From Desulfuromonas sp. (GTDB taxonomy: Bacteria > Desulfobacterota > Desulfuromonadia > Desulfuromonadales > UBA2294): DNA of 64,000 nucleotides. The position numbers and the translations under genes are program-made. The notes beneath the pieces are model-generated. The model had not been told where the DNA came from, searched no databases, and saw only the letters and a list, made by a program, of their open reading frames with translations. Positions 1 to 64,000 of the stretch are shown here, piece by piece; the first letter of the stretch is position 1; the number at the start of each line of letters is the position of its first letter. The stretch covers positions 125,896 to 189,895 of the forward strand of contig PKUH01000110.1 of NCBI GenBank assembly GCA_002869615.1, given 5' to 3'.

Positions 1-3000
1 AGTCTTCGGCGTCGACCTCCGGCGCCGGCTGATAATCCTCAAGCAGGGGAAGGTAAACATGAAAAGTGGTCCCCTCTCCAGGGACGCTGTCAACGGTTAT
101 ATGGCCGCCATGCTGCGAAACGATACCATGGGCAACGGCCAGTCCCATACCGGTCCCGCTACCGACTTCCTTGGTGGTAAAGAATGGATCGAATATACGA
201 TCCAGATACTCCGGCTCAACGCCGTGGCCAGTGTCGCTTACCGAGATTACTGCGTAACAACCGGGTTGTGCTTCGGTGTCGGAAGGCAGTTCGTTGCTGG
301 CAAGGTCAACTTTCAACAGATTGATTTTCAGCAGCCCCTGCTCATTCATTGCATCGACAGCGTTGGCACAAAGGTTAATGAGAACCTGCTGCACCTGGGT
401 CGAATCAGCGTTGACAAATACGGTGCCCCTTTCAACCCGGGTCTGAATCTCAACGCTAACAGGAATGGTCGGTCGCAACAATTTCAGTGAATCGGAAATG
501 GTCAGGGAGAGATCAACCGCAGAGAGGGCCTGATCGTTATGACGGCTGAAGGTAAGAATTTGTTCGACGAGACTTTTTGCACGACTGGCGGCCTCTTTGA
601 TATGGCCAATGTTCTCGGCAGAATCGGTCGCGGTTTTCTGCTTATGTTGAACGATATCGATATTACTGCTAATAATCGCCAGCAGGTTATTGAAATCGTG
701 TGCAATGCCGCCACTCAGGGTGCCGATAGCCTCCATCTTCTGGGCTTGACGCTGCGCCTCTTCCTGCCGCAACCTGTCAGAAACATCGCGCATGAGGCCA
801 AAAAAGCCCATGACGTTACCGCCCGGGGTAAACACCTTGGTGCCAATGGTTTCACCGGGAAACAGGGAGCCGTCTTTTCTACGATAAGTAACGATATAGG
901 GTTCGGCAGCCTCTTCGGGGGACAAATTAAAGCGCAGACGGCCTTGCCGGAGGAATTCCTCTCCGCTCTCATAGAATACCGAAGTTGGTTTTCCAGCTAT
1001 TTCGTCCAGCGTGTAACCGAAAGTCTCGGTGAAAGCCTTGTTGATAGCAATAATACTTCTCTGCTGGTCGACAAGAACAGTGGCATCCGGAATCGAATCA
1101 AACAACGACTCAAGGGTTGCCTTATGTTCCTGCATCTCCCTCGCGGCCAGTCTCTGTTCGGTAACATCTTTCGCGATGCCGGAAAACCCGGAAACAGAGC
1201 CATCCGAACTTCTCTCGATGCTGATCGTCCATGATACATCATGAGTTCTCTGCCCATCGATACTGACCAGACGATTTTCATGTTTAAAAGTACTGTCATC
1301 ACTTTGCAACCAAGTACCAAAAGCGCTAGTAGTGCCGGAACGATCCTCGGGATGAATAAAATCAAAGGCCAACTTTCCAATGCACTCTTCAGGTTGCATC
1401 CCGTAGAACTTGGGTGCGGCATGATTAATAAAAACGATGTACCCCTCGGGGTTGACGCTAGAAATAAGGTCAGGGGTCCCCTCGACCAGATTCCGGTATT
1501 GTTCTTCACTCGACCTCAGCTTTTCCTGGGCCTGCAAGCGGTCAGAAATATCGACAAAACTGGTGACGGCACCGGTCACTTCGCCATTTTGTATCGTTGG
1601 GTAGCTCCAGAGTTCGACCGATAATGGTGTGCCATCAGCCTTCCAGAGGACTTCAGTTTTAAGATAGACTTTTTGCCCGGTTCTGAAAGCATCGTAAATC
1701 TGGCAATTTTCGACGGGATGCGGTACTCCATCTTTCGTTTTGTAATGAATTAACTCATGCATATTGCGCCCGAGAAGGTCGTTTTCAGATTCAAACCCGA
1801 GGAGTTCGACGCAGCTCTGATTGCAAAAGGTACAATTCCCTTGCGGGTCGAGACCGTAAATACCCTCTGCCGCAGAATCAAGTACCAATCGGACCTTTTC
1901 TTCGCTTTCTATTAATCTATTTTCTGTTTTTTTCAGTTCAGTTATATCCGTTGCAACTGCATAAACATTTCCATCCTGATCTGCCTTGGTCCCCCTCCAT
2001 GACAACCATTTATAGGACCCGTCTTTACACTCAAATCGATTTTGAAATTTCGAGACCGGCTCCCCTTTTAATTGTTTCAATGTTTCATCGACCGTACCTT
2101 GTCTGTCATCAGGATGGATAAATTCAAGAAACGGTTTAGACAAAAATTCTTTTTCTGAATAACCTAATATATTTCTTACTGCCGGGTTACATTTTGTGAA
2201 ATAGCCTGTGTTTGTATTTGCTGCGCAGATGATGCCTGGCGATAACTCGAGCGTTTTTTGTAAATCGAATTGGAATTCGGAAAGTTTTTCTTCGACCAGT
2301 TTGCGCTCAGTGATGTCTTGAATTGTCCCCCTTAAAAAGTATTTTCCCGATCCGGTTTTTTGTTCCGGTTCGCAAAGGGCATGTACCCATTTCACGCGAT
2401 CCGGGGCGAACACAAGTTTCAATTCAACATCATACGGCTTCCCCTGGTCTATCGCTCTCTTAATGACAGATGTGAATTTATCTAAGTATTCGCCCTTGTA
2501 AACATTTTTGTAATCTGACAAAGAATAAGGCCCATCTTCCGGGGCTCGATCATAGATCCGATAAACTTCCTCTGACCACTCAGGCACACCAATATCAGGA
2601 TCAAGTGTCCAGTTCCCGATATTTGCAATACGTTGAGCAAGGTTTAAATTCTTGTTACTCCTCCGTAGTAATTCATCCTGTTGTGCTTTTTCGGTGATAT
2701 CTTGGAAAAAGCCATAAATCCTCCGATTCGGCAGGTCGGACATGCCAACAACACGAACATACCGAAGGTTTCCTTTTGCAGTAATCAATTCCAGTTCAAG
2801 GTCAAAAGACTCACCATTCTCGATAGCTCTTTGTACCGCCTCTGAAATAACTGGTTTTGATGCCTCAGAATAGAAATTAATCCCTTCTTCAAGGTTCGGA
2901 TCATAGTTTATATTGACTTCATGGATACGGCAGACTTCTTCAGTCCATCGTTGCCTTCCGGTATCAATATCGACTTCCCAGCCACCAACCTTACCAATTT

Positions 3001-3442
3001 TGCTCGTCTCCTTGAGTAACTTCTGACTTTTCCTAAAAGCTTTTTCTGCCTCTTTATGAGCGGTAATGTCGGTTAGCATCCCGACAAACATAGTCGCTTT
3101 ACCGTCTTTTCCCAGTATGGGATTGACCTCGCCAAGCGTCCATACGACTTTCCCGTCCGAGTGAACCCAACGATACTCCGAGCGGAATTCCTTGCTATTC
3201 TCGAACGCTTTTTGCCATTCGGAAACCATTCGGTCTCGATCGTCGGGATGGAGGAAGGGGATCCAGTCAAAATCGAGTGCTTCTTCAGATGTCACTCCAA
3301 CCAGTTCAGCACATTTTTTATTAACATAGGTCGTCTTGCCCTGCGCATCGTTGAGAAAGATTCCAACCGGTGCGGACTCTGTCAATGCATGGAAGTTATT
3401 TTCAATTTCTGAACGTAGCGGTTTTGAATAACTCTCATCCAT
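1..3442 (-). CDS. multi-PAS sensor histidine kinase; C-terminus runs off the window start
   Basis: Long minus-strand frame missing from the ORF track because it has no stop inside the window. ATG at 3442-3440 is preceded by GGAGG. My translation gives several PAS-like blocks, the H-box MEAIGTLSGGIAHDFNNLLA (about 700-760) and the G2 box GSGTGMGLAVAHGIVSQHGG (about 100-160). Confidence 0.85.
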   Translation of the reverse strand, partial: MDESYSKPLRSEIENNFHALTESAPVGIFLNDAQGKTTYVNKKCAELVGVTSEEALDFDWIPFLHPDDRDRMVSEWQKAFENSKEFRSEYRWVHSDGKVVWTLGEVNPILGKDGKATMFVGMLTDITAHKEAEKAFRKSQKLLKETSKIGKVGGWEVDIDTGRQRWTEEVCRIHEVNINYDPNLEEGINFYSEASKPVISEAVQRAIENGESFDLELELITAKGNLRYVRVVGMSDLPNRRIYGFFQDITEKAQQDELLRRSNKNLNLAQRIANIGNWTLDPDIGVPEWSEEVYRIYDRAPEDGPYSLSDYKNVYKGEYLDKFTSVIKRAIDQGKPYDVELKLVFAPDRVKWVHALCEPEQKTGSGKYFLRGTIQDITERKLVEEKLSEFQFDLQKTLELSPGIICAANTNTGYFTKCNPAVRNILGYSEKEFLSKPFLEFIHPDDRQGTVDETLKQLKGEPVSKFQNRFECKDGSYKWLSWRGTKADQDGNVYAVATDITELKKTENRLIESEEKVRLVLDSAAEGIYGLDPQGNCTFCNQSCVELLGFESENDLLGRNMHELIHYKTKDGVPHPVENCQIYDAFRTGQKVYLKTEVLWKADGTPLSVELWSYPTIQNGEVTGAVTSFVDISDRLQAQEKLRSSEEQYRNLVEGTPDLISSVNPEGYIVFINHAAPKFYGMQPEECIGKLAFDFIHPEDRSGTTSAFGTWLQSDDSTFKHENRLVSIDGQRTHDVSWTISIERSSDGSVSGFSGIAKDVTEQRLAAREMQEHKATLESLFDSIPDATVLVDQQRSIIAINKAFTETFGYTLDEIAGKPTSVFYESGEEFLRQGRLRFNLSPEEAAEPYIVTYRRKDGSLFPGETIGTKVFTPGGNVMGFFGLMRDVSDRLRQEEAQRQAQKMEAIGTLSGGIAHDFNNLLAIISSNIDIVQHKQKTATDSAENIGHIKEAASRAKSLVEQILTFSRHNDQALSAVDLSLTISDSLKLLRPTIPVSVEIQTRVERGTVFVNADSTQVQQVLINLCANAVDAMNEQGLLKINLLKVDLASNELPSDTEAQPGCYAVISVSDTGHGVEPEYLDRIFDPFFTTKEVGSGTGMGLAVAHGIVSQHGGHITVDSVPGEGTTFHVYLPLLEDYQPAPEVDAED

Positions 3443-3718
3443 AAATAATCCTCCAGCGGACCGACCAAACCAGATAAGACAAGCTACGACCAAAGAAAAA
3501 GCTCATACGCACAGGCTAAATTTCCAACTCATGCAGAAGCTGCCTTTAATATGTTTTCTGAATTTTCAGTATAACAGATAAAAAGTAACCAAATTTCGAT
3601 CTGGCTCAAATTTTCGGCGAAATTTAACAACTGAAAAATGGCCACTGTGATCAATATTCAAACCACTGACATCCTGAAATGGCATAGGCTTCTGGCAATC
3701 GTGATTGTCGGGATGCTT

Positions 3719-5533
3719 TTATTCTTTTAGAACAGGGAACTCGATAACAACTTTAGTGTAATCACCAACTTCACTCTCAACAGAGATTGTGCCTCCATGC
3801 TTTTTTACTATATCGTAGGACATACTCAACCCAAGACCGGTCCCTATTCCGGCTGGTTTGGTCGTATAAAAAACATTGAATATCTTATTAATTTTTCCCG
3901 CAGGAATACCACATCCCTGATCCATAACTGACAGTTGCACTTTTTTTGCAGACCCTTCGCCCGTGCAACTTGCCTCTATGCGTATGACCTTACCCGGATC
4001 GTCCGTTGCATATTTTGCATTCAGGGCATGACGGGCATTGCTGATCAGGTTTATTAAAATCTGTTCCAGTTGCTGGACATTGCCCTGAACCTCAGGCAGG
4101 TCACTTTCAATGGAGACATCTACTGTTATCCCATCCTGTTCAAGTTGCCTTTCAAGCAGCTGCAATGGCGCACTAATGATCTCTTCAATCTGGAGCGGTT
4201 TAAACTCTTGTGCTTCCTGCCGGGAAAGGCTTAGCAGATTACTGACTATTTTAGCGACTCTGCCCCCTTCATACATAATACCGTTCAACATTTTGTCCGT
4301 GGATTCATCCTCCGGAAGTCGATTCTTCAGAATTTGTGCGTAGTTGATAACACCATTAATCGGGTTGTTGATTTCGTGGGCGACACCGGTCGCCAGCTCG
4401 CCAATCGATGCCATCTGGGCATCACGGATGCGCTGATCGAGCATTTTTTTCCGCTCGATCCAGTTTCGACAAAATGCTCTGGCCAAAAACCAGGCCCCGG
4501 AGAAATAGAGAAGGGCCAAAACCACGCCCAAAGTGATAAACACATTTTCCACATAAGAGACCGAAGCGGAAAGGAGATCTTCCGGAGTGTGCAGAACAGC
4601 ATACCAGCTATAACCGGAGTAAGGACCGGTCACGTTTCGGTGAGATGATTCGTCCCGGTTGCCGGCAGGGCTGATCGGAGCGATTTTGGAATAAACAAAA
4701 AGGCCCTGATCGTTTCTACTGAAATCGGCTCCTCCTTGTCCCATATCGTCCCATATATCGGGGAAATCCTTGTTAAACCGATCATCCCGGTCATACATGA
4801 ATCCCCATTCCTTAGCGGAATTCGGATGGGAGAGATAGAAGCCTTCCCGGTTCATCAGCATTAAATGCCCGGACAATGATCGTTGCGTATCACTCCTGAT
4901 CTGGTCAATTAAACGTTCAGCCAGGTAATTAAAAACAACGATACCGCGCTTCCTGTTTTTCTGGTCAAAAACCGGAATACCGAAACGGATCATCGGCTTG
5001 ATCGGCTCTTCTATCCGCCCATTTTCTACATTCAAATCGAGAGGTGACACGAATACGGAACCTGAATCGAGCCTGTAAGTATCGGTGAAGTAATAACGAT
5101 CCGACTTATCCTGAAGCTTTTGCCTGGGGATGGCCAGCGCCTTCCCGGCCAGGTAATTGACACGGATTTTCTCAAGACCGGAGTGATCAATGAAGCGGAT
5201 CTGATCAAAAACCTTTCGGCTCTCCATGAGTACGCTCCAGTCGTGCTCTATTTGTTTGATCTTCTCATCCGAAGGGGTTGTTAAATATACCTGAAAGGAA
5301 TGATTGCGACTCAACGCGATCAATTCTGCAATTACGGCGTCAAACTCTATGGAGACACTATTCTCAACTGAAAGTAAAGCCCCCGTACTCTGGCTCTTGA
5401 TATCGCTCAGATGTCTCTGGTATTGGGTTTGAAACAACAGAACAAAGATGATGATGGTAACGATTGAAGGGATGGCGAAGAGGGGATAAAAAATCTTCCG
5501 AAAATCATTTCGTGCACTATCGTCCATTTTCAT
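3719..5533 (-). CDS. sensor histidine kinase with large periplasmic (Cache-like) domain
   Basis: 604 aa. N-terminal TM, about 300 aa sensor region, second TM, H-box ELATGVAHEINNPING, HATPase motifs DQGCGIP and GTGLGLSMS. Confidence 0.9.
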   Translation of the reverse strand: MKMDDSARNDFRKIFYPLFAIPSIVTIIIFVLLFQTQYQRHLSDIKSQSTGALLSVENSVSIEFDAVIAELIALSRNHSFQVYLTTPSDEKIKQIEHDWSVLMESRKVFDQIRFIDHSGLEKIRVNYLAGKALAIPRQKLQDKSDRYYFTDTYRLDSGSVFVSPLDLNVENGRIEEPIKPMIRFGIPVFDQKNRKRGIVVFNYLAERLIDQIRSDTQRSLSGHLMLMNREGFYLSHPNSAKEWGFMYDRDDRFNKDFPDIWDDMGQGGADFSRNDQGLFVYSKIAPISPAGNRDESSHRNVTGPYSGYSWYAVLHTPEDLLSASVSYVENVFITLGVVLALLYFSGAWFLARAFCRNWIERKKMLDQRIRDAQMASIGELATGVAHEINNPINGVINYAQILKNRLPEDESTDKMLNGIMYEGGRVAKIVSNLLSLSRQEAQEFKPLQIEEIISAPLQLLERQLEQDGITVDVSIESDLPEVQGNVQQLEQILINLISNARHALNAKYATDDPGKVIRIEASCTGEGSAKKVQLSVMDQGCGIPAGKINKIFNVFYTTKPAGIGTGLGLSMSYDIVKKHGGTISVESEVGDYTKVVIEFPVLKE

Positions 5534-5689
5534 TGATATATCTATTCATCCTGCCCCCCGTGGCTAAAAAGTCGTCACCTGGCTCCATCTATAATGCGAC
5601 CAATATACTTGAAAAACAAGGAAAGGTCGAACAATCTGTCCGACCTTTCCTTATTCTGACAACCAAAAACTGCCAACTGACGACTTCCT

Positions 5690-6523
5690 TTATTTCTTCC
5701 TGGAAATTGTCTGTTCAATCATCGCCTTGAATCCGGGCAGGCTCCGTTGCTTGAGCAGCCGGCCGTTAACAAAGATCGACGGTGTCCCGCGGACACCATT
5801 TCTCTGCCCTTCGCGAAAATCACGCTGGACCAGGGCGGTGTACTCCCGAACTTTGTCCTTGAGATCCCGATCATAGCGGGTCATGTCGAGCCCGGCTGCT
5901 TCGGCAAGTTCCCTGATCTTCTCCGAACTCAGCTTGTTGTAGTTGGCGAATACCAGGTCATGGAACTCCCAGAACTTTCCCTGGTCGTTAGCAGCCAGGG
6001 AAGAGAGGGCTGCCGGACCGGCAAACTTGTGATTGCCGAGCGGAAAGTGCTTGAAAACCAGTTTGACATCTTTCGGGTATTGCTCGAGCACCTGCTCGAG
6101 TAGAGGCGTCAGCCTCGCACAGTACGGTCATTGGAAGTCGCTGTAAACAGCGACCACCACCTTTGCGTCATCCGGACCCTTGAAAGGCGATCCGGAGATA
6201 TCGATTTTTTTGATAAATTCGAGTGAGACCAGTTGAACCTCTTTGCCCTTATTGAGGATCAGCCGCTCACCGTCGGGTGAAACCGCTATCTTCTCGGCCG
6301 CGAAGTCGAGGTCGAGGCTCTCCTGTGGACGTCCCCAGGCATCGAGCACCTGGATCTTCCCATTTTCCTGTAGAACAAAGACCCGCTGTCCGTCGGCACT
6401 GGTCGTCATATCGATCGGGTCCGAATCGAGTTTGAGATTTCCGTTGACCTGCCATTCGACCTCGGCCGGAACGATTGCCGCCGGCAACAGGAACAGCAAG
6501 GTCAGCACACACATACGAAGCAT
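5690..6523 (-). CDS. DsbA/thioredoxin-fold thiol:disulfide oxidoreductase, predicted selenoprotein (UPYC redox motif)
   Basis: Track ORFs 6128-6580 and 5690-6091 are in the same frame and separated only by TGA (6130-6128). Reading through gives ...VVVAVYSDFQ-U-PYCARLTPLLEQVLEQYPKDVKLVFKHFPL..., with TGA at the first Cys of CxxC. Start chosen at the ATG at 6523 (MLRMCVLTLLFLLPAA signal peptide) with GGAGG upstream. Confidence 0.75.
6083..6116 (-). promoter_or_regulatory. candidate bacterial SECIS hairpins downstream of the in-frame UGA
   Basis: In the sense strand, GAGGC-UGAC-GCCUC (6116-6103) starts 11 nt after the UGA. CUCGAGC-AGGU-GCUCGAG (6100-6083) has a GGU-containing apical loop about 34 nt after the UGA. 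Confidence 0.5.
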
Positions 6524-6653
6524 CGTGAACCTCCTTTGCAAGGTAGAGTTAACTTTAATCATACCAGGCAGAAATAGCAACCCACGCGAGGATGATTCAT
6601 GCAGCCGAAGAGTTCCGTAATCGGCCCAAAATCAATGATAAAACTGCATCAGG

Positions 6654-7364
6654 TCAGGCATCACCGCCGGGCTGAAGATCGGTTGCATCACCTTCTTTAC
6701 CGTTTTTTTTAAGCAGACGGGCAACTATCAGGCCCAGGAAGAAAAAGAGTATGGCCAGGACCAGGGTCAAAATCCGGTGTTGATTCGTTGCCGATGCGAC
6801 ACCACCGAACAGGACAAAAGAGACCAGTGCCGGGATAATGCCGATGAACGTACCGATCGCAAAATCGAGCTGGCGCATCGCAGTCAGTCCGCAGGCAAAA
6901 TTCACCAGATCAAACGGAAGATATATCAGGCGCATGATCAGGACGGTGACCAGGCCATTCTGGCGCAGGCGCTGGTCCCAGCGTGCCGCCAGAGAACTCT
7001 CTGATTCCCGGGCCGCGACAAGATATCGCCCGAACCAGCGGGCCAGGAAAAATGCAAAATTGGCACTCGCATTCTCACCGATAATCGTAAAGATGACTCC
7101 AAGAAACGGCCCGAAAACAAGCCCCGACGCAATCGTCAAAAGCGCTGCCGGAAAGAGGATCAGAGGACGAATTGTATAAAAAACAACGTAAATCAGGGCC
7201 GCATGCAACAACCCGAACTGTTCAAGCCAGGATTCAAGACGGTACGGGATCTGCGTCAATGGAATCCCGGACTGCCACCAGAGAACAAGGCCGGAGCAGA
7301 AGATGGCAAGCCAGATGGTGGCGAGAAGTTTCTTGATGGCGGGATGGGCATCGAAAACTGACAA
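6654..7364 (-). CDS. TVP38/TMEM64 (DedA-related, VTT domain) membrane protein
   Basis: 236 aa polytopic membrane protein. Sequence pattern is typical of the SNARE-associated/TVP38 family. Confidence 0.7.
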   Translation of the reverse strand: MSVFDAHPAIKKLLATIWLAIFCSGLVLWWQSGIPLTQIPYRLESWLEQFGLLHAALIYVVFYTIRPLILFPAALLTIASGLVFGPFLGVIFTIIGENASANFAFFLARWFGRYLVAARESESSLAARWDQRLRQNGLVTVLIMRLIYLPFDLVNFACGLTAMRQLDFAIGTFIGIIPALVSFVLFGGVASATNQHRILTLVLAILFFFLGLIVARLLKKNGKEGDATDLQPGGDA

Positions 7365-7409
7365 AAGTCTTCCTTTTTCATACCGAAAAGCCCTGAAAAA
7401 AGGCCCGGC

Positions 7410-8294
7410 CTATTCGGCCGCTAACCTCGCTTTTCCGACACGGTACCTGGCAAACTGCGCGGCGGTGCGCCCGCAGCGCTTGCTTTTGTCGTGTGACCAG
7501 CGGACAGCCTCTTTCTCGAGTTGGCTGTCCCATTTCAATTCGATGCCATTTTCAAACGCCAGGTCCTGAATACACTGGCGGACGACCCGCAGGTAGTGCT
7601 CCTGGGAGAATGTCCGGAATGAGACCCAGAGCCCGAACCGGTCGGAGAGTGATATCTTTTCCTCAACCGCCTCGCCATGATGAATTTCATTGTTGACCAT
7701 CTTGGCGCCAAGGTTATCGATTTCATATTCGGGGAGCAGATGCCGACGGTTCGAGGTCGTGTAAATCAGAACATTCGCCGGCGCCGCGTAAACCGATCCA
7801 TCGAGTGCACTTTTGAGCATCTTGTAGGTAATTTCTCCCGGCTCGAAGGAGAGGTCATCGCAGAGCAGAACAAACCGGTAGGGGGCGTCCTTGATCTCGG
7901 CAAAAATCTCCGGCAGGTAGATCAAGTCGTTCTTGTCGACCTGGACAATGCGCAGACCTTCATCGACGTAGCGATTGAGCAGGGCCCGGACCAGCGATGA
8001 TTTCCCGGTGCCGCGACTGCCCCAGAGCAGGACGTTATTGGCCGGATAACCGGCGAGGAATTGCCGGGTGTTGTTCTCTATGATCTTTTTTTGCTGATCA
8101 ATCCCGAGCAGGTGATCGAGCTCGGTTTTCGACACTTCTTCAATCGGCTCCAGGTATCCGGAAAACGAGTGGCGGCGCCAGTTGGCGGCCGGACAGACCG
8201 CCCAGTCGATCGGTTCGACCGGCTTTGGCAGCAGCTGCTCAAACGCCGACAGAACCCGGTCAAGCTTGGCTATCATCTCCGGCGGCAGGGACAT
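7410..8294 (-). CDS. DUF815-type AAA ATPase
   Basis: Walker A GSRGTGKSS and Walker B FVLLCDDLSF. The start is set at the ATG at 8294, which overlaps the aroC stop (TGATG). The longer track ORF would overlap aroC. Confidence 0.75.
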   Translation of the reverse strand: MSLPPEMIAKLDRVLSAFEQLLPKPVEPIDWAVCPAANWRRHSFSGYLEPIEEVSKTELDHLLGIDQQKKIIENNTRQFLAGYPANNVLLWGSRGTGKSSLVRALLNRYVDEGLRIVQVDKNDLIYLPEIFAEIKDAPYRFVLLCDDLSFEPGEITYKMLKSALDGSVYAAPANVLIYTTSNRRHLLPEYEIDNLGAKMVNNEIHHGEAVEEKISLSDRFGLWVSFRTFSQEHYLRVVRQCIQDLAFENGIELKWDSQLEKEAVRWSHDKSKRCGRTAAQFARYRVGKARLAAE

Positions 8295-9376
8295 CAGCCC
8301 AACCTTGTCTTCTGGATCAACGCCAGATCGAGCAGAACCAGGGCAGCCATGCTTTCGATAATCGGCACTGCGCGCGGCAGAACACACGGGTCGTGTCGTC
8401 CCTCCGCTTCGAGAACGACCTCGTTGCCATTCATATCAACCGTCTTCTGGGCAATGCCGATCGTTGCCGTCGGCTTGAAGGCAACCCGAAACCCGATCGG
8501 CTCACCATTCGAAATACCCCCCTGGACGCCGCCGCTGTTGTTGGTCACCGTCCCGAGTCGGTCGCCTTTTTTGACGAAAGGATCATTATGCTGTGAACCA
8601 CGCAGCCGGGTACCGGCAAAGCCAGACCCGATCTCGAATCCTTTGGTCGCCGGAATGGAGAGCATCGCCTGGGCCAGCCGGGCTTCGAGCTTGTCAAAAA
8701 CCGGCTCACCGAGTCCGACCGGAACGTTTCGACAGACACAGGTAATGATTCCGCCGAGGGAGTCTTCAGCCGCCTTGGCGTCGACAATCACCTGCTCCAT
8801 TGCCCTGTCCGTTGCGGCGTCGGGACAGCGCGTGACATACGAATCAACCGTTTGCCGATCGATACCGATCAGGTCAATCTCTCCGGCTTCGACCGTGTTG
8901 ATGGCGCTGACAAAGGCAACGATTTCGACGCCAAACTTTTCCCTGAGGATCTTTTCGGCAATGGCTCCGGCCGCGACCCGGCCAATGGTCTCCCGGGCGC
9001 TCGACCGGCCGCCGCCACTCGATGCATGAATGCCATATTTAGAACGGTAGGTATAGTCGGCATGTGACGGTCGCGGAATATCGGACATGCTGCCGTAATC
9101 ACCGGGCCGTTGATCCTTGTTATCAACCTTGAGGCCAATCGGCGTTCCGAGGGTGCGCCCGTTTTCCGTCCCCGAAAGGATCTGCACCTGGTCCGCCTCG
9201 TTGCGCGGCGTCGTCAGGTGGCTCTGCCCGGGCCGTCGCCGGTCGAGCTGCGGCTGGATATCGGCTTCGGTTAATGAAATGCCCGGCAGGCAACCGTCAA
9301 CGACGGCACCAACCGCCCGGCAATGTGATTCGCCAAAAGTCGTCACCCGAAACAGGGTGCCAAATGTACTCGACAT
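8294..9376 (-). CDS. aroC: chorismate synthase
   Basis: 360 aa with full-length match by eye to AroC (FGESHC, RPGHADY-like [21 protein letters not shown]). Confidence 0.95.
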
Positions 9377-9449
9377 GATCTTCTCCCCAAATATGAATGC
9401 AAGCGCATTGATGATACGTCAATCGGCCTGATCTGTACAGTCCCGGTAC

Positions 9450-11048
9450 TCAGAACATTCCGGACTGCAGAATCAGCAGATTCAACAGACCGATCAGGAA
9501 ACCGAGCAGAGCCCCGAACAGGTTGATGTAACGGAACTGTTCCTGCATTACGCCGAGAAGCAACGACTCGATTTCGAGAAGGTCGAGTCTGTTCACCTTG
9601 TCCTCAACCATCTGGCGGATGTTCAGTGCATCGACCAGCACCGGAACCTCCTTGCGCAGAACCTCGTAAATTTGCAGGAAAAATATATCCTCCAATTCCT
9701 GTCCGACATCGGACGGCAACCGGGTCACCAGACGTCCCACCTTTTTTTCAGATACCAGGATCCGAATCTCATTGCCGACAACCGTCCTGATCTGATCGGC
9801 AACCGGTTCGCTCCGGAGCAATGACAGCGCTTTTCCCTCCAGCGCCCCGATCGCCGCCATCCTGCTGCCGGAGGGCATCGCCGTATCGAGCAAGCTTGCG
9901 AATGTACGGTTGCGGATTGATTTCAAGCCTTCGTCAATAAGACCCAGCAAAGTCTCCACCGATTTTCGGCTGCGGATAATGCCAGCAGCCCGCTCGCGCA
10001 GAAAAACCCGGACACCGTCAACTTTTTCGTACGGTAACTTGTCGACGTAGCCGGCGAGCGGTTTGTCAAGAAAGCTCTCAATCCGCTCGCGCACGAGCGC
10101 CGAAACCTGACCCCGTGTTTTCTCCTCGCGCAACCAGCCGGCGACTTCCTCGCTCAACTGGTCAAGAGCGTCCGGGATTTTTACATAGAGCTTGTCGAGG
10201 TCGATAAATCCGCTGAGCAGTCCGGCGAGCCCGCCGAGGGAATCGATAAATTTTTCCAGAACTTGCCGGATGCTGGCTGCCATCCGTTTGCGGAAATCCG
10301 GATCGTACAACATTCCCCCGAACTTTTCGAGCAGCGCCGGAATTTCCCGGTCAAGCTGATCGAGCAGGAGCTTGACAAGATCCTCCGGCAAAAGCGCCCG
10401 CATCGGCTTGTCGCTTCGCAAAAGTCGCCCGGTTCTTTCATCCACGAAACGGCCGACCGCGGCGGCGACCTCAGGTGAACCGAGAAACTGGCTCAGACGC
10501 TCATCGAGGTGCTGACGCAACCGGTCGTATTTTTCCGGAGTCAGGGTCCGTTCGAGATCAAGCATGAGAAATTGATCGAGATGTTGCCGCAGGAAGATCC
10601 GCAGGTACTGGTCAAATTCGTCGCTCCTGAGATATATGACGATTATTTCCGAGAGCTTGACTCCGGCGGCATCTGCCAGTTCAAGGAATCTGGATCGAAA
10701 CTCCGCCGGGACCAGGGAGACGATCGTTCCATGCTCTCGTTCGAAGAGTTGATTGAGCTTGTCCGATACGGCCGACTTCAGTTCTTTCCGGAAGGAATCC
10801 TGTTCGAGGGTCCGAACCACATCTCCACGCGTCAGCAGATGCGAACCGACCATCTCACCCATCCGGATCGCCAGCTCGCCCCGCTTGGCCGGAATAACTC
10901 CCGGGGTCATCGGCAGGCGCAGTCCGAACAACCGCCAGGCCCGTAACGGCCGGAAAAGCATCCGGATCGCAACGTAATTGGTCAGGTAGCCGATCAGGGC
11001 GCCGAGCAGAGGCGGTACGATGTAAGGTAAAAGTTCGGGCAGTGTCAT
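9450..11048 (-). CDS. DUF445 family membrane-associated protein
   Basis: 532 aa. N-terminal GYLTNYVAIRMLFRP motif, a long helical middle region and a C-terminal TM. Confidence 0.7.
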   Translation of the reverse strand: MTLPELLPYIVPPLLGALIGYLTNYVAIRMLFRPLRAWRLFGLRLPMTPGVIPAKRGELAIRMGEMVGSHLLTRGDVVRTLEQDSFRKELKSAVSDKLNQLFEREHGTIVSLVPAEFRSRFLELADAAGVKLSEIIVIYLRSDEFDQYLRIFLRQHLDQFLMLDLERTLTPEKYDRLRQHLDERLSQFLGSPEVAAAVGRFVDERTGRLLRSDKPMRALLPEDLVKLLLDQLDREIPALLEKFGGMLYDPDFRKRMAASIRQVLEKFIDSLGGLAGLLSGFIDLDKLYVKIPDALDQLSEEVAGWLREEKTRGQVSALVRERIESFLDKPLAGYVDKLPYEKVDGVRVFLRERAAGIIRSRKSVETLLGLIDEGLKSIRNRTFASLLDTAMPSGSRMAAIGALEGKALSLLRSEPVADQIRTVVGNEIRILVSEKKVGRLVTRLPSDVGQELEDIFFLQIYEVLRKEVPVLVDALNIRQMVEDKVNRLDLLEIESLLLGVMQEQFRYINLFGALLGFLIGLLNLLILQSGMF

Positions 11049-11119
11049 AACTCTATTCCATCGCGCTTGACAGTTTGCCAGCAGTCGCTAATAATACGCC
11101 GACTTAAACGAGGTAAAAA

Positions 11120-11986
11120 ATGGGCGATCAACTTATCCGGTTTATTTCCGGGGACAGTCAATTCAGGGTCATCGCGGCAGAAACCACTGTATTGTGCGAA
11201 AAACTCCGCCGGCTGCATGGGACCGATCCGACCGCAACGGTTGCCCTCGGCCGGCTTGCGACCGGAGCCGCTCTGCTCGGCGGACTGCTGAAAGGGAACC
11301 AGCGTCTTGCCATTGCCCTGGAGGCAAACGGGCCCCTGCAGAAGCTGCATGCCGAGACCGATGCCGAGGGCCATATCAGGGCCTCGGTCAAGTGCCCGAT
11401 CGCCGGTCTGCCGCCTCGCGATAACCGCTTCGATGTCGCCAACGGCATTGGCAAAGCCGGCTTTCTCCACGTCATCAAGGACCTCGGACTGAAAGAGCCT
11501 TACCGCGGCATGGTTCAGTTGCAAACCAGTGAGGTCGGTGACGATATTGCCTACTACCTGACCCACTCCGAGCAGGTACCGTCCTCGGTGATCCTCGGTA
11601 TCACCCTTGACCGGAATGCCGAAGTCGGCAACGCTGGAGGATTGATGGTTCAGGCTTTGCCCGGTTGTGCCGATGAATTGATTACAGAGCTCGAAAAGCG
11701 TCTCATGAAAATGCCTTCGCTTTCGTCCACCCTGCAGAATGGCGGTTCGATCGAAGATCTCCTCGACGATCTGTTCTTCGATATCGAATGTGGTCCTTCG
11801 GAAAGAACAGCGCTCAGCTTCCGTTGCAGCTGCAACCGGAAACAGGTCAGCAAAATCCTCGAGAACCTCGGCCGGCAGGAGCTTGAAGAAATGAGCGCCG
11901 GGGATGAAGATGTTGACGTAACCTGTGAGTACTGCCGACAGACCTATCGTTTCTCGCCAGCAGACGTTTCGTCTCTCATCGGCTGA
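11120..11986 (+). CDS. hslO: redox-regulated chaperone Hsp33
   Basis: 288 aa with the C-terminal zinc centre CSC...CEYC typical of Hsp33. Confidence 0.9.
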   Translation: MGDQLIRFISGDSQFRVIAAETTVLCEKLRRLHGTDPTATVALGRLATGAALLGGLLKGNQRLAIALEANGPLQKLHAETDAEGHIRASVKCPIAGLPPRDNRFDVANGIGKAGFLHVIKDLGLKEPYRGMVQLQTSEVGDDIAYYLTHSEQVPSSVILGITLDRNAEVGNAGGLMVQALPGCADELITELEKRLMKMPSLSSTLQNGGSIEDLLDDLFFDIECGPSERTALSFRCSCNRKQVSKILENLGRQELEEMSAGDEDVDVTCEYCRQTYRFSPADVSSLIG

Positions 11987-12426
11987 ATTTCTATTTCCAA
12001 CGGGGCGCCATCCCGAACCTCAGCAGAGAGCTGAACCTGTTGTTCCGGAATACCCCGATTCGAAAAAATCCTGAGCAGCAGTTCCATTCTTTTATCCGCC
12101 AGTTGCTGATCATACTCCGGGGAATGTCCGCTTGAACGAACGACTCCGGCCGCAGTGACCTGACGGTTCGACAGCAACAGATCGATCAGCGGATCAAGAA
12201 CCTCCATGCCGCCCGGCCAGGGCAGAACAGCGCCGGACGCGAACAGATTGTCATCCGGATAACTGATCATGGTCCCATCGGAACTGATGGTCGCACCCGG
12301 CAGGTTTAGCACCGCCGACCGGGTGGTCTGCATGATCGATTCAGGTGTTTCTTCTGGCGGAACGGCACAGGCAACAAGCACCAGCAACACCAGGTAAACG
12401 GAATATGTTTTTATGATCGTTATCAT
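11944..12426 (-). CDS. hypothetical lipoprotein (weak OmpA-like C-terminal resemblance)
   Basis: 160 aa with signal/lipobox-like LVLVAC. Its convergent 43-nt overlap with the hslO end lowers confidence. Confidence 0.5.
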   Translation of the reverse strand: MITIIKTYSVYLVLLVLVACAVPPEETPESIMQTTRSAVLNLPGATISSDGTMISYPDDNLFASGAVLPWPGGMEVLDPLIDLLLSNRQVTAAGVVRSSGHSPEYDQQLADKRMELLLRIFSNRGIPEQQVQLSAEVRDGAPLEIEIQPMRDETSAGEKR

Positions 12427-12459
12427 TATCTCGATATTATAACAAAACCGGGAGGCAGC

Positions 12460-13047
12460 TCACAGGTCATTTTTATCAGCCACCGAGCCAGTTTCATCCG
12501 CCGGTTCGGCAAAAGCCGGATGGCGGCGCAGGCTTCGCAGCAGGGCATCAGCGACAAAACCGTTGATCACTCCGGCGACAACCGCCATCAGCAACAGTAT
12601 CGGCAACAAGTACCATAACCCGTCATGCCTGACCAGCAGCAGCCAGGCACAGATCATTTGACCAAAGGTGTGACCGGCCGCACCGAGAACCGAGACGCCA
12701 ACCGCTCCGATCCGTTCGCCGGCCAGCTTCCGGCCGGTGATCATTGCCAGTGTTGCCAATACTCCGCCACTTAATGAGAGAAAAAACCGGGGCGAAATAA
12801 AAGTCCCGAGAAACAGTGAACTGACAACAATCCGGGTCAGAGTCACACTCCAGGCAGCCCGACCGTCATAAAGGAAAAGCGCGATCAGCGCGAAGATATT
12901 GGCCAGACCGAGCCGGAACCATGGGGTCGGTGACGGCAGCAGGAACTCGATGGTATGCAGGGCAATCGCCAGAGCCGAAAAGAGTGCGAGAAAAACCCGG
13001 CGCCGCTCCGTGGCCAGGCGATTCGGATCAACGACTGAGGAGGTCAT
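12460..13047 (-). CDS. Gx transporter / heptaprenyl diphosphate synthase component I family membrane protein
   Basis: 195 aa with 5-6 TM helices. It sits in the conserved context with a NusG-domain-II protein and ApbE. Confidence 0.65.
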   Translation of the reverse strand: MTSSVVDPNRLATERRRVFLALFSALAIALHTIEFLLPSPTPWFRLGLANIFALIALFLYDGRAAWSVTLTRIVVSSLFLGTFISPRFFLSLSGGVLATLAMITGRKLAGERIGAVGVSVLGAAGHTFGQMICAWLLLVRHDGLWYLLPILLLMAVVAGVINGFVADALLRSLRRHPAFAEPADETGSVADKNDL

Positions 13048-13426
13048 AGCCTTGTCCCTTGTCAGGTTCCGCCCGCCCGGTCACTTCTATCAACAGTCGG
13101 TTCGGCACACAGGCTATAATCTCGCCAGCCCGGCTGATCGCACCCATGCCGATACAGACCTTGTAAGGGCATGGTGAAGAGAGAATCCTCGCTTTACCGT
13201 CCCGGATCTCGAGTTCGCTGACCCCGAGCGGACCCGCCAGTTCGACCCGGCGGCCGGTTTCGAGATCCGCCTTGAAAATAATCTGGTTGTCGCGGAGGAC
13301 ATGCAGTGTTTCACCCGGGCCGGAGAGCCCGAGAAATAGCGTCAGAACAACGCAGAGCAACAACAACAGCAAGACGATCATCCGGTCAAGCGGTGTTGTG
13401 CGCCGCCAGAGTTCATTCAGGGCCAT
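13028..13426 (-). CDS. NusG domain II-containing protein
   Basis: 132 aa. N-terminal TM and a CPYKVC motif characteristic of this small family. Confidence 0.7.
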   Translation of the reverse strand: MALNELWRRTTPLDRMIVLLLLLLCVVLTLFLGLSGPGETLHVLRDNQIIFKADLETGRRVELAGPLGVSELEIRDGKARILSSPCPYKVCIGMGAISRAGEIIACVPNRLLIEVTGRAEPDKGQGYDLLSR

Positions 13427-14406
13427 TCGACTTTTCCCTTCAGGCCCGGTGTCGTGACCACCGATCCATCCCGGCTGACGATGATTCCGTCGGCAGAGAA
13501 CCTGGCAAGCAGCGGCAGACCTTGCTCGGGGCCGAGGACAAAAACCGCAGTCGCCAGAGCATCGGCCAGCATCGCTTCACCGGCAATAACGGTTACCGCC
13601 TGACAGCTTGTCGCCGGGTAACCGCTGCGCGGATCGAGAATATGATGGTAACGAACGCCGTCCTGCTCAAAATAGCGCTCATAATCACCGGAGGTTACGA
13701 CCGCGGTATCGGCCAGTTCAAGCCGCGCCAGGATTCCGTCCTTTCTTCGCGGATGCTGGATGCCGATCCGCCATCCGGTCCCGGCCCGATCACCAAGTAG
13801 CTGCAGATCGCCGCCGGCATTGACGCTGGCATGACGCACGCCGGCAGCCGCCAATATTTGAATAGCTCGATCGATAGCGTACCCCTTGGCGACCCCGCCG
13901 AGGTCAATGGCAAGCTGCGCCTGCCGCTTGACCAGCGTATCATCGACGATCGTCAATGCTCCGGGTCCGGTGCCGACGAGGGCCCGGTCAATCTCCGCTT
14001 TGGTCGGCACCTGCGGGTTCCCTTCGGCGAAGCCCCAGAGCCGGACCAGGCGGCCGAGACCGGCATCAAAGGCTCCTGCGCTTGCGCTGGCGACATTGAT
14101 TGAGGTCTGCAGGACTCTGCGCAGATCGGCCGAGACGGTCCGCTGTTTTTTAGCCAAGGACAAAAGACTGACTTCGCTGTCGGGCCGGTGCGGCGACATC
14201 AAGGCTTCGATCCGTTCAATTTCGGCAAAGGCGGCCGTTACCGCTGCATCGAATTGTTCAGCATCGGGATCGAGGATTCGGATTTCGGTGACCGTCCCCA
14301 TCAGGAGTCGGGTACGGACAAGCGGACCGTCCGTGCCGGGCAGCAGCAAGCTGACAACAGCAACAAACAGGAGAATACCGAGAAGTGTAATAGCCGGACG
14401 GATCAC
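13417..14406 (-). CDS. apbE: FAD:protein FMN transferase (ApbE family)
   Basis: 329 aa. Signal/TM then LMGTVTEIRI, GGVAKGYA and the ApbE C-terminal pattern. Confidence 0.88.
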   Translation of the reverse strand: MIRPAITLLGILLFVAVVSLLLPGTDGPLVRTRLLMGTVTEIRILDPDAEQFDAAVTAAFAEIERIEALMSPHRPDSEVSLLSLAKKQRTVSADLRRVLQTSINVASASAGAFDAGLGRLVRLWGFAEGNPQVPTKAEIDRALVGTGPGALTIVDDTLVKRQAQLAIDLGGVAKGYAIDRAIQILAAAGVRHASVNAGGDLQLLGDRAGTGWRIGIQHPRRKDGILARLELADTAVVTSGDYERYFEQDGVRYHHILDPRSGYPATSCQAVTVIAGEAMLADALATAVFVLGPEQGLPLLARFSADGIIVSRDGSVVTTPGLKGKVEWP

Positions 14407-14409
14407 GGG

Positions 14410-15756
14410 TCACGCTTCTTCATTTTCAACAATTTCACCGATCAGGTCGTATTCGGAGGAATCGGTAACCCGCAGTGGCACGATGTCGCCAATATCGGCC
14501 TGGCCGGCAGTAATGTAGACCTGGCCATCAACTTCCGGTGCCTGGCGGATTGATCGTCCACGCAACAGCAGGTCGGTCTCTTCGCTATATCCCTCAACCA
14601 GGACCGGATCGATCCGCCCGACCATTGCCCGGTTTTTGGCAAAAGCGACACGGTTTTGCGCTTTCATCAACTTGTGATAGCGGGCCCGTTTGATCCGAAC
14701 GGGAATCTGCCCTTCAAGTGCCGCGGCGGCCGTCCCTTCTTCGCGCGAATAGCGGAAGACACCAACCCGTTCAAAATGTCCCTCCTTGACAAAGTCAAGA
14801 AGCCTGGCATATTGCGCGTCACTTTCTCCCGGGAAGCCGACGATGAACGAGGTCCTTAACGTTGCCTCCGGCATCCGTTCACGAATACGATTCAGCAATT
14901 TGCGAATACCCGTCTCGCCAATGCGCCGATTCATCATCGTCAGCACCTGATCGTCGATATGCTGCAACGGGATATCGAGATATTCACAAATTTTTTCTTC
15001 ACTGGCAATCAGATCAAGCAGCTCGTCACTGATGCCGTCCGGGTAGGCATAGAGCAGGCGCAGCCATTTCAGATCTGTAATCTTCACGAGTTCGCGCAGC
15101 AGTTGTGCGAGGGATGTGCCATCATTCAAATCATTGCCATAAGCGGTGACATCCTGGGCAATCAGGTTAATCTCCTTGACGCCTTCGGCGACCAGTCGTT
15201 CGACTTCGGCAAACACCGATTCGATCGTTCGGGATCGCAGGTTTCCGCGCAGGCTCGGGATAACGCAATAGGAACAACAGTTTGAACACCCCTCGGCAAT
15301 CTTGACGTAGGTCGAATAGAACGGCGAGGAGCGGAGTCGCGGTGTCTCGTGATCATAGAGATAATCCGGCAGTTCGAAGGACAACCCGGCGGCGTTCCCA
15401 CCGCCCTGGCCCAGGATTTCGGCAATACGGGGCGCGTCACCTGTCCCCATAAAGATGTCGACTTCCGGCAGTTCTGCAGCCAGGTCATTCTGGTAGCGTT
15501 GCGGCATACAACCGGAAACCACCAGGAGTTTGCAATTGCCACTGTTCTTGTGCTCCGCAACATCAAGAATCGTATCGATCGACTCTTCCTTCGCTTCATC
15601 GATAAACGAACAGGTATTGACAATAATAATATCGGCGACCGCTTCATCGGTCACTATCTCGTACTGGTCTGCCGGCAGGTGCCCGAGCATCACCTCGGCA
15701 TCAACCAGGTTTTTCGGACAACCGAGACTGACCAGGCTGATCTTCTTTTTCGCCAC
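14410..15756 (-). CDS. rimO: ribosomal protein S12 methylthiotransferase
   Basis: 448 aa. UPF0004 N-domain LGCPKN, radical [11 protein letters not shown] and a TRAM C-terminus. Confidence 0.93.
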
Positions 15757-15868
15757 TTAATTGTTACCTTTCTGCAACCGCTGCAAAGCTTCAAGCAGCG
15801 CCATGCAAAACAAAGCGCCCCGGAGTAAAACAACAGCCGGGGCGCTTAAAAATGACTGCCATTTCTGT

Positions 15869-16642
15869 TCAATAACCCATGCGATGGCCTTCCGGTCTGA
15901 CCACGTCAACCCCGGCAGGCATCATGAAATCAAAGTTGAGCGGTGAGACACCTCGGTTCAACCGGACCCGGTTTTGATCAAAGACAATCTTCGTCGTATT
16001 TTCGCTTGTATCGACCGCCCTGGTTGAGACAATCGGAAAGGTGCGACCGGTCAACCCGGAGCCAGCATATTCGTTCACCGCCCGCCGATCAACAACGACC
16101 TCAAGCTCACGGAACATCGTTGTTGTCGTTTTCGGTGTCAGCTTCAGCACATAGTTGCCATCGTCATCCCGGTTCGGCGAAGCCCAACGCACCAGAAAAT
16201 CACGCGAAAGGTTGCCAAGACCGGTCAGAAACGTCAGCGGATCCTGTGATCTTGCCTGCGAAACCCGGCTGACATCCGACTCGATCACCTGGTTGTTCTC
16301 GGGGATATAAACCCACATTGTCCGACCATCCGAAACAATTTCCTGCCGGGTCGGGAAATCATACTCCCAGCGGAACTTTACCAGAGGGACGGTTGATGTC
16401 GACTGGCGATCAAACTGAAGCGTCACCCGGCCACTCCCCTGCTGTTTTCGGTCGAGTGAAGCGATCCCCGATTCCTGGGAGAATTCGGTTTCGACGTCAT
16501 GGATTGCATCGGCCGAAGGCGTATCAACCCGGAATGGGACCTCCAGAGTCTCGACAACCTCTCTTACGGTCGCCGCCCGGGCCAGCGGCGAAAGCAGCAA
16601 CATCAGGGATACGAATATGACAAGATTTTTCATATAAGCCAT
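15869..16642 (-). CDS. LolA-like outer-membrane lipoprotein carrier/sorting protein
   Basis: Start moved to the ATG at 16642 (GGAGG 5 nt upstream, signal peptide MAYMKNLVIFVSLMLLLSPLARA). The track's longer 5' extension would overlap cheD. Confidence 0.7.
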   Translation of the reverse strand: MAYMKNLVIFVSLMLLLSPLARAATVREVVETLEVPFRVDTPSADAIHDVETEFSQESGIASLDRKQQGSGRVTLQFDRQSTSTVPLVKFRWEYDFPTRQEIVSDGRTMWVYIPENNQVIESDVSRVSQARSQDPLTFLTGLGNLSRDFLVRWASPNRDDDGNYVLKLTPKTTTTMFRELEVVVDRRAVNEYAGSGLTGRTFPIVSTRAVDTSENTTKIVFDQNRVRLNRGVSPLNFDFMMPAGVDVVRPEGHRMGY

Positions 16643-16664
16643 CTTAACCTCCCTCAGCAAGGTT

Positions 16665-17156
16665 CTAATAGTTTTTCTCTTTTTGGCCTTCGCGAACCGA
16701 CTTAACTGTAACTCTACCCGATGCCAGATCAAAAACCAGTGTTCGGCCAAAGTTACCGCCAACATCTTCAGCGACCAGCGGGATGCACAATTCGGCCAGC
16801 TTTGAGCGGGCGCAGGAAATATTTCTCTGGCCGATCGATTCTCCTGCCCAGGCCTGCAGTGCCTCAAACATATTGGCGCCACCGAAAATCTTTGCCTGAA
16901 GACGCGCGACAACGGCTCCTTCTGCCACCAACGCATCGACTAACAGACCGATCGATGCATCAACGAATTTGCTCATGCGGGACGTATCCATTCCGGGCCG
17001 TGGTGACGGTAGCAACGTATGGGCCATACCGCCGATTTTCAGCTCCGGGTCATAGAGAGTAATCCCGAGGCAGGAACCGAGACCGTAGGTCACGAGTTCA
17101 TTCGGCGCACTTGCGATTCTGAACTCGGAAATTCCGACGCGCTCACGCCCGGTCAT
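16665..17156 (-). CDS. cheD: chemoreceptor glutamine deamidase
   Basis: 163 aa with GLGSCLGITLYDP and GGMAHTLLP motifs. Confidence 0.9.
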   Translation of the reverse strand: MTGRERVGISEFRIASAPNELVTYGLGSCLGITLYDPELKIGGMAHTLLPSPRPGMDTSRMSKFVDASIGLLVDALVAEGAVVARLQAKIFGGANMFEALQAWAGESIGQRNISCARSKLAELCIPLVAEDVGGNFGRTLVFDLASGRVTVKSVREGQKEKNY

Positions 17157-17772
17157 TCACTCCCCCTACAGCAGTGGTAATCACCTCAAGCGATGTCGGA
17201 TCGGGCATCAGAAAAAAATGCCCGCGGATAATCTGTTCTTCCAGGCCGTTGCCATGAAATTCGGTCTCGATCATCAACGCCTGATTCCCCTCTTCACTCA
17301 ATTCGATCAGGAGAAAATCGATGATCGATCCGGCCATATCGTTGGCAAACAGCGGAATCGACGGAATCAGGCTCAGATTGAGCAGACTGCCCATCGCGCC
17401 GAGGTAGGCCGATGCCAGAATATTTCCGACCTCTTTGATCGTCGAGATTCCTATTTCATCAAAAACACCATCGACCGGTGCTTGCCCCAGAAGCCGCGAC
17501 ACCATCCGCTTGGCACTTTCCATCGGAAAGACCAACAGGATATTGCCGCAGGCGTCACCCCGGACCTGCAAGGTGATCCCGACAACAACCTGCTCCGGAC
17601 CGCCCATCAGGTCGGGAACTTCGACGATGTCAGCAACGGTCACCCGCGGTACATGGAGGTATATTGTTTCGCCGACCATCTGCGAAAGAGCCGTCGCGGC
17701 ATGCCCCATTCCGACATTGCTGATTTCACGTAAGGCGTCGAGATGTTCTTCTGTCAACTGCTTGAAAGTCAT
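17143..17772 (-). CDS. cheC: CheY-P phosphatase CheC
   Basis: 209 aa. LDALREISNVGMGHAATALS and the second repeat EVGNILASAY. Confidence 0.85.
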   Translation of the reverse strand: MTFKQLTEEHLDALREISNVGMGHAATALSQMVGETIYLHVPRVTVADIVEVPDLMGGPEQVVVGITLQVRGDACGNILLVFPMESAKRMVSRLLGQAPVDGVFDEIGISTIKEVGNILASAYLGAMGSLLNLSLIPSIPLFANDMAGSIIDFLLIELSEEGNQALMIETEFHGNGLEEQIIRGHFFLMPDPTSLEVITTAVGGVNDRA

Positions 17773-19652
17773 GCACTCTCCTCGACCTCTGAAAAAGAGA
17801 ATTGTTCCGTTTCAACCTCAAACAAAACCTGGGGATCGAGGATGAAAATTATTTTCCCTTCACCGGTGATCGTGGCGCCACTTACACCGGCAAGTTGACT
17901 CAACGGCGTCACCAGGGTTTTGACAAAAGCCTCCTGTTGACCGGAGAGCCGGTCGACGATTAAACCAACCTTGCGACCCTGAATCTCACTGATGACGAGA
18001 TGCATTGTCGCAGCCTCATGCTCCTGCAGATGCAACAACCGGTTGAGTGAATAGAGCGGAATGACTTCGTCGTCGAGCGGATATATCCTCTGCTTCCCGG
18101 ACAACTGAACCTCATTTGAGCCAAGGTCGAGTGTCCTCAGAACACGGGTGACCGGGATCCCGAGTGTCTGGCCATCACATTCGACCAGTAAAATTTTAAT
18201 AATGGCGATCGACAGCGGCAACTTCATGAGAACACGCGTCCCCTCGCCCCGTTTCGACGCAATCTCGAGCATGCCGCCGAGGCTCTCTACCGCTGATTTG
18301 ACCACATCCATACCGACACCGCGGCCGGAAGTTTCGGTTATCTGCCCAGCCGTGGAAAAACCGGGATAACAGACCCACTGAAAAATTTCGCGATCGGTCA
18401 GGGCTTTAATCTGGGCCGGCTTGAGGAAGTTCTTCTCATTCAACTTTTTTCGAACTGAAGCCGGGTCGATACCACGGCCATCATCGGAAACCTCGATCAG
18501 GGCCAGGTCCTTTTCGCGCCAGGCCCGAATCTGAACTGTTCCCTCCTTTTCGATACCGTGGTCAATCGCATTCCGAACCATATGAACAAGCGGATCGGCC
18601 AGGTCTTCCAGAATTGCCCGGTCAAGTTCGACATCATCGCCGATAATTTCAAGTTTGACCTTCTTGTCGCTTTTGCGGCACTGGTCCCTGACCAGACGGG
18701 GCAGATTGGCAGTGATGCTTTCAAGCGGAGTCATCCGGACCTGAAGGACATGATAATGGAGATCGGTGACCAGGCGGGTCAGCAGGTTCAGGCCGCTATC
18801 GATATCGTTCCACTCCTGAGAGCGGGCCGCAGATTGCAACATGTAACGATTGGTAATTAACTCTCCGGTCAGGTTGACAAACTTGTCGAGCAAGGCGGTC
18901 CGGACCCGGACGGTTCGTAGATCTTCATCACGCCGATTCGAGCGCCCTTCCTGACGCCGATCACTACCGAATGAAACATTGGCGATGTCCGGCATGGCTG
19001 ATATTTTTTGCGCAATAATTTCTTCGGAGACATCACTCTGCAGCCAGGCTGTAACCTGTTTGACGGCAAGCCCCTGTTTCATTTCCTCTTCACTCGGGTC
19101 GCAAGACCCGATTCGGCCAAACTCCTTCAGGGCCTCCAGAGCGAGAATGGCACGTGCCGCCGGCGCCGGAACATCTTCGGCAAGATCAATCAAAACCTTA
19201 AAAACCGGACCCGACTCCTCACTTGCATCATCGTTGACTTCAGGTTGATTACCTGATGACTCGCCGGCAGCTTCCGACACAACCAGAAGATCTTCTCCCC
19301 CCTCGGCCATAAAAGCAGTAACATCCTGTTCCGGTTCCTCAGCTTCAATATTGGCAAGCAACCCTTCCAGCAGATCGATTCCGGCCAGCAACCGATCAAC
19401 TGCCGGTTCGGGAACAACACCGGATTTTCGAAAATTGTCGAGGAAGTCTTCGAGATGATGGGCCAGAGTCGCCGTATTTTCAAAACCCATTGAGGCCGCC
19501 ATCCCCTTGATCGAGTGGGCCTCGCGAAAAAGGGCATCAATGCCCTCGCGGTCAGAGGGATTCTGCTCCAGCGCGATGGTGAGCTGACTCATTCTTTTGA
19601 GATGTTCCTTCGATTCCGACAGGAACAACTCCTGGTATTTCGACATGTCCAT
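17769..19652 (-). CDS. cheA: chemotaxis histidine kinase
   Basis: 627 aa. Hpt FREAHSIKG, HATPase DDGRGID and GRGVGMDVV, and a CheW-like C-terminus. Confidence 0.95.
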   Translation of the reverse strand: MDMSKYQELFLSESKEHLKRMSQLTIALEQNPSDREGIDALFREAHSIKGMAASMGFENTATLAHHLEDFLDNFRKSGVVPEPAVDRLLAGIDLLEGLLANIEAEEPEQDVTAFMAEGGEDLLVVSEAAGESSGNQPEVNDDASEESGPVFKVLIDLAEDVPAPAARAILALEALKEFGRIGSCDPSEEEMKQGLAVKQVTAWLQSDVSEEIIAQKISAMPDIANVSFGSDRRQEGRSNRRDEDLRTVRVRTALLDKFVNLTGELITNRYMLQSAARSQEWNDIDSGLNLLTRLVTDLHYHVLQVRMTPLESITANLPRLVRDQCRKSDKKVKLEIIGDDVELDRAILEDLADPLVHMVRNAIDHGIEKEGTVQIRAWREKDLALIEVSDDGRGIDPASVRKKLNEKNFLKPAQIKALTDREIFQWVCYPGFSTAGQITETSGRGVGMDVVKSAVESLGGMLEIASKRGEGTRVLMKLPLSIAIIKILLVECDGQTLGIPVTRVLRTLDLGSNEVQLSGKQRIYPLDDEVIPLYSLNRLLHLQEHEAATMHLVISEIQGRKVGLIVDRLSGQQEAFVKTLVTPLSQLAGVSGATITGEGKIIFILDPQVLFEVETEQFSFSEVEESA

Positions 19653-19701
19653 GGTGGACCCCGAGCGTTTCAGTGAAATCCGGGTTCAAATCGCCCGGAA
19701 A

Positions 19702-20079
19702 CTACGAACCGAGAACACGGCGGACAACGTCAAGCACCCGCTCTTCTTTAAACGGTTTTACAATAAAATCCTTGGCGCCGGCCTGTACTGCCTCGACAAC
19801 CAGTGCATCCTGACCGAGGGCGCTGCACATCACGATACAGGCATCCGGATCTGAACTACGGATATCCCGGAGCGCCTCGATGCCGCTTTTCAACGGCATA
19901 ACAATATCCATGGTGACCAGGTCAGGTTTCAGTTCGGCATATTTCGCAATAGCTTCTTCGCCATTAGCGGCCTCGCCAACGACCTCATGTCCGGCCTTGG
20001 TGAAAATATCCTTGAGCATGTTTCGCATGAAAAGGGCGTCATCGACGACCATTACCCTTACTGCCATTGTATCCTCCAA
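19702..20079 (-). CDS. cheY: chemotaxis response regulator
   Basis: 125 aa single receiver domain (VVDD...DLVTMDIVMP...K). Confidence 0.92.
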   Translation of the reverse strand: MEDTMAVRVMVVDDALFMRNMLKDIFTKAGHEVVGEAANGEEAIAKYAELKPDLVTMDIVMPLKSGIEALRDIRSSDPDACIVMCSALGQDALVVEAVQAGAKDFIVKPFKEERVLDVVRRVLGS

Positions 20080-20081
20080 TA

Positions 20082-20501
20082 TTATAACGTTTCCAAGCTA
20101 CTCAGGAGACTTGGGAGATCCAGCATATTGATCATTTTTTCTTCGTAACTGTAAAGCATCCGGATATGAAGATCCTTCTGTTCTTCCTGCTGACAGGTCA
20201 GTAACATTTCCCGGTTGAGCGGCACGATCCGATGTATTGCTGTAACCCCCAGAGCCAGCGCTTTCTGTCCAATCGGCAGAACGATTACACGTTGGCCATA
20301 GGCATCATCAGCCAATCCCATATAGCGGCTCAGATCGAGAACCGGGACTATATTACCGTGAAAGTTGATCGCGCCGAGAATCGACCTGGGAGCCCGCGGC
20401 ACATAATTGAGCTCCGGTGCTTCGACAATCTCCTGCAGATCGTCAACTTCCAGCCCGAACCATTCATCGGCCAGTCGAAAAACCAGAACAAGATCCATCA
20501 C
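20082..20501 (-). CDS. cheW: chemotaxis coupling protein
   Basis: 139 aa CheW-like domain, within the che operon. Confidence 0.88.
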
Positions 20502-21775
20502 GCACTCGGCAGATCATCCCCGAGTCGGAAGCGCTTGACGTTTTCCGCCAGGGTCTGGGCATAGGTTGCAAGTTCCTGGGCCGACTCGGCCATTTCACTC
20601 ATTGCCGCCGACTGCTCTTCGGTTGCAGCTGAACCTTCTTCAGTCGCCGCCGCATTGTCTGAAACAACCTGGGAAATCTCCTCTATTGCCTCGACCATTT
20701 TATTGGCGCCCTCGATCTGCTGACGTGACAACTCAGCAATACTGGTCGCCTTCGACTGGGTATTGACGGCCGTCTCAATAATCTCTTCAAATGCACTGTT
20801 GGTTTCATTGATTGCCTTGCGGCCTTCATCCATCTCCTGAATATTGTTGCGTAACGAAACCTCGACATTTTGCCCTTCACCCTGAACCTGGCCGATCAAC
20901 GTCGTAATTTCTTCAGCTGATTCGGTGGTCGAATCGGCTAGCTTCCGGATCTCTTCGGCGACGACAGCAAAGCCGCGGCCGTATTCTCCGGCCCGGGCCG
21001 CCTCGATAGTCGCATTCAGAGCAAGTAGATTGGTTTTCTGGGCAATGCCGTTGATCACCTCAACTATTTTCCCGATTTTGCCAAGCTGGTGACCGAAATT
21101 CACCACCTGTTCACCGCTGCGCTCGACATCCTGAAGAATCTGCAGCATCCGCTCCAGGGTCTGACGCGACTTTTCGCCACCCCCCTTGGCCGTCTGCGCG
21201 GTGATATCAACCGCGTCAGAAACCTTTTTCGAAGAGGATGCGACCAGTTCGGTATTGACCGCCATCTCCTTGATCAGACGGGATGCTTTTTCAACGGTCT
21301 CGGCCTGGATTTCGGCCCCGCGACTGATCTGTTCAACGGTATTGGCAAGTTCATGGCTGGAGGCTGTCATCTCTTCCGATGTTGCCGAAAGCCCCTGGGC
21401 AGAGTCACTGACCCGGACCGAAGCATCACGGACTCGACCGACCAACTCCCGGAGGTTGGCATTGACCCGATTCAATGAATCCGCCAGGTCTTCCGTTTCA
21501 TCGGCGAATCGCGACTCCTTCAACGTTATGGTTTGCGAAAGATCGCCGTTGCTGATCCGTTCTGCGGCCATCGTCAGAACTTTGATATTGCCGGTGAACG
21601 CTTTGGAGAAAAGTGATCCGAGAACCAGACCGACGAGAATGGCACCACCGGTCGAAACCAGCTGTTGCCAGACTTCGGCAATTCCGATCCTCGGAACCAG
21701 TAGGTTCAGAACCACAATGGAAGCAACGACAAAAATAAACCCCATGATGAATTTGTAGGTGATTTCGACACGCAT
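20498..21775 (-). CDS. methyl-accepting chemotaxis protein (short, HAMP + signalling domain)
   Basis: 425 aa with the highly conserved hairpin [31 protein letters not shown]. Confidence 0.93.
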
Positions 21776-21825
21776 CGCTCAATTCCTCCAGTCAATTCCT
21801 TATGACAAGCCGTTTGCGTTTGTAC

Positions 21826-22749
21826 TTAAAACCGCTCCGGGCCAAACTCATTTTCAATGCAACGATAAATCCGCTCAACCGGATATTCCGATCGGAATAT
21901 ATGCCGGGCCGATCCGACCAGGGTTTCAGCACGTCCGAGGACGAGGAAACGATCCGGACCGAGGGCCCGGGCAAATCTGTCGAGGATCTTCGCTTGCTCT
22001 TCCCTGGAAAAATAAATCATAACATTCCGGCAGAGTATCAGGTCCGCAGCCGGATAGTCGCTATTTTTCAACACATCGTGCGACCGGAACTCAACCCGCT
22101 GGCGAATCTCCTCGGTTAACTGGAAACGGGTACTCTCGACCCTCTCGAAATAACGCTCGCGCACTATGTCCGGTACTTCGGCCAGACGCTGGGCGTCATA
22201 TTCGCCAGATTCGGCCTTTTTCAGAATCGGCCGGCTGATATCGGTGCCCAGGATGCTGACTTCAACATCATCAGTGACCATCTCGTGCAGGAGTAAAGCC
22301 AGCGAGTAGGGTTCTTCACCACTTGAGCAACCGACGCTCCAGATCCGCAATTGTTTCCGCCCGGTCTGCCGGGCCGCGGCAAGCAACTCGGGAAAAATCT
22401 TTTCTTCCAGGACCCGGTAAGTCGACGGATTCCGGAAAAAATGCGAAACATGAATCGTCAGAACGGCCAGAAGTGCATCAATTTCATCATTATCCGCATC
22501 GAGCAGTTCGACGTAGTTGGCCGAGCTTCTCAACCCCTTGGCCCGAACCCGGCTGGCAATGCGTCGCTTGATGCAACGATCCTTGTAACTGCCGAGATCA
22601 AAAGCCCGGCGCGACAGCAGAATCCGAACAACCTCCTGAAAGTCCTCGTCAGTAAAATCGGCGCCGACAAACGGGGCCTTGCCCTCCGTGCCGAACGATT
22701 CCCGGTCCGTCATCCCGCTCCTGCCAACTGGCTGATGCCGTGAAGACAC
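21826..22749 (-). CDS. cheR: chemotaxis protein methyltransferase
   Basis: 307 aa with the SAM-binding motif IWSVGCSSGEEPYSLA. The exact start is uncertain (alternative ATG at 22713). Confidence 0.9.
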   Translation of the reverse strand: MSSRHQPVGRSGMTDRESFGTEGKAPFVGADFTDEDFQEVVRILLSRRAFDLGSYKDRCIKRRIASRVRAKGLRSSANYVELLDADNDEIDALLAVLTIHVSHFFRNPSTYRVLEEKIFPELLAAARQTGRKQLRIWSVGCSSGEEPYSLALLLHEMVTDDVEVSILGTDISRPILKKAESGEYDAQRLAEVPDIVRERYFERVESTRFQLTEEIRQRVEFRSHDVLKNSDYPAADLILCRNVMIYFSREEQAKILDRFARALGPDRFLVLGRAETLVGSARHIFRSEYPVERIYRCIENEFGPERF

Positions 22750-22832
22750 GGAACCGTCCAGTATTATTGCCTATTTCTCTTTTGAAAGCAAAAACTATCG
22801 CTGTTTAAGTTAGTTCGCACAAGGATACATGA

Positions 22833-23828
22833 TTATCCTGTTTCTGGAAAGTGTTTGTAGCCGCGCTTCGCCGGCAGGGGGATGACTCCATCCGGCCCGT
22901 AAACCTTCAATTCCGAATGCCTTTCAACAATGCTGCCAATCCGGCCGATCGGCACGCCGGTTGATGCTGCAATATCGTCGATCATCGGTAAAGCTGAAGG
23001 GGGGGCGGTAAAGAGAAGTTCATAGTCTTCGCCGCCGGCCAGGGCAAGATCGATCAGAGAGGCATTGTTTGTCAACGCCGAACGGAAGGATGAAGAAAGC
23101 GGCAGCAGGTCAAGCTTGAGATCAGCACCAACCCCGGAAGCGGAGAGGAGGTGTTCAAGGTCACCGAGCAGGCCGTCCGAAATATCGATCATCGCTGTCG
23201 GGATATCACCGGCCGCGAGCCGGCGGCCGACTTCAACTCTGGCGGTCGGGTCAATATGCCGTTGCAACAGCTGCTCCTCCGGCGTCTGGCCGGAGAAAAG
23301 CTGCTGCAACGCCAGAGCACTGTCACCGACCGTACCGGTCACGCAAACAGCGTCACCAACTTCAGCGCCGTCTCGACCGACCCAGGCGGCCTCTGCGGCA
23401 ACTCCATAAGCAGTAACTGACAGCGTCAAACCGGAGGCCGAGCGACAGGTGTCGCCGCCGGCAAGAGTGATTCCATAGCCGGAACAAGCCGACAGGAACC
23501 CGTCAAGTAAATTTTCAAGATCGGCAATCGTAAGCAGGTCGGGGATGGCCAGAGAGAGAAACAGAAACCGGGGTTCCGCCCCCATGGCGGCGAGGTCACT
23601 GACGTTGACGGTTACCGCCTTGCGGCCGAGAGCATTTAAACCGATCCACTCCCTTTTGAAATGGACTCCCTCGGTCAGCAGATCCGTCGTTATCAACTGA
23701 ACCTCACCCGGGCCAATTGTCGTCACGGCACAATCATCACCGATGCCACGAATCAGGCATTCCGAAGAGCCGCATCGACTCTTCAGAAACCCGATTATGC
23801 TGAATTCATCGCGGCCAGCCAGCTTCAT
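22833..23828 (-). CDS. thiL: thiamine-monophosphate kinase
   Basis: 331 aa with AIR-synthase-related N and C domains (GDDCAV, DISDGL). Confidence 0.88.
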   Translation of the reverse strand: MKLAGRDEFSIIGFLKSRCGSSECLIRGIGDDCAVTTIGPGEVQLITTDLLTEGVHFKREWIGLNALGRKAVTVNVSDLAAMGAEPRFLFLSLAIPDLLTIADLENLLDGFLSACSGYGITLAGGDTCRSASGLTLSVTAYGVAAEAAWVGRDGAEVGDAVCVTGTVGDSALALQQLFSGQTPEEQLLQRHIDPTARVEVGRRLAAGDIPTAMIDISDGLLGDLEHLLSASGVGADLKLDLLPLSSSFRSALTNNASLIDLALAGGEDYELLFTAPPSALPMIDDIAASTGVPIGRIGSIVERHSELKVYGPDGVIPLPAKRGYKHFPETG

Positions 23829-26176
23829 GCCTTCTCTTTCAGTGCCGCATCGAGGACCTCTTCGATCCGGCCGGCGTAAACAAAGCTGATTTTTTTCCGT
23901 AAATGCGCCGGGATCTCTTCCAGATCCTTGCGATTCTTCTCCGGGATAATAATCGTTTTGATCCCGGCCTGTACCGCCGCCAGAACTTTCTCCTTCAAGC
24001 CACCGATCGGCAGGACCTTGCCGCGCAGGGTAATCTCACCAGTCATGGCCACGTCCTTGTCAATCGGCCGTCCTGACAAAGCCGATATCAGCGCCGTCGC
24101 GATCGTAATCCCGGCACTCGGCCCGTCTTTCGGGATGGCCCCGGCCGGAACATGCACATGAATATCGGATTTTTCGAAAAAATCTTCTTTAATTCCGAGT
24201 TCTTCGGAGTGGGCACGGGCAACCGAAAGTGCGGCCTGCGCACTCTCCTTCATGATTTCACCGAGATGACCGGTCAGGGTCAACTTCCCCGTCCCTTTCA
24301 TCGGGCGAACTTCAACGTAGAGGACTTCACCACCCGCTTCGGTCCAGGCAAGACCATTGGCGAGTCCTATTTCATTCTCGGTCCGCTCCTCTTCCGGCAG
24401 AAAGCGGGCCGGACCGAGAAAACGACCGATCGATGCCACATTGATCATCACCCTCGACTTTTTCCCATCGGCAAAACGACGTGCAACCTTGCGGCAGACC
24501 GCTCCGATTTCCCGTTCAAGGTTTCGCAACCCCGCTTCCATGGTATAGCCGGTGATAATCTTGCGCAGAGCGTTGTCGGAGAAGTCGAGGTCTTTTTTGT
24601 GCAGACCGTTCTCATCGATCTGGCGCGGCACCAGGTATTGCCTGGCGATCGCCAGCTTTTCTTCAGTTGCGTATCCGGCCAACCTGATTATTTCAAGACG
24701 ATCGCGCAATGCCGGGGGAATCGTTTCCAGGATATTGGCCGTCACAATAAACATCACCCTGGAGAGATCAAACGGCTGATTAATATAGTGATCGGAAAAG
24801 GCATGGTTCTGCTCCGGGTCGAGCAACTCCAGCAGGGCTGCTGACGGATCTCCACGAAAATCACTTCCGACCTTGTCGAGTTCATCAAGCATGAACACCG
24901 GGTTGTTGCTGCCGGCCTGCTTGACCCCCTGAATAATACGCCCCGGCATTGCCCCGACATAGGTCCGGCGATGCCCACGTATTTCAGCTTCATCGCGAAT
25001 CCCGCCAAGGGAAATACGCACAAACCTGCGGCCGAGGGCCCGGGCGATCGATTTGCCGAGACTGGTCTTGCCCACCCCGGGAGGACCGACAAAACAGAGC
25101 ACCGGCCCCTTGAGATTCTTCTTCAGTTTCCGCACCGCCAGGAACTCCAGAATCAGTTCCTTGACCTTTTCGAGGTCGAAGTGGTCTTCATCAAGTACAT
25201 TACGTGCTTTTATCAAATCAAGGCTGTCTCGAGTCGAATGACTCCACGGTAGATCGAGTAGCCAGTCGAGATACGTCCTGACCGTTCCGTACTCAGCAGC
25301 TTCCGGATGCATCGATTCGAGACGGCGAAGCTGTTTTTCGATCTCGCTTTCGATCTCCTCCGGTATTTTAACCTTACCGAGACGCTCTCGCAGTTCCGCG
25401 ACATCTTCTGCCCGCGGGTCACTTTCGCCAAGTTCGGCCTGAATCGCCCGCAACTGCTCGCGCAAAAAGTATTCACGCTGCGAACGCCCCATCTCCTCCT
25501 TGGCCTGGCTCTGAATCTCGCTCTGCACCGAAGCGAGCTCGAGTTCCCGGGCCAAAAGATCCTTGATCTTTTTAAGCCGCTGAACCGGATCACTGATTTC
25601 GAGTATATTCTGCGCCTCTTCGACCCTGAGACCTATATTGCTGGCGACCAGGTCGGCCAGACCGCCCGGCTGTTCAATATTGCCAAGAACACTCATAACA
25701 TCGGGCGGCATGGTCTTACCGAAGTTTGAAATTTGGGTCAATTGTTCCCGTACGGTTCTGACCAGGGCCTCCATTTCAAGGTCAGGTTCGGTGGACGACT
25801 CTTCCGTGATTCCGACAAGTCCGACCGAAAAATGCGGTTTATCATCAATGAAACGGGTGATTTTTGCTTTCGACACACCCTGCACAAGAATCTTGATCCG
25901 TCCATCGGGCAGCTTGAGCATACGCATAATCATCGCCACCGTGCCGGTCGGATAAATATCATCCTGACCCGGATCTTCAACTTCGACATCGCGCTGCGCC
26001 GCCAGAAAGATCTGCCGATCACCGGCCAGGGCAGCGTCGACCGCCGAAATCGATTTTTCGCGGCCGACAAACAAAGGCAGGATCATGTAGGGAAAAACAA
26101 CGATGTCACGAATCGGCAAAAGCGGCAATGTCTCTGGGACGGTGCCGGGGATGCCCTCTTCAACCTGTTGTGCCAA
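23825..26176 (-). CDS. lon: ATP-dependent Lon protease
   Basis: 783 aa. LON N-domain, GPPGVGKTS and the protease motif PKDGPSAG. Confidence 0.97.
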   Translation of the reverse strand: MAQQVEEGIPGTVPETLPLLPIRDIVVFPYMILPLFVGREKSISAVDAALAGDRQIFLAAQRDVEVEDPGQDDIYPTGTVAMIMRMLKLPDGRIKILVQGVSKAKITRFIDDKPHFSVGLVGITEESSTEPDLEMEALVRTVREQLTQISNFGKTMPPDVMSVLGNIEQPGGLADLVASNIGLRVEEAQNILEISDPVQRLKKIKDLLARELELASVQSEIQSQAKEEMGRSQREYFLREQLRAIQAELGESDPRAEDVAELRERLGKVKIPEEIESEIEKQLRRLESMHPEAAEYGTVRTYLDWLLDLPWSHSTRDSLDLIKARNVLDEDHFDLEKVKELILEFLAVRKLKKNLKGPVLCFVGPPGVGKTSLGKSIARALGRRFVRISLGGIRDEAEIRGHRRTYVGAMPGRIIQGVKQAGSNNPVFMLDELDKVGSDFRGDPSAALLELLDPEQNHAFSDHYINQPFDLSRVMFIVTANILETIPPALRDRLEIIRLAGYATEEKLAIARQYLVPRQIDENGLHKKDLDFSDNALRKIITGYTMEAGLRNLEREIGAVCRKVARRFADGKKSRVMINVASIGRFLGPARFLPEEERTENEIGLANGLAWTEAGGEVLYVEVRPMKGTGKLTLTGHLGEIMKESAQAALSVARAHSEELGIKEDFFEKSDIHVHVPAGAIPKDGPSAGITIATALISALSGRPIDKDVAMTGEITLRGKVLPIGGLKEKVLAAVQAGIKTIIIPEKNRKDLEEIPAHLRKKISFVYAGRIEEVLDAALKEKA

Positions 26177-26253
26177 AAGTAACCTCCATCAGCAATTGGA
26201 TTCCAAATCAGTACTATCCTGCACGTCGGGGCTGTCAAGTAACCGGCCGACCC

Positions 26254-27030
26254 TCAAGGTGTCGGCTCGGAAACAGTAAAATTATAACTCACCCGCGCCG
26301 ATTCCAGACCATTTTCATCAAAACTTTTCTCGATAAAGCTTGCCCGGTTTTTGTAATCAACGAGATAAAGAGTCGTGGCTCGGGTACCATATTTTTCACC
26401 TCTGATGAAACGGGCGGAAAGCATCCGCTCCCACTCGATACCGACTCCGGTATCTGGCAGATCGGCATCATCGGCCTGCGATCGATCCGCCAGGATGGCA
26501 AAAAGCTCTTCCGGATCGGTCGAGCCAGCCGCAACCCATCTTTCAAAGTCGGCCCTGGTTCCGACAACCTTCGGCCAGGGAGTATCAAGCCAGCCATTAC
26601 TTAGACCGTAGATTCCGGCACAAATTTTCCTCGAGCCGCCGCCGGTATTGGAAAAATAAAAGGTTTGCTTCAGGTCACCGGCAATAAAATTGAGTCCAGC
26701 ATAGTGGCCATCGTCTTCTTCGAGAAAGGCATGAAATGCTTCCAGGCCGATACCATCTTCGAGAAAACGCCGCACCAACTCGCCACGCGAGCGCCGGCTG
26801 TAACGTCGATGATGAAAATCACGATAGTTGGTCACCACCGCCCAGCGACCGGAACGATTCACTCCGAACCAACTGCCGCCCCGTTCAAGGTCGCGACCGG
26901 CCAGAAGGTCGGGAGCATCTTCCCAGAATCGCGCCGGTTCGGTCGGACGATTATAAAATTCGTCCCGATTTTCGGCAAGGACAAGACGGTATTCCGGATG
27001 GCTCTCTATCGCCAGGGCAAGCAGGCACAT
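26254..27030 (-). CDS. NRDE family protein (TANGO2-like)
   Basis: 258 aa. N-terminal MCLLA... followed by the ENRDEF motif. Confidence 0.8.
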   Translation of the reverse strand: MCLLALAIESHPEYRLVLAENRDEFYNRPTEPARFWEDAPDLLAGRDLERGGSWFGVNRSGRWAVVTNYRDFHHRRYSRRSRGELVRRFLEDGIGLEAFHAFLEEDDGHYAGLNFIAGDLKQTFYFSNTGGGSRKICAGIYGLSNGWLDTPWPKVVGTRADFERWVAAGSTDPEELFAILADRSQADDADLPDTGVGIEWERMLSARFIRGEKYGTRATTLYLVDYKNRASFIEKSFDENGLESARVSYNFTVSEPTP

Positions 27031-27142
27031 ACTGTCAGTGTTACAGATTCCACGGGTTTTGCAAAGAACAGATTCGGGGGGAATAAAAAAGGTTCTTCGC
27101 AGATTAGAGTGAATACAATGTTAGACTCATCCTTCAGCTGGA

Positions 27143-27162
27143 TCAGAACAGGCAAGAAAAGT
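27143..27162 (+). repeat. 20-nt direct repeat copy 1 (TCAGAACAGGCAAGAAAAGT)
   Basis: Second copy TCAGGACAGGCAAGAAAAGT at 27566-27585, matching 19/20 and lying 423 nt away. Confidence 0.8.
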
Positions 27163-27338
27163 CTGGAGCCGGTCGTTTGATACCGGCAGTCTTGATTGGT
27201 TGGATAGGTCGGATAGGGACACTTCCCGAAGTTCAGGGAGGTGTCCCCTCAAGACAGAAGATGGAAGAACCGCGCGGTCGCGGCCGCGCACTCCGCCATA
27301 CTCTTTTATTAAGCCATAAAATGAGTATGCAGAAAACG

Positions 27339-27362
27339 GCTCCCTTGCAGGGGGCTTTTTTG
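27339..27362 (+). terminator. orphan rho-independent terminator in a 650-nt gene-free region
   Basis: GCUCCC-UUGCA-GGGGGC followed by UUUUUUG. No plus-strand CDS lies upstream. Confidence 0.55.
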
Positions 27363-27565
27363 TCCGGTCTGAATTATTTCTGTTCAACTTTGCTGCCAGG
27401 GAGTTCGCCTCGAGGCGAACGCGGTTCGTCGCTGTGGCAGTTGCGGTTGGGCTACGGTTTAGTGATACGCGCCAAAATAAGGCGACCTCAAGAGCAAAGG
27501 GGGCAAGTCAAAATTATCAATGGATTCCCCCTTCGGCTACTTCGGCGAGCTCAGTACAAGATAAC

Positions 27566-27585
27566 TCAGGACAGGCAAGAAAAGT
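27566..27585 (+). repeat. 20-nt direct repeat copy 2
   Basis: See copy 1 at 27143-27162. Confidence 0.8.
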
Positions 27586-27677
27586 AAAATGGTATTTGGG
27601 TGAGACCCTTTGTTCCCGATAAAACGCGATGAACCTTTTTTTACTGACAACTAATCTCTGACTACTGAAGACCCCCT

Positions 27678-28241
27678 TTAACCGGTAATCTCGCCTTTGG
27701 TAAAGACCGCCTTCAATACCTGTCCGGCACCAGTGACATTCTCCTGAGCACCCTCCTGGCGATCGACCAGGGTGACGATCCCGAGAACTTCCAACCCCTC
27801 TTCCTGGGCCCGCTCGACCGCTTTCATCGATGAACCGCCGGTCGTGGTGACATCTTCGACGATCACAACCCGGGATCCGGCCGGCAGGTTCTTGCGACCT
27901 TCCAGCCACTGACCGGTGCCGTGCCCTTTCTGTTCCTTGCGGATAATAAAGGCATGCACGGGCGACCCTTCGAGAGCGGCGGCGATCGAAGTCGCCGTCG
28001 CAATCGGGTCAGCACCGAGGGTCAGGCCGCCGACCCCGTCGATCGGACCGTCGAAGGTTTTGACGATATCCCAGAAAGCCTTGCCGACCAGCAGGCCACC
28101 GGTTTTATGCAGGGTTGTCTGCTTGCCGTCGAAGTAGAAATTGCTTTTGCGGCCGGAAGCGAGGGTGACTTCACGCTCCTCATAAGATAACTCCCGGATA
28201 ATACCCATCAACTCGTTACGTTCTTCAACAGTCATTTTCAA
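27678..28241 (-). CDS. pyrE: orotate phosphoribosyltransferase
   Basis: 187 aa with the PRPP motif VVIVEDVTTTGGS. Confidence 0.93.
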   Translation of the reverse strand: MKMTVEERNELMGIIRELSYEEREVTLASGRKSNFYFDGKQTTLHKTGGLLVGKAFWDIVKTFDGPIDGVGGLTLGADPIATATSIAAALEGSPVHAFIIRKEQKGHGTGQWLEGRKNLPAGSRVVIVEDVTTTGGSSMKAVERAQEEGLEVLGIVTLVDRQEGAQENVTGAGQVLKAVFTKGEITG

Positions 28242-28287
28242 CTCCTTGGATAAACATCAATATGTAGAATGTAAGACTTTGATTTAA

Positions 28288-29694
28288 TTAAAAAAGACCG
28301 AGCTGGCTATCTGACTTTAGCCGGGGAAACCGGACCGGATAGTCACCGGTAAAACAGGCGTCACAGAAGCTGCAACTCTCTTTGCGATGCAGGCCGGCCG
28401 CCGCGTGCATCCCTTCCGGTGCAAGGTATCCGAGACTGTCGGCCGTGATGTACCGGGCGATCTCGTCAACGTTGTGCGAAGAAGCGATCAGTTCCTTGCG
28501 GGTCGGCGTATCAATCCCGTAAAAGCAGGGGTAGGACGTTGGCGGACTCGATATCCGGACGTGCACTTCCTTGGCCCCGGCATTGCGCACCATTTTGACG
28601 ATTTTACGTGATGTGGTGCCGCGAACAATCGAATCATCGACAACGATGACCCTCTTCCCCTCGATCACGTCACGCACCGGATTGAGTTTGATCTTGACGC
28701 CGAAATGCCGAATCGACTGGGCCGGTTCGATAAAGGTACGGCCAACATAATGATTACGAATCATCCCGAGCTGGAACGGTATCCCCGACTCTTCGGCATA
28801 CCCGATTGCCGCCGGCACCCCGGAATCGGGGACGGCCATAACGACATCGGCCTCGACCGCATGCTCACGGGCCAGCTGACGCCCGAACTCCTTGCGCACC
28901 CTGTAGACCTGCTCGCCAAAGATCGTGCTGTCCGGGCGGGCAAAGTATATATATTCGAAAATACAGGGCGATGGCTCGACCTGGTCGAACGGTCTGAACG
29001 ACTTCAGGCCATGCTTGTCGATCACCACCAGTTCACCCGGCTCAATTTCGCGAATAAACTCGGCCTCAATCAAATCGAAAGCGCAGGTTTCGGAAGCGAT
29101 CACGTAAGCACCATCAATCTTGCCGAGACAAAGCGGTCGAAACCCGTTCGGATCGCGCGCCGCAACAAGGCGGGTTTCGGTGAGAAAGACGAGACTGTAA
29201 GCCCCCTTGACCTGTTTCAGCGCCTCTACGACCCGGTCCGGGAGTGAATCGGCCTGTGAACGGGCAAGCAGGTGAATAATACATTCGGTGTCGGCAACGG
29301 TTGAAAAAATGGAGCCGGCCTGTTCGAGTTCATTACGACACTCACGGGCATTAACCAGATTGCCGTTGTGGGCGATGGCAATACTGCCGCGATGATAGTC
29401 GACGAGGATCGGCTGACAATTCTTGACGTCAGTTCCGCCCGTCGTCGAATAACGGACATGCCCGATTGCAGATTTTCCGGGCAGATTGTCAAAGATCGTA
29501 TCATCCTTGAAAACATCAGAGACCAGGCCATAGGCCCGGTGCGAGCGGAGTTTGTTGCCGTCCGACGCAACGATACCGCAACTCTCCTGGCCGCGATGCT
29601 GCAGGGCATAAAGCCCGAGATATGCCAGGTTGGCCGCTTCCGGATGGCCAAAAATCCCGAAAACACCACACTCATCCTTGAACTTATCGAACAT
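28288..29694 (-). CDS. purF: amidophosphoribosyltransferase
   Basis: Start set at the ATG at 29694 ([14 protein letters not shown], Ntn Cys). PRPP motif [11 protein letters not shown] and C-terminal Fe-S cysteines. Confidence 0.93.
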
Positions 29695-29785
29695 TCTGAA
29701 GGAACTCCCTGCCAACAGAGTTGTCGGCATCACTATGAAAGGTTTGAGCGAATACTAACATAGACCTTGATTGAAATAATAGATG

Positions 29786-30610
29786 CTAGAGTAATATCTG
29801 ACGAATAAAATCGACACCATTTTTATACAGGGTCAAACCCATCCCCTCTTCCGGCAAATCCGGCTCCCTGGTCCAGCGTGGATGATGCGTTCGGTGGGTA
29901 AATGCTTCGGGATGTGGCATCAGGCCGAACAAGCGGCCGCTCGCATCGCAGATTCCGGCTATCGCGTTGAGGGAACCGTTGGGATTAAGCGGATATTCCA
30001 TGGTTGATTCACCATCGGCGGTACTGTAACGGACGGCGGCCAGATGGCCGGCTTCGATCGCCGTCAGGGTTTCATCTGACGCCAAAAACTTCCCCTCGCC
30101 ATGGCGCACGGGAAAGTAGAGCGTATCCTGACCTTTGGTGTAGATGCAGGGTGACGCCGGATCGGCCTTGAGATAGCACCAGCGATCCTCGAACTTGCCG
30201 CTGTCATTAAACGACAGGGTCGCCGACTGTGATTTATAATCCCCGGCGATAGCCGGCAGCAGCCCCATCTTAACCATCAACTGGAAGCCGTTGCAGACCC
30301 CCATGACCAGTTTGCCTTCGCCTATAAAACGTTGCAACTGATCGGCGAGCTTCTCTTCGGAACCACTGATAGCGGCGTGGCGAAGGCGATTGGCTCCAGC
30401 CTTGGCTCTACCGAGATCGTCTCCATCAAGGAAGCCACCGGCCAGGTGCAGAAAATGGTAATCATCAAGCGAGCACCGGCCCGACAGTAATTCGGCGATA
30501 TGGACGATGTCGTTGACATCACTGCCGGCGAGGCGGCAGGCGTTTGCAACTTCGCGCTCACAGTTGGTGCCGTTACCTGAAATGATGATGCTCTTGACAA
30601 CCTTGCTCAT
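29786..30610 (-). CDS. purQ: phosphoribosylformylglycinamidine synthase, glutaminase subunit
   Basis: 274 aa with the GATase-1 nucleophile GVCNGFQ and HPE. Confidence 0.88.
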   Translation of the reverse strand: MSKVVKSIIISGNGTNCEREVANACRLAGSDVNDIVHIAELLSGRCSLDDYHFLHLAGGFLDGDDLGRAKAGANRLRHAAISGSEEKLADQLQRFIGEGKLVMGVCNGFQLMVKMGLLPAIAGDYKSQSATLSFNDSGKFEDRWCYLKADPASPCIYTKGQDTLYFPVRHGEGKFLASDETLTAIEAGHLAAVRYSTADGESTMEYPLNPNGSLNAIAGICDASGRLFGLMPHPEAFTHRTHHPRWTREPDLPEEGMGLTLYKNGVDFIRQILL

Positions 30611-30611
30611 A

Positions 30612-33593
30612 TCATAACTCCCTGAGAGGCTCTTGCCAGGCCTCTTTAAGGTCTTCCAGTTTTGACTTGACCAGAATCTCGCCGCGCAATCCGGTCACCA
30701 GTAATTCCTGTTCCCTGGTAACCTCACCGATAAGGGAGCAGGACTGGCCGGCGAACAGCTCTTCAAAAGCTACCGAGTTCTTCGGATGCACGGACACCAG
30801 TAATCGGCTTTGCGATTCCGAGAAAAGCAGACGATCTTCACGCATGCCGGCAGCAACTTCAACTTCGCGCAGATCAGCCCGGATACCGTAACCGCCGGCA
30901 AAAGCGGTTTCGGCGAGGGCAACCGCGAGGCCGCCATCGGAAAGGTCGTGACAGGAGGCGATCAGCTGCTGGTCCTGTGCCTTGTTGACGGCACGATAAC
31001 GGTGCATTGCGCTTGCGGCATCAACTTGCGGCACGTTGGCACCAAGGCAGCCTTGCATATCGTAATATTCCGACCCGCCGAGTTCATCAGCCGTCTGACC
31101 GAGCAGATAGACCAGGTCACCGGGGCGCTTGGCATCCATGGTGACTGCCTTGCGGATGTCTTCGATCTTGCCGATCACCGAAAACAGAACCGTCGGCGGG
31201 ATTGAAATCCTGGTGTCGCCGATCTGGTAATCGTTCTTCATCGAATCTTTACCGGAGATCAGCGGTACACCGAAGGCGACACAGTAATCGTAGAGCGCCT
31301 GGTTGGCGCGCACCAGCTGCGCCGCCTTGTAGGCGCCATCCGGAGTCTTTTCGCTCTCGACCGGATCGCACCAGCAGAAATTATCGAGACCTGCGACATG
31401 ATCGATATTGCCGCCGGTCGCGACAAAATTGCGCAGCCCCTCGTCGATCGCACTCGCCATCATGTGATAGGTGTCGATGTCACTGTAGCGAGGGCAGAGT
31501 CCATGCGAGACGACGATCCCTTCAAACGAATCGAACAGCGGCCGGACAACAGCCGCATCGGAAGGCCCGTCGTTATCGGCACCGGTCAAAGGCTTGACAA
31601 TGGTCGCCGCCTGAACCTCATGGTCGTAACGTCGGACCACCGATTCTTTCGAACAGATATTGAGCCGGCTCAGCATGTGGCGCAGGGTTGCACCCATGTC
31701 GAGTGGCTGCGCGAATGTCGGCTCGGCATGTCCCTTGTCCTCCCAGCGTGCAGGGATCTCCATTTGCGGCACACCGTCGTGGATGAAGTCCATCTCGAGG
31801 CAGGAAACCGTGCGACCGGCGTAAAGACAGTGAAACAAGCCATTATCGGTGAAGATGCCGAGATCGGAGACTTCGACATCCATTTCATCGGCCAGGGTCA
31901 TGAATTCGTCGAGCTTGTCCGGCGCCACCGCCATGGTCATTCTTTCCTGGGCTTCCGAGATCAGGATTTCCCACGGTTGCAAACCGGGGTACTTGAGTGG
32001 CGCCCGGTCGAGATGCATCTCGAATCCGTTGGTAAATTCGGCCATCTCACCAACCGATGACGAAAGGCCGCCGGCCCCGTTATCGGTGATTGCGTTGTAA
32101 AGGCCGCGGTCACGAGCGATGATCAGGAAATCGAACATCTTGCGCTGGGTAATCGGGTCACCGATCTGAACCGCCGTAACCGGCGAATCTTCATGCAGCT
32201 CCTCGGACGAAAAGGTTGCGCCGTGGATGCCGTCTTTGCCGATCCGGCCGCCGGCCATAATGATATGGTCACCGACTTTCGCTTCTTTCTCGTGACAAGG
32301 TTGGCCGTTGAGCTGTCGCGGCATGATCGAACCGGTCCCGCAGTAAACCAGAGGTTTGCCGGCAAAGCGTTCATCAAAATAGATCGAGCCATTCACCGTC
32401 GGAATGCCCGACTTGTTGCCACCATGCTCAACCCCCTCGACAACCCCTTCAAAAATACGCCGGGGATGCAGTAATCGCGGTGGCAGCGGTTTATTATAAA
32501 AAGGCGAAGCGAAACAGAAGACATCGGTATTGAACGCGAGGCGGGCCCCCATGCCGGTACCATAGGCATCGCGGTTAACCCCGACGATGCCGGTCAGGGC
32601 GCCGCCATACGGATCGAGGGCGCTCGGCGAATTGTGGGTTTCAACTTTAAAAACCATGCTCCAGTCATTATTGAACTCAACGACTCCGGCGTTATCCTTA
32701 AAGACCGACAAACAGATATCATCATCGCCTTTAGCTTTTCGGATATCGGCAGTCGCTTTCATGATGTAGGATTTGAAAAGAGAATTGATACTCTGCGTTT
32801 GCCCGGTCCCGTCATCGTACTCGATGCGGGCCGAAAAGATCTTGTGCTTACAGTGTTCGCTCCAGGTCTGGGCCAGGGCCTCAAGTTCGACATCGGTTAA
32901 TTTGTCCGATAGACCGTAGCGTTTGCGTTTCTCGACAACCTCAGGCTGGCGGATATGCGCCTGAATCGTTTTCATCTCCTCAAGGTTGAGAGCGAGCATG
33001 CCGTCGCGGCTGATCTGCATCAACTCAGCGTCGGAAACTTCGAGGTCGATTTCTCGCACGACCGGCTCCGAACCACCGGTAACGCGAGGCAGCGACGCCG
33101 GAATTCCGCCACTCTCCGCAAACTCCTTGGCATCCATGATCGTCCAGCGCTGAATCAAACCATTGGCGAGGAATCCGGAGACAACCTTTTCTGCCAACTG
33201 CCGATCCAGATCGCCATTAAGCAGGTACTGAACCGAGGTATAAACCGCTTCACCCTCGGCAAACCGGCGGCCGGTCTGGTACTGGATCGCCTCACGCGCC
33301 GTCCGGCCGGTATTGTCGGTCACCCCGGGCCGGAAACCGATTTCGATCAATATATCGAAGCTGGTGGCCAGCGGTTGATCTATTGCATATTCCTGGATAA
33401 CCGGGTCGCTGAACGGTCCGGCCGCCGCATCCTGCAACTCCGTGGCAGTCAGATCCGAGTCAATCGTGTAAACATCGATGGTCCGGACCTGTTCCAGCTC
33501 GATACCGAGATGTTCCCTGATCTGCCGTTTGGCCCTCTCGCCACGTGCATCACGGATACCCTCCTTCAAACCGACCAGAATTCTGTTTGCCAT
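30612..33593 (-). CDS. purL: phosphoribosylformylglycinamidine synthase, PurS-PurL fusion
   Basis: 993 aa with an N-terminal PurS-like about 80 aa, then PurL AIRS/AIRS_C repeats. Confidence 0.93.
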   Translation of the reverse strand: MANRILVGLKEGIRDARGERAKRQIREHLGIELEQVRTIDVYTIDSDLTATELQDAAAGPFSDPVIQEYAIDQPLATSFDILIEIGFRPGVTDNTGRTAREAIQYQTGRRFAEGEAVYTSVQYLLNGDLDRQLAEKVVSGFLANGLIQRWTIMDAKEFAESGGIPASLPRVTGGSEPVVREIDLEVSDAELMQISRDGMLALNLEEMKTIQAHIRQPEVVEKRKRYGLSDKLTDVELEALAQTWSEHCKHKIFSARIEYDDGTGQTQSINSLFKSYIMKATADIRKAKGDDDICLSVFKDNAGVVEFNNDWSMVFKVETHNSPSALDPYGGALTGIVGVNRDAYGTGMGARLAFNTDVFCFASPFYNKPLPPRLLHPRRIFEGVVEGVEHGGNKSGIPTVNGSIYFDERFAGKPLVYCGTGSIMPRQLNGQPCHEKEAKVGDHIIMAGGRIGKDGIHGATFSSEELHEDSPVTAVQIGDPITQRKMFDFLIIARDRGLYNAITDNGAGGLSSSVGEMAEFTNGFEMHLDRAPLKYPGLQPWEILISEAQERMTMAVAPDKLDEFMTLADEMDVEVSDLGIFTDNGLFHCLYAGRTVSCLEMDFIHDGVPQMEIPARWEDKGHAEPTFAQPLDMGATLRHMLSRLNICSKESVVRRYDHEVQAATIVKPLTGADNDGPSDAAVVRPLFDSFEGIVVSHGLCPRYSDIDTYHMMASAIDEGLRNFVATGGNIDHVAGLDNFCWCDPVESEKTPDGAYKAAQLVRANQALYDYCVAFGVPLISGKDSMKNDYQIGDTRISIPPTVLFSVIGKIEDIRKAVTMDAKRPGDLVYLLGQTADELGGSEYYDMQGCLGANVPQVDAASAMHRYRAVNKAQDQQLIASCHDLSDGGLAVALAETAFAGGYGIRADLREVEVAAGMREDRLLFSESQSRLLVSVHPKNSVAFEELFAGQSCSLIGEVTREQELLVTGLRGEILVKSKLEDLKEAWQEPLREL

Positions 33594-33671
33594 AGTTTCT
33601 CCAAAAATTTTAAATCAGTAGCCAGTTGTCAGTTACCAGCCAACTGCCTGCCAGTCACTGCCGACTGGTTT

Positions 33672-34970
33672 CTAGCTTTCTTCAAAGACTCTTTTGAAAA
33701 TCGTATCAACATGCTTGAGATGATAACCGAGATCGAACGATTGCTTGACTTTCTCGACGCCGAGCGCCTTGACCACGTCAGCATCGGCCAAAAGCTCTTC
33801 CTGGAAGTCCTTGCCCTCTTCCCATACCTTCATGGCGTTGCGTTGAACAATGCGATAGGCATCCTCGCGTGACACCCCGGACTGGGTCAGGTCGAGCAGA
33901 ATTTTCTGCGAGAAAACGAGGCCGCGCATCTGGTTCAGGTTCTTCATCATATTTTCCGGATATACAACCAGGTTTTTGATCAGACCGCTCAGGCGGCGTA
34001 GCGAGAAATCGAGGGCGACCGTCGCATCGGGCCCGATATAACGCTCAACCGAGGAATGCGAGATATCCCGTTCGTGCCAGAGCGCGACATTCTCCAGTGC
34101 CGGCATGCACATGCCGCGAATGTAGCGGGCCTGACCGGTCAGGTTCTCGGTCAGAATCGGATTACGTTTATGCGGCATGGCGCTCGAGCCTTTTTGCCCT
34201 TTGGAGAAGAACTCCTCTGCTTCGAGAACCTCGGTCCGCTGCAGGTGGCGTATTTCGACAGCGATTCTCTCCATCGACGAAGCAATGATGGCGAGAGTAC
34301 AAAATAGTTCGGCATGCCGATCGCGCGGGATGACCTGGGTCGAGACCGGCTCCGGCTTCAGCCCCAGTTTTTCACAGACATACTCTTCGACGTCCGGCTG
34401 AATATTGGCAAAGGTCCCGACGGCACCGGAAATCGCTCCGGTCGCGATCGCTTCGCGGGCCGAATTCAGCCGGCGCCGGTTACGTTTCATTTCGGCGTAC
34501 CAGCTCGCAAGCTTCAGGCCGAAGGTGACCGGCTCGGCATGAATACCATGTGACCGGCCCATGCAGACCGTATCTTTATGCTCGTAGGCACGCTCCTTGA
34601 TCGCATCGAGCACCATGTCGAGATCAATCAGCAATTCGTCAGCAGCCTGAACGAGCTGGACGGACAGGCAGGTATCGAGGACATCAGAAGAGGTCATGCC
34701 CTGATGAATGAAGCGGGCTTCCGGTCCGACAAACTCTGCCACCGAAGTTAAAAAAGCGATAACATCATGTTTGACCTCGGCTTCAATGGCGTCAATCCGC
34801 TCAATATCGAAATCACCCTTCTCACGAATCACCTTGACCGCTTCCTGCGGAATAATGCCGAGATCAGCCATCTTTTCACAGGCCAGCGTTTCTATTTCCA
34901 GCCAGATTTTAAACCTGTTTTCCGGCTCCCATATCGCCGCCATCTGCGGACGGGTATAGCGTGGTATCAT
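33672..34970 (-). CDS. purB: adenylosuccinate lyase
   Basis: 432 aa with the fumarate-lyase signature GSSAMPHKRNP. Confidence 0.95.
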   Translation of the reverse strand: MIPRYTRPQMAAIWEPENRFKIWLEIETLACEKMADLGIIPQEAVKVIREKGDFDIERIDAIEAEVKHDVIAFLTSVAEFVGPEARFIHQGMTSSDVLDTCLSVQLVQAADELLIDLDMVLDAIKERAYEHKDTVCMGRSHGIHAEPVTFGLKLASWYAEMKRNRRRLNSAREAIATGAISGAVGTFANIQPDVEEYVCEKLGLKPEPVSTQVIPRDRHAELFCTLAIIASSMERIAVEIRHLQRTEVLEAEEFFSKGQKGSSAMPHKRNPILTENLTGQARYIRGMCMPALENVALWHERDISHSSVERYIGPDATVALDFSLRRLSGLIKNLVVYPENMMKNLNQMRGLVFSQKILLDLTQSGVSREDAYRIVQRNAMKVWEEGKDFQEELLADADVVKALGVEKVKQSFDLGYHLKHVDTIFKRVFEES

Positions 34971-35824
34971 TTACAGACTCCTTTAATTTTGTCTATTTGA
35001 AAGCAGAAGCTGGCATCTTTCTGAGTCCCGATGATGAGCTCAGGCTGACAGATGTTTTGCCGGGCCAGAACTTCGGCAGCGCCGGCATAGGCCATCTCCG
35101 GCTCATTATTCTCTTCACTCAGGTGGGCGAGAAAAACCGCTTCAAGCCCATCCCACATCAATCCACCGAGCAGTTCGGCCGAGGCTGTATTGGAAAGATG
35201 TCCCTGGTTGCTCTTTATTCGCTGTTTGAGATGCCACGGATACGGACCGTCCTGGAGCATTTGTTCATCGTGATTTGATTCGAGTATCAGTACCCGGCTC
35301 TCTTTGAGATAATCTGCTACCAGCCGAGTCGCAATGCCGAGATCGGTCGCCACGCTGATTTTACCCTCAGTCGTGTTGACAACAAACCCGACCGGAGCCC
35401 TGGCATCATGCGTAATCGGAAAAGGTGTGACTTCGAGATCGCGTAGAGTAAAAGCAGTTCCGATATCGAATTCCATGATCCGGTCCAGTTTGCCTGGCCG
35501 CGGGAGTGCGTTGAATGTCTCAGGGTGTATGCAGAGAGGCAACCCGAATCGCCGGGCCATCGGGCCAACACCCCGAACATGATCGAGATGCTCGTGCGTG
35601 ATCAGAATGGCATCAAGCGAATCGGCTTCAATACCGATTTGCCCCAGACGACGTTCGGTCTCTCTGGCAGAAAGACCGACATCGATCAAAAGCCGCGTTT
35701 CACCGGCTTCGATAAAGACAGCATTACCCTTGCTGCCGCTTGCTAACAGACAGACACGCAAAAACAGATCTCCCGGGCCCTTCAGGGCGGTGCATATATA
35801 CCGCATCCGACATCCTGGTAGCAA
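34967..35824 (-). CDS. MBL-fold metallo-hydrolase
   Basis: HEHLDH motif. ATGA overlap with the purB start. The 5' end is uncertain (alternative ATG at 35806). Confidence 0.8.
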   Translation of the reverse strand: MLPGCRMRYICTALKGPGDLFLRVCLLASGSKGNAVFIEAGETRLLIDVGLSARETERRLGQIGIEADSLDAILITHEHLDHVRGVGPMARRFGLPLCIHPETFNALPRPGKLDRIMEFDIGTAFTLRDLEVTPFPITHDARAPVGFVVNTTEGKISVATDLGIATRLVADYLKESRVLILESNHDEQMLQDGPYPWHLKQRIKSNQGHLSNTASAELLGGLMWDGLEAVFLAHLSEENNEPEMAYAGAAEVLARQNICQPELIIGTQKDASFCFQIDKIKGVCK

Positions 35825-35852
35825 GAAAAAACAGGGTCGGTAACGTCATCAT

Positions 35853-37982
35853 TCAACTCAACTTGTAAGAGTGAAGATCGGCACTTTTCACAACATCGGG
35901 AAGGAGCACGACGAAAGTACTTCCCGGGAGTTGTTCCGGGTCGTATCCGGAGCTTTCAACCCGCAGTACACCGTGGTGAAGATCGACAAAACCTTTGGCA
36001 ATCGACAAACCGAGGCCGGTCCCTTTGCCCTTGAACGCCGATCGGGCTGTGAAATGGCCGCCGATCTCTCCGACCTCGTAAAACTTGTCAAAGATATGCT
36101 GCTGGTCCTTTTCTGCAATACCGATACCGGTGTCCCTGATCGAAATTTCGATGTAGGGAATCTTTTCACGAGTCCCTTCATCCTCCGGCGTGGTCTGTTC
36201 TGAAACGGCTGTTCGGTCGATAGCTGGATAATCATTCACCCGGCGGGTTTTGATGGTTATCGTTCCGTTATCCGGCGTGAACTTGATAGCATTGCTGATC
36301 AGGTTGGTCAGAACCTGATTGATCCGTTCTTCGTCACACCACAGCTCCGTAACATTATCGGCCAGATCAAGAACAAGTGACTGGTTTCTGCGCCTGAAAA
36401 AGTAATCCATCTGACCGGTAACACTATCAAGCAGTTTTCTGACCTCGACTTTCTGACAGCGCAAGCGAATATTCTGGTTGTCAAGCAAAGTGACATCAAC
36501 CATATCCCGGACGATCGTCGAAAGCCGCTCGGCCGATCGACTGATATGTTCAATCATCGGCAGAGCCTGCGCGCCGACCAGGGGGGACATTTCACCCAGC
36601 AGCAGTTCGGTATAGCCGAGGATAACGGTCAGCGGGGTTTTCAGTTCGTGCGAGGCAACGCCGAGGAAGGAGTCCTTCATTTCGTTGAGACGTTCAAGCT
36701 CGGAAGCACTCTTTTCAAGATTCATTGTTACTTCACGCTCCCGTGTTACATCACGAACGATCGTCTGGACAATACGCTTACCCTCCCGGTCAACTATTGG
36801 CGAACACTTGGCCCAGCCGATCAGAGCCGACTTGTCGGAGGGGCGGACAAATCGTATCTCGGTTTCAAGGGTCTGACCGTGCAGCACAGTCATATAGAGA
36901 TTGGCGATCCCGCCAGCCTCATCAACATTGAGATCGGCGAGAAAATCGACGAGCGGCTGCCCCTCGGCCCGTTGCCTCGATATTGCAAACAGGGATTCGG
37001 CCGCCTTGTTGATCATCATGATGCGGTTTTCATCATCACTGACAATGATAGCATCGGAAGCATCATCGAGCAGCAGGCGGTACATTTCACGGCTGCGCAC
37101 AAGTTCATGACCAATAAGTTCCTGTTGCTCATACGAATCGCGCAATTGCGCGTTCGACTCTTCGAGAACCAGGTAGTTCTGGTGGATTTCGCTGTCACGT
37201 TCCTTGAGTGACCTTGCCATCTCGCGCAATGAACGCCCCAGCTGTTCAAATTCGAGGGTGACCTGTTGCGGGATGGAAACATCAAATTGACCACCGGAAA
37301 TCTGGGTTGCGACATTCTCAAGCTGACGCAGCGGACGGATAACGTCCCGTTTGACAAAAACAACGATCATGACTACCGCCAGCGCAAAAGCCCCGATCAG
37401 AATCACAATAGCGCGCTGAATCATCGAAGATGTCTTGTCAGCCACAACCTGAACCGGAATGCCGATTCTGATCCGGCCGGCCAACTCACTCGAAGCATCA
37501 TAAAACGGTTGCTGGATGTCATAAAAATCGCCAAAGGTTGAAAAGCCGAGAACAACACGATCTTTTTCAACTTTTCGCAAGTGAGCCTGATCGGAAGCAT
37601 AGTCCTTGAATGAATCAGAGCCGAAGACAACTTTACCGGAGACATCCTCGACCAGAACATAGGAGATTGCCGGATCAGATTCTGCGAGGAGAGCGCAGCG
37701 CTCATTAATGCCCGAAACATCTTGCAAATCGATCCCGAAACCGAGAACTTTTTCGATAGAGGATTTCAGGCTGGCGCCAACCGAATGGCTGCGCAGGATC
37801 AGGGAATTTCGATAATCCTGCCGATAACTCTGCAGGTTAAAGGCCGTATTGGCAACAATGGCAACGGTCAGGGCGAGCAGGGTAAAAAGAACAATCCGTT
37901 TTTCCAGAGTGCGGATCATTATATGGCAGTAACCCAGGGTAAAAGTATAAATCCAGTGCCCGGAAAAAACATAAACGGTCAC
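35853..37982 (-). CDS. sensor histidine kinase (TM-sensor-HAMP-PAS-HisKA-HATPase)
   Basis: 709 aa. H-box FLGVASHELKTPLT, and G boxes DTGIGI and GTGLGLSIA. The start is possibly at 37919. Confidence 0.88.
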   Translation of the reverse strand: MTVYVFSGHWIYTFTLGYCHIMIRTLEKRIVLFTLLALTVAIVANTAFNLQSYRQDYRNSLILRSHSVGASLKSSIEKVLGFGIDLQDVSGINERCALLAESDPAISYVLVEDVSGKVVFGSDSFKDYASDQAHLRKVEKDRVVLGFSTFGDFYDIQQPFYDASSELAGRIRIGIPVQVVADKTSSMIQRAIVILIGAFALAVVMIVVFVKRDVIRPLRQLENVATQISGGQFDVSIPQQVTLEFEQLGRSLREMARSLKERDSEIHQNYLVLEESNAQLRDSYEQQELIGHELVRSREMYRLLLDDASDAIIVSDDENRIMMINKAAESLFAISRQRAEGQPLVDFLADLNVDEAGGIANLYMTVLHGQTLETEIRFVRPSDKSALIGWAKCSPIVDREGKRIVQTIVRDVTREREVTMNLEKSASELERLNEMKDSFLGVASHELKTPLTVILGYTELLLGEMSPLVGAQALPMIEHISRSAERLSTIVRDMVDVTLLDNQNIRLRCQKVEVRKLLDSVTGQMDYFFRRRNQSLVLDLADNVTELWCDEERINQVLTNLISNAIKFTPDNGTITIKTRRVNDYPAIDRTAVSEQTTPEDEGTREKIPYIEISIRDTGIGIAEKDQQHIFDKFYEVGEIGGHFTARSAFKGKGTGLGLSIAKGFVDLHHGVLRVESSGYDPEQLPGSTFVVLLPDVVKSADLHSYKLS

Positions 37983-38173
37983 AACAGGACCAGCCGGACA
38001 GATCGATATAAATGGTGTTACTTATTAGCACATCAACCCCTGCCAGAGCAACCAAACTCTGCCCGTTTTTGTAGGTTGACGGAGGAGTTTCTATTGGTTA
38101 TCATCCCCATGCAATAGACCTTGTTATTTCAGTAAACCAAAAATATTTCAAGTACCTTCAGGAGGTAAGAATC

Positions 38174-39175
<1,002 letters not shown>

Positions 39176-39253
39176 ATCTGCCGATACAGAGGGCAGGACA
39201 GTTCTTCTGTCCTGCCCTTCTCTTTACCCCATCGTTCAACAATGAGGTTTTCG

Positions 39254-40468
39254 ATGTCAAAAAAAATAGGTTTACAGGATATCGACCTGCAGGGACAACG
39301 GGTCTTTTGCCGCGTCGACTTCAATGTGCCGATCAATGAAGATGGTACCATTGGCGATGACACCCGGATCACCGCGGCCTTGCCGACCATCCGTCATATC
39401 ATCAATCATGGAGGCAAACTGATTCTGGCGAGTCATCTCGGCCGACCGAAAGGCTCGGTAAACCCTGAGTACAGTCTCGCCCCGGTCGCTCCCTACCTCG
39501 GCAAGCTTCTCGGACGCCCGGTTGCTATGGCCCCGGACTGTATCGGGCCGAAGGTAGAAGCTCTCGTCGATTTTCTCCAAGATGGCGATGTGCTGCTACT
39601 TGAGAATGTCCGATTCCATCAGGGCGAGACCGACAACTATCCGGAGTTCTGCCGACAACTGGCCAAACTCGCCGATATCTATGTTAATGACGCCTTCGGC
39701 ACCGCCCATCGGGCCCACGCCTCGACCGAGGGCGTTGCCAGGTTGCTGCCTACGGCTGCCGCCGGTTTTCTCATGGAAAAAGAACTTGAATACCTTGTCG
39801 GCGCCCTCGCCGCTCCGAAAAAGCCGTTTATTGCAATTATCGGCGGGGCCAAGGTCAGCGACAAGATCCAGGTCATTGAGAACCTGCTCGACAAGGTTGA
39901 CCAGCTGATTATTGGCGGCGGCATGGCCTATACCTTTCTCAAGGCACAAGGTTACGAAATCGGCACTTCACTGGTTGAAAATGATCGAGTCGAAATGGCC
40001 AGCGAACTGCTCAGCCGATCGGTCCGGAAAAATGTTGAAATCCTGCTGCCGCAGGACCACCTGGCCGCTTCCGAATTCTCGGCAGACTCCTTTTACCAGG
40101 AATGCGGCAACGACGATTTCCCCGAAGATGCAATGGGGCTCGATATCGGGCCAAAAACTATAGAAATTTTCAGGAATGCGATTCTGGAAGCCGGCACCGT
40201 TGTCTGGAACGGGCCGATGGGCGTTTTTGAGTTTGATGCCTTCTCCGCCGGCACCTGTGCCATAGCCGAAGCCATGGCCGAGTCGGATGCCCTGACAATC
40301 GTCGGTGGCGGTGATTCGGTCGCGGCGGTCAACAAGACCGGACTGGCCGACCAAATGACCCATATTTCAACCGGCGGTGGTGCATCACTTGAACTGCTTG
40401 AAGGGAAAACCCTTCCCGGCATTGCCGCCCTGACCGACGCCGTCAGTCTCGACCACCCGACATTTTAA
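39254..40468 (+). CDS. pgk: phosphoglycerate kinase
   Basis: Start at the ATG at 39254 (GAGG 7 nt upstream). RVDFNVP and the other Pgk motifs are present. Confidence 0.95.
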   Translation: MSKKIGLQDIDLQGQRVFCRVDFNVPINEDGTIGDDTRITAALPTIRHIINHGGKLILASHLGRPKGSVNPEYSLAPVAPYLGKLLGRPVAMAPDCIGPKVEALVDFLQDGDVLLLENVRFHQGETDNYPEFCRQLAKLADIYVNDAFGTAHRAHASTEGVARLLPTAAAGFLMEKELEYLVGALAAPKKPFIAIIGGAKVSDKIQVIENLLDKVDQLIIGGGMAYTFLKAQGYEIGTSLVENDRVEMASELLSRSVRKNVEILLPQDHLAASEFSADSFYQECGNDDFPEDAMGLDIGPKTIEIFRNAILEAGTVVWNGPMGVFEFDAFSAGTCAIAEAMAESDALTIVGGGDSVAAVNKTGLADQMTHISTGGGASLELLEGKTLPGIAALTDAVSLDHPTF

Positions 40469-40479
40469 GGAGAAAAAAC

Positions 40480-41223
40480 ATGCGTACTCCATTGATCGCA
40501 GGCAACTGGAAACTGAACAAGACCCTGCCCGAGTCAGTCGAACTGGTCGGTGCATTAAAAACTGCCGTCAAGGATGTTGAGAATGTTGAGATCCTGGTCG
40601 CGCCGCCGTTTACGGCTATTTCCATGCTGGCGACCAAACTCGCCGGCAGCAATATCAAGCTCGGTGCCCAGAATTGCTGGTATGAGGAATCCGGCGCCTT
40701 CACGGGAGAAGTCTCACCAACACTGCTCAAGGATGCCGGGTGCGACTACATCATCGTTGGCCACTCCGAGCGCCGGCAGCTTTTCGGTGAATCCAACGAA
40801 ATCATAAACAAAAAGGTCAAGGCGGTTCTGGCTGCCGATATTTCCTGCATCCTCTGCATCGGTGAAACCCTGGAACAGCGGGAAAGCGACCAGATGTTCG
40901 ATATCCTGACAGCCCAGGTCAAAGAAGGGCTTGCCGGAGTCACCGACATGCAGCGCATCGTCATTGCCTACGAACCAGTCTGGGCAATCGGCACCGGCAA
41001 AACAGCGACCAGCGAACAGGCCCAGGAAGTTCACTCCTTTGTCCGCGGCCTGGTCCAGGGCCTGTATGACCCGGAGACGGCAGCAGCGACCCGCATCCTT
41101 TATGGCGGCAGCGTCAAACCCGACAATGTCGATGAATTGATGAGCATGGACGATGTCGATGGAGCATTGGTCGGCGGCGCCAGTCTCAAGGCCGATGACT
41201 TTGCCAGAATCGTCAAATTCTAG
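40480..41223 (+). CDS. tpiA: triose-phosphate isomerase
   Basis: 247 aa with AYEPVWAIGTG and GGASL. Confidence 0.95.
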   Translation: MRTPLIAGNWKLNKTLPESVELVGALKTAVKDVENVEILVAPPFTAISMLATKLAGSNIKLGAQNCWYEESGAFTGEVSPTLLKDAGCDYIIVGHSERRQLFGESNEIINKKVKAVLAADISCILCIGETLEQRESDQMFDILTAQVKEGLAGVTDMQRIVIAYEPVWAIGTGKTATSEQAQEVHSFVRGLVQGLYDPETAAATRILYGGSVKPDNVDELMSMDDVDGALVGGASLKADDFARIVKF

Positions 41224-41289
41224 TAGATTTTTGACTTTTCTTGTGCTAAAGTCCGCCTTCGTTAAAAATCATAAAGCTGGAGTCATTTG

Positions 41290-41658
41290 ATGTCGACATT
41301 ACTTATTGTTTTACACGTCCTTGTCAGCCTGGCGCTGATCTTTATCGTTCTGCTGCAATCCGGGAAAGGAGCTGAAATTGGTGTTTCTCTCGGCAGCGGA
41401 GCCAGCCAGACGGTATTCGGTGCCGGCGGCACCAAAAACTTTATGCACCGTATCACAGTCAGCGCGGCAGTTATCTTCATGCTGACCAGCCTGACCCTGG
41501 CCTACTTCTACGGCCAGCCCGGGTCTTCGAGTATCATGCCGGCCCAGGTTGCACCGGCCGCCGAACAGCCAGCCATGCCGGACCAGAATGCGGCTCCGGC
41601 TCCAACTGAAGCCCCGGCCCCGGCAAAAGAAGCGGCCAAGCCTGCGGACAAGGAATAA
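41290..41658 (+). CDS. secG: preprotein translocase subunit SecG
   Basis: N-terminal LIVLHVLVSLALIFIVLLQSGKGAEIG and a Pro/Ala-rich tail. ATG at 41290 follows GGAG. Confidence 0.88.
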   Translation: MSTLLIVLHVLVSLALIFIVLLQSGKGAEIGVSLGSGASQTVFGAGGTKNFMHRITVSAAVIFMLTSLTLAYFYGQPGSSSIMPAQVAPAAEQPAMPDQNAAPAPTEAPAPAKEAAKPADKE

Positions 41659-41723
41659 ATAAATTCAAGCCCGATTCGCTATTGACAGTAACGGGCTGAA
41701 TCAGTATAAATATTGCTCTTTTT

Positions 41724-41810
41724 GCCGAAGTGGTGGAACTGGTAGACACGCCGTCTTGAGGGGGCGGTGACTTAACGGTCGTGCGAGTTCGAGTCTCGCC
41801 TTCGGCACCA
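41724..41810 (+). tRNA. tRNA-Leu (anticodon GAG)
   Basis: GCCGAAG acceptor stem, long variable arm, T-arm GAGTTCGAGTCTC and encoded CCA. The anticodon loop is TTGAGGG. The secG-tRNA-Leu(GAG) linkage mirrors secG-leuU in E. coli. Confidence 0.92.
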
Positions 41811-41856
41811 TTCAAAAACAAGTAGTTGAAATTACTAGACTTTAACTACAGAATTG

Positions 41857-41913
41857 ACAGCGCTACACAAAATGCTACACTGCGAGGTGAGCTACGTGAG
41901 CGCTGTTTTTTTA
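41857..41913 (+). terminator. hairpin plus T-run after the tRNA, within the track's 5' extension of the integrase ORF
   Basis: CAGCGCT...AGCGCTG inverted repeat followed by TTTTTTTA. It contains GCTACAC twice. Confidence 0.45.
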
Positions 41914-41931
41914 TCTAACATACCGGTCAAT

Positions 41932-43419
41932 ATGCAGTTACGTAATAAAAGATATCATTACCGTAGGCGTGTACCTGCGAATCTGGTTGAATTATTCAAC
42001 AGAAAAGAGATCACCAAATCTCTCCACACAACTGAGGGCAGAGCTGCCTCGCGTTTAAAGAACAAGTTAGACGGTGAACTTGAAGCCCTCTTTCAAGCAT
42101 GTCGTTTTAATGCACTCTCCCAAGATGAAGCCCAGCAACGCCTATCGCTTATCCTCACAGGTAAACCATTACCTGATCTACAAGAAGCAACTGAAACCAA
42201 AATCACTACTGTTAAGACTCGGAACAAACGAGCCGGCAAAAGGCTTTCTGAAGCAGTTGATGCTTACTGCAAAGAGAAAGAGCATTCCTGGACGCAGAAG
42301 ACCAAGAAAGAATACTCTGGCATCTATGATCGCATAATTAAGGGACTAGGAGACCCTTGGCTAAATGATCTTGAACGCACTGACCTTGTAATTTACAGAG
42401 ATACGTTAACTCGTGAAGGCAAGAGCATTAAGACCGTTAACAAGTATCTTGAAATCCTCTCTACAGTTCTTAAACACGCGAGCAGGTTAAAGTGGATTCA
42501 AGGTAATCCTGGTGAAGGGCTCGGATTGAAAGACAATAGACGCCCTGATGAAATGAGAAGAGCGTTTACTGTCAAAGAAATCAAAACAATCTTTGAAGCG
42601 CTGCAACGAGATAAGAAGTTCTTCTATGAACAGGGCCGCCATGAACGCTACTGGCTTCCCCTGCTCGGAATCTACACTGGTGGTCGTGTTAATGAACTCG
42701 CCCAGCTAGGGATTAAAGACATTATTATCGAGGATGGAATTCCAACCATTGAAATCACTGAAAATGGCGATGATAGTAAGAGCGTCAAGACTTCAAATTC
42801 CAGACGAAAGATTCCTATCCATAAAGACCTTCTGACACTAGGGTTTCTGGTCTATGTCAACAATATCAAAGCACAGGGGAACAATATGCTTTTCCCAGCC
42901 TTGATCAATGGTCCCAATGGATACTCCCACTATTTTGTTAAACACTTTTCAGGTAAGGCCGGGTGGTTAAGGAAACAGCTTAAAGATCTTGAGAAAGGTG
43001 TAGCCTTTCATAGCTTCAGGCATATATTTATAGACATACTTAAGAACGCTGAAATATCAGAACGGCTCATCGAGGAGATTGCAGGACATCGCCTCACCTC
43101 CATGAGCCTCGGCAGATATGGCAAGCCTTACAAAGTCGATGTGCGCCTTAAGGCAATCAACAAGATCGACTACGGCTTGATTCCCAAAGTGAAGCCGGAA
43201 GTACGATTGGTTGATATTGAAGGCACTGATGCAGTTGAAGAACATGACTATCTTGTATGCGGGAAGACCAGTGTTCGTATCATCCTTGAAGATAAAGAGC
43301 AGCCTTTAGAATTGAAACAATACAAGCGTCCAGACCTACATGGCTACAGTCCATTCCATAAAGAGATAGAGGGTTTTGTTGAAGATGAGCTAGTTGCTAA
43401 GGATAGCCTTGACGAATAA
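41932..43419 (+). CDS. int: tyrosine site-specific recombinase (island integrase)
   Basis: Start preferred at MQLRNKRYHYRRRVP (ATG at 41932). Catalytic pattern GGRVNE (R), HSFRH (H-x-x-R) and LGRYGKPY (Y). It lies immediately 3' of a tRNA at the compositional break. Confidence 0.9.
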   Translation: MQLRNKRYHYRRRVPANLVELFNRKEITKSLHTTEGRAASRLKNKLDGELEALFQACRFNALSQDEAQQRLSLILTGKPLPDLQEATETKITTVKTRNKRAGKRLSEAVDAYCKEKEHSWTQKTKKEYSGIYDRIIKGLGDPWLNDLERTDLVIYRDTLTREGKSIKTVNKYLEILSTVLKHASRLKWIQGNPGEGLGLKDNRRPDEMRRAFTVKEIKTIFEALQRDKKFFYEQGRHERYWLPLLGIYTGGRVNELAQLGIKDIIIEDGIPTIEITENGDDSKSVKTSNSRRKIPIHKDLLTLGFLVYVNNIKAQGNNMLFPALINGPNGYSHYFVKHFSGKAGWLRKQLKDLEKGVAFHSFRHIFIDILKNAEISERLIEEIAGHRLTSMSLGRYGKPYKVDVRLKAINKIDYGLIPKVKPEVRLVDIEGTDAVEEHDYLVCGKTSVRIILEDKEQPLELKQYKRPDLHGYSPFHKEIEGFVEDELVAKDSLDE

Positions 43420-43532
43420 GCACTAATGAATTAAAGTTCGCAACATTGTGAGCATGCCTCACACTTTGCCCGATTCAGCATCCCCCCTCCGCTGTTTCGG
43501 GCTTCTTTTATTGTCTGAAAGCCATACACACA

Positions 43533-44084
43533 CTAAGTACAGTCACCACCCATTTTAATTTCAATCAACATGCCGTCGTTATTAAACTTGAATGTCATGA
43601 AGGTTCCCATCGCATTACAATGTTGAAAATAACATTGAGACAAATTTTCATTACAGTGATCAGAAGCATTAAAAGTGTCGCTGTGATTCTTCTGTAAATA
43701 ATCAACTCCAAGAATACTAAACACTTCTTCGCGACTTAATCCAACATGGACACCGGAAGGCGTCTTATCCTGACTGTTTTGAGTTTTGATCCACGTCATA
43801 TGGTTATAACAAGTTCCTATTTCTAACGTGTCAAACTTATATGTGGGCCAATCAGTACCTAAATATCCACCTACTGGCTCACCCAAGATATCTTTTGTTT
43901 CTTGGATGTCATGTCCCGTAGTTATGCCACGAACTGTAAACTCAGAACCAGGCAGACAATACTCACTCTCGACGATCGGGGTGCCATAGCGCAATAACGT
44001 CGAGCGCTCATCAGCACTAGCTACACTAACAGTTAAAGCCAACAGAATTAAGAATGTTACTGTGAAGATTTTAGAGTTCAACAT
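43533..44084 (-). CDS. hypothetical secreted protein
   Basis: ATG at 44084 with GGAGGAGGG upstream and signal peptide MLNSKIFTVTFLILLALTVSVASA. Several Cys residues. Confidence 0.65.
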   Translation of the reverse strand: MLNSKIFTVTFLILLALTVSVASADERSTLLRYGTPIVESEYCLPGSEFTVRGITTGHDIQETKDILGEPVGGYLGTDWPTYKFDTLEIGTCYNHMTWIKTQNSQDKTPSGVHVGLSREEVFSILGVDYLQKNHSDTFNASDHCNENLSQCYFQHCNAMGTFMTFKFNNDGMLIEIKMGGDCT

Positions 44085-44100
44085 ATCCCTCCTCCTTCGA

Positions 44101-44859
44101 TTAATCCATTGCATCAGACACAACTGTCACCCAAGCGACTGTATTGAAACCTTCTGGAGATATCTTTAGAATCCTTACATTGCTGTATTCTGAATCGTGT
44201 AAATAAATTTCATTCATACTGTTTTTGATAAATGACGCTTTTCGACCTATAAGATGGTAACTATTCTTTAACTCACCTTTGTAATATAGCTCTAGATATT
44301 GTTCTTGAATTTCATCATCGGTATTTGTTAGTAGAAGACTTATTTTTACCGACAGCACAGACAATAAATTATCAAAATCTAGTTTACTTATGGTGAACAC
44401 AGATTGTGGCTCTTGCATTAGTTTATTTGTGGCTCTATCAAGAACATCAATAGAGAAAACTTTTTGCATGTCTCCTATATAACGTGAGCCAGCAATCTGA
44501 CACCTAATATGGTTTTGTCCGAAAGATTCAATACATTCTTTGAGATATTTTTCTGTTTCCATACGCTTACTATCTATCTGAACAAGAAGCTTTTGGATAT
44601 AAGCCTCATAATACCTTTCGGGATTAAGCACAGATTCAAGCTTTAACGCATCACCAGTTAATCTATAAAAATGGCTAGAACGAATATCAGAAAGATTAAC
44701 TCCCATTTTCGAGAGGTCATTTATTCGATAATCACCTTCAGCTTTTAATTTGATGACAATATTTTCAGGACTCGGAATAGGAACAGTTTCAACTTCCTGG
44801 GCAATGCAAGCCCCTTTTATCACTACGATAAGACTCAGAACACATACAAGATATTTCAT
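44101..44859 (-). CDS. hypothetical secreted protein
   Basis: 252 aa with signal peptide MKYLVCVLSLIVVIKGACIA. No motif recognised. Confidence 0.65.
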   Translation of the reverse strand: MKYLVCVLSLIVVIKGACIAQEVETVPIPSPENIVIKLKAEGDYRINDLSKMGVNLSDIRSSHFYRLTGDALKLESVLNPERYYEAYIQKLLVQIDSKRMETEKYLKECIESFGQNHIRCQIAGSRYIGDMQKVFSIDVLDRATNKLMQEPQSVFTISKLDFDNLLSVLSVKISLLLTNTDDEIQEQYLELYYKGELKNSYHLIGRKASFIKNSMNEIYLHDSEYSNVRILKISPEGFNTVAWVTVVSDAMD

Positions 44860-44901
44860 AGGATCAACCCTTCAACAATACCCTCCGACACTAAAGGAGA
44901 G

Positions 44902-46209
44902 CTACAAAATGATTATGTCTAGTTTGTCTTTCCAGGTATTAAAACCATCCACATCATTTATATAGTCATGAATGATTCGATGAAAGCCATCGGGTTTGCT
45001 TGAGATATACTTCTGTCGGTTCGTTTCTTCAAAAGCAGACATTAATCCCTCAAGCTCTTTGAACTTTAATTTCATGGAGGTAATATCTTTTTCTACTACC
45101 CAAATATATGTAGCTAAAGACTCATCGTATGTCTCCAACACAAAGTAGTATTTATCATCCCCTTCCAAGAGGAAGAGAAAGCTAAAGGGCTTAACTGTAA
45201 ACCTCAACTTGAAAAGATCTGCTTTGTGCTTATCAGCCAGATATTTCAGAGGGAGATAATGCTTAGGCTTCTTAAACTCAAATGCTTTCTCCAATATTGA
45301 CTCAGGATCGTTTTGAGATGGCTTTAAATTAGACTCAAAATTGTCTGCGAAGAACTCATCTGATGTTTTTAGCTTAGACTCATCATCTATATTTGATCTC
45401 TTGCTGAACATTTGATCGAAGGCGTATGTGTACTTAACATCTTCAATAATACGTTCATCGATACTCTCTATTTCTTTAGAGAAGACACTCACTATTTCAA
45501 ATGATTCTTCCTGACCAGACTCATTTACCTTCACCATTAATTCAAGAACAAATTCAGCGTTCTTCCTGCCTATTTTCTTGCCGATATACTTAGACACACA
45601 ATCAAACTGGGTCTTGATAAAATCGTTGTTCACCTTTACCTCAACTTTGGGTAAATGCTTGTATGGATGATGCCTAAAGCACACATATCCTTCGTTGTAT
45701 TCCAAGTTGGTAAATGGAACCATGATAGACTGTGTAACCTTTTCTGTTTTCAGTGTCTTCTCACTAGGTGGGGATATGTTGGCAATATCTATATTTGAAG
45801 TATTGAGTTCTTTTTTCTGTGGTGCTGAAGGTAAGTTGCGGAGAGGTTGACGCGTACTATGACTGTTGGGTCTAGCTCTCATTGCGCTCTTGGCAGATGA
45901 ATGTGCTTTAGAGCGTACTGTGCAGCCAAGGAGGCTTGCCGTGTCTATATGACTAAAGATTATTCTATTGATGCGTCCGGTGAAGTCAGCCTGTGTAGAG
46001 AATGAATGCTGTGAAGAGCTGTAGTTTTTTATCACTGCGTATAGAGTGCCTGTTCTTTCTTCATACTTTGTCACATCAAGTGCCCAATACACCCCTGGCT
46101 TAAATTTATGAAAGCCTTTTGAGATGTTTGTTCCACTCAAGGGAAGTGCCTCTGTCGCATTGTAAAAAACTTCATTTCCAGAGAACTTGATAATCAACGT
46201 TCTATTCAT
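44902..46209 (-). CDS. hypothetical protein (two domains joined by a basic low-complexity linker)
   Basis: 435 aa with GGAGG upstream of the ATG. No domain recognised. Confidence 0.7.
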   Translation of the reverse strand: MNRTLIIKFSGNEVFYNATEALPLSGTNISKGFHKFKPGVYWALDVTKYEERTGTLYAVIKNYSSSQHSFSTQADFTGRINRIIFSHIDTASLLGCTVRSKAHSSAKSAMRARPNSHSTRQPLRNLPSAPQKKELNTSNIDIANISPPSEKTLKTEKVTQSIMVPFTNLEYNEGYVCFRHHPYKHLPKVEVKVNNDFIKTQFDCVSKYIGKKIGRKNAEFVLELMVKVNESGQEESFEIVSVFSKEIESIDERIIEDVKYTYAFDQMFSKRSNIDDESKLKTSDEFFADNFESNLKPSQNDPESILEKAFEFKKPKHYLPLKYLADKHKADLFKLRFTVKPFSFLFLLEGDDKYYFVLETYDESLATYIWVVEKDITSMKLKFKELEGLMSAFEETNRQKYISSKPDGFHRIIHDYINDVDGFNTWKDKLDIIIL

Positions 46210-46250
46210 GGCAGTTCACTACCTCCTCAGTGTCTACTCTACAAGAGGCT

Positions 46251-46267
46251 GTGACAAAATATGTCAC
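46251..46267. promoter_or_regulatory. near-perfect palindrome GTGACAAAATATGTCAC upstream of the 435-aa gene
   Basis: Inverted repeat GTGACA/TGTCAC in the 104-nt gap between the HNH gene and the 435-aa gene. Confidence 0.4.
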
Positions 46268-46313
46268 GGCAAAAAAGCCAACCTACTACTGGAAAGTTAT
46301 ATGCGTATATGAT

Positions 46314-46568
46314 TTAGACTTCTTGCTGCCTGACAAACTTTTTCAAACTTATACTTCCTTTTGCCGAATTACATTTACTACATGCAAAATCCAGATTACT
46401 CGGTGCCCAAGTTCCACCTTTGGACAACGGCCTCAAGTGATCCAGTGTTGCCTGGGAATATGTAAGCTTCCTGTCACAATATCGACAAGTCACATAGCCT
46501 CTGGATTTCTTGTTTTTGAACAGGTGCTTTTTGAGTGCATTCTTTGATCTTGAGTTTCTTGCAGACAC
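46314..46568 (-). CDS. small HNH endonuclease
   Basis: 84 aa with CRYC...DHLRPLSKGG...N...CSKCNSAKG. Confidence 0.85.
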   Translation of the reverse strand: MSARNSRSKNALKKHLFKNKKSRGYVTCRYCDRKLTYSQATLDHLRPLSKGGTWAPSNLDFACSKCNSAKGSISLKKFVRQQEV

Positions 46569-46597
46569 TTATTACTACCCCCTCCAACACTTATTCT

Positions 46598-47113
46598 TTA
46601 CCTACACATCCTATCCCGTTTACGCCTCATACTATTATCAAGTCTAGTCTTTGCCGTATGACAGTCATCACATAGAGTAGCCAGGTTAGCGATACTGTTA
46701 TCACCACCATTCATCAATGCTCTCTTGTGGTCAACTTCTAGCTTATATGTGCTCCCACATATCACGCACTGATGACCATCACGTCTTTTGATATATCGTT
46801 TAGTTTCTTGGGATACATCACGTTCATACTTGACCAGGTTGCAATCTAATGCGCCTACATTTTCGTTTGCTTCCCTGTAGTAGCTATAGATTGCTCGTTC
46901 ACGCAGTTCACCCTTGAGGGTTTTGATCTCTTTAGTTGGTTTGTTGTAACTAGGTGTGCTGCTCTGTTTCTTATAGCCAGAGTTGTGATAGTGGTACTCT
47001 CCAGTCTTTCTGTTTGTATGACCACCATTTGAATCAGTTCTGCCAGAGTGGGAATAGCTGAAGGTGCTTATTAGTATTAAGAGTAAGAGTATTGTGATTG
47101 ATTTATCAATCAT
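46598..47113 (-). CDS. secreted YHYH-motif + HNH nuclease domain protein
   Basis: 171 aa. Signal peptide, GEYHYHNSGY, then CVICGS...EVDHKRALMNGGDNSIANLATLCDDCHTAKT. Confidence 0.82.
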   Translation of the reverse strand: MIDKSITILLLLILISTFSYSHSGRTDSNGGHTNRKTGEYHYHNSGYKKQSSTPSYNKPTKEIKTLKGELRERAIYSYYREANENVGALDCNLVKYERDVSQETKRYIKRRDGHQCVICGSTYKLEVDHKRALMNGGDNSIANLATLCDDCHTAKTRLDNSMRRKRDRMCR

Positions 47114-47114
47114 G

Positions 47115-47801
47115 TTATCTCAAATTTTCTAATAGGTAATTAATTCCATCATCAACACTGCCATTAGATATATAGTCACAAAATGAATGCCCACCATTTC
47201 GCCTAACTACATCAATGTTGACGCTGTTTCTCTTTAGATACTCACTGAACCTTCGGTCTTCCTCTTCAGTGCCATCATCTATATTACTAAAAACTTTTAT
47301 TTTAAGACTGTTGATGTTGATCCTGTTCGATGCAATTGCAGCTTCTGTCATTCCTGCCCCGGCGAAAGTTACTAGTGCCTTAACTGGGGCTAAGCTCATT
47401 GCCAAGAATGTAGCTACATATGCACCATAAGAGTTGCCTGCGATTGAAATGTTGCGTGGTCTAGGGCTTCTTGTTTTAGGCAACAACTCTTGCAATAAAA
47501 ACATCATGAAAGCATTTAAAAAATTATCGTGAGTGTGTTTCCCAGATGGAGGAGACGAAAGAGCTATAAAATCACAATTTATGTTTGCATTGCCTATTGC
47601 ACATTTAAATATTTCAGCAAGCTTATCAGGGCTAGAGTTCATTCTCTGAGCGTACTCTTGCTCGTTAATCGAACCTCCAATAAAGACAACTAGATTATTG
47701 GAGGATTCTTCGCCAGCCCAATAATAATCAGCGTGGGTATTTCTGCCTAATGTTGATACATCTATTATGATCTTTCTGTGTTCCAATGTTGTATATTTCA
47801 A
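47115..47801 (-). CDS. alpha/beta hydrolase (Ser-Asp-His triad)
   Basis: 228 aa with nucleophile elbow GNSYG, NIDDGT and GGHSF. The TTG start overlaps the upstream stop. Confidence 0.7.
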   Translation of the reverse strand: MKYTTLEHRKIIIDVSTLGRNTHADYYWAGEESSNNLVVFIGGSINEQEYAQRMNSSPDKLAEIFKCAIGNANINCDFIALSSPPSGKHTHDNFLNAFMMFLLQELLPKTRSPRPRNISIAGNSYGAYVATFLAMSLAPVKALVTFAGAGMTEAAIASNRININSLKIKVFSNIDDGTEEEDRRFSEYLKRNSVNIDVVRRNGGHSFCDYISNGSVDDGINYLLENLR

Positions 47802-48106
47802 CGACCAGGTAAATACTGACTACAAGACATGAGTAGGTTGTATAGCCTGCGGTCAAACTCATCACCTTGAGGGTTGGGTTGCGCCTTCATCATCTGGTCA
47901 TATTCTGATTTTCCGAACTCAGATTCCATCCCATCAGCAAAACATTGACAATACTTTTGCGCAGTTTTATCTGGTAGTCCCTGTGATGACATACTCATCG
48001 CACAGCGGTCCACGTAAGCTTTCTTGGCATCAGCAGGCCACTCTTCGGCATGCAAGTTTATTACTGTCAACAGGATGAAAAGGAAAACTATAACCGTTTT
48101 GTTCAT
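47798..48106 (-). CDS. small secreted Cys-containing protein
   Basis: 102 aa with signal peptide MNKTVIVFLFILLTVINLHA and AGGAGA upstream. Confidence 0.65.
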   Translation of the reverse strand: MNKTVIVFLFILLTVINLHAEEWPADAKKAYVDRCAMSMSSQGLPDKTAQKYCQCFADGMESEFGKSEYDQMMKAQPNPQGDEFDRRLYNLLMSCSQYLPGR

Positions 48107-48121
48107 AGCATTTCTCCTGAT

Positions 48122-48171
48122 TGAAAAAAGTCTCCTGCCACCGAGGGGAATGTTGCTTGTAGTGACAGGGG
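48122..48171 (-). terminator. rho-independent terminator after the cyclase operon
   Basis: Minus-sense CCCCUGUCAC...GUGGCAGGAG (the G-U wobble forms only on the minus transcript) followed by ACUUUUUUC. Confidence 0.6.
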
Positions 48172-48179
48172 CAATAAAA

Positions 48180-49517
48180 CTATTTAATATATACGCCTAT
48201 CCAATCCTCAAATAGCACATTTCCACTATCTCTTTCAGAGCTTACCTTAGCACGCATAGTATGAAGACCACGATAAGATGTATATTCATCAAGGGTTGCT
48301 TCGTGCACTCTATCTGGCTGTCGATATTTGGGATTAGTTGTTGGAGATAAGTATTTAGTTCCAGTTATATGTTCCTGCGCACTATTCTCTTTTTCAGCTT
48401 CATTTCCATGGTTATGTTTGTAGAATTCAACTTTCAATTTACCCATACCAGTTAAAGCCGCACTTCTGACTTGGACTCTAAACTTTAAAGACAATCCTTT
48501 ATCTAAGCATCTTGATAAAGATGGGTAAGGAACCCAATCGTTTTCGGTGTCATATACTTCACATGAAAAACTGAAAGCACTATTAGATCTTAGCTTTGGG
48601 ATATCTTGTTTTCCGCTTTTTACTTCAGGAGGGAATGGCAGAAGTCTTTGGTAATGGTCACCTTTGATCAGGCGACATGAATAATTAATAGAATTACCGT
48701 TCTGATCAGTGATGTTGGGTTTTACATGCAACTCTTGTTGACCAGCAGATTCCTTAATTTCAGAATACTCTTTCGGAAAATCAATAAAGTTAATTAAGGT
48801 TTGTCCAAGCATTGTACTGTTGCTTCTAGCTTGCGACTGTAACTTTGAAGCGAAGTCTACTTGTAGTCCATGTGCAGTAACTTCAGTAGCATTTCCAAAA
48901 CCATAACATGACCATAAAATCTCATCCGTATCGCCAAAATCAAGTCCAACTCTTACTGCAAGTTCAATATCAGTACTTAATCGTTCATTCAATGATGGGA
49001 ACACATAATCTCTCATGATTAATCTGAGTGTGTTGGAGGCATTTATAGCGTTAACTATTGCATCTTCTTTGCAGATACTTTTCCCCCCAAAAAACGCCAT
49101 AAGGGCATCCCCCATCAATCTATGTGGGACTCCATCAAATGATCGAACTACATCTATAGCAGCTTGCAAAATTCTATTCTTAACGATAGCTGCCTGCTTC
49201 AACGGCAGAAGTAAATTGAGTCGAGAGCTTCTTTTAATATCTAGAAACAGAGTTGCGATATAGTGATTCTCTGTATGATCACAATTTTCTAAGTGCAGAA
49301 AGTCAGGGTGTGAACCCATCCCATTAGTATTTAACCCCTGCTTTCCAAAAAGTGGTCTAATGGCTTTTTGAAAATCATACTCTTGAGGAGTGCCTGTTGC
49401 TAATTGACTTTCGTGAGCAGTTGCCTTGAAAAGCTGCCCCTCAGACATTTGAACATTTAACGTACTGTTATTGAAAAAGAAATTACGTGTAATCTCCCCA
49501 AAGTCTACCCTGCTCAT
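48180..49517 (-). CDS. class III nucleotidyl cyclase with about 185-aa C-terminal extension (PycC-like)
   Basis: 445 aa with ATLFLDIKRSS, LMGDALMAFFGG, VRVGLDFGD and GLQVDFASKLQS. The start overlaps the upstream stop as ATGA. Confidence 0.8.
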   Translation of the reverse strand: MSRVDFGEITRNFFFNNSTLNVQMSEGQLFKATAHESQLATGTPQEYDFQKAIRPLFGKQGLNTNGMGSHPDFLHLENCDHTENHYIATLFLDIKRSSRLNLLLPLKQAAIVKNRILQAAIDVVRSFDGVPHRLMGDALMAFFGGKSICKEDAIVNAINASNTLRLIMRDYVFPSLNERLSTDIELAVRVGLDFGDTDEILWSCYGFGNATEVTAHGLQVDFASKLQSQARSNSTMLGQTLINFIDFPKEYSEIKESAGQQELHVKPNITDQNGNSINYSCRLIKGDHYQRLLPFPPEVKSGKQDIPKLRSNSAFSFSCEVYDTENDWVPYPSLSRCLDKGLSLKFRVQVRSAALTGMGKLKVEFYKHNHGNEAEKENSAQEHITGTKYLSPTTNPKYRQPDRVHEATLDEYTSYRGLHTMRAKVSSERDSGNVLFEDWIGVYIK

Positions 49518-50176
49518 TTGCTATCCTTCTTACTTGGTTCGGAAGTTGATGGTTCTCTCTTTGAGACATTAGATTTTATTTCTTCTTGTGGCATAAAAAG
49601 TGACTCAGCTTGCTTTTTTGTTTGGGATACAGCAGATTTGCGAATAAGCTGCGAATCAATAAGAAGTCCTGAGCCTAACAATAAAAGTACAAAGCCAATT
49701 GCAACTAAAGCAGATTTTACCCAGAGGATTGATCTAGAGAGGAGCTTGAATTTTCCCGAGGCAATACTCGAAAGAACAACTGATTGATGACATAAATCAC
49801 GTAGCAACTCATCTTTTGTAACAGAAGAGAACTCATCATAGTACGAATCAGGGTTTGATTCTTTTTTTGCAATATGTACAAAAGAGATAAGTGACTTGTT
49901 GCCAGGAGTGGTGTTTGGGAAAATTGCATTAAATGCAAGTCTTGCTGAGGAAGCAAGTAAGAAAAAAGTCACACTAAACACAATACAAGCAACAATTTTA
50001 TAGAGAGTTGCGCCACACACTAACCATATCTTTGGGCAGTTATATGCTAGTGCTGAAATGCTCGCTACGCTAAAGGTTAACAATAATGCAGCTTTAGTAT
50101 TAGTGCTATTGATGTAACTGTCGTTCCGCTTAATAATATCCCACTGCCAAGCAATTTTATCATCTATACTGCCCAT
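49514..50176 (-). CDS. 3-4 TM protein resembling the DUF5706 / Pycsar-effector family
   Basis: 220 aa. N-terminal WDIIKRNDSYINSTNTKAALLL leads into TM helices, with a charged tail. I saw no cNMP-binding motif. The family assignment is from memory of the family pattern only. Confidence 0.6.
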   Translation of the reverse strand: MGSIDDKIAWQWDIIKRNDSYINSTNTKAALLLTFSVASISALAYNCPKIWLVCGATLYKIVACIVFSVTFFLLASSARLAFNAIFPNTTPGNKSLISFVHIAKKESNPDSYYDEFSSVTKDELLRDLCHQSVVLSSIASGKFKLLSRSILWVKSALVAIGFVLLLLGSGLLIDSQLIRKSAVSQTKKQAESLFMPQEEIKSNVSKREPSTSEPSKKDSK

Positions 50177-50199
50177 CTCACCCTCTCATTGATTTATGT

Positions 50200-51033
50200 T
50201 CAACTTTCAGAGCGTATTAGCCTGTTTATTCTCATGATTTCTTTTGGCCAAGATTCAGGATCTGGCCATTCAAACAAGTAATGGTAATAATTGTAAGGTG
50301 TAACGCCATCGTCATAATACCAGTTCCAACTTAAATCTGAACCCTCTTGCAGAAATTGATGCAAATAAGGATGTAGATTCTTTGCCAGGTCTTCACCGAT
50401 GGCTATTACATTTGGATTTGCTAAAGACTCTAGTTTAGAGGCTCTATTGGCTGGGCTACCAACGGCAGTAAGAAAGTTTGTACCCTGCATTCCAATTCTT
50501 GAAATTAGTACTTCACCAAATTCTACCCCAATCCTGAATTTAAGGGCTGGAGCCCCATGCTCCGCTAAATGCGGTATAACATCATTAATCATCAGATATT
50601 TAATTGTTTGTGCAACCTCAATAGCCTCTCTCGCTATTTTGTGCTTGTCGGGTGTCTCAGTTCCGATAATTGCCATCACACCATCTCCAGTATGTTTTTC
50701 AACAGTACCCTTCCATTCACGTACAACCTTCATTACGCTAGTGGTAGCTACATTGAGAATCATAAGAGTATCTTCAGGTGGAAGAGGTGATGTGATTGCC
50801 GTGAAATCCTCAAAATCAAAAAACAGTATCGCTACGCTCATACGCCTAGACGAACCAATCTCTAACGCGGTAAGATCAGGCATAGTTCTAGCGTTAGGGA
50901 TGTTGCTCGTACGCTTCACGTTCCACTTTGTTCGCAGTAACACAAAGTTACTCAATTGTTTGTGAAGGCGTAAACTCCATTTACCTGATAATGGTAAATT
51001 CATAATCTTCGTTTTACCTGTGAGGGGTAACAT
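50200..51033 (-). CDS. stand-alone class III nucleotidyl cyclase (second cyclase of the operon)
   Basis: 277 aa with AILFFDFEDFT, EKHTGDGVMAIIG, FRIGVEFGEV and GSPANRASKLES. The start could be the ATG at 51003. Confidence 0.8.
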   Translation of the reverse strand: MLPLTGKTKIMNLPLSGKWSLRLHKQLSNFVLLRTKWNVKRTSNIPNARTMPDLTALEIGSSRRMSVAILFFDFEDFTAITSPLPPEDTLMILNVATTSVMKVVREWKGTVEKHTGDGVMAIIGTETPDKHKIAREAIEVAQTIKYLMINDVIPHLAEHGAPALKFRIGVEFGEVLISRIGMQGTNFLTAVGSPANRASKLESLANPNVIAIGEDLAKNLHPYLHQFLQEGSDLSWNWYYDDGVTPYNYYHYLFEWPDPESWPKEIMRINRLIRSES

Positions 51034-51082
51034 AACTCTCAGTTATGTTCAGTTGAGTGAGGGCATTGCGCAGCAATATGTT

Positions 51083-51100
51083 GGATAAGACGTCTTATCC
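51083..51100. promoter_or_regulatory. perfect 18-bp palindrome GGATAAGACGTCTTATCC upstream of the cyclase operon
   Basis: Read directly from the sequence. It lies 50-67 nt upstream of the ATG at 51033. Confidence 0.5.
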
Positions 51101-51346
51101 GACGTACCGAATACGAAAACGACCTCACAACCATTCTAATTTTGATCCTGCTTATTCAGCGAACTTGTATATTTGAAGTTTTGAAACTAATTCTTGCGAA
51201 CAAAGTGAGCGCCTGGGATTAAACCGGCGTCATTAACACTTCGCTATATGGAGGGAGTTCTTTGGTGTGTCCTACTTATTACATTACATTCAAGCCCCCT
51301 CAAGCTTGGGGCTATAATACTAGAATTCAATTACTTTAACAAACAT

Positions 51347-51844
51347 TCATATTATCCCTCTGTCAGCAAGTGATGCATAGCCTCTAGAGCCGACAACTAT
51401 TGAATCCAGCATCCTGATTCCTATAAGATCAGCAGCTTCATTTAACCGCTTAGACAATTCGACATCCTCCCTGCTTGGAGTACTGTCACCGCTTGGGTGA
51501 TTATGTACGAAGATAATCCCAGCTGCTGATGAGAGTAATGCTGACTTGTAAGCATCACGTGGATGAACAATGGCTGCATTCATAGAGCCTGTAGCAATTC
51601 TATCTATAGCCAGTATTCTGTTCTTCGAATCGACATGCACTCCGATGAAGTGTTCCTTTGTTTCGTTTTTCAGGAACCCGAAGAGTTCATAGACTTGCTC
51701 GGATGATGTAATTGGCTTGTCAAGCTTGTCATAGTCAGGCAGCTCTTCCTTGACGATTAACGTGGAGTAGACTGGAGTAATGACTTTGAATCTAATAGTC
51801 GGTTCTGTGTTCATGTCTGTAATGGTTTCGATTGCGAATGTCAT
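51347..51844 (-). CDS. radC: RadC-like JAB/MPN domain protein
   Basis: 165 aa with the JAMM motif HNHPSGDSTPSREDVELSKRL. Confidence 0.88.
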   Translation of the reverse strand: MTFAIETITDMNTEPTIRFKVITPVYSTLIVKEELPDYDKLDKPITSSEQVYELFGFLKNETKEHFIGVHVDSKNRILAIDRIATGSMNAAIVHPRDAYKSALLSSAAGIIFVHNHPSGDSTPSREDVELSKRLNEAADLIGIRMLDSIVVGSRGYASLADRGII

Positions 51845-51871
51845 GGTGTTTCTCCTTTCTAGAGTCTAGAA

Positions 51872-51903
51872 ATAAAAAAAGCTGCTCCTTGATTGGAGAC
51901 AGC
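51872..51903 (-). terminator. rho-independent terminator after ardC
   Basis: Minus-sense GCUGUCUCC...GGAGCAGC followed by UUUUUUUAUU. Confidence 0.55.
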
Positions 51904-51930
51904 TACGGTTAATAGATACGTGGTTGTTTG

Positions 51931-52818
51931 TTATTCGTTGACTGCGGTGTCCTGGACTTCTGGTTGTGCGAGATCCTTGAGGTATTCGAATGCAACTGAA
52001 GCCTGGTTCGCTGCTTTGAATAATATGTTCGGTTTCGCTCCTATAACAGCAGCCCAGTTGGCCAGATATTCAGGATGTTGGTTCTTCTCCAGAGTAATGT
52101 TCAGATAGCTACAGAGGAATGCTGCTGACAGTTCAGCGATCAGTTCTTCATATCCATAAGAACTCGTTCCGAGTTTACCGAGAGTGATTCGACTAAGACG
52201 AGTTGAATGGCCGGACCAGTGTGACAGTTCATGAAAGATCGTGGCGTACCACTCATCATGGTTCTCATACTCCTCCACAACCGGAATATAGATGAGATCC
52301 TTCTTGGGATGGTAAGCAGGACGAAGTCCTTTCTTCCTGATAATGTGAGCTCTCGTGCGCTCGATGAAGTCATCAGCTAACGGATGCCTCGCCTGAGCTT
52401 TGTCATAGTCGGATACGGTCTTCTCCGGTTGACTCAAGTCTGTTTGCTCGATGTTGAACACGGTATAGCTGCGAGTTATCCATCTATACCGCTTCTCCTG
52501 CTCTTCCTCCTCCCCACCATCAGTCTCAATCTCCTTCGGTTCAAAGAAGACGATCTTCTGTCCAACTGAACCTTTGATGACATTACCTCCCATCAGCTTG
52601 CACTGCTTAAAGGTCATCCAGTACGGAGTTGTAAACCCTTCCTGTTCAGCCTTCATCCATAACAGCAAAACATTGACACCCTTGTACATCCTCCTGCTCT
52701 TATAGTTCATCGGCATACAGTTCGATTCGACTAATGGATTAATCCACGGAGCTGTACCTTCTTCCAGTTGCTTCACAAAATCCTTAACCAGTTCATCCAT
52801 CCATTGTTGTTTAGACAT
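51931..52818 (-). CDS. ardC: ArdC-like antirestriction protein (ssDNA-binding N-domain + zincin metallopeptidase)
   Basis: 295 aa. N-terminal EEGTAPWINP pattern and C-terminal FHELSHWSGH (HExxH). Confidence 0.88.
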   Translation of the reverse strand: MSKQQWMDELVKDFVKQLEEGTAPWINPLVESNCMPMNYKSRRMYKGVNVLLLWMKAEQEGFTTPYWMTFKQCKLMGGNVIKGSVGQKIVFFEPKEIETDGGEEEEQEKRYRWITRSYTVFNIEQTDLSQPEKTVSDYDKAQARHPLADDFIERTRAHIIRKKGLRPAYHPKKDLIYIPVVEEYENHDEWYATIFHELSHWSGHSTRLSRITLGKLGTSSYGYEELIAELSAAFLCSYLNITLEKNQHPEYLANWAAVIGAKPNILFKAANQASVAFEYLKDLAQPEVQDTAVNE

Positions 52819-52838
52819 AACAGTTCCCCTTTCATTGA

Positions 52839-53066
52839 TTATTTGTATTGGTCTTCAGTCATGTTCTCGATCATCAGCTGCTTGCGTGACCTCTGCTCCA
52901 GGCGATCTTCATAGGCTTTACGGATCTCACTCGATCTCCATGCAACAATCCTCGTCTTGTCAGTACAAAACTCATTGGCACTATTGATCTGGTGAGAGAC
53001 TTCCTTCTTTGCTATGACGGTGAGATCGGTCACTGCACTTGAGATGTTCCTGATACTTTTCAACAT
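52839..53066 (-). CDS. hypothetical small protein
   Basis: 75 aa with GGAGAA upstream, in an operon with ardC. Confidence 0.5.
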   Translation of the reverse strand: MLKSIRNISSAVTDLTVIAKKEVSHQINSANEFCTDKTRIVAWRSSEIRKAYEDRLEQRSRKQLMIENMTEDQYK

Positions 53067-53093
53067 GGTTGTTCTCCTTTACTTGGGTTGAAT

Positions 53094-53124
53094 AAAAAAG
53101 GCGCTCCGCACAATACGGAACGCC
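53094..53124 (-). terminator. rho-independent terminator
   Basis: Minus-sense GGCGUUCCG...CGGAGCGCC followed by UUUUUUAUU. Confidence 0.55.
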
Positions 53125-53151
53125 CAGGTTGATAATTATTTACTTGTCCAG

Positions 53152-53370
53152 TTACGCGATTACGAGTTCATAGTTCTCCTGGCTCAAAACAATGTGAAGC
53201 ATCCGCATCAATACACCGAATGCGAATAGCAGATACATCCCTTGCGTCAATAACGTATACGCAGGATGAATCAGTAAAAACAGTACGAGCCATAGAATAC
53301 TCGCTCCTCCTACGAGAGACAATTTTCTGATTAATCGTTTGTTGAGTTTCCTGTAGCTGAACATGGTCAT
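53152..53370 (-). CDS. hypothetical small 2-TM membrane protein
   Basis: 72 aa with two hydrophobic helices and GGAGAA upstream. Confidence 0.5.
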   Translation of the reverse strand: MTMFSYRKLNKRLIRKLSLVGGASILWLVLFLLIHPAYTLLTQGMYLLFAFGVLMRMLHIVLSQENYELVIA

Positions 53371-53776
53371 TCTCCTTTTCGTTTGAGTTGATATATCGTC
53401 TGGCCAGACGTAAAAAAGACACGAGGCAACAGAGCCAAGTGTCTTGGGTGGATAGTGTTTATATAGCTATAGATGCTAAACCACAGTACGTACTGCAATT
53501 ACAGTTTGCGTTGATTTGGAGCTTAATATGGAGCTCAGAGATGTGTTCTGTTGGTGAGTTTTAAGTGCTTATATAGTGATCTATATTTCCAGAAAAAGAG
53601 ACCCCGGGGTTGTTATATAGAGCGAAGTCGTTTCTATTCTTTCTACCTGGGGTTTAGGTCCGCAGAGTCATTTTGGATTTGGATTGGGCCTTTTGAACCT
53701 TTCTATAAATCCTAAGGAGATATAAGAATTAGATATAGTAGGATTAATAATAATTCTGAGCCAACCTTCTTATAAA

Positions 53777-53802
53777 TGGTGACTTATGAGAAGCTTTTTT
53801 CT
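53777..53802 (-). repeat. island repeat core copy (sense TTCTCATAAGTCACCATTTATAAGAA)
   Basis: Imperfect inverted repeat TTCTCATAA/TTATAAGAA. Related copies lie at 56188-56213 and 57987-58012. Confidence 0.8.
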
Positions 53803-53815
53803 ATTCCGATCTCTG

Positions 53816-54832
53816 CTAGTTTGGCGTGTTAGTTTTATCCAAAATAGCCAAAATATTTTTCACATCTTCTTTATAGCCCTCATCTTCGGCAAATGATCGT
53901 ATAAATAGTCTGGCTTTATCCGTCGTAAAAAATGTGTTTATAAAGATTTCCCGCTCAGTGGTCAATTCGTAATAATCAAGCCAATGTGCAACATTCAGCA
54001 ATGAACGCATAATACCCGCCCAAACAAGATATATTCTTTCTTTAAAGAACCCATACGCCCCATTTTTATCCAATCGAAAAATATGAAAATGCTTCTCGAT
54101 CATATTTCCATAAATGGACAAAACGTCTTCACGTGAAAACCGGTCAACATCCTTGTATGAATTAACACTCCCTAGAAATTCCAAATATTCATCCATAAAA
54201 GAATAATCTATCTCCTCTGTACCTTCATACATATGATCAAAACTGACCTGATCCTCTTTGATTATAAGCATCATTAGCGTATTATATTCTTCAATCTGGC
54301 CTGTACTCTTGTAACTTCGCATCAAAACATAATTGGTACTTCCAAACCTGCACACATCTAGAATATCTTCTAAATACTTGGTTTTTTCTTCAGTTATTGC
54401 TGTTATTTGAAGATTATTTTTCTTTATGTGATTTTGTATTTTCCACCGAATCTCGTTAATCTTTGCCATTTTATCGCTCTTTGTTTTCTCGTCAGGAAAA
54501 CATGGGTTGAACTTTTCTCTCATGTGCCGAGCGATGATAGTCGAGGCTTTCTTGAATACAATCTTGTTGTCATCCGACAATGCATAGCTCTCGTCTTGAG
54601 ATTCTACGAGCAGAATACTGGCAAAGTACATATTGCGAGCAACAGGGATATTGTTCGGCTTGTAATCCCGGTTCAGTACATATTGCTTCAAGGTGTCGAA
54701 CTCACCAGCAGTCAACACCCTTACCTTGAAATTAGCCGGATTTATGATTGCAACTACATCGGAAACAACAGCGGAATACGCAGTTGTCGAGAGCATAGAA
54801 AATACTAGAAGAGAAAGAATCAGGCGTAGCAT
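53816..54832 (-). CDS. hypothetical secreted protein
   Basis: Start at the ATG at 54832 behind GGAGGGGAC, with signal peptide MLRLILSLLVFSMLSTTAYSA. Confidence 0.7.
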   Translation of the reverse strand: MLRLILSLLVFSMLSTTAYSAVVSDVVAIINPANFKVRVLTAGEFDTLKQYVLNRDYKPNNIPVARNMYFASILLVESQDESYALSDDNKIVFKKASTIIARHMREKFNPCFPDEKTKSDKMAKINEIRWKIQNHIKKNNLQITAITEEKTKYLEDILDVCRFGSTNYVLMRSYKSTGQIEEYNTLMMLIIKEDQVSFDHMYEGTEEIDYSFMDEYLEFLGSVNSYKDVDRFSREDVLSIYGNMIEKHFHIFRLDKNGAYGFFKERIYLVWAGIMRSLLNVAHWLDYYELTTEREIFINTFFTTDKARLFIRSFAEDEGYKEDVKNILAILDKTNTPN

Positions 54833-55003
54833 GTCCCCTCCAAACGTCAAATTCCTATAATGCGACATAAATAGTAGAAATCACAGTACTCGAAACAGAA
54901 AGAACGGTCAACCAGATGACCGTTCCTATTAATCCTGTTATTTCTCATGAAAGGCTGAATCGTCCTCAATTCTGGCTGTAAAGCTCCCTCTTTTAGGACC
55001 ACC

Positions 55004-56103
55004 TTAATTGAGACTTTCCGGCTGTTGATTCACAGTTAAATATTCCTTTGGTGTCAAGTTGCCGAGCGACTCATGTGGTCGCTCTTCATTGTATTCAACA
55101 ACCCAATCATCTGTGATCTGTTGCACTTCTTGAAGATGATCGAAAACATACATGTCCAGAACTTCAGTACGGTATGTCCGATTAAATCTTTCAACAAAAC
55201 CATTTTGCATGGGCCGTCCCGGTTGGGTGAACTCAAGTTTGACGCCGTTCCGATCTGCCCAGCCCGCAAGCCTCACACTCGTTAATTCAGGTCCGTTATC
55301 CACTCTTAACTTCTCTGGATAGCCTCGCCAGGTAGCAACGTTATCCAGTATCCACACAACCCTTTCAGCCGTAAGGCTGTTATCAACTTCAATGGTCAGT
55401 ACTTCACGATTATAATCATCAACCAGGTTGAAAGTCCGAAAACGTCGGCCACACCAAAGCGCATCACTCATAAAGTCAGCGCTCCAACACTGGTTAATGC
55501 TACCAGGTACGCTTAACGGTTCCGGGTTTCTTTTGGGCAGCCGCCTCTTACCTTTGCGCCGAATGTTAAGTTTTAGCCCACAGTAGACTCGATAGACCCT
55601 TTTATGATTCCATTGATGTCCACGCCGACGAATCATCTGAAACATTTTGCCAAATCCATATTGAGGCTTTTTCTCTGCCAGATCCAACAGCACCTTGATG
55701 ATCGGACCATCCTTCTCTCGGTTTGGTTGATAATAATAGACCGAGCGATTCAAGGAAACTACCTGACAGGCTGCACGGGTACTCAACCCTACAGATGCTT
55801 TGGCAAAATCAACCAGACCCCGTTTCTCCGTCGGCGTTAAAGCTTTTTTTCAATGATCTCCTTTAACGCACGATTCTCCAGGCTGGTGTCGGCAAACATC
55901 TGCTTTAAACGCCGATTTTCCTTCTCAAGTTCTTTCAGTCGCGCCAGCTCTGACACTTCCATTCCGCTGTAAAGCGATTGCCAACGGTAGAAAGTTGCTC
56001 GGGATATTCCGTGCGTACGACAGACTTCCTGATACGATTTGCCAGCTTCAGCCTCTTTTAGGATCTTGACGATTTGTGATTCACTGAACTTGGATTTACG
56101 CAT
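55004..56103 (-). CDS. IS3 transposase OrfA/OrfAB produced by programmed -1 frameshift
   Basis: OrfA (55837-56103) is an HTH protein. OrfB (55004-55786 and upstream) has the DDE pattern WSADF...VDNGPE...ERFNRTYRTE. The -1 frame after the slippery site continues as KKALTPTEKRGLVDFAKASVGLSTRAACQ... Confidence 0.9.
55844..55850 (-). promoter_or_regulatory. A AAA AAG slippery heptamer for the -1 frameshift
   Basis: Sense ATT GAA AAA AAG CTT TAA at the end of orfA. Confidence 0.8.
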
Positions 56104-56187
56104 GCGATGAGTCCTCCCTATAGCTATTAATTATGCCAAGAAGTCTCATAATTGCTGGTACTATTTTAAGGGAGGTTTACATGGCAA

Positions 56188-56213
56188 TTCCTATAAACCC
56201 TGCAATTTAAGAA
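56188..56213 (-). repeat. island repeat core, variant copy (sense TTCTTAAATTGCAGGGTTTATAGGAA)
   Basis: Aligns with the 57987-58012 copy. It is separated from its promoter-proximal half by the IS3 element. Confidence 0.75.
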
Positions 56214-56255
56214 TACTGAACGCTTCCTGGCAGTGGTGACTAATAGGAATCAACA

Positions 56256-56783
56256 TTATGGTTCATACGGATTATCTACAAGCTTCAAATGACTCCGAGT
56301 GCCATCTCCATAAATATGTTCTCTGAGCCATTTAACTCCGTCAGAAAATTTGTTTGTGTAGTTTTGTAGATTTTTGATTTGTCGATATTCGTTATAGTGC
56401 GACAAGAATTTATTGAAATATGCCTCAGCCTCATCCATGTTGTAATTCATCACAGCAGATACAGCAGCCCCATAATACATCCGAAGTGGATTATCAGCCG
56501 ATGCATATTCCTCGTGAATGCTAATTGCTTTTGTAAATGCTGACAAACTATCAGGGTAATTCTCATCTTCATACAGAAGAAACTCTCCTTCAGATCGCCA
56601 TATTGCTGAAGCATATTTTTCTGGCATCTTATTAAGCCAGTCTCTTCTTAGAGTCTTTGCCTTTTCTATTTCACCACTGCTTGTAAGCTTATCTATTTGA
56701 TAACCAACACTCATATATTTACAAAAAGGAATGCGACAGAGTAACCACCAAATGGGAAATTTAATGTATTTGATAATCTTCAA
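56256..56783 (-). CDS. hypothetical protein (helical, TPR-like)
   Basis: 175 aa. The track start is a TTG. An alternative start is the ATG at MSVGYQ. Confidence 0.55.
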   Translation of the reverse strand: MKIIKYIKFPIWWLLCRIPFCKYMSVGYQIDKLTSSGEIEKAKTLRRDWLNKMPEKYASAIWRSEGEFLLYEDENYPDSLSAFTKAISIHEEYASADNPLRMYYGAAVSAVMNYNMDEAEAYFNKFLSHYNEYRQIKNLQNYTNKFSDGVKWLREHIYGDGTRSHLKLVDNPYEP

Positions 56784-56887
56784 AAAACTGTCCTAAATAT
56801 GCCGCAATTTAAGAAGCTCAAAACCATCTCGCCAGTAGTGACTTATGAGAAACTTTATATCACGGTGTCTATGAAATCAGGGTCGAT

Positions 56888-57841
56888 TCATTCCTCGACC
56901 TTGATCCCCTCTGGATCACCAACCACATCAATTATCTTTTCAACAATTCCTTGGTATGGTTCACCTAACCCATATGTTTCTTTCAATGTTCTGATAGATT
57001 TTTTTGATGTAAACATCTTTTTTGCAAAAGTCCTTGCAAGCGCCTCCTGCCCACTCTCAGTAAGCACATGGAAGAAGACAATTGAGGAATGTAGTGCAGG
57101 CCCAAAAATATCGAATGAATGAAGTTCACGTGGTTCTTGAATCAAGATATCTAAATCAAATGCCCAATAGTGTTTAATAGTAAGGTAACTATACAAATCA
57201 ATAAGCTGCTTAATACTCAAATTATATTGATCATCGAAGACATTATTAAAAAAATGATTATATGATCCTCTTAATTGCCGCCCTTCAGTTCCTCGATAAT
57301 GCCTATAGAAAACATCATCTTCCGCTAAATAATACAGAAATGTCTCGTTGTCTTTATATGCTTCGCTCACAGCTCTGCGACGTTCAAGTAACTCTTTCCT
57401 CGCTTGGCGTGATTTATCATCAAATGGCTCGTACCTTGAGTAAGCTGTCTCTTCAATGTTCATATGGCTGTTAATATAATCAATCTTCTTCTGCCATAGA
57501 TCCTGCGCTAATTCATATGTGCTTAATTCTATCTCGCTCTTTATTTTATATTGATAGTCCTTATGCCCAATGGCGTACTTGCGAGTATAGTGGTCAATCA
57601 ATATATCCGAGAGGTAGAGGGCGTCGATTAACAGTTCCCTGTCCTTAACAGCTTCGGGGTCAAAATCCGTGAATAGTTCCTCAAGGAATATGTGTTCTTC
57701 AGAGGTTAGCGAATAGTCTGTATCACTGAAGATGTTTAGCTTCAGCTTGTAAATTTCATCTTGATTTAGGGATTGGAGAGAATCTGCTACGGAGTAGCTA
57801 CTAAGTGTGGCAAGTAGGAGTGCTATTATAATGCGAACCAT
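56888..57841 (-). CDS. hypothetical secreted protein
   Basis: 317 aa with signal peptide MVRIIIALLLATLSSYSVA and the same GGAGGGGACATG start context as the gene at 54832. Confidence 0.7.
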   Translation of the reverse strand: MVRIIIALLLATLSSYSVADSLQSLNQDEIYKLKLNIFSDTDYSLTSEEHIFLEELFTDFDPEAVKDRELLIDALYLSDILIDHYTRKYAIGHKDYQYKIKSEIELSTYELAQDLWQKKIDYINSHMNIEETAYSRYEPFDDKSRQARKELLERRRAVSEAYKDNETFLYYLAEDDVFYRHYRGTEGRQLRGSYNHFFNNVFDDQYNLSIKQLIDLYSYLTIKHYWAFDLDILIQEPRELHSFDIFGPALHSSIVFFHVLTESGQEALARTFAKKMFTSKKSIRTLKETYGLGEPYQGIVEKIIDVVGDPEGIKVEE

Positions 57842-57986
57842 GTCCCCTCCGAGCTACAGATTCCTACAAACATACATAAATAATAAAATCCAATCTACTT
57901 GAAATATATCGAACGGTCAAACAATTGACTTTCTTATTTGTCCTACTATTTCTCATCCAAGGTTCAAAACCAGCCAGATTTCCCGT

Positions 57987-58012
57987 TTCTTATAAACCCT
58001 GACTTATGAGAA
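57987..58012 (-). repeat. island repeat core copy (sense TTCTCATAAGTCAGGGTTTATAAGAA)
   Basis: It heads a roughly 175-nt leader homologous to the one upstream of 54832. Confidence 0.8.
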
Positions 58013-58074
58013 GCGGATTAAACTTAGCCATGTACTGCTGTAGAAAGATGAGGTAAAGCTTTTTTGTAAGCTTA

Positions 58075-59583
58075 TTATTGGCTCACCCATCTAAAGTCAC
58101 CACGATGCGAAGAGTCCACTATGTACTTGTGATCATCATCAGTAACCTTTGGATCAATCACAGTAAGAAAGTTGGAATGCATCATGGGATTCCTCTGCGG
58201 GATCAGAGCTAATAGTTTGTTCCCGCTAGGAGACCAAGCGTGGTAGCGACCACTGAGATCTCGATATCCAACTTGTTCCTTTCCAGTCTTCATGTTCCGA
58301 CGTACAATGTCATAGCCTCTATCTTCATTCTCTCGAATGAATGAAAGCTCATTTGTCGCTGTAACTAGGCGAGGGTCACGTCCCTCTGTAATTCTGTTGG
58401 TTGAACTTGTGTTTAAGTCGTAGAGATGAAGGTCTTTTGGGAACCGGCCTTTCTCAGCATAGGCTAGGCCCATACCAGTACCCGTTGTACTCCTGAAGTC
58501 ATATAAGGACGTGTCTCGTAAAGTTGTATAGATGAGTCCTTGTGAATCGCTAGTCCAGACAAGACCATCCTTCAGCACCTTCATCTGTGCTTCTTGTAGT
58601 AGCTCTCCTGTCTCGGTACTGAATATTTTAAGCCTACAGGCACTACCTATCATGAAATGGCTCACCTCATCCCTAGGAGCCTCGACTTCATGCTGCCACT
58701 CAAGAGCTGCAACCTTCTTAAGGTCTGGTGATATACGTATGTAGCGAGCATCGGTATCAATTGTTGTGATCAGCTTTACGTCTGGAATACTGAAGACAGA
58801 CTTCTGCTTATCTTCCCAGTTATCAGTCCTGATATCGCAAACAAAGACATTGCCTTTTGCATCCCAAGATCTCTCTATTCCGAAGCCGCCAGGGTCATAG
58901 CTTTCTGTCGTACCGTCCCCTACATTGAATCGCTTCAATATCTCTCTGGATCGATTCTCACTTTTCACATTATCTGTATAGAAGATATAACCTGACTCAC
59001 CTTCAAGTAGGGATTGCTCAGTCCACTTCTGCGCGGTTTTATTGTCTAGTGACCCAGAGTAGCTTAAGTAAGCAATAGCTAAAGCAAACTGCGCCACAAA
59101 CACAAATATATAGCTAATAAAGTTAAAGTATAAAGCATACGAAGATGTTCTCTTCCATGTCAGACCAGTACTTCTGTAGAACCACTTGAGCAAGGGCCAT
59201 TCAGCTATCACTGACACGAAGAACATCGTGATGAAGAGATCCATTGCGCCAGGAAAATCTATCTGCTGACTTTGATTGTAGGCCCATAGAATTATGGAGC
59301 CAACAGCACTAGATGCAACATTGAAAAGAGTTACACGGAATACAGTTGTCGTGAACTTTACTTCTTTGATCCACCTTCGAATCAAGAAAGTTTCAATGAC
59401 GATTACTAGGAGGAGAAGGATTGTTGCGGGAACGAATGTTCCTGACATGAAGACGTTAGATAGAGGGACAATTGCGTTAGCTTGACAGATAGATGGCACC
59501 ACTAGCGTTAATACGCAAGCAAACACGCCATACAAACCCCTTTTAATTGCATTCTCATAACAGTACATAAGTCTTACTTGCAT
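58075..59583 (-). CDS. polytopic membrane N-domain fused to a TolB-like beta-propeller
   Basis: 502 aa. About 5 TM helices in the first 180 aa, then WD40/PD40-like repeats (SPDLKKVAAL, WTSDSQGLIYT, AWSPSGNKLLAL). Confidence 0.7.
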   Translation of the reverse strand: MQVRLMYCYENAIKRGLYGVFACVLTLVVPSICQANAIVPLSNVFMSGTFVPATILLLLVIVIETFLIRRWIKEVKFTTTVFRVTLFNVASSAVGSIILWAYNQSQQIDFPGAMDLFITMFFVSVIAEWPLLKWFYRSTGLTWKRTSSYALYFNFISYIFVFVAQFALAIAYLSYSGSLDNKTAQKWTEQSLLEGESGYIFYTDNVKSENRSREILKRFNVGDGTTESYDPGGFGIERSWDAKGNVFVCDIRTDNWEDKQKSVFSIPDVKLITTIDTDARYIRISPDLKKVAALEWQHEVEAPRDEVSHFMIGSACRLKIFSTETGELLQEAQMKVLKDGLVWTSDSQGLIYTTLRDTSLYDFRSTTGTGMGLAYAEKGRFPKDLHLYDLNTSSTNRITEGRDPRLVTATNELSFIRENEDRGYDIVRRNMKTGKEQVGYRDLSGRYHAWSPSGNKLLALIPQRNPMMHSNFLTVIDPKVTDDDHKYIVDSSHRGDFRWVSQ

Positions 59584-59637
59584 AGTTAATGCTCTATTTC
59601 CTTGGGCGGATTGGGGCCATTGCCTATCCCAATAGCT

Positions 59638-60042
59638 TTAATTATCACTTACAGGCCAGAACTTATAACCTGATAAATATTTCCCACGTTCTGGAGCACC
59701 AGAAAAGATAATTGCTTTTTTGTCTTTAAAAACCACCAGAGGATAATCTTTAGATTTATTGTAAACAGCATTAGCTGTTTCCATCACATATCTGAAGGTG
59801 TAGGCGTTATCAGTGCACGACCAGTTGCCTCTGTATGATTTAGTTTCTAAAGTTTCTGGCTTACCTGCTATATATGCTCCCCAAGAAACAATAAATTCAT
59901 TGCCACTTACTATTTCTAAATCAACTCCCCATTCGCTCTCAGTTATAAGCTTGTAATTACCAACTGGAAGATCACTCGCTAGTGTATTGGCAGCTAATGC
60001 CAGGGTCAGTATTAACGGTGCTGTGAGAATAGTACGTGTCAT
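59638..60042 (-). CDS. hypothetical secreted protein
   Basis: 134 aa with signal peptide MTRTILTAPLILTLALAANTLA. Confidence 0.6.
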   Translation of the reverse strand: MTRTILTAPLILTLALAANTLASDLPVGNYKLITESEWGVDLEIVSGNEFIVSWGAYIAGKPETLETKSYRGNWSCTDNAYTFRYVMETANAVYNKSKDYPLVVFKDKKAIIFSGAPERGKYLSGYKFWPVSDN

Positions 60043-60050
60043 AGGATTGT

Positions 60051-60260
60051 TTACGCTTTAATAACCTTGGCCAATTCACCACCGACTGAATTCAAAAATA
60101 TAAACTCTGCTCCATCATCAGTAGTTGTGTAATCTCTACCAACATTAACCAGGGCCTTCTTGATGCTTACAATTGCATCTTCACGTTTATGGAATGTTGT
60201 AACTACCAAACCAAGTTGTTCGTATAAACTTGGAGCTATGACTATCTTATGCACTCCCAT
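60051..60260 (-). CDS. hypothetical small protein
   Basis: 69 aa, spaced 8 and 14 nt from its neighbours. Confidence 0.5.
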   Translation of the reverse strand: MGVHKIVIAPSLYEQLGLVVTTFHKREDAIVSIKKALVNVGRDYTTTDDGAEFIFLNSVGGELAKVIKA

Positions 60261-60274
60261 TTTAAATATAACCT

Positions 60275-61777
60275 TTATCTATTGACTGCATCTCTATGTA
60301 GTATTGCTTTTTCTATAATCTCCGAGGCTATAGGCAACCAGTTTTCATCAGTACGCAATCTTTTCTTTTCTCTGCCCTTGTCTAGCTCTATTAAATAGTC
60401 TCTTAAATCTTCTGTATTGATATTTGCCCAGTCTGCAAGCCTATTTATGGCAAACTTGGTTTTTAAATTGTCATAATTATCAATTAAGAAGTTCTTTATT
60501 TGGTCTTGAAGTCCAGGAACAAAAATATTGAAAGGTATATCTGAAAGAACTTCATCAATATTAATCTCTTTCTTCATGGCTTCCATATAAAGTTCAGTCA
60601 TATTTAAGGAAACACCAGTTTTGTATGCAGAGATAGAGTCAAACCCTTGCTTGATATAGTCTTTACTGATTTCATCTGCCTTATCAGGAATGCTATACAC
60701 CTCAGTCCCCTCAATTGGGATGATTGCTATAAAGCCATCACTTAGAGAATCATCTGGTATCTGTGGTCTGATCTCTTCATTTAAAAAGTCGGAGGCATTA
60801 TGAAAACCGACAGGGGGGAAGATCAGTCTTGTGTGGAGGTACTCCATGCTGTCAGGGAGGTTATGTGGCTTCACTCCAGAGTATTGAACATAAGGGAACC
60901 TCCCAAGAGATCTTTTGACTTCTTTTATATGTTGGAACTTATTGGCTAAGACTAGAAAAGCTTTAGAGTCGACAGCCTTATTCTTAAGCTCCTTATTTAT
61001 CCTTTCCTTGAGGCTTTTTTCAAGTTGCCCCACATTTAGCTTGCCGTCCCTAATCAGTATTGAAAGGGTCCTTCTAAATTCTTCAGCTTGGTCCTTTTCA
61101 AGCTTAAGCTTCAGGGTTAAGTTGATTGTCGTATTGTATTTTTTTGTTATGGCATCTGTTTCATCCTCATAATTTATGCCCTCAATTTCAGAGGGGAGTT
61201 TTCTTTTGTTCTTATAGTTGGTGTAATAGTTCAGGATTGTCTTGCTGTCATCATCAAGTTCTAAGAAGTTATATTTCTCGAAAATTGTAGCTACGGACCG
61301 CTTGTACCTGTCCGCTGTCAATAAATCAGGTTCTCTATCTATTTCTTCACACAGTGCTGTTAGTATAATTGCATCACGTTGAGTTCCAGATAAGTTGTCT
61401 AATTGACTCACTACATGGTTGTAAACAATTTCTCGCTTATCATAATCTATACCTGAGTCCTCTATTGAGAGACATGTCTCCTTAATGTCGAGAGATACCT
61501 CCATGAATTTCCCAAGAAAACTTTGAATCGGCTTGAGATGGCTGAGGATGATTTTTTCTCTATTCTTCTTCTTTTTATAGTTTTCTATTTGTTCTGAAAT
61601 TGGATCAAAGAACAGAAATAGTCCTCCTCCAAAAACAGACAGAGCAATTCTTACAAGCGGATATTCATTATCATCTAATGTTTCACCGAAAAAGATTGCA
61701 AAGCATATGAGGACAGCACCAACTATACGCATGAAGAACTTACTTAATGTGAATTTCAGAAATGACATAATAGTCAA
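60275..61777 (-). CDS. hypothetical 2-TM protein with a large cytoplasmic domain
   Basis: 500 aa. Two N-terminal TM helices, a Lys-rich linker, and coiled-coil-like and alpha/beta C-terminal regions. No motif recognised. Confidence 0.7.
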   Translation of the reverse strand: MTIMSFLKFTLSKFFMRIVGAVLICFAIFFGETLDDNEYPLVRIALSVFGGGLFLFFDPISEQIENYKKKKNREKIILSHLKPIQSFLGKFMEVSLDIKETCLSIEDSGIDYDKREIVYNHVVSQLDNLSGTQRDAIILTALCEEIDREPDLLTADRYKRSVATIFEKYNFLELDDDSKTILNYYTNYKNKRKLPSEIEGINYEDETDAITKKYNTTINLTLKLKLEKDQAEEFRRTLSILIRDGKLNVGQLEKSLKERINKELKNKAVDSKAFLVLANKFQHIKEVKRSLGRFPYVQYSGVKPHNLPDSMEYLHTRLIFPPVGFHNASDFLNEEIRPQIPDDSLSDGFIAIIPIEGTEVYSIPDKADEISKDYIKQGFDSISAYKTGVSLNMTELYMEAMKKEINIDEVLSDIPFNIFVPGLQDQIKNFLIDNYDNLKTKFAINRLADWANINTEDLRDYLIELDKGREKKRLRTDENWLPIASEIIEKAILHRDAVNR

Positions 61778-61792
61778 CTTGCATCAATATTC

Positions 61793-62047
61793 TTAGGAGT
61801 TGTCGTAGGCTATATAATTCTCAGCCCTGTCTGCACTTTCAGAGAGATCTTTTGCTTGTTCCTTAGTTAAATGAAACGTTTTCTCCTGATTGTTTTCGTC
61901 AGTTATCCTTAGATAGATTTGGTGGTCATTGGAAAAATTACTAACAAACACTGCTACAGTGTTAGGCGATTGAGTCTTGTCTGCTCGGCCATCATCATTT
62001 ACAGGGTAGAGTTTTTCTTCAAAATAGAATGTAGTTGCCATGGTCAA
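61793..62047 (-). CDS. hypothetical small protein
   Basis: 84 aa, tightly packed in the operon. Confidence 0.5.
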   Translation of the reverse strand: MTMATTFYFEEKLYPVNDDGRADKTQSPNTVAVFVSNFSNDHQIYLRITDENNQEKTFHLTKEQAKDLSESADRAENYIAYDNS

Positions 62048-62065
62048 CTTCTCCCTAAATCTAAA

Positions 62066-62314
62066 TTAATGTTCCTTGTCTCTTGGCGGGCATGGATCGT
62101 TACCAGGAGCAATAGTATCTTTACTGCGGATCTTTCCATCAAGGCCCTTTGTAGTTAGTTCTCCACCACCCTGATTCTTGAGCATAGTCCTACCAGCGTC
62201 GTTCGCAGCTTTCTGGGTATCGTGAACACTTGAAGCTTTACCTGCATCATTCCTCTTGTTAGCCCACTTGCCATCATCACGCTTGTAAACAGTACGATCT
62301 CTACCTTTACTCAT
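62066..62314 (-). CDS. DUF2188-like small protein
   Basis: Start at the ATG at 62314 behind AGGAGG (MSKGRDRTVYKRDDGKWANKR...). The track's longer start would run into the upstream terminator. Confidence 0.6.
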   Translation of the reverse strand: MSKGRDRTVYKRDDGKWANKRNDAGKASSVHDTQKAANDAGRTMLKNQGGGELTTKGLDGKIRSKDTIAPGNDPCPPRDKEH

Positions 62315-62327
62315 AATGGCCTCCTGT

Positions 62328-62366
62328 AAATAAAAAGCCGCCCTCAGTGTCAACCAAAGGCGGCTC
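62328..62366 (-). terminator. rho-independent terminator after the radical SAM gene
   Basis: Minus-sense GAGCCGCC...GGGCGGCU followed by UUUUUAUUU. Confidence 0.6.
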
Positions 62367-62430
62367 GTAATTCATGCTGCTTCCCCCTCCAGGAACAACG
62401 TATATATTTATTGTATTGAGGATAATAGCA

Positions 62431-63231
62431 TTATGAAGCTCTCTTAACAACTGATTGTATCGAGTCCTTCCACTGAACCTTTGGTAGATCCTTCAGCTCG
62501 TTATATAGCTTCATTATATTCCTGTCTGTCTGGTTGTCATATATTGCTTTGACTGCATCTCGTGTTTGTTTGTCTGATGCATCGACTCTGTACTTGATGC
62601 TATTCATCTTACCGAACCAGATGTCCTCTGTGATGTACGGTTCGAGTCTATTGTAGAGTTCTATTGTCCTCCCTACTGTATCGATCATTGGTTCAACACT
62701 AACTGATGTTTTATATCCTTGCTCGTGTGCATATTGCAGAGCTTGTATTCGTTCTTCTGGTAGTGGAGCGTCTTGTTCCCAGAACTGACTGAGGTTCTCA
62801 TCTAAAGAAGTAATCGTCATACGGATGAGAATCTTGTTTCTATAGTCCTGAAACTTATCGCAGATCTGTTGAATACAATTGAGTCTCGGTTTAGTCACAA
62901 TCAGTACTTCGTTATTTGCGGCTAGCAGGTTGTCGAGAGTTTCTATATATGTCTCCAAATAGGCTTCTGATATATCGTGCATGGTCGGGAACATAATCGT
63001 GCCCTTGGCTGTTTGATCTATGTCGACCTTCCAGGTCTTGACCTGCTCAGTCCTCCAGCTCTCTCGTGTGTATGTTTCGTCTGTTCTTTGATTGATCTCA
63101 ACAGCGAGATCTCGTGCGTAACAGTATCTGCAATTATTGGTGCAGCCTGTTCCTATATTGTATGAATACTGAGCCCATTCACCGACTCCGTATTTTGTTT
63201 TAGATTCGTTTAGTTTGTTTATATGTTTCAT
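62431..63231 (-). CDS. radical SAM protein (COG1533 / SplB-like family by motif)
   Basis: 266 aa with GCTNNCRYCYARD (CxxxCxxC). No SPASM-like Cys cluster seen. Confidence 0.7.
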   Translation of the reverse strand: MKHINKLNESKTKYGVGEWAQYSYNIGTGCTNNCRYCYARDLAVEINQRTDETYTRESWRTEQVKTWKVDIDQTAKGTIMFPTMHDISEAYLETYIETLDNLLAANNEVLIVTKPRLNCIQQICDKFQDYRNKILIRMTITSLDENLSQFWEQDAPLPEERIQALQYAHEQGYKTSVSVEPMIDTVGRTIELYNRLEPYITEDIWFGKMNSIKYRVDASDKQTRDAVKAIYDNQTDRNIMKLYNELKDLPKVQWKDSIQSVVKRAS

Positions 63232-63419
63232 GTTTTATGTCTCCATATCTTTCTTATAATTTTGTATTCGCAGTATTCCTGTCCCCATTCTTGTAGAGAG
63301 TCATGAGAGTGTAGAGAGTGCTCAGGGTGCTTGCGATGTTTTTTGTTTGCAGGTAGTGGGATAAACAGCACCTCCCCGAAGGGAGAAGCTATAAATGTCA
63401 TTACTCTGTGTGTCTGCAT
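63228..63419 (-). CDS. hypothetical His-rich small protein
   Basis: 63 aa. The stop overlaps the radical SAM start as ATGA. Confidence 0.45.
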   Translation of the reverse strand: MQTHRVMTFIASPFGEVLFIPLPANKKHRKHPEHSLHSHDSLQEWGQEYCEYKIIRKIWRHKT

Positions 63420-63552
63420 GATACTTTGAGCTTAAGTATTATTTCTTTAAATTAAGAAAATAGTATTCTTTGTAACTTTAAGTACACTAACAGAATTACT
63501 TCTGTATTTATGTTTTTAGCTCAGTGCCTGCTGGACGTATGGTTGTTATTAG

Positions 63553-63580
63553 CAAAAAGTGCCTGCTGCAAACAGGCACC
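63553..63580 (-). terminator. rho-independent terminator
   Basis: Minus-sense GUGCCUG-UUUGCAG-CAGGCAC followed by UUUUUGC. Confidence 0.6.
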
Positions 63581-63593
63581 CTTCGCGTACATA

Positions 63594-64000
63594 TCAATCC
63601 CAGAAATTAGTTTCATTGTCCTCTATTTGCAAACCACAACCTGAGATTTTATTGGTGGGTATTGTCCCGACACTCTCTACACTCTCTACAACTCTCATGT
63701 TGGTGTCCTCAATTTCATGTAAATCATCATCATTTACATCATTATCTGCTGCAGATTCAGTACATTCCAGTAAACCATACTGTTCCTTCAACAGATTAAG
63801 CTCATCTTGGGATACATACAACCGTGAGTATCCACCAGATATCTCCGTATTCAGCCCAAGAGACTGCAACCGCTTACCAAGCTTCTGAGGGCTCATCTTA
63901 TATCTGTCAGATTTATCAAAATTGACCTCTTTAAGGATCTCCCCTGTTGGGATGATGATCTGCCCAACACTCTCAAACTCAGCAACACAATCTATAGCTG
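63594..64000 (-). CDS. C-terminal part of a larger protein (primase/helicase-associated DUF3631-like tail); N-terminus beyond the window end
   Basis: The frame stays open upstream of the track's ATG to position 64000 (...AIDCVAEFESVGQIIIPTGEILKEVNFDKSDRYKMSPQKLGKRLQSLGLNTEISGGYSRLYV). The KLGKRL..LGI pattern recalls mobile-element primase C-termini. Confidence 0.5.
   Translation of the reverse strand, partial: AIDCVAEFESVGQIIIPTGEILKEVNFDKSDRYKMSPQKLGKRLQSLGLNTEISGGYSRLYVSQDELNLLKEQYGLLECTESAADNDVNDDDLHEIEDTNMRVVESVESVGTIPTNKISGCGLQIEDNETNFWD

Follow-up and report, generated by a model that had tools for sequence, protein, structure and literature searches.

On the minus strand of the 64,000-nucleotide stretch of Desulfuromonas sp. 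DNA that we analysed (the window), a single frame of 277 codons runs from ATG 6523 to TAA 5692-5690, and its sole interruption is a TGA at 6130-6128 (codon 132). The start at ATG 6523 is favoured over TTG 6580, and a Shine-Dalgarno-like AAGGAGG, read off the sequence at 6536-6530, precedes this ATG by 6 nt. When the TGA is taken as a stop, the frame falls into two open reading frames, one (6128-6580) that closes at the TGA and another in the same frame (5690-6091) that begins 12 sense codons on; across the TGA the minus-strand translation reads ...VVVAVYSDFQ-[TGA]-PYCARLTPLLEQVLEQYPKDVKLVFKHFPL.... Public gene calls cut the gene accordingly into products of 131 and 133 amino acids, labelled as a ‘hypothetical’ protein and a truncated DsbA, respectively. 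An intrinsic-terminator-like hairpin with a U-run lies on the minus strand at 5657-5613, 33 nt past the TAA (-30.4 kcal/mol, z = -8.0), and a scan for terminator patterns gave none from the UGA up to codon ~240, the matches it listed being confined to 5799-5779 and the complement thereof, within the downstream coding part. As the terminator comes after the second half of the gene and not after the TGA, we consider the locus a single transcription unit.

The same locus is found in JGI 3300007102 (Ga0102541_1111465), ENA ERZ794999 (NODE_442) and Logan SRR5894289. The TGA is reproduced in both of the independent assemblies that were aligned, which are the JGI and ENA contigs; the Logan contig has the locus in common with them and shows the 131-amino-acid gene call, its sequence standing outside the aligned set. 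Between the window and the public contigs there is a difference of one base or more, at another position of the gene. TGA is also the ordinary stop most often used in the window, ending 18 of 35 genes, so that the genetic code is standard and not reassigned.

The two halves of the frame encode one recognizable protein. With a cysteine substituted at the TGA, a Pfam search assigns residues 112-270 (6190-5714, minus strand) to a DsbA-fold catalytic domain, matching Thioredoxin_4 (PF13462; 83.9 bits against a cut-off of 23.2, E = 1.8 × 10−23, residues 112-270) and DSBA (PF01323; 81 bits against 25.6, E = 1.3 × 10−22), and both matches span the TGA. In a monomeric AlphaFold2 model built from the homologue alignment (pLDDT 89.9, pTM 0.74), helix 134-148 begins at the U-P-Y-C motif (6130-6119) and helices 168-241 are inserted into the catalytic domain. 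Searched with Foldseek, this domain finds BdbD (3eu3) at a target-normalised TM score of 0.80, with ScsC, Wolbachia alpha-DsbA2, Corynebacterium DsbA/TsdA and BcfH among its other neighbours. The features that define the DsbA family are all present, namely a thioredoxin fold with an inserted helical domain, a CxxC at the N-terminus of helix 1 and a cis-proline loop, here the GTP motif with Thr247-Pro248 (5785-5780, minus strand), whose columns are invariant in the homologue alignment.

Ahead of the catalytic domain, an all-beta domain at about residues 25-105 (6451-6209, minus strand) corresponds, by the AlphaFold2 model and a profile match, to roughly two YVTN-type beta-propeller blades. The model has seven beta strands at residues 36-100 with high pLDDT, and in a profile search against PDB sequences, residues 27-105 match the YVTN beta-propeller 1l0q with E = 3 × 10−16, and other propellers as well. 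We rejected an assignment of this domain to a curated family, as its propeller matches in both Pfam and NCBIfam all score below threshold. The very N-terminus (6523-6464, minus strand) looks by inspection like a type I signal peptide without a lipobox, MLRMCVLTLLFLLPAAIVPA|EVEW, which AlphaFold2 models as a helix at residues 2-11 with low pLDDT; hydrophobic N-termini are found in all orthologues, and the protein would be exported via the general secretion pathway and cleaved after VPA. A preliminary description of the locus had singled out this secreted N-terminal domain as unusual. A distinct domain behind a predicted signal peptide is indeed there, but it is not peculiar to this gene, as it is conserved throughout the family, in cysteine (Cys) and selenocysteine (Sec) forms alike.

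We found 5205 homologues in a collection of 5.8 billion proteins; the best of those of full length are ~280 amino acids long, have the same architecture, cover 92-100% of the query and are 45-52% identical to it. In an alignment with 19 homologues, which have a signal-peptide-like N-terminus and an N-terminal domain of ~100 residues in common with the query, the TGA takes precisely the position of the first Cys in a near-invariant D-F-Q-C-P-Y-C. Two hallmarks of a selenoprotein gene are thus found here, as the UGA aligns with a conserved redox-active Cys and conservation of the protein continues past it.

We also scanned one genome per GTDB species with the homologue alignment as the query, and obtained 80 loci, mostly from Desulfobacterota. 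At the 73 orthologous loci from named genomes, the active-site codon is TGA in 37 and TGC or TGT in 36, and TAA or TAG in none of the 73. The TGA loci, which together with the window gene make up the 38 Sec forms analysed below, come from MAGs and from isolate genomes (among the latter Desulfopila sp. IMCC35006, Desulforhopalus sp. IMCC35007 and Desulfobacterota bacterium M19) and encode proteins 35-61% identical to that of the window. In 35 of these 37, the frames are intact on both sides, with ~135-170 codons upstream and ~140-150 codons downstream up to a normal stop; of the exceptions, one runs into a contig end and the other has a short downstream frame. The nearest relative, from a Desulfuromonas MAG, is itself a Sec form with 61% identity. 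No full-length Sec form surfaced in the search of 5.8 billion proteins, where the best matches are Cys forms of at most 52% identity, and that a Sec form with 61% identity nevertheless exists at the DNA level is evidence that Sec forms are split in public annotation.

The pair of open reading frames is thus one gene wrongly split by annotation, and the main value of the locus lies in correcting this. In this, our results agree with the preliminary description, which had proposed, from two frames in register separated only by a TGA and 12 sense codons, one DsbA-like gene with a Sec-encoding UGA in place of the first Cys of CxxC; the frame, the domain, the orthologues and the element described below all support it. 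Orthologues that ended at the TGA would have spoken against that proposal, and they do not: 35 of the 37 Sec loci continue in an intact frame and the Cys orthologues are single polypeptides.

Two hairpins follow the UGA in the mRNA. The distal one, hairpin 2 (CUCGAGC-AGGU-GCUCGAG, 6100-6083, minus strand), places its apical loop (6093-6090) 34 nt after the UGA. We aligned the 38 Sec forms without gaps over a segment with 9 nt ahead of the TGA and 63 nt past it, and found that 94.7% of the cells of hairpin 2 are paired, with compensatory changes in five of its seven pairs, a covariation that was matched in 0 of 500 column shuffles; when the pairing partners are slid by 1-3 columns, pairing falls to 30-43% of cells. 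The six inner pairs, which form the core, are complete in 38 of 38 Sec forms, compared to a mean of 2.9 of six in the 36 Cys forms (Mann-Whitney p = 6 × 10−15), and the predicted pairing probability is 0.98 in Sec forms compared to 0.06 in Cys forms. The loop reads AGGU in 31 and AGUU in seven Sec forms.

This helix is maintained while the encoded residues change together (LEQVLE, LDQVVE, LQQVLD, IQQVLE, FRQLSD). At codons +10 to +13 of the Sec forms, the entropy of the third codon position is only 0.0-0.7 bits, and 0.00 at loop codons +12/+13, whereas it is 1.4-1.9 bits at the same codons of Cys forms and at the flanking codons. Within the window, this is the only place where an in-frame TGA with an open frame on both sides is followed by a hairpin with an AG[G/U]U loop. 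Folding of the window sequence on its own is not significant (z = -1.74), so that the case for a SECIS rests on the comparison between genomes. At gathering thresholds, Rfam reports no family in the window, and at a permissive threshold it gives one match at the site, at chance level.

The consensus for bacterial SECIS elements comprises an apical loop of 3-9 nt with a G in its first two positions, a stem of 4-16 bp, a distance of 16-37 nt from the UGA and an MFE of at most -7.5 kcal/mol (PMC13188914). Hairpin 2 falls within all of these ranges, with a 4-nt AGGU loop that has G at position 2, followed by G or U across the Sec forms, a 7-bp stem, a spacing of 34 nt and an MFE of -10.7 kcal/mol. 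Like the fdhF-type SECIS of Escherichia coli, it is a stem-loop within the coding sequence past the UGA, with a small apical loop starting with G and then G or U, and we take its local motif GC-AGGU-GC to resemble the apical region of fdhF. It differs from the fdhF type in that its loop lies near the top of the permitted range, rather than at about 17 nt, and in that the gap between it and the UGA is filled by a separate conserved hairpin. From these comparisons we conclude that hairpin 2 is the core of the SECIS and the part that SelB would bind.

That separate hairpin, hairpin 1 (GAGGC-UGAC-GCCUC, 6116-6103, minus strand), starts 11 nt from the UGA. It is present in all Sec forms with a shifting register, as the start of its 5′ arm differs between subfamilies (+12, 13 sequences; +8, 14 sequences), and the regional MFE is -8.3 kcal/mol in Sec forms compared to -4.2 kcal/mol in Cys forms (p = 1 × 10−8). 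The wobble G that opens its 3′ arm is conserved (entropy of 0.47 compared to 1.97 bits), whereas a loop G is not. Hairpin 1 is selected for in Sec forms, probably as a spacer, an insulator or a pause element, and judging from its conservation pattern we conclude that it is an accessory element. We rejected an outer helix enclosing both hairpins (GUACUG/CAGUAC, columns 15-20 with 58-63), for which pairing is 61.8% compared to 61.3% in shuffled columns. Thus, a SECIS-competent structure does follow the UGA, as had been anticipated, and of the two hairpins between which the preliminary description had not chosen, the second, with its AGGU loop, is the conserved core that fits the bacterial consensus, while the first, having no conserved loop G, is accessory.

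Taken as a whole, the evidence makes it very probable that minus-strand 6523-5690 constitutes a single gene, that its product is an exported thiol-disulfide oxidoreductase with two domains and 277 residues, and that its UGA is decoded as Sec. The product would comprise a signal peptide, a beta-propeller fragment of about two blades and a DsbA-fold domain with U132-P-Y-C135. The SECIS of bacteria serves to bring SelB-GTP-Sec-tRNA(Sec) to a ribosome that has UGA in its A site. Here, the mRNA downstream of the UGA would fold into such an element, with hairpin 2 (6-7 bp and an AG[G/U]U loop) as its core, the loop of which would bind SelB-GTP-Sec-tRNA(Sec) so that Sec is delivered while UGA occupies the A site. 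The base after the UGA is C, which would make for a weak termination context.

The window itself holds no gene for tRNA-Sec, selA, selB or selD, its sole tRNA being one for Leu, and the AIRS-domain protein at 22833-23828, considered as a SelD candidate, was rejected as it is ThiL. Neither a scan for TGA-split frames nor one for TGA followed by an AG[G/U]U hairpin finds a second selenoprotein gene in the window. The source organism, represented by a metagenome contig, is presumed to use Sec from its lineage, as Desulfuromonas, Geobacter and Desulfotalea are documented Sec users (PMC1794560).

Three other accounts of the TGA deserve consideration. If the UGA mainly terminated translation, the locus would yield a secreted 131-residue propeller-fragment protein and, at most, a 133-residue product restarted at GTG 6091, and the hairpins would serve mRNA stability or pausing. 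The downstream frame does have a GTG start, and, because Sec insertion is generally inefficient, some truncated product is to be expected, more so when selenium is scarce. However, a protein restarted there would be devoid of the signal peptide, of strand beta-1 and of the whole U/CxxC motif, no ribosome-binding site precedes GTG 6091, and the Pfam domain begins at residue 112, ahead of the TGA; furthermore, every Cys orthologue is a single polypeptide and hairpin 2 has the position and the loop of a SECIS. We therefore consider two separate products very improbable as the main outcome.

The UGA could also be recoded through SelB and the SECIS with an amino acid other than Sec, for example Cys, since selC-like tRNAs that carry Cys have been described in some anaerobes. 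The inserted amino acid cannot be identified from sequence, and Cys is chemically acceptable at this position, where half of the orthologues use it. Yet a costly combination of UGA and SECIS has been kept in 38 lineages even though TGC or TGT would give Cys directly, and the surrounding lineages are the documented Sec users named above, which makes insertion of another residue highly unlikely. Sec thus remains by far our preferred assignment for the UGA, and that the TGA might instead be a genuine stop, whether by nonsense mutation, pseudogenization or sequencing error, with the DsbA half downstream being dead sequence, is so improbable as to be negligible: public gene callers do treat it as a stop between two open reading frames and no Sec machinery is visible in the 64-kb window, but the TGA is common to independent assemblies and is found again, at the very same codon, in 37 other species (with no TAA or TAG), the frames downstream are intact and conserved as protein at 35-61% identity under a standard code, the covarying hairpin is confined to TGA forms, and the invariant residues downstream contradict neutral evolution (dN/dS near 1).

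As for what such a selenoprotein would do, we favour, at what we judge to be about an even chance, disulfide isomerization or reductase-type exchange in the anaerobic periplasm over the role of a DsbA-type oxidant. This preference draws on the relationship to ScsC, alpha-DsbA2 and BcfH, which we take to be N-terminally oligomerised isomerases or reductases, on the propeller fragment, on the nucleophilic character of Sec, and on the genomic neighbourhoods, since neither here nor at the orthologous loci is a conserved redox partner (DsbB-, VKOR- or DsbD-like), or indeed any DsbB-like or oxidase partner, linked to the gene. The nearest solved catalytic folds are BdbD (3eu3), ScsC (4gxz, 4xvw, 7rgv), Wolbachia alpha-DsbA2 (6eez) and BcfH (7jve), with target-normalised TM scores of 0.56-0.81 and identities of 20-27%. 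Several members of this group presumably combine N-terminal oligomerisation modules with isomerase or reductase activity; all have Cys at the active site, and their N-terminal modules are helical, whereas that of the window protein is a beta-propeller fragment. A fragment of two blades would need to oligomerise in order to close, and its presence suggests, as a hypothesis, that the window protein does so.

DsbA-like selenoproteins as such are not new. The Sargasso Sea yielded UxxC selenoproteins of the DsbA-like and DsbG-like kinds in 2005 (PMC1088965), bacterial genomes followed, with DsbA-like, DsbG-like and thiol:disulfide-interchange selenoproteins documented in Deltaproteobacteria, Desulfuromonas and Geobacter among them (PMC1794560), and a 2026 review lists a ‘DsbA-like protein form 1, PF01323, UxxC’ (PMC13188914), all in line with the preliminary description, according to which such proteins were already known, deltaproteobacterial lineages included. 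The window protein carries both PF01323 and UxxC, the definition of form 1, and has in common with the published proteins the thioredoxin-fold DsbA domain, Sec in place of the first Cys, widespread Cys homologues and occurrence in Deltaproteobacteria. Compared by description, it differs from the original DsbA-like family, which was tied to COG2761 (FrnE-type), in that it scores best on PF13462, the BdbD/ScsC/COG1651-type branch, and its signal peptide and two-blade propeller fragment are features without mention in PMC1088965, PMC1794560 or PMC13188914. Its best match in NCBIfam is NF041057 (Rcas_1661 family thioredoxin-like (seleno)lipoprotein), which is likewise an exported DsbA-like family with Sec and Cys forms; we rejected membership, as the match reaches 68.5 bits against a cut-off of 190, covers only the C-terminal domain and comes without the lipobox Cys.

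What is new here is the identification of the actual SECIS, together with evidence that roughly every second member of a large two-domain Desulfobacterota subfamily uses Sec and that its Sec forms are split in public annotation. With the TGA shared by about every second orthologue from named Desulfobacterota genomes, surveys based on predicted proteomes under-count the family and misjudge its domain content, and annotations can be mended with the help of the very conserved signature N6-AG[G/U]U-N6, which stands 28-45 nt past the UGA. The gene also adds a periplasm-directed thiol-disulfide enzyme with a predicted signal peptide to the selenoproteome of anaerobes, which implies that selenium affects protein folding or repair in the envelope, and the conserved SECIS offers a clean system for studying recognition by SelB in Desulfobacterota.

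Sec forms and Cys forms are intermixed on a rough neighbour-joining tree made from the catalytic domain, and parsimony requires at least 16 changes between the two states; the hairpin of the Sec forms stands at identical codons throughout. The simplest reading of this pattern would be an old Sec form that was repeatedly replaced by Cys, which fits the general picture of Sec-to-Cys replacement in PMC1794560. One Cys locus (L040) keeps both hairpins, and we read the one it retains after its Cys codon as a probable fossil SECIS. Because homologous SECIS elements stand at the same codons in 38 species, with at least 16 switches and this fossil, one may go further and picture a large translocon-exported subfamily in Desulfobacterota, so far not described as such, that was ancestrally Sec-containing and works as an oligomeric, selenium-dependent isomerase or reductase assembled through its propeller fragments, with a bipartite SECIS in which an accessory hairpin without a conserved loop is required together with the distal AG[G/U]U hairpin. 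In this full form we regard the proposal as rather unlikely; if true, the bipartite element would take SECIS architecture past the consensus of a single hairpin. The genes that surround the window gene encode a VTT/DedA-type membrane protein, a DUF815 ATPase, chorismate synthase and a histidine kinase, and neighbours vary by lineage, with phoH/ybeY standing beside the orthologue in many loci.

Among the orthologues of the DsbA-like gene, a locus in a Syntrophaceae MAG (L040:809) carries TGC at the active-site codon and has nevertheless kept both hairpins. Its hairpin 2, the counterpart of the proposed SECIS core, retains 6 of 6 core pairs with a pairing probability of 0.86, and the two hairpins look like a fossil SECIS, the remnant of a recent replacement of Sec by Cys. 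In a Sec-form orthologue, L047:3406, the frame downstream of the active-site codon is ended by a TGA after only 75 codons; genuine decay, misassembly and a frameshift are possible causes.

In the flanks of the orthologous loci found by our genome scan (L004-L083), many genomes of Desulfobulbales and Desulfobacterales have phoH (29 loci) and a ybeY/pdxJ-like gene (27 loci) adjoining the orthologue; the window lacks this housekeeping setting. Of the public contigs that contain the main locus, the two long ones, from JGI (160 kb) and ENA (32 kb), both stop near window 27.3-27.6 kb by coordinate arithmetic, within an ORF-free stretch of 650 nt (27031-27677). Look-ups of proteins encoded to the right of this stretch gave no exact match in public records. 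The stretch may mark a junction that varies between strains, or else a break in the assembly.

Further along, a tRNA-Leu(GAG) gene (41724-41810) directly precedes a tyrosine integrase (41854-43419) and an island that encodes an HNH nuclease (46598-47113), an AGS_C/SMODS-type protein (48180-49517), a PycTM effector (49514-50176) adjoining a nucleotide cyclase (50200-51033), and an rve transposase (55004-55786). RadC and ArdC are also encoded there. The effector and cyclase form a Pycsar-like pair, and the whole region from the tRNA gene through the island (41724-57000) looks like an integrated mobile element with anti-phage defence cargo.

An in-frame TAG (38459-38461) splits the glyceraldehyde-3-phosphate dehydrogenase gene (38174-39175, + strand), falling where an E-[S/C]-T-G sequence is conserved (...VDIVIE*TGLFT...). 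Apart from this codon the two halves of the gene look intact; possible explanations are suppression, an error in sequencing and a nonsense mutation of recent date. On the minus strand, a chemotaxis cluster encoding CheC/CheX, CheA, an MCP and CheR (17143-22749) is flanked by a LolA-like gene and by thiL-lon.

Follow-up and report, generated by a model that had tools for sequence, protein, structure and literature searches.

The Pycsar system that Tal et al. presented in 2021 reportedly consists of two genes, encoding one cyclase and one effector of the PycTM or PycTIR type; upon infection the cyclase produces cCMP or cUMP, to which the effector responds, and the host is protected from the phage. 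Loci with more than one PycC-type cyclase are covered by one sentence in a recent preprint (Chakravarti et al. 2026, bioRxiv 10.64898/2026.08.12.744502), which concerns multi-cyclase Pycsar-1 loci with standalone Pycsar-1 cyclases. Among other defenses, Thoeris with several ThsB/TIR sensors and CBASS-DAC (PMC13069673) combine two signal enzymes with one effector set and are proposed to sense different phages. Here, we describe an operon from Desulfuromonas sp. contig PKUH01000110.1 in which a single PycTM effector lies between two different cyclases; all coordinates refer to the analyzed stretch of 64,000 nt (the window). The operon had been flagged in a sequence-only reading as Pycsar-like and as departing from the two-gene description, and both points hold. 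It shares the presence of more than one PycC-type cyclase with the multi-cyclase Pycsar-1 loci but joins a Pycsar-2 (AGS-C) cyclase to one of another clade, and apart from that one sentence the cyclase-TM-cyclase architecture is not catalogued. The cross-clade, two-cyclase/one-PycTM Pycsar is new, whereas multi-cyclase Pycsar and multi-sensor defenses are known; the division of labor that we propose below resembles that of Thoeris and CBASS-DAC, whose enzyme families and signals differ from those of Pycsar.

Checking of the open reading frames placed the three co-directional genes exactly where they had first been reported, all on the minus strand: the small PycC-type class III cyclase (50200..51033, 277 aa as called) is followed by the PycTM effector (49514..50176, 220 aa) and then by the large clade-E, or "Pycsar-2," PycC (48180..49517, 445 aa). 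In the 23-nt gap between the small cyclase and PycTM genes (50177..50199, minus strand), a ribosome-binding site, GAGAGGGTGAG, precedes the start codon of PycTM. The end of the PycTM gene and the beginning of the large-cyclase gene coincide in an ATGA overlap, AAATGAGC (49514..49517, minus strand), consistent with translational coupling; the same type of junction is found in Klebsiella TM-then-PycC systems, and locus L171 has the same 4-bp overlap. The 313-nt intergenic region upstream of the operon (51034..51346, minus strand) contains one promoter-like match, from 51342 to 51314, and is likely to be the operon promoter region. At the other end, a hairpin and U-run had been taken for a terminator. 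A 9-bp stem, an 18-nt loop and U6 are indeed present (48124..48169, minus strand), but the element is weak, with a z score of -0.73 that makes it statistically inseparable from shuffled sequence, and a terminator scan of the minus strand did not call it. The suggested setting, a tRNA-integrated island beside anti-restriction genes, was recovered in all its parts. tRNA-Leu(GAG) (41724-41810, plus strand) and the adjoining tyrosine integrase gene (41854-43419, plus strand) mark the near edge of a low-GC island, the GC content dropping from ~0.54 to ~0.39 near 42 kb, and the genes for RadC (51347-51844, minus strand) and ArdC-N/MPTase (51931-52818, minus strand) are the upstream neighbors of the operon. 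No att repeat was found within the window. None of the three proteins is covered by an NCBIfam model, and megablast of the operon against E. coli genomes and plasmids gave no match.

The large cyclase resembles the canonical clade-E EcPycC, with which it shares the N-terminal helices, the core, the AGS-C domain and the F/R active-site residues; its gene also shares the TM-then-cyclase order and the 4-bp overlap of EcPycC-PycTM. The protein has a class III fold and matched the PADLOC PycC model over its full length (PDLC00764, 456 bits), and its PDB matches included EaPycC (8jsf, E value of 3e-33). In the AF2 model, the core (residues ~82-245) is preceded by helices at residues 6-14 and 48-57, residues 18-37 forming a disordered linker; this arrangement corresponds to the N-terminal bihelical extension of clade E. 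The C-terminal part (residues ~311-445) is an AGS-C Ig-like sensor domain (48183..48587, minus strand), identified by Pfam AGS_C (PF18134, 43 bits, residues 311-445), by a match to the EcPycC AGS-C domain (9ard, E value of 4e-11, TMt of 0.73) and by a beta-sandwich in the AF2 model. With AGS-C and the bihelical domain together, the protein is a Pycsar-2 cyclase by the definition of Chakravarti et al. 2026. In neighbor-joining trees its family was monophyletic with EaPycC in 100/100 bootstraps, and all 40 family-invariant residues are intact. The key residues are F91, D93, R133, M135, D137, D221 and K225. EaPycC specifies CTP through F100, R142 and Q144 and binds metal through D102 and D146; the large cyclase keeps F91, D93, R133 and D137 at the corresponding sites and has M135 at the position of Q144, as is found throughout the EcPycC-like subfamily. 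In published product assignments, cCMP is made by clade E alone and cUMP by clades A-D; as a clade E member, the large cyclase would be expected to produce cCMP.

The small cyclase belongs to a different group. Pfam PF00211 matched it with 57 bits (cutoff, 21.9) and did not match the large cyclase; the PADLOC PycC model also matched the small cyclase (97 bits), so that both outer genes give significant cyclase matches. The AF2 model of the small protein (pLDDT of 90) shows a class III fold, with key residues F71, D73, K113, T115, D117, T189, N196, R197 and K200. Since its homologues all start at the position of Met11, the true start is probably the ATG at 51003, giving a protein of 267 aa. In a neighbor-joining tree built without the Chakravarti et al. 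sequences, it clustered with other Lys-type small PycCs (75% bootstrap). A cAMP-like product call from the Lys-Thr pair of CyaC was rejected, as the same Lys is common to the whole small-type PycC group and as AnPycC, which makes cUMP, uses different positions. The small family proper was not found in IMG/VR, plasmids searched by tblastn with the small cyclase yielded only matches of ~35% identity or less, and among the matches listed for the small-family alignment against genome contigs, relatives had at most 35% identity.

The class III motifs that had been read in both outer genes are present as quoted, and the Lys/Arg and Asn/Asp differences between the two proteins are real. They had been interpreted as the mark of a nonredundant pair, with an obligate heterodimer of the two proteins (277 and 445 aa) around one asymmetric active site as the leading idea. 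Co-operonic genes would suit such an arrangement, class III cyclases being dimeric with active sites at the interface, and mammalian adenylyl cyclase C1/C2 and soluble guanylate cyclase alpha/beta, both among the PDB matches, offer precedents in which two class III-fold proteins are encoded together. Those heterodimers, however, show complementary loss of catalytic residues, whereas no such loss was found between the partners here. The metal-binding Asp pair, the base and transition-state residues (including the Lys/Arg, Asn/Asp and Lys positions) and all family-invariant residues are kept in both cyclases. Furthermore, core identity between the two is only ~21%, their dimer-contact elements at the N and C termini are not alike, and each family occurs alone with PycTM in many genomes. 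An obligate heterodimer is hardly credible, because each protein is catalytically complete in its metal Asp and family-invariant residues; both appear to be intact homodimer-type enzymes. The base-contacting residues are K113/T115 in the small cyclase and R133/M135 in the large cyclase. Every small-type PycC is of the Lys type, and clade E is of the Arg type, so that, judging by sequence, the difference is a clade trait with no sign of complementation within the pair. PucC proteins of Pucsar, which produce cGMP, carry a Glu at the fourth residue ahead of the second metal Asp (E118 in PfPucC); this base-recognition Glu is absent from both window cyclases, which have K113 and R133 at that position.

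Different base-contacting residues suggest different products, and AGS-C is named a putative sensor domain in its Pfam description. Besides the heterodimer, the first reading had offered two distinct signals or a regulatory partner, either of which may apply. Both points would be in keeping with a relay or amplification scheme in which one cyclase is the primary sensor and its product, alone or together with the infection cue, activates the second in a positive feedback loop, or with a two-signal AND gate in which the effector requires two cyclic mononucleotides. Against these schemes, no cNMP-binding domain was detected in either cyclase with Pfam or PADLOC, the Ig-like AGS-C is tied to phage specificity rather than to nucleotide binding, and each cyclase family is found signaling alone in two-gene systems. 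We consider relay or two-signal control quite unlikely.

The middle protein had been likened to the DUF5706/Pycsar-effector family, and it matched Pfam PycTM (PF18967, 36.2 bits; cutoff, 27.2) and the PADLOC 2TM effector and PycTM models (113 and 102 bits). Three to four TM helices had been ascribed to it. Two strong hydrophobic segments (residues 55-77 and 150-173) and one weaker segment (residues ~28-44, by eye) point to about three helices, and residues 175-220 form a hydrophilic tail. This PycTM belongs, by its sequence relationships, to the small-cyclase lineage, and in this respect the operon differs from canonical EcPycC-PycTM: the effector lies outside the lineage of clade-E partner TMs and came with the other cyclase, which belongs to another clade and is encoded upstream in the operon. 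To explain the ATGA junction, a hybrid PycTM was considered whose 5' portion would derive from the small lineage and whose 3' portion would derive from a clade-E system. It was rejected, since residues 175-220 match the tail of the L172-type TM in length and character; clade-E partner TMs such as that of L171 (185 aa) stop soon after the last TM helix. The TMs of the small family clustered with clade-E TMs at 64% bootstrap, whereas the corresponding cyclases did so at only 11%. As the TMs group and the cyclases do not, this hints that the small family and clade E share compatible effectors.

As a rule, each of the two cyclase families pairs with a PycTM in a two-gene Pycsar of its own. The small cyclase and PycTM of the window are orthologous to two-gene systems without a clade-E cyclase (such as L172, L164, L161 and L206). 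The nearest is L172, with 72% identity for the small cyclase and 56% for the TM overall, rising to 66% over the first 163 TM residues, and with 72% nucleotide identity over window positions 49740-51005. L172 has the same ArdC/RadC neighbors as the window and ~500 nt of noncoding DNA after the TM stop in place of a large cyclase. The small-then-TM order recurs in L172, L164, L096 and L106. A 471-aa gene upstream of PycTM in L161 was considered as a third-gene analogue and rejected, as it is not a cyclase. All 27 of the other large-family loci are two-gene systems with PycTM, 22 of them in the TM-then-large order. The trio therefore occurs in none of these 27 and in about 2 of ~14 distinct evaluable small-family loci. 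The window trio itself was present in four records that are identical in sequence and therefore add no evolutionary evidence. The trio does recur elsewhere, in the single case of L098, but in another gene order: TM (2165-2749), large (2762-4066) and small (4067-4945) are tightly packed there. The L098 TM had a median score of 77 bits with the TMs of the small family, compared with 43.5 bits with those of the large family. Because the nearest relative of each cyclase in each trio sits in a two-gene system, the two trios arose independently.

The main rival to a functional trio in our ranking is that the large cyclase is an orphan without cross-talk: two Pycsar systems would have landed side by side in a defense island, or a clade-E cyclase would have been inserted, and its own PycTM would have been lost, so that it is expressed but signals to nothing here or is decaying. 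As this explanation would have it, few loci carry the trio, and the closest relative, L172, lacks it. Moreover, L205, with two PycTM genes and one cyclase, is a mirror oddity indicating that modules are gained and lost with no functional logic and that shuffling yields odd stoichiometries. The two cyclases fall in separate clades, clade E being reported to make cCMP and clades A-D cUMP, and their active-site residues differ; their products may thus be distinct nucleotides, not both readable by a single effector. However, the ATGA overlap formed where the tail peculiar to the L172-type TM lineage ends, and the large cyclase retains every family-invariant residue. In addition, both independent events have the same polarity, with the clade-E cyclase placed directly 3' of a PycTM of the small-cyclase lineage and its own effector lost each time. 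On balance, an orphan cyclase seems somewhat unlikely to us.

The reading that we tentatively favor, at a little less than an even chance, is that a two-gene Pycsar already in place took up a second sensor cyclase, one with AGS-C, and that both cyclases feed one pore-forming effector. The ancestral state would have been a small Lys-type PycC with its own PycTM, as still seen in L172, and a clade-E PycC with AGS-C and without an effector would then have been joined directly downstream of the PycTM gene by the ATGA overlap. Each cyclase would sense a different phage cue. AGS-C changes phage-family specificity in CBASS, and it may give the large cyclase another phage-family specificity here. Whichever cyclase was activated would make its cyclic mononucleotide, which would open the single PycTM pore and abort the infection. 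The system would act as an OR gate with two inputs and one output, because each cyclase would sense its own cue yet open the same PycTM; such a gate could widen the phage range and make escape harder. The rarity of the trio weighs against this composite system, as does the moderate support (64%) for the TM grouping behind effector compatibility. A related proposal, unlikely in our estimate, is that the large cyclase makes clade-E cCMP and the small cyclase a different nucleotide, that the single PycTM accepts both as a promiscuous effector or needs both for coincidence detection, and that small-cyclase systems recurrently capture clade-E AGS-C cyclases to gain an extra sensor.

In a decoy or guard arrangement, as in Panoptes, a nucleotide made constitutively by one cyclase would hold PycTM shut or bait phage sponges and phosphodiesterases, and its depletion by the phage, or the signal of the second cyclase, would trigger the pore. 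The Panoptes papers (PMC12657218 and PMC11974786) describe a constitutive cyclase and TM effector that guard against phage anti-signaling proteins, and another report (PMC9117128) describes phage Apyc1 nucleases that degrade Pycsar signals. However, nothing in the window sequences points to constitutive activity, both cyclase families are ordinary activators in two-gene systems, and the effector is a standard PycTM, which makes a decoy very improbable.

Should both cyclases act on a single PycTM, the system would be the first demonstrated case of a Pycsar that combines two sensors, in parallel with multi-TIR Thoeris and CBASS-DAC. It would provide a natural system for asking what PycC cyclases, especially those with AGS-C, sense and how strictly PycTM discriminates between the cyclic nucleotides of different PycC clades. 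Defense finders that apply a two-gene rule would label such loci plain Pycsar and miss the extra sensor. Among distant relatives, loci with several cyclases were also seen, in tandem in L005 and L174-L180 and divergently arranged in L003, L137, L139 and L145.

The three genes of the operon lie on the minus strand, with open reading frames for the small cyclase at 50200-51033 (277 aa), the transmembrane gene at 49514-50176 (220 aa) and the large cyclase at 48180-49517 (445 aa), exactly where the sequence-only reading had placed them. The first two are separated by 23 nt containing a ribosome-binding site (GAGAGGGTGAG), and the stop of the transmembrane gene overlaps the start of the large-cyclase gene (...AAATGAGC...). 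The small cyclase probably starts at the ATG at 51003, 10 codons downstream of the annotated start (51033), because the 21 aligned homologues all have their first residue at or close to the Met11 position. A terminator had also been proposed after the operon. The best fold 3' of the large cyclase does consist of a 9-bp stem, an 18-nt loop and U6, but it is weak (z-score against shuffles, -0.73), and a pattern scan called no terminator there on the minus strand. In addition, the following gene, in the same direction, begins 73 nt further on and has a ribosome-binding site of its own, so it is uncertain where the operon ends. Given the weak terminator, the two co-directional genes directly after the large cyclase (47115-48106, minus strand; 102 and 228 aa, overlapping by 4 nt) could share its transcript. 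The N-terminus of the 102-aa protein resembles a signal peptide, neither protein has a Pfam or PADLOC match, and the Logan copy (L167) carries 85-aa and 228-aa genes at the same position.

The middle protein is a PycTM (Pfam PF18967, 36.2 bits; PADLOC, 113 bits) with two strong hydrophobic segments and one weaker one. The small protein passes Pfam PF00211 (57 bits), scores at best 97 bits against the PADLOC PycC models and is a member of a coherent family with a protein length of approximately 264 aa (about 85 clusters at 44-74% identity, nearly all metagenomic). AF2 folds the small protein as a class III cyclase (pLDDT 90) that carries an additional helix at the N-terminus and a helix at the C-terminus, and PycC structures cover this model better (TMq 0.63-0.67) than canonical adenylate/guanylate cyclases do (0.58-0.61). 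For the large protein, the PADLOC model for a Pycsar cyclase, PDLC00764, gave a full-length match (456 bits), and Pfam AGS_C scored 43 bits. Among solved structures, the closest to it are EaPycC, a cCMP synthase (8jsf, E 3e-33), and the AGS-C domain of EcPycC (9ard); EaPycC is also the top fold match of the AF2 model (pLDDT 87.7), in which two N-terminal helices precede the cyclase core and a beta-sandwich forms the C-terminus. In Vibrio, Klebsiella, Kosakonia, Pantoea, E. coli and Pseudomonas, homologues with 38-53% identity are common. The large protein falls in clade E of the Tal et al. PycC scheme, a clade named "Pycsar-2" in a 2026 preprint (Chakravarti et al. 2026, bioRxiv 10.64898/2026.08.12.744502).

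Active-site residues were taken from an alignment with EaPycC, in which F100, R142 and Q144 specify CTP and D102 and D146 hold metal, and with CyaC. This gave F71, D73, K113, T115, D117, T189, N196, R197 and K200 in the small cyclase and F91, D93, R133, M135, D137, D221 and K225 in the large one. Both metal-binding aspartates and every family-invariant residue are kept in both window cyclases and in both cyclases of L098, a groundwater metagenome locus. The sequence-only reading had entertained an obligate heterodimer on the basis of Lys/Arg and Asn/Asp differences between the cyclases. These differences are real but are clade traits, Lys being common to all small-type PycCs and Arg to clade E. 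Complementary degeneration, the mark of an obligate heterodimer in class III cyclases, is absent and both active sites are complete, which makes this arrangement one of the less likely explanations. Membership of clade E predicts cCMP as the product of the large cyclase; the cGMP producer PucC has Glu at the Lys/Arg position. The sequence of the small cyclase does not allow its product to be predicted: it has a Lys-Thr pair like that in CyaC, but cUMP enzymes, as AnPycC shows, rely on different positions.

Among the loci compared, a two-gene Pycsar of its own is the usual state of each cyclase family. PycTM almost always adjoins the small-family cyclase, usually upstream of it, with the reverse order in L096, L106, L164 and L172. 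Each of the 27 other large-family loci examined was two-gene (22 TM-large, 3 large-TM and 2 convergent), and L171, a Klebsiella P4-like satellite, shares the window's 4-bp overlap. The window's system has its nearest relative in L172, with 72% identity in the small cyclase and, in the PycTM, 56% over the whole protein and 66% across the first 163 residues; nucleotide identity to window 49740-51005 is 72%, and ArdC-N and RadC are again the neighbours. No large cyclase is present in the L172 locus, where approximately 500 nt of non-coding DNA follow the TM stop. The window derives from a Desulfuromonas sp. MAG, and the identical trio in three other assemblies is not independent evidence. The only other trio found is the tightly packed PycTM (2165-2749), AGS-C PycC (2762-4066) and small cyclase (4067-4945) of L098, so that trios make up about 2 of about 14 distinct small-family loci with flanks sufficient to judge. 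Among other small-family loci, L205 (3666-5804) is a mirror-image oddity: its single cyclase lies downstream of two genes for PycTM proteins of 175 and 185 aa, and an integrase adjoins. In L204 (128-2641), 100 nt separate a TM-small cyclase pair from a downstream gene for a 346-aa protein kinase that matches TCAD9 weakly; this gene could be one more accessory component or an unrelated defence gene nearby. The small-family Pycsar of L161 (1-5261) is surrounded by a dense defence island, which includes a type I R-M methylase, Abi_C, a NERD protein and an unknown protein of 471 aa with a faint Apea-like HEPN match.

Neighbour-joining bootstraps on the trimmed cyclase-core alignment (section "INDEPENDENCE AND POLARITY") recovered the small family as monophyletic (99%), and likewise the large family together with EaPycC (100%); the small family joined other Lys-type small PycCs at 75% and the large family at 11%. 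The nearest relative of every cyclase in either trio is in a two-gene locus, and therefore the window and L098 trios were assembled independently. The PycTM is of the small-cyclase lineage in both: that of the window pairs with the L172 TM at 100% bootstrap, and that of L098 has a median score of 77 bits against small-family TMs versus 43.5 against large-family TMs. These relationships indicate that, twice, a small-cyclase Pycsar gained an effector-less clade-E AGS-C cyclase directly 3' of its PycTM gene. At a deeper level, small-family and clade-E PycTMs are intermixed in a single group (64% bootstrap) that excludes the TMs found with more distant small cyclases. This grouping conflicts with the cyclase tree and, at moderate support, hints that the two families may use interchangeable effectors.

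Two sensors acting on one effector is the reading with the best support: each cyclase homodimer would answer its own infection cue, and the product of either would open the PycTM pore. The analysis shows what the genes encode, how they are coupled, that both active sites are intact, where the parts come from and that trios were assembled twice independently. We infer that both cyclases signal to the window's PycTM and that the second brings a broader phage range; in CBASS, phage-family specificity was shifted with the AGS-C Ig-like domain. The main rival, an orphan cyclase without cross-talk, is favored by the rarity of the trio, the reported differences in product between clades and the surplus PycTM of L205. 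A Panoptes-like decoy is less likely, as is a relay or amplification; relay-like or amplified signalling was suggested, with no tests reported, in one sentence on multi-cyclase loci, about Pycsar-1, in Chakravarti et al. 2026, beyond which we found no literature mention of multi-cyclase Pycsar loci. Definitions and annotations of Pycsar describe two genes, in contrast to the three here. Multi-sensor designs are already known in Thoeris and CBASS-DAC (PMC13069673), and a cross-clade Pycsar combination is a conceptual extension of them; the graft of a Pycsar-2 AGS-C cyclase onto another clade's cyclase-effector pair has not been described before.

Other two-cyclase layouts are present among distant relatives, making extra cyclases a recurring theme in the family. 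In L005 (4958-7221), L174, L175 (5395-7795), L177, L178, L179 (4173-6585) and L180 (5503-7855), a divergent cyclase-like protein of 300-410 aa precedes an approximately 250-aa cyclase and PycTM. The divergent proteins score just 22-37 bits against PADLOC PycC (four tested) and keep both metal Asp residues, Lys, Asn and Lys, except that L174 lacks the first Lys; Ser often stands where a Phe is otherwise conserved, two positions ahead of the first Asp. A third two-cyclase, one-effector layout, with two divergently transcribed PycC paralogues of approximately 250 aa, occurs on the haloarchaeal chromosome of Halorarius halobius (L003, 4684-6753), where PycTM follows one of the two, and on three metagenome contigs (L137, L139 and L145).

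The operon lies within a low-GC island (GC approximately 0.39; host approximately 0.54), which begins with a tRNA-Leu(GAG) gene (41724-41810) and an integrase (41854-43419) and extends beyond the window end; no att repeat was found within the window. RadC and ArdC-N are directly upstream of the operon, and downstream are several function-unassigned proteins and two small adjoining HNH proteins (46314-47113, minus strand; 84 and 171 aa). The HNH proteins weakly match the PADLOC PtuB, ZorE and DpdF HNH modules and may represent another defence or mobility function. A 35-nt motif with core GTGACTTATGAGAAGCTTT, present in the island in three copies (53763-53797, 56822-56856 and 57983-58017; 71-100% identity), may serve as a common regulatory element or terminator. 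The island also contains an IS3-type insertion sequence (55004-56103, minus strand) with HTH_Tnp_1 (55837-56103) and rve (55004-55786) open reading frames.

Follow-up and report, generated by a model that had tools for sequence, protein, structure and literature searches.

Among the systems that the present locus most resembles, the crossover sites of the Din invertases (hix, gix, cix, pix and mix, with the enzymes Hin, Gin, Cin, Pin and Min) are 26 bp long, two 12-bp half-sites flanking a 2-bp core. The res elements of resolvases measure 114 bp in Tn3 and 86 bp in Sin; resolvases repress promoters inside res, and in Tn3-family transposons hybrid elements formed through crossover-site exchange are known. 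For the Hin/Gin-like class of serine recombinases, no prior description of a cassette-array layout was found in the literature.

Here, I describe six full 26-nt sites in a 64-kb window (the whole stretch of DNA analysed, 64,000 nt), part of which an earlier note had read as a family of operators. With a probability of roughly 0.65, they are not operators but sites of crossover by a small serine recombinase (resolvase/invertase family), and they border gene cassettes. To judge from sequence, the enzyme is most likely Hin/Gin-like and the cassettes small and swappable, two of them being headed by a portable 180-base module that joins a terminator to a promoter; recombination at these candidate crossover sites is a reaction that I infer.

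Anatomy of the sites, modules and cassettes

All six sites lie on the minus strand, exactly between genes, and share a 12-2-12 layout with every other site surveyed (35 of 35 sites, from 15 non-redundant loci). The features are as follows, the minus strand being the gene-sense strand.

57987..58012, minus: site A, TTCTCATAAGTC AG GGTTTATAAGAA (alpha half, AG core, gamma half)
57842..57986, minus: module 1, the leader interior of the 317-aa gene
57957-57986, minus: 30-nt spacer of module 1
57931-57956, minus: site-like repeat 3 of module 1, ATGAGAAATAGT AG GACAAATAAGAA
57915-57920, minus: TTGACC (-35) of module 1, in a decayed hairpin
57892-57897, minus: TAGATT (-10) of module 1
57861-57883, minus: site-like repeat 2 of module 1
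57842-57850, minus: RBS of module 1, GGAGGGGAC
56888..57841, minus: 317-aa cassette gene with signal peptide
56790..56851, minus: composite B, 62 nt (B2, 10-nt linker, B1)
56826-56851, minus: site B2, TTCTCATAAGTC AC TACTGGCGAGAT (alpha-AC-delta)
56790-56815, minus: site B1, TTCTTAAATTGC GG CATATTTAGGAC (beta, degenerate gamma)
56256..56783, minus: 175-aa cassette gene (152 aa if translated from a later start), weak match to TPR
56188..56249, minus: composite C, 62 nt (C2, 10-nt linker, C1)
56224-56249, minus: site C2, TTCCTATTAGTC AC CACTGCCAGGAA (alpha-AC-delta)
56188-56213, minus: site C1, TTCTTAAATTGC AG GGTTTATAGGAA (beta-AG-gamma)
54973..56186, minus: IS3-family insertion sequence with imperfect terminal repeats and ATTC on both flanks
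55837-56103, minus: orfA of the IS3-family element
55004-55786, minus: orfB of the IS3-family element
54833..54972, minus: module 2, the leader interior of the 338-aa gene, spacer shortened
54923-54948, minus: site-like repeat 3 of module 2
54900-54927, minus: intact terminator-like hairpin and T-run of module 2
54906-54911, minus: TTGACC of module 2
54883-54888, minus: TACTGT of module 2
54852-54874, minus: site-like repeat 2 of module 2
54833-54841, minus: RBS of module 2
53816..54832, minus: 338-aa cassette gene with signal peptide
53767..53792, minus: site D, TTCTCATAAGTC AC CATTTATAAGAA (alpha-AC-gamma')
53728..53753, plus: inverted copy of site-like repeat 3, ATTAGATATAGT AG GATTAATAATAA

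The 26-mer that the earlier note saw at 57987-58012 and its variant at 56188-56213 are both present, and matches exceed expectation: two for the 26-mer with at most 3 mismatches against 0.00 expected, and four for the degenerate palindrome against 0.09. A second full copy had been placed at 53777-53802, 10 nt away from its true position at 53767-53792; the half-sites at 56839-56851 and 56804-56815 are real repeats but form the inner parts of the full sites 56826-56851 and 56790-56815; and with 56224-56249, which was overlooked, the former count of three sites plus half-sites becomes six.

Site A lies 63 nt past the stop of a 502-aa gene and heads module 1, while site D follows the stop of the 338-aa gene by 24 nt. 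Composites B and C (26 + 10 + 26 = 62 nt each) flank the 175-aa gene, which has no module and is bounded tightly by B1 and C2. The plus-strand copy of repeat 3 at 53728..53753, identical at 25 of 26 positions to the recombinase-adjacent repeat 3 of locus L021, belongs to a module downstream of site D that is degenerate and rearranged. The IS3-family element has landed where the gamma half of C1 has its outer edge, parting C1 from its module; an insertion sequence abuts a site in L004 as well.

Across the surveyed loci, each multi-site locus keeps to one strand (6/6 in the window, 10/10 in L019, 4/4 in L026, 3/3 in L018 and 2/2 in L024). The half-sites fall into discrete types, and each of the four possible pairings is represented (beta-gamma 12, alpha-delta 9, alpha-gamma 7, beta-delta 3), and the core tracks the left half, beta going with AG in 16 of 17 cases and alpha with AC in 12 of 17. 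Composites and triples have a period of exactly 36 nt, pairs of sites at this distance forming the 62-nt composites between cassettes.

In the modules a site is followed by a fixed 30-nt spacer, a second site-like repeat, a terminator hairpin, a sigma-70-like promoter and an RBS. The homology between the two leaders, already pointed out in the earlier note, is borne out by a local alignment over ~130 nt up to the ATG with the insertion sequence removed (score 84, shuffles 17.5 +/- 2.3), and GGAGGGGACATG is indeed identical across both; the insertion sequence is real too, but the join proposed for its removal, 54976/56182, was a few bases off its ends at 54973-56186 with ATTC flanks. TTGACC followed after 17 nt by TAGATT is called by a promoter scan, whereas its counterpart with TACTGT, though present in the other leader at the same spacing, is too weak for a call. 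The downstream proteins share no significant similarity, in line with the earlier note (317 aa against 338 aa, best BLASTP segment 16 aa, E = 0.039), the second, formerly given as a 350-aa ORF, probably starting at the ATG at 54832. The 317-aa protein matches no family and has one homologue, with 35% identity and in an unrelated context; the 338-aa protein is an orphan, the homologue search having returned itself alone.

The notion of a portable leader cassette with a plausible promoter has held up: the same ~180-nt module occurs in ten copies, full or partial, in several Desulfuromonadales MAGs, where the genes that follow it are unrelated (they encode a TetR regulator, lipoproteins and membrane proteins). 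The site and repeat 3 stand 30 nt apart in 11 of 13 copies, despite the variable sequence of the spacer, in which a small variable hairpin may occur, as judged by eye; a TAnnnT hexamer, read from the alignment, lies 17-18 nt past TTGACC in five of eight copies; and the ends of the module are direct, not inverted, repeats of the gamma half.

Din-like sites and the recombinase loci

A 12-2-12 matrix made solely from the published table of Din sites ranks C1 first, A second, D fourth and B1 seventh among all positions of the 64-kb window, with scores of 17.7 for C1 (the window's best) and 16.0 for A (second best); a lone match of such strength is found in 5% of shuffles, and at least two sites scoring at least 16.0 in 1 of 1000. 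Read on the plus strand, C1 is TTCCTATAAACC CT GCAATTTAAGAA, and its first half equals the gix half-site of that table, TTCCTGTAAACC, at 11 of 12 positions; the half TTCTTATAAACC of site A equals hixL/cixL at 10 of 12. The gamma half fits the Din consensus TTC....AAACC, and the alpha, beta and delta halves agree with it only in the outer GAA and at a handful of further positions. The likeness is limited to one half per site, the other halves and the cores (AG/AC versus AA/GA in Din) being different; the mix and nix sites of the published table are similarly lopsided between their halves.

No serine recombinase gene was found in the window by tblastn or Pfam. In related contigs, however, sites of the 26-nt type flank the gene of a small serine recombinase (191 aa); such a gene is adjacent to a site in L014, L019, L021, L026 and L028, and adjoins a partial module in L014, L019, L020 and L021. 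These loci are other contigs of the same samples, or a sister MAG, and are linked to the array by family, not by adjacency. With a site matrix that predates the fetching of the loci, the 200-nt flanks hold a site above the 99th percentile of background in five of six recombinase contexts, and the flanking sites lie without exception on the strand opposite the gene. The best solved relatives of the recombinase P0004 are the gamma-delta resolvase (2e-28) and the Gin invertase (1e-26), about equally close.

In the metagenome assemblies, L019 and L021 share ~750 nt at 100% identity, a stretch that begins 71 nt before the recombinase start codon and runs to 677 nt after it. On the upstream side the two sequences part precisely at the CT/AG core of the site there, and on the downstream side the L021 contig stops at the centre of the site there. 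For the window array, an empty site, a circle junction and a presence/absence polymorphism of cassettes were sought and none was found, three other assemblies being identical. A tyrosine integrase of a tRNA-Leu island lies 10 kb away in the window, and another lies near a module in L009.

Weighing the alternative readings

It is unlikely that the sites are operators through which some transcription factor co-regulates the island's genes for secreted proteins. In favour of operators, the sites form clustered palindromes (nine of the window's 13 TWATRRGAA half-sites fall within 4.5 kb), the leaders behind two copies hold a plausible promoter, more half-site-like repeats surround the module promoter, and a regulatory side-function is possible given the repression that resolvases exert inside res; like Tn3 resolvase at res, the recombinase might in addition act as a repressor of the module promoter. 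Against a regulon, D, B2 and C2 stand at gene 3' ends, which carry sites as often as 5' ends do; discrete half-site types combine in all four ways, hybrids included, with a 36-nt composite period; the homology of L019 and L021 ends at a site centre; and in five of six contexts the flanked gene encodes a recombinase, not a regulator, no candidate regulator being encoded beside the array within the window. Together with the Din match, this evidence argues against the island-specific regulon of the earlier note and favours its fallback, a recombination substrate. An RNA leader, in which the conserved region would be a riboswitch, an attenuator or a small RNA with its end at the terminator hairpin, is highly improbable: the conserved hairpin and T-run ~75 nt upstream of the start codon, and the possible spacer hairpin, would suit such a leader, but the terminator is the sole consensus structure across module copies and shows no covariation (one compensatory pair in 10); variant modules carry an unrelated terminator in its place; an Rfam search of the leader gave no relevant family at E <= 1; and the module alignment reveals no convincing promoter upstream of the putative RNA.

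A tyrosine-recombinase reading, Xer/dif- or integron-like, in which 9-bp arms enclose an 8-bp spacer (ATAA-N8-TTAT) and the cassettes move like dif modules or integron cassettes, is as improbable as the operators. The ATAA/TTAT inner arm ends and their 8-bp spacing presumably resemble those of cer, and the left arm presumably resembles the Bacillus dif arm; the break between L019 and L021 is also compatible with a crossover in an 8-bp spacer, tyrosine integrases occur at the places given above, and the insertion sequences abutting sites in the window and L004 are reminiscent of the insertion sequences known to target dif sites. Yet the Din 12-2-12 matrix picks out these very sites, the gene consistently flanked by them encodes a serine, not a tyrosine, recombinase, and the integrases are of the ordinary tRNA-island type, at variable distance; moreover, the centre of dif is 6 bp, pdif orientation alternates, unlike that of the window sites, and the sites lack the GTTRRRY/RYYYAAC signature of integrons. 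Still less probable is a Correia/ERIC-like non-autonomous element of ~180 nt that inserts by transposition into intergenic DNA, its promoter and terminator being incidental and the 26-mers its terminal repeats or decayed remnants. Correia elements supply promoters and terminators, a precedent that would agree with the sharp 5' boundary at TTCT and with several copies per genome, in several genomes, upstream of unrelated genes; but the module copies inspected show no target-site duplication at their borders, many sites have no module (D, B2, C2 and the solo sites of L005, L007, L012 and L013), the copies stand in one-orientation arrays rather than scattered, and no transposase correlates with module or site copies.

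Proposed reactions and comparison with known systems

If the sites are crossover sites of a serine recombinase, an enzyme encoded elsewhere in the genome would bind them as dimers and cut the strands at the 2-bp core between the half-sites; DNA would be exchanged between sites of the same core (A and C1 in the AG class; B2, C2 and D in the AC class), a reaction that would excise cassettes, insert them or swap them. Composites of two sites (alpha-AC-delta, 10 nt, beta-AG-gamma) would be junctions of neighbouring cassettes. The ~180-nt module, which would follow beta-gamma or alpha-gamma sites, may have two roles, namely a res-like accessory region, with a further 12-AG-12 repeat standing a constant 30 nt away, and an insulating expression unit, in which the terminator would halt read-through while a sigma-70-type promoter (its -35 in the descending arm of the terminator) and the RBS would drive the incoming gene. 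The IS3 element that cuts C1 off from its module probably freezes that junction. Most cassettes have differing cores at their two flanks, and simple excision by a cassette's own two sites is therefore not expected; since Din invertases use inverted sites and all sites here are direct, the type of reaction, too, is proposed rather than observed.

With the Din family the sites share their length and half-site geometry, one nearly identical half-site (TTCCTATAAACC and gix TTCCTGTAAACC), a second half less conserved, as in mix, and, at related loci, a ~190-aa recombinase gene with a site no more than 60-90 bp away. They differ in being direct, with cores AG/AC instead of AA/GA, in bounding whole genes rather than alternative gene ends, in their large number per locus with 36-nt-period composites, and in a window without a recombinase; a Din invertible segment was rejected, all sites of a locus lying on one strand with no inverted pair. 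Like res (Tn3/gamma-delta, Sin), the elements are in direct orientation, comprise several dimer-sized sub-sites at fixed spacing (site 1, 30 nt and repeat 3 span 82 bp, or 118 bp with the upstream sub-site), lie just upstream of a recombinase gene (L019, L021) and contain a promoter; unlike res, the crossover site is 26 bp (12-2-12) instead of 28 bp, and cargo genes of a chromosome island are bordered by numerous copies, outside any transposase or plasmid context. Neither a Tn3-type transposase nor plasmid genes were found near the arrays examined, and a replicative transposon or plasmid multimer-resolution locus was rejected on that ground.

SCC and tandem serine-recombinase islands likewise hold tandem cassettes between short direct-repeat sites; SCC, however, has elements of 20-60 kb, one attB, located in rlmH, and serine recombinases of the large type (CcrAB/CcrC), whereas the recombinase here is small and the units are of one to few genes. 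An integron was tried and discarded, the sole integrase of the window being of the tRNA-Leu type. As in integrons (IntI, attI, attC), unrelated, mostly orphan genes of the same orientation stand between imperfect palindromes (26, 62 or 98 nt), with hybrid sites at junctions and insertion sequences drawn to the sites; unlike integrons, there is no IntI or attC consensus, the associated enzyme is a serine recombinase, and some cassettes carry their own promoter and terminator. Xer/dif modules (28 bp, 11-6-11, alternating) were rejected as well, ATAA and TTAT being 8 nt apart here and the orientation single. The pdif modules of Acinetobacter differ in having 28-bp XerC/XerD sites, alternating orientation and host tyrosine recombinases, yet they resemble the present cassettes as small gene modules between short recombinase sites, shuffled among contexts and attended by an IS family that targets the sites.

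Six sites in a tRNA-Leu island

The window derives from a metagenome-assembled genome of Desulfuromonas sp., and the comparative data are metagenome assemblies throughout. Past a tRNA-Leu gene and its neighbouring integrase the G+C content falls from ~54% to ~40% and remains low through the window end. The cargo of this low-G+C island includes a Pycsar-like cyclase-effector pair (a 277-aa nucleotide cyclase at 50200-51033 and a 220-aa PycTM effector at 49514-50176), an adjoining 445-aa protein with an AGS_C sensor domain (48180-49517), an HNH nuclease (46598-47113), RadC and an ArdC-like protein; given the pair, the AGS_C protein and the nuclease, the array of 26-nt sites sits in a defence island at tRNA-Leu.

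Features of the island boundary and of the array (window coordinates)
41724-41810, tRNA-Leu gene
41854-43419, tyrosine integrase, next after the tRNA-Leu gene
59583-58075, minus strand, 502-aa gene
57987-58012, site A
57841-56888, minus strand, 317-aa gene
56826-56851, site B2
56790-56815, site B1
56783-56256, minus strand, 175-aa gene
56224-56249, site C2
56188-56213, site C1
54973-56186, minus strand, IS3-family insertion sequence
54832-53816, minus strand, 338-aa gene
53767-53792, site D

The 26-nt inverted repeat described here in an earlier note is real and non-random, with two matches (at most 3 mismatches) against 0.00 expected and, for the degenerate palindrome, four against 0.09. Its second full copy exists, ten bases away from where that note had placed it, at 53767-53792; the supposed half-sites are portions of complete 26-nt sites, and with one further, overlooked site the total rises to six. 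The homology claimed for the two leaders holds over an alignment of ~130 nt (score 84 versus 17.5 +/- 2.3 in shuffles, the IS having been removed), and the 317-aa and 338-aa proteins behind them, both near-orphans, are indeed without detectable relationship.

Searches of the cargo proteins against Pfam, NCBIfam and PADLOC returned no families beyond weak TPR and one marginal match, and homologue searches with the 338-aa protein returned none. The 317-aa protein has one distant relative, without a site nearby: a 369-aa protein of 35% identity in L001 (L numbers denote loci on other contigs), encoded in a low-GC insert within a GC-rich contig. The insert lies between two copies (303-441, 1979-2102; 83% identical) of the 5' portion of a GTPase-like gene, presumably rsgA-like from its translation, and a short TTCTCATATAGGTTT motif upstream of the homologue gene recalls the 3' end of the leader. 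Close DNA relatives were absent from E. coli genomes and amounted to a single 53-nt match (1% of the query) in plasmids; viral contig scans were empty.

The IS3-family element (54973-56186) abuts the outer edge of C1, and at L004 1323-1385 the opposite edge of the equivalent site is in contact with a lone terminal repeat from a related IS; no site adjoins the related copies in L012 and L026. Insertion sequences that target dif or REP sequences are known, and the placement at C1 and at the L004 site may reflect site-directed insertion.

Site grammar and candidate identities

Every site divides into two 12-nt halves around a 2-bp core (12-2-12); the plus-strand sequences are TTCCTATAAACC CT GCAATTTAAGAA for C1 and TTCTTATAAACC CT GACTTATGAGAA for A. 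A family matrix, at a threshold of at least 16 bits, collected 35 sites across 15 non-redundant loci, in which the left half is of type alpha (TTCTCATAAGTC) or beta (TTCTTAAATTGC) and the right half gamma (GGTTTATAGGAA) or delta (GACTGGTGAGAA), delta being near the reverse complement of alpha. All four combinations are found (beta-gamma 12, alpha-delta 9, alpha-gamma 7, beta-delta 3), and the switch of type is located at the central dinucleotide; such hybrids of discrete halves joined at the centre are the expected residue of repeated crossover at the core. The core follows the left half, beta going with AG in 16 of 17 sites and alpha with AC in 12 of 17 and AG in the other five.

Within each multi-site locus all sites lie on one strand, and cassette junctions take the form [alpha-AC-delta]-10 nt-[beta-AG-gamma], extended in two loci to triples by an additional beta-AG-delta unit that keeps the 36-nt period. 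In the window, B2/B1 and C2/C1 are such 62-nt composites (26 + 10 + 26), tight on both flanks of the 175-aa gene. The order is A (alpha-AG-gamma), leader module, 317-aa gene, B2 (alpha-AC-delta), linker, B1 (beta, degenerate) and the 175-aa gene, followed by C2 (alpha-AC-delta), linker, C1 (beta-AG-gamma), the IS, leader module, 338-aa gene and D (alpha-AC-gamma').

The 12-2-12 form is shared by published sites of the Din (Hin/Gin/Cin/Pin) invertase family, such as gixL (TTCCTGTAAACC GA GGTTTTGGATAA), hixL (TTCTTGAAAACC AA GGTTTTTGATAA) and cixL (TTCTCTTAAACC AA ...) (PMC3241671, Table 3). When a matrix built solely from published Din sites was scored over all 12-2-12 positions of the window, C1 ranked first (17.7) and A second (16.0), with D in fourth place and B1 in seventh, and no unrelated position exceeded 7.8; shuffled sequences gave one match of at least 16.0 in 50 of 1000 cases and two matches in 1 of 1000. 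The likeness is confined to one half of each site. The 26-nt elements are best read as crossover sites of a clade of small serine recombinases, typified by the 191-aa protein P0004 of related contigs. Their direct orientation means that they are not members of classical inversion systems.

An intrinsic terminator as the identity of the 26-mer was rejected, both a GC-rich stem and a T-run being absent. For folding of a single strand in the manner of attC, the plus strand of site A does stand out (z = -4.7); it is the only one to do so, the hairpins being weak and not consistently better than shuffles, and such folding was set aside as the main explanation. A Xer/dif identity is retained as a rival to the serine-recombinase reading, the other rivals weighed being an operator, a MITE and an RNA leader.

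The leader module

A metagenome scan with the site returned ten loci, two of which (L004, L009) carry a homologous leader, and a genome scan with a leader pattern yielded four contigs of Desulfuromonadales (L014, L016, L017, L018) besides one chance match. An alignment-based profile then recognised ten full or partial copies in the scan loci; loci fetched subsequently contained additional ones. The 5' boundary of the module falls sharply at the site's TTCT, from where it extends to the ribosome-binding site.

Parts of the module, on the gene-sense strand
1, site 1
2, spacer, 30 nt in 11 of 13 copies, variable in sequence
3, second 12-AG-12 repeat (repeat 3), ATGAGAAATAGT AG GATTTATAGGAA
4, hairpin GAACGGTCA-N5-TGACCGTTC, then a T-run
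5, TTGACC -35 within the descending arm; in 5 of 8 copies a TAnnnT hexamer follows after 17-18 nt
6, third, gamma-like repeat, TTATTTATGTAGGTTTATAAGAA
7, RBS-like GGAGRGG

Unrelated genes follow it: a TetR regulator with its own promoter in L009, lipoprotein and membrane-protein genes in L018, and a 152-aa secreted protein in L019. Variant modules before convergent genes keep site 1, spacer and repeat 3, carry an unrelated terminator and lack the promoter half. The sole consensus structure is the terminator, conserved in sequence and not by covariation, and an Rfam search of the region found no relevant family. The promoter and terminator are predicted from sequence; the module may serve as an accessory region like the sub-sites of res, with fixed spacing and variable spacer, and also as an insulating expression unit in which a terminator precedes promoter and RBS.

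Some further resemblances were noted. Downstream of site D the module is rearranged (53700-53766): 13 nt past the site lies an inverted copy of repeat 3 (53728-53753), the only inverted element of the array and 25/26 identical to the repeat 3 beside the L021 recombinase, after which comes a direct-oriented right half of the same repeat. The annotated start of the 502-aa ORF (59540-59583) is doubtful: its first ~20 codons contain a TTATGT...TTATGAGAAT stretch (~59552) that recalls the 3' part of the module, and a signal peptide comes after them. A third leader there was dismissed, the module profile having failed to detect one. A 53-nt similarity of window 43460-43512 to L014 and L019 proved to be no more than a similar terminator hairpin. 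In L018 (4100-4170), the gene that directly precedes the first module has an apparent in-frame TGA in a CxxU-like motif and, by eye, resembles an Rdx/SelW-type selenoprotein.

A recombinase beside related arrays

The 64-kb window has no serine recombinase gene, and the probable link between recombinase and array comes from sister contigs. In L014 (Desulfuromonas sp. BM302) a small serine recombinase gene is divergent from a partial module; the closest solved structure to its catalytic part is the Gin invertase, and the full-length P0004 resembles gamma-delta resolvase and Gin to about the same degree. At L014 7900-8000 the gene copy seems to carry a frameshift around codon 130 when compared with the intact 191-aa P0004 (L019 9100-9282; L020), either by assembly error or as a pseudogene. 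In L019, an array of ten sites and a weaker site-like sequence, all on one strand, extends over more than 11 kb from a tRNA-Ala gene and contains the recombinase gene; the weaker sequence precedes the start of that gene by 58 nt, and a site follows 85 nt beyond its stop.

With a matrix restricted to sites known before the recombinase loci were fetched, a site above the 99th percentile of background lies in the 200-nt flanks in five of six independent recombinase contexts; the flanks of a Geoalkalibacter halelectricus homologue (80% identity) hold no recognisable site. The clade is very abundant in metagenomes, often annotated as "Pin-like DNA invertase" and often located on contigs of ~1 kb. 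JGI sample 3300007102 contains both P0004 and a copy of the window contig; P0004 is also found in the ENA assemblies ERZ794997/98, another window copy being in the neighbouring accession ERZ794999.

As to tRNA genes, the L019 array begins ~190 nt downstream of tRNA-Ala(GGC), and in L024 a tRNA-Ala(GGC) gene is ~1.7 kb from the nearest site. The L009 module (703-1060) lies ~330 nt from a tRNA 3'-end fragment, flanked on both sides by a 21-nt direct repeat (GCTACCCC[C/T]GGTGCTACCTTT), and a P4-type integrase gene.

A natural breakpoint is seen between L019 and L021, which share a recombinase segment 100% identical over about 750 nt; their sequences part precisely at the upstream site's core (TTCTTAAAAGAC|CT|ACATTACAATAA in L019, TTCCTATAAACC|CT|ACATTACAATAA in L021). 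L021 terminates at the centre of the downstream site and L027 within a site-like sequence. The pairs L024/L025 and L026/L027 gave no second breakpoint, and the window's own array, identical in three other assemblies, showed no circle, empty site or polymorphism.

From these patterns we infer both the movement of cassettes and the two roles of the module. The sites would delimit cassettes that are inserted, lost or exchanged through recombination between sites of the same core. The majority of cassettes are flanked by one AG and one AC site, and these should not recombine together; units bounded by the same core (A...C1; B2...C2...D) or double exchange are therefore likely.

Taken as a whole, the system may be a serine-recombinase counterpart of the integron, a reading to which a probability of roughly one in three is given. 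Its platform would consist of a gene for a ~190-aa recombinase of the resolvase/invertase type with attachment sites on its flanks, and cassettes of one to few genes would gather around this gene in a single orientation, often beside a tRNA gene; each junction would be a 62-nt two-core site, with AC and AG cores unable to recombine mutually, and many cassettes would bring their own terminator-promoter module. Such arrays would be widespread in sediment Desulfuromonadales, shuffling secreted and envelope proteins and reaching other mobile islands, e.g. the tRNA-Leu defence island of the window. If true, the metal and sulfur reducers of sediments would have a new route by which to exchange such proteins, the pair of incompatible cores would be a natural case of heterospecific sites, the principle underlying engineered cassette exchange, and the module would act as a terminator-promoter insulator both compact and portable. 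With the search pattern and site grammar, existing metagenome reads allow a direct test of the idea.

A literature search of incomplete coverage did not find such arrays described. Arrays of gene cassettes are a known product of tyrosine recombinases (integrons, Xer modules); small serine recombinases have established roles as invertases and resolvases. Because Din-like sites in strictly direct orientation bound unrelated genes, halves occur as hybrids and the recombinase is itself flanked, the present data suggest a further role for small serine recombinases, that of assembling and reshuffling cassette arrays. Res sites of the Tn3 type differ from the present ones, which have a 26-bp geometry and a chromosomal cassette context; the system would work like a hybrid of resolvase and integron, yet be a member of neither family.
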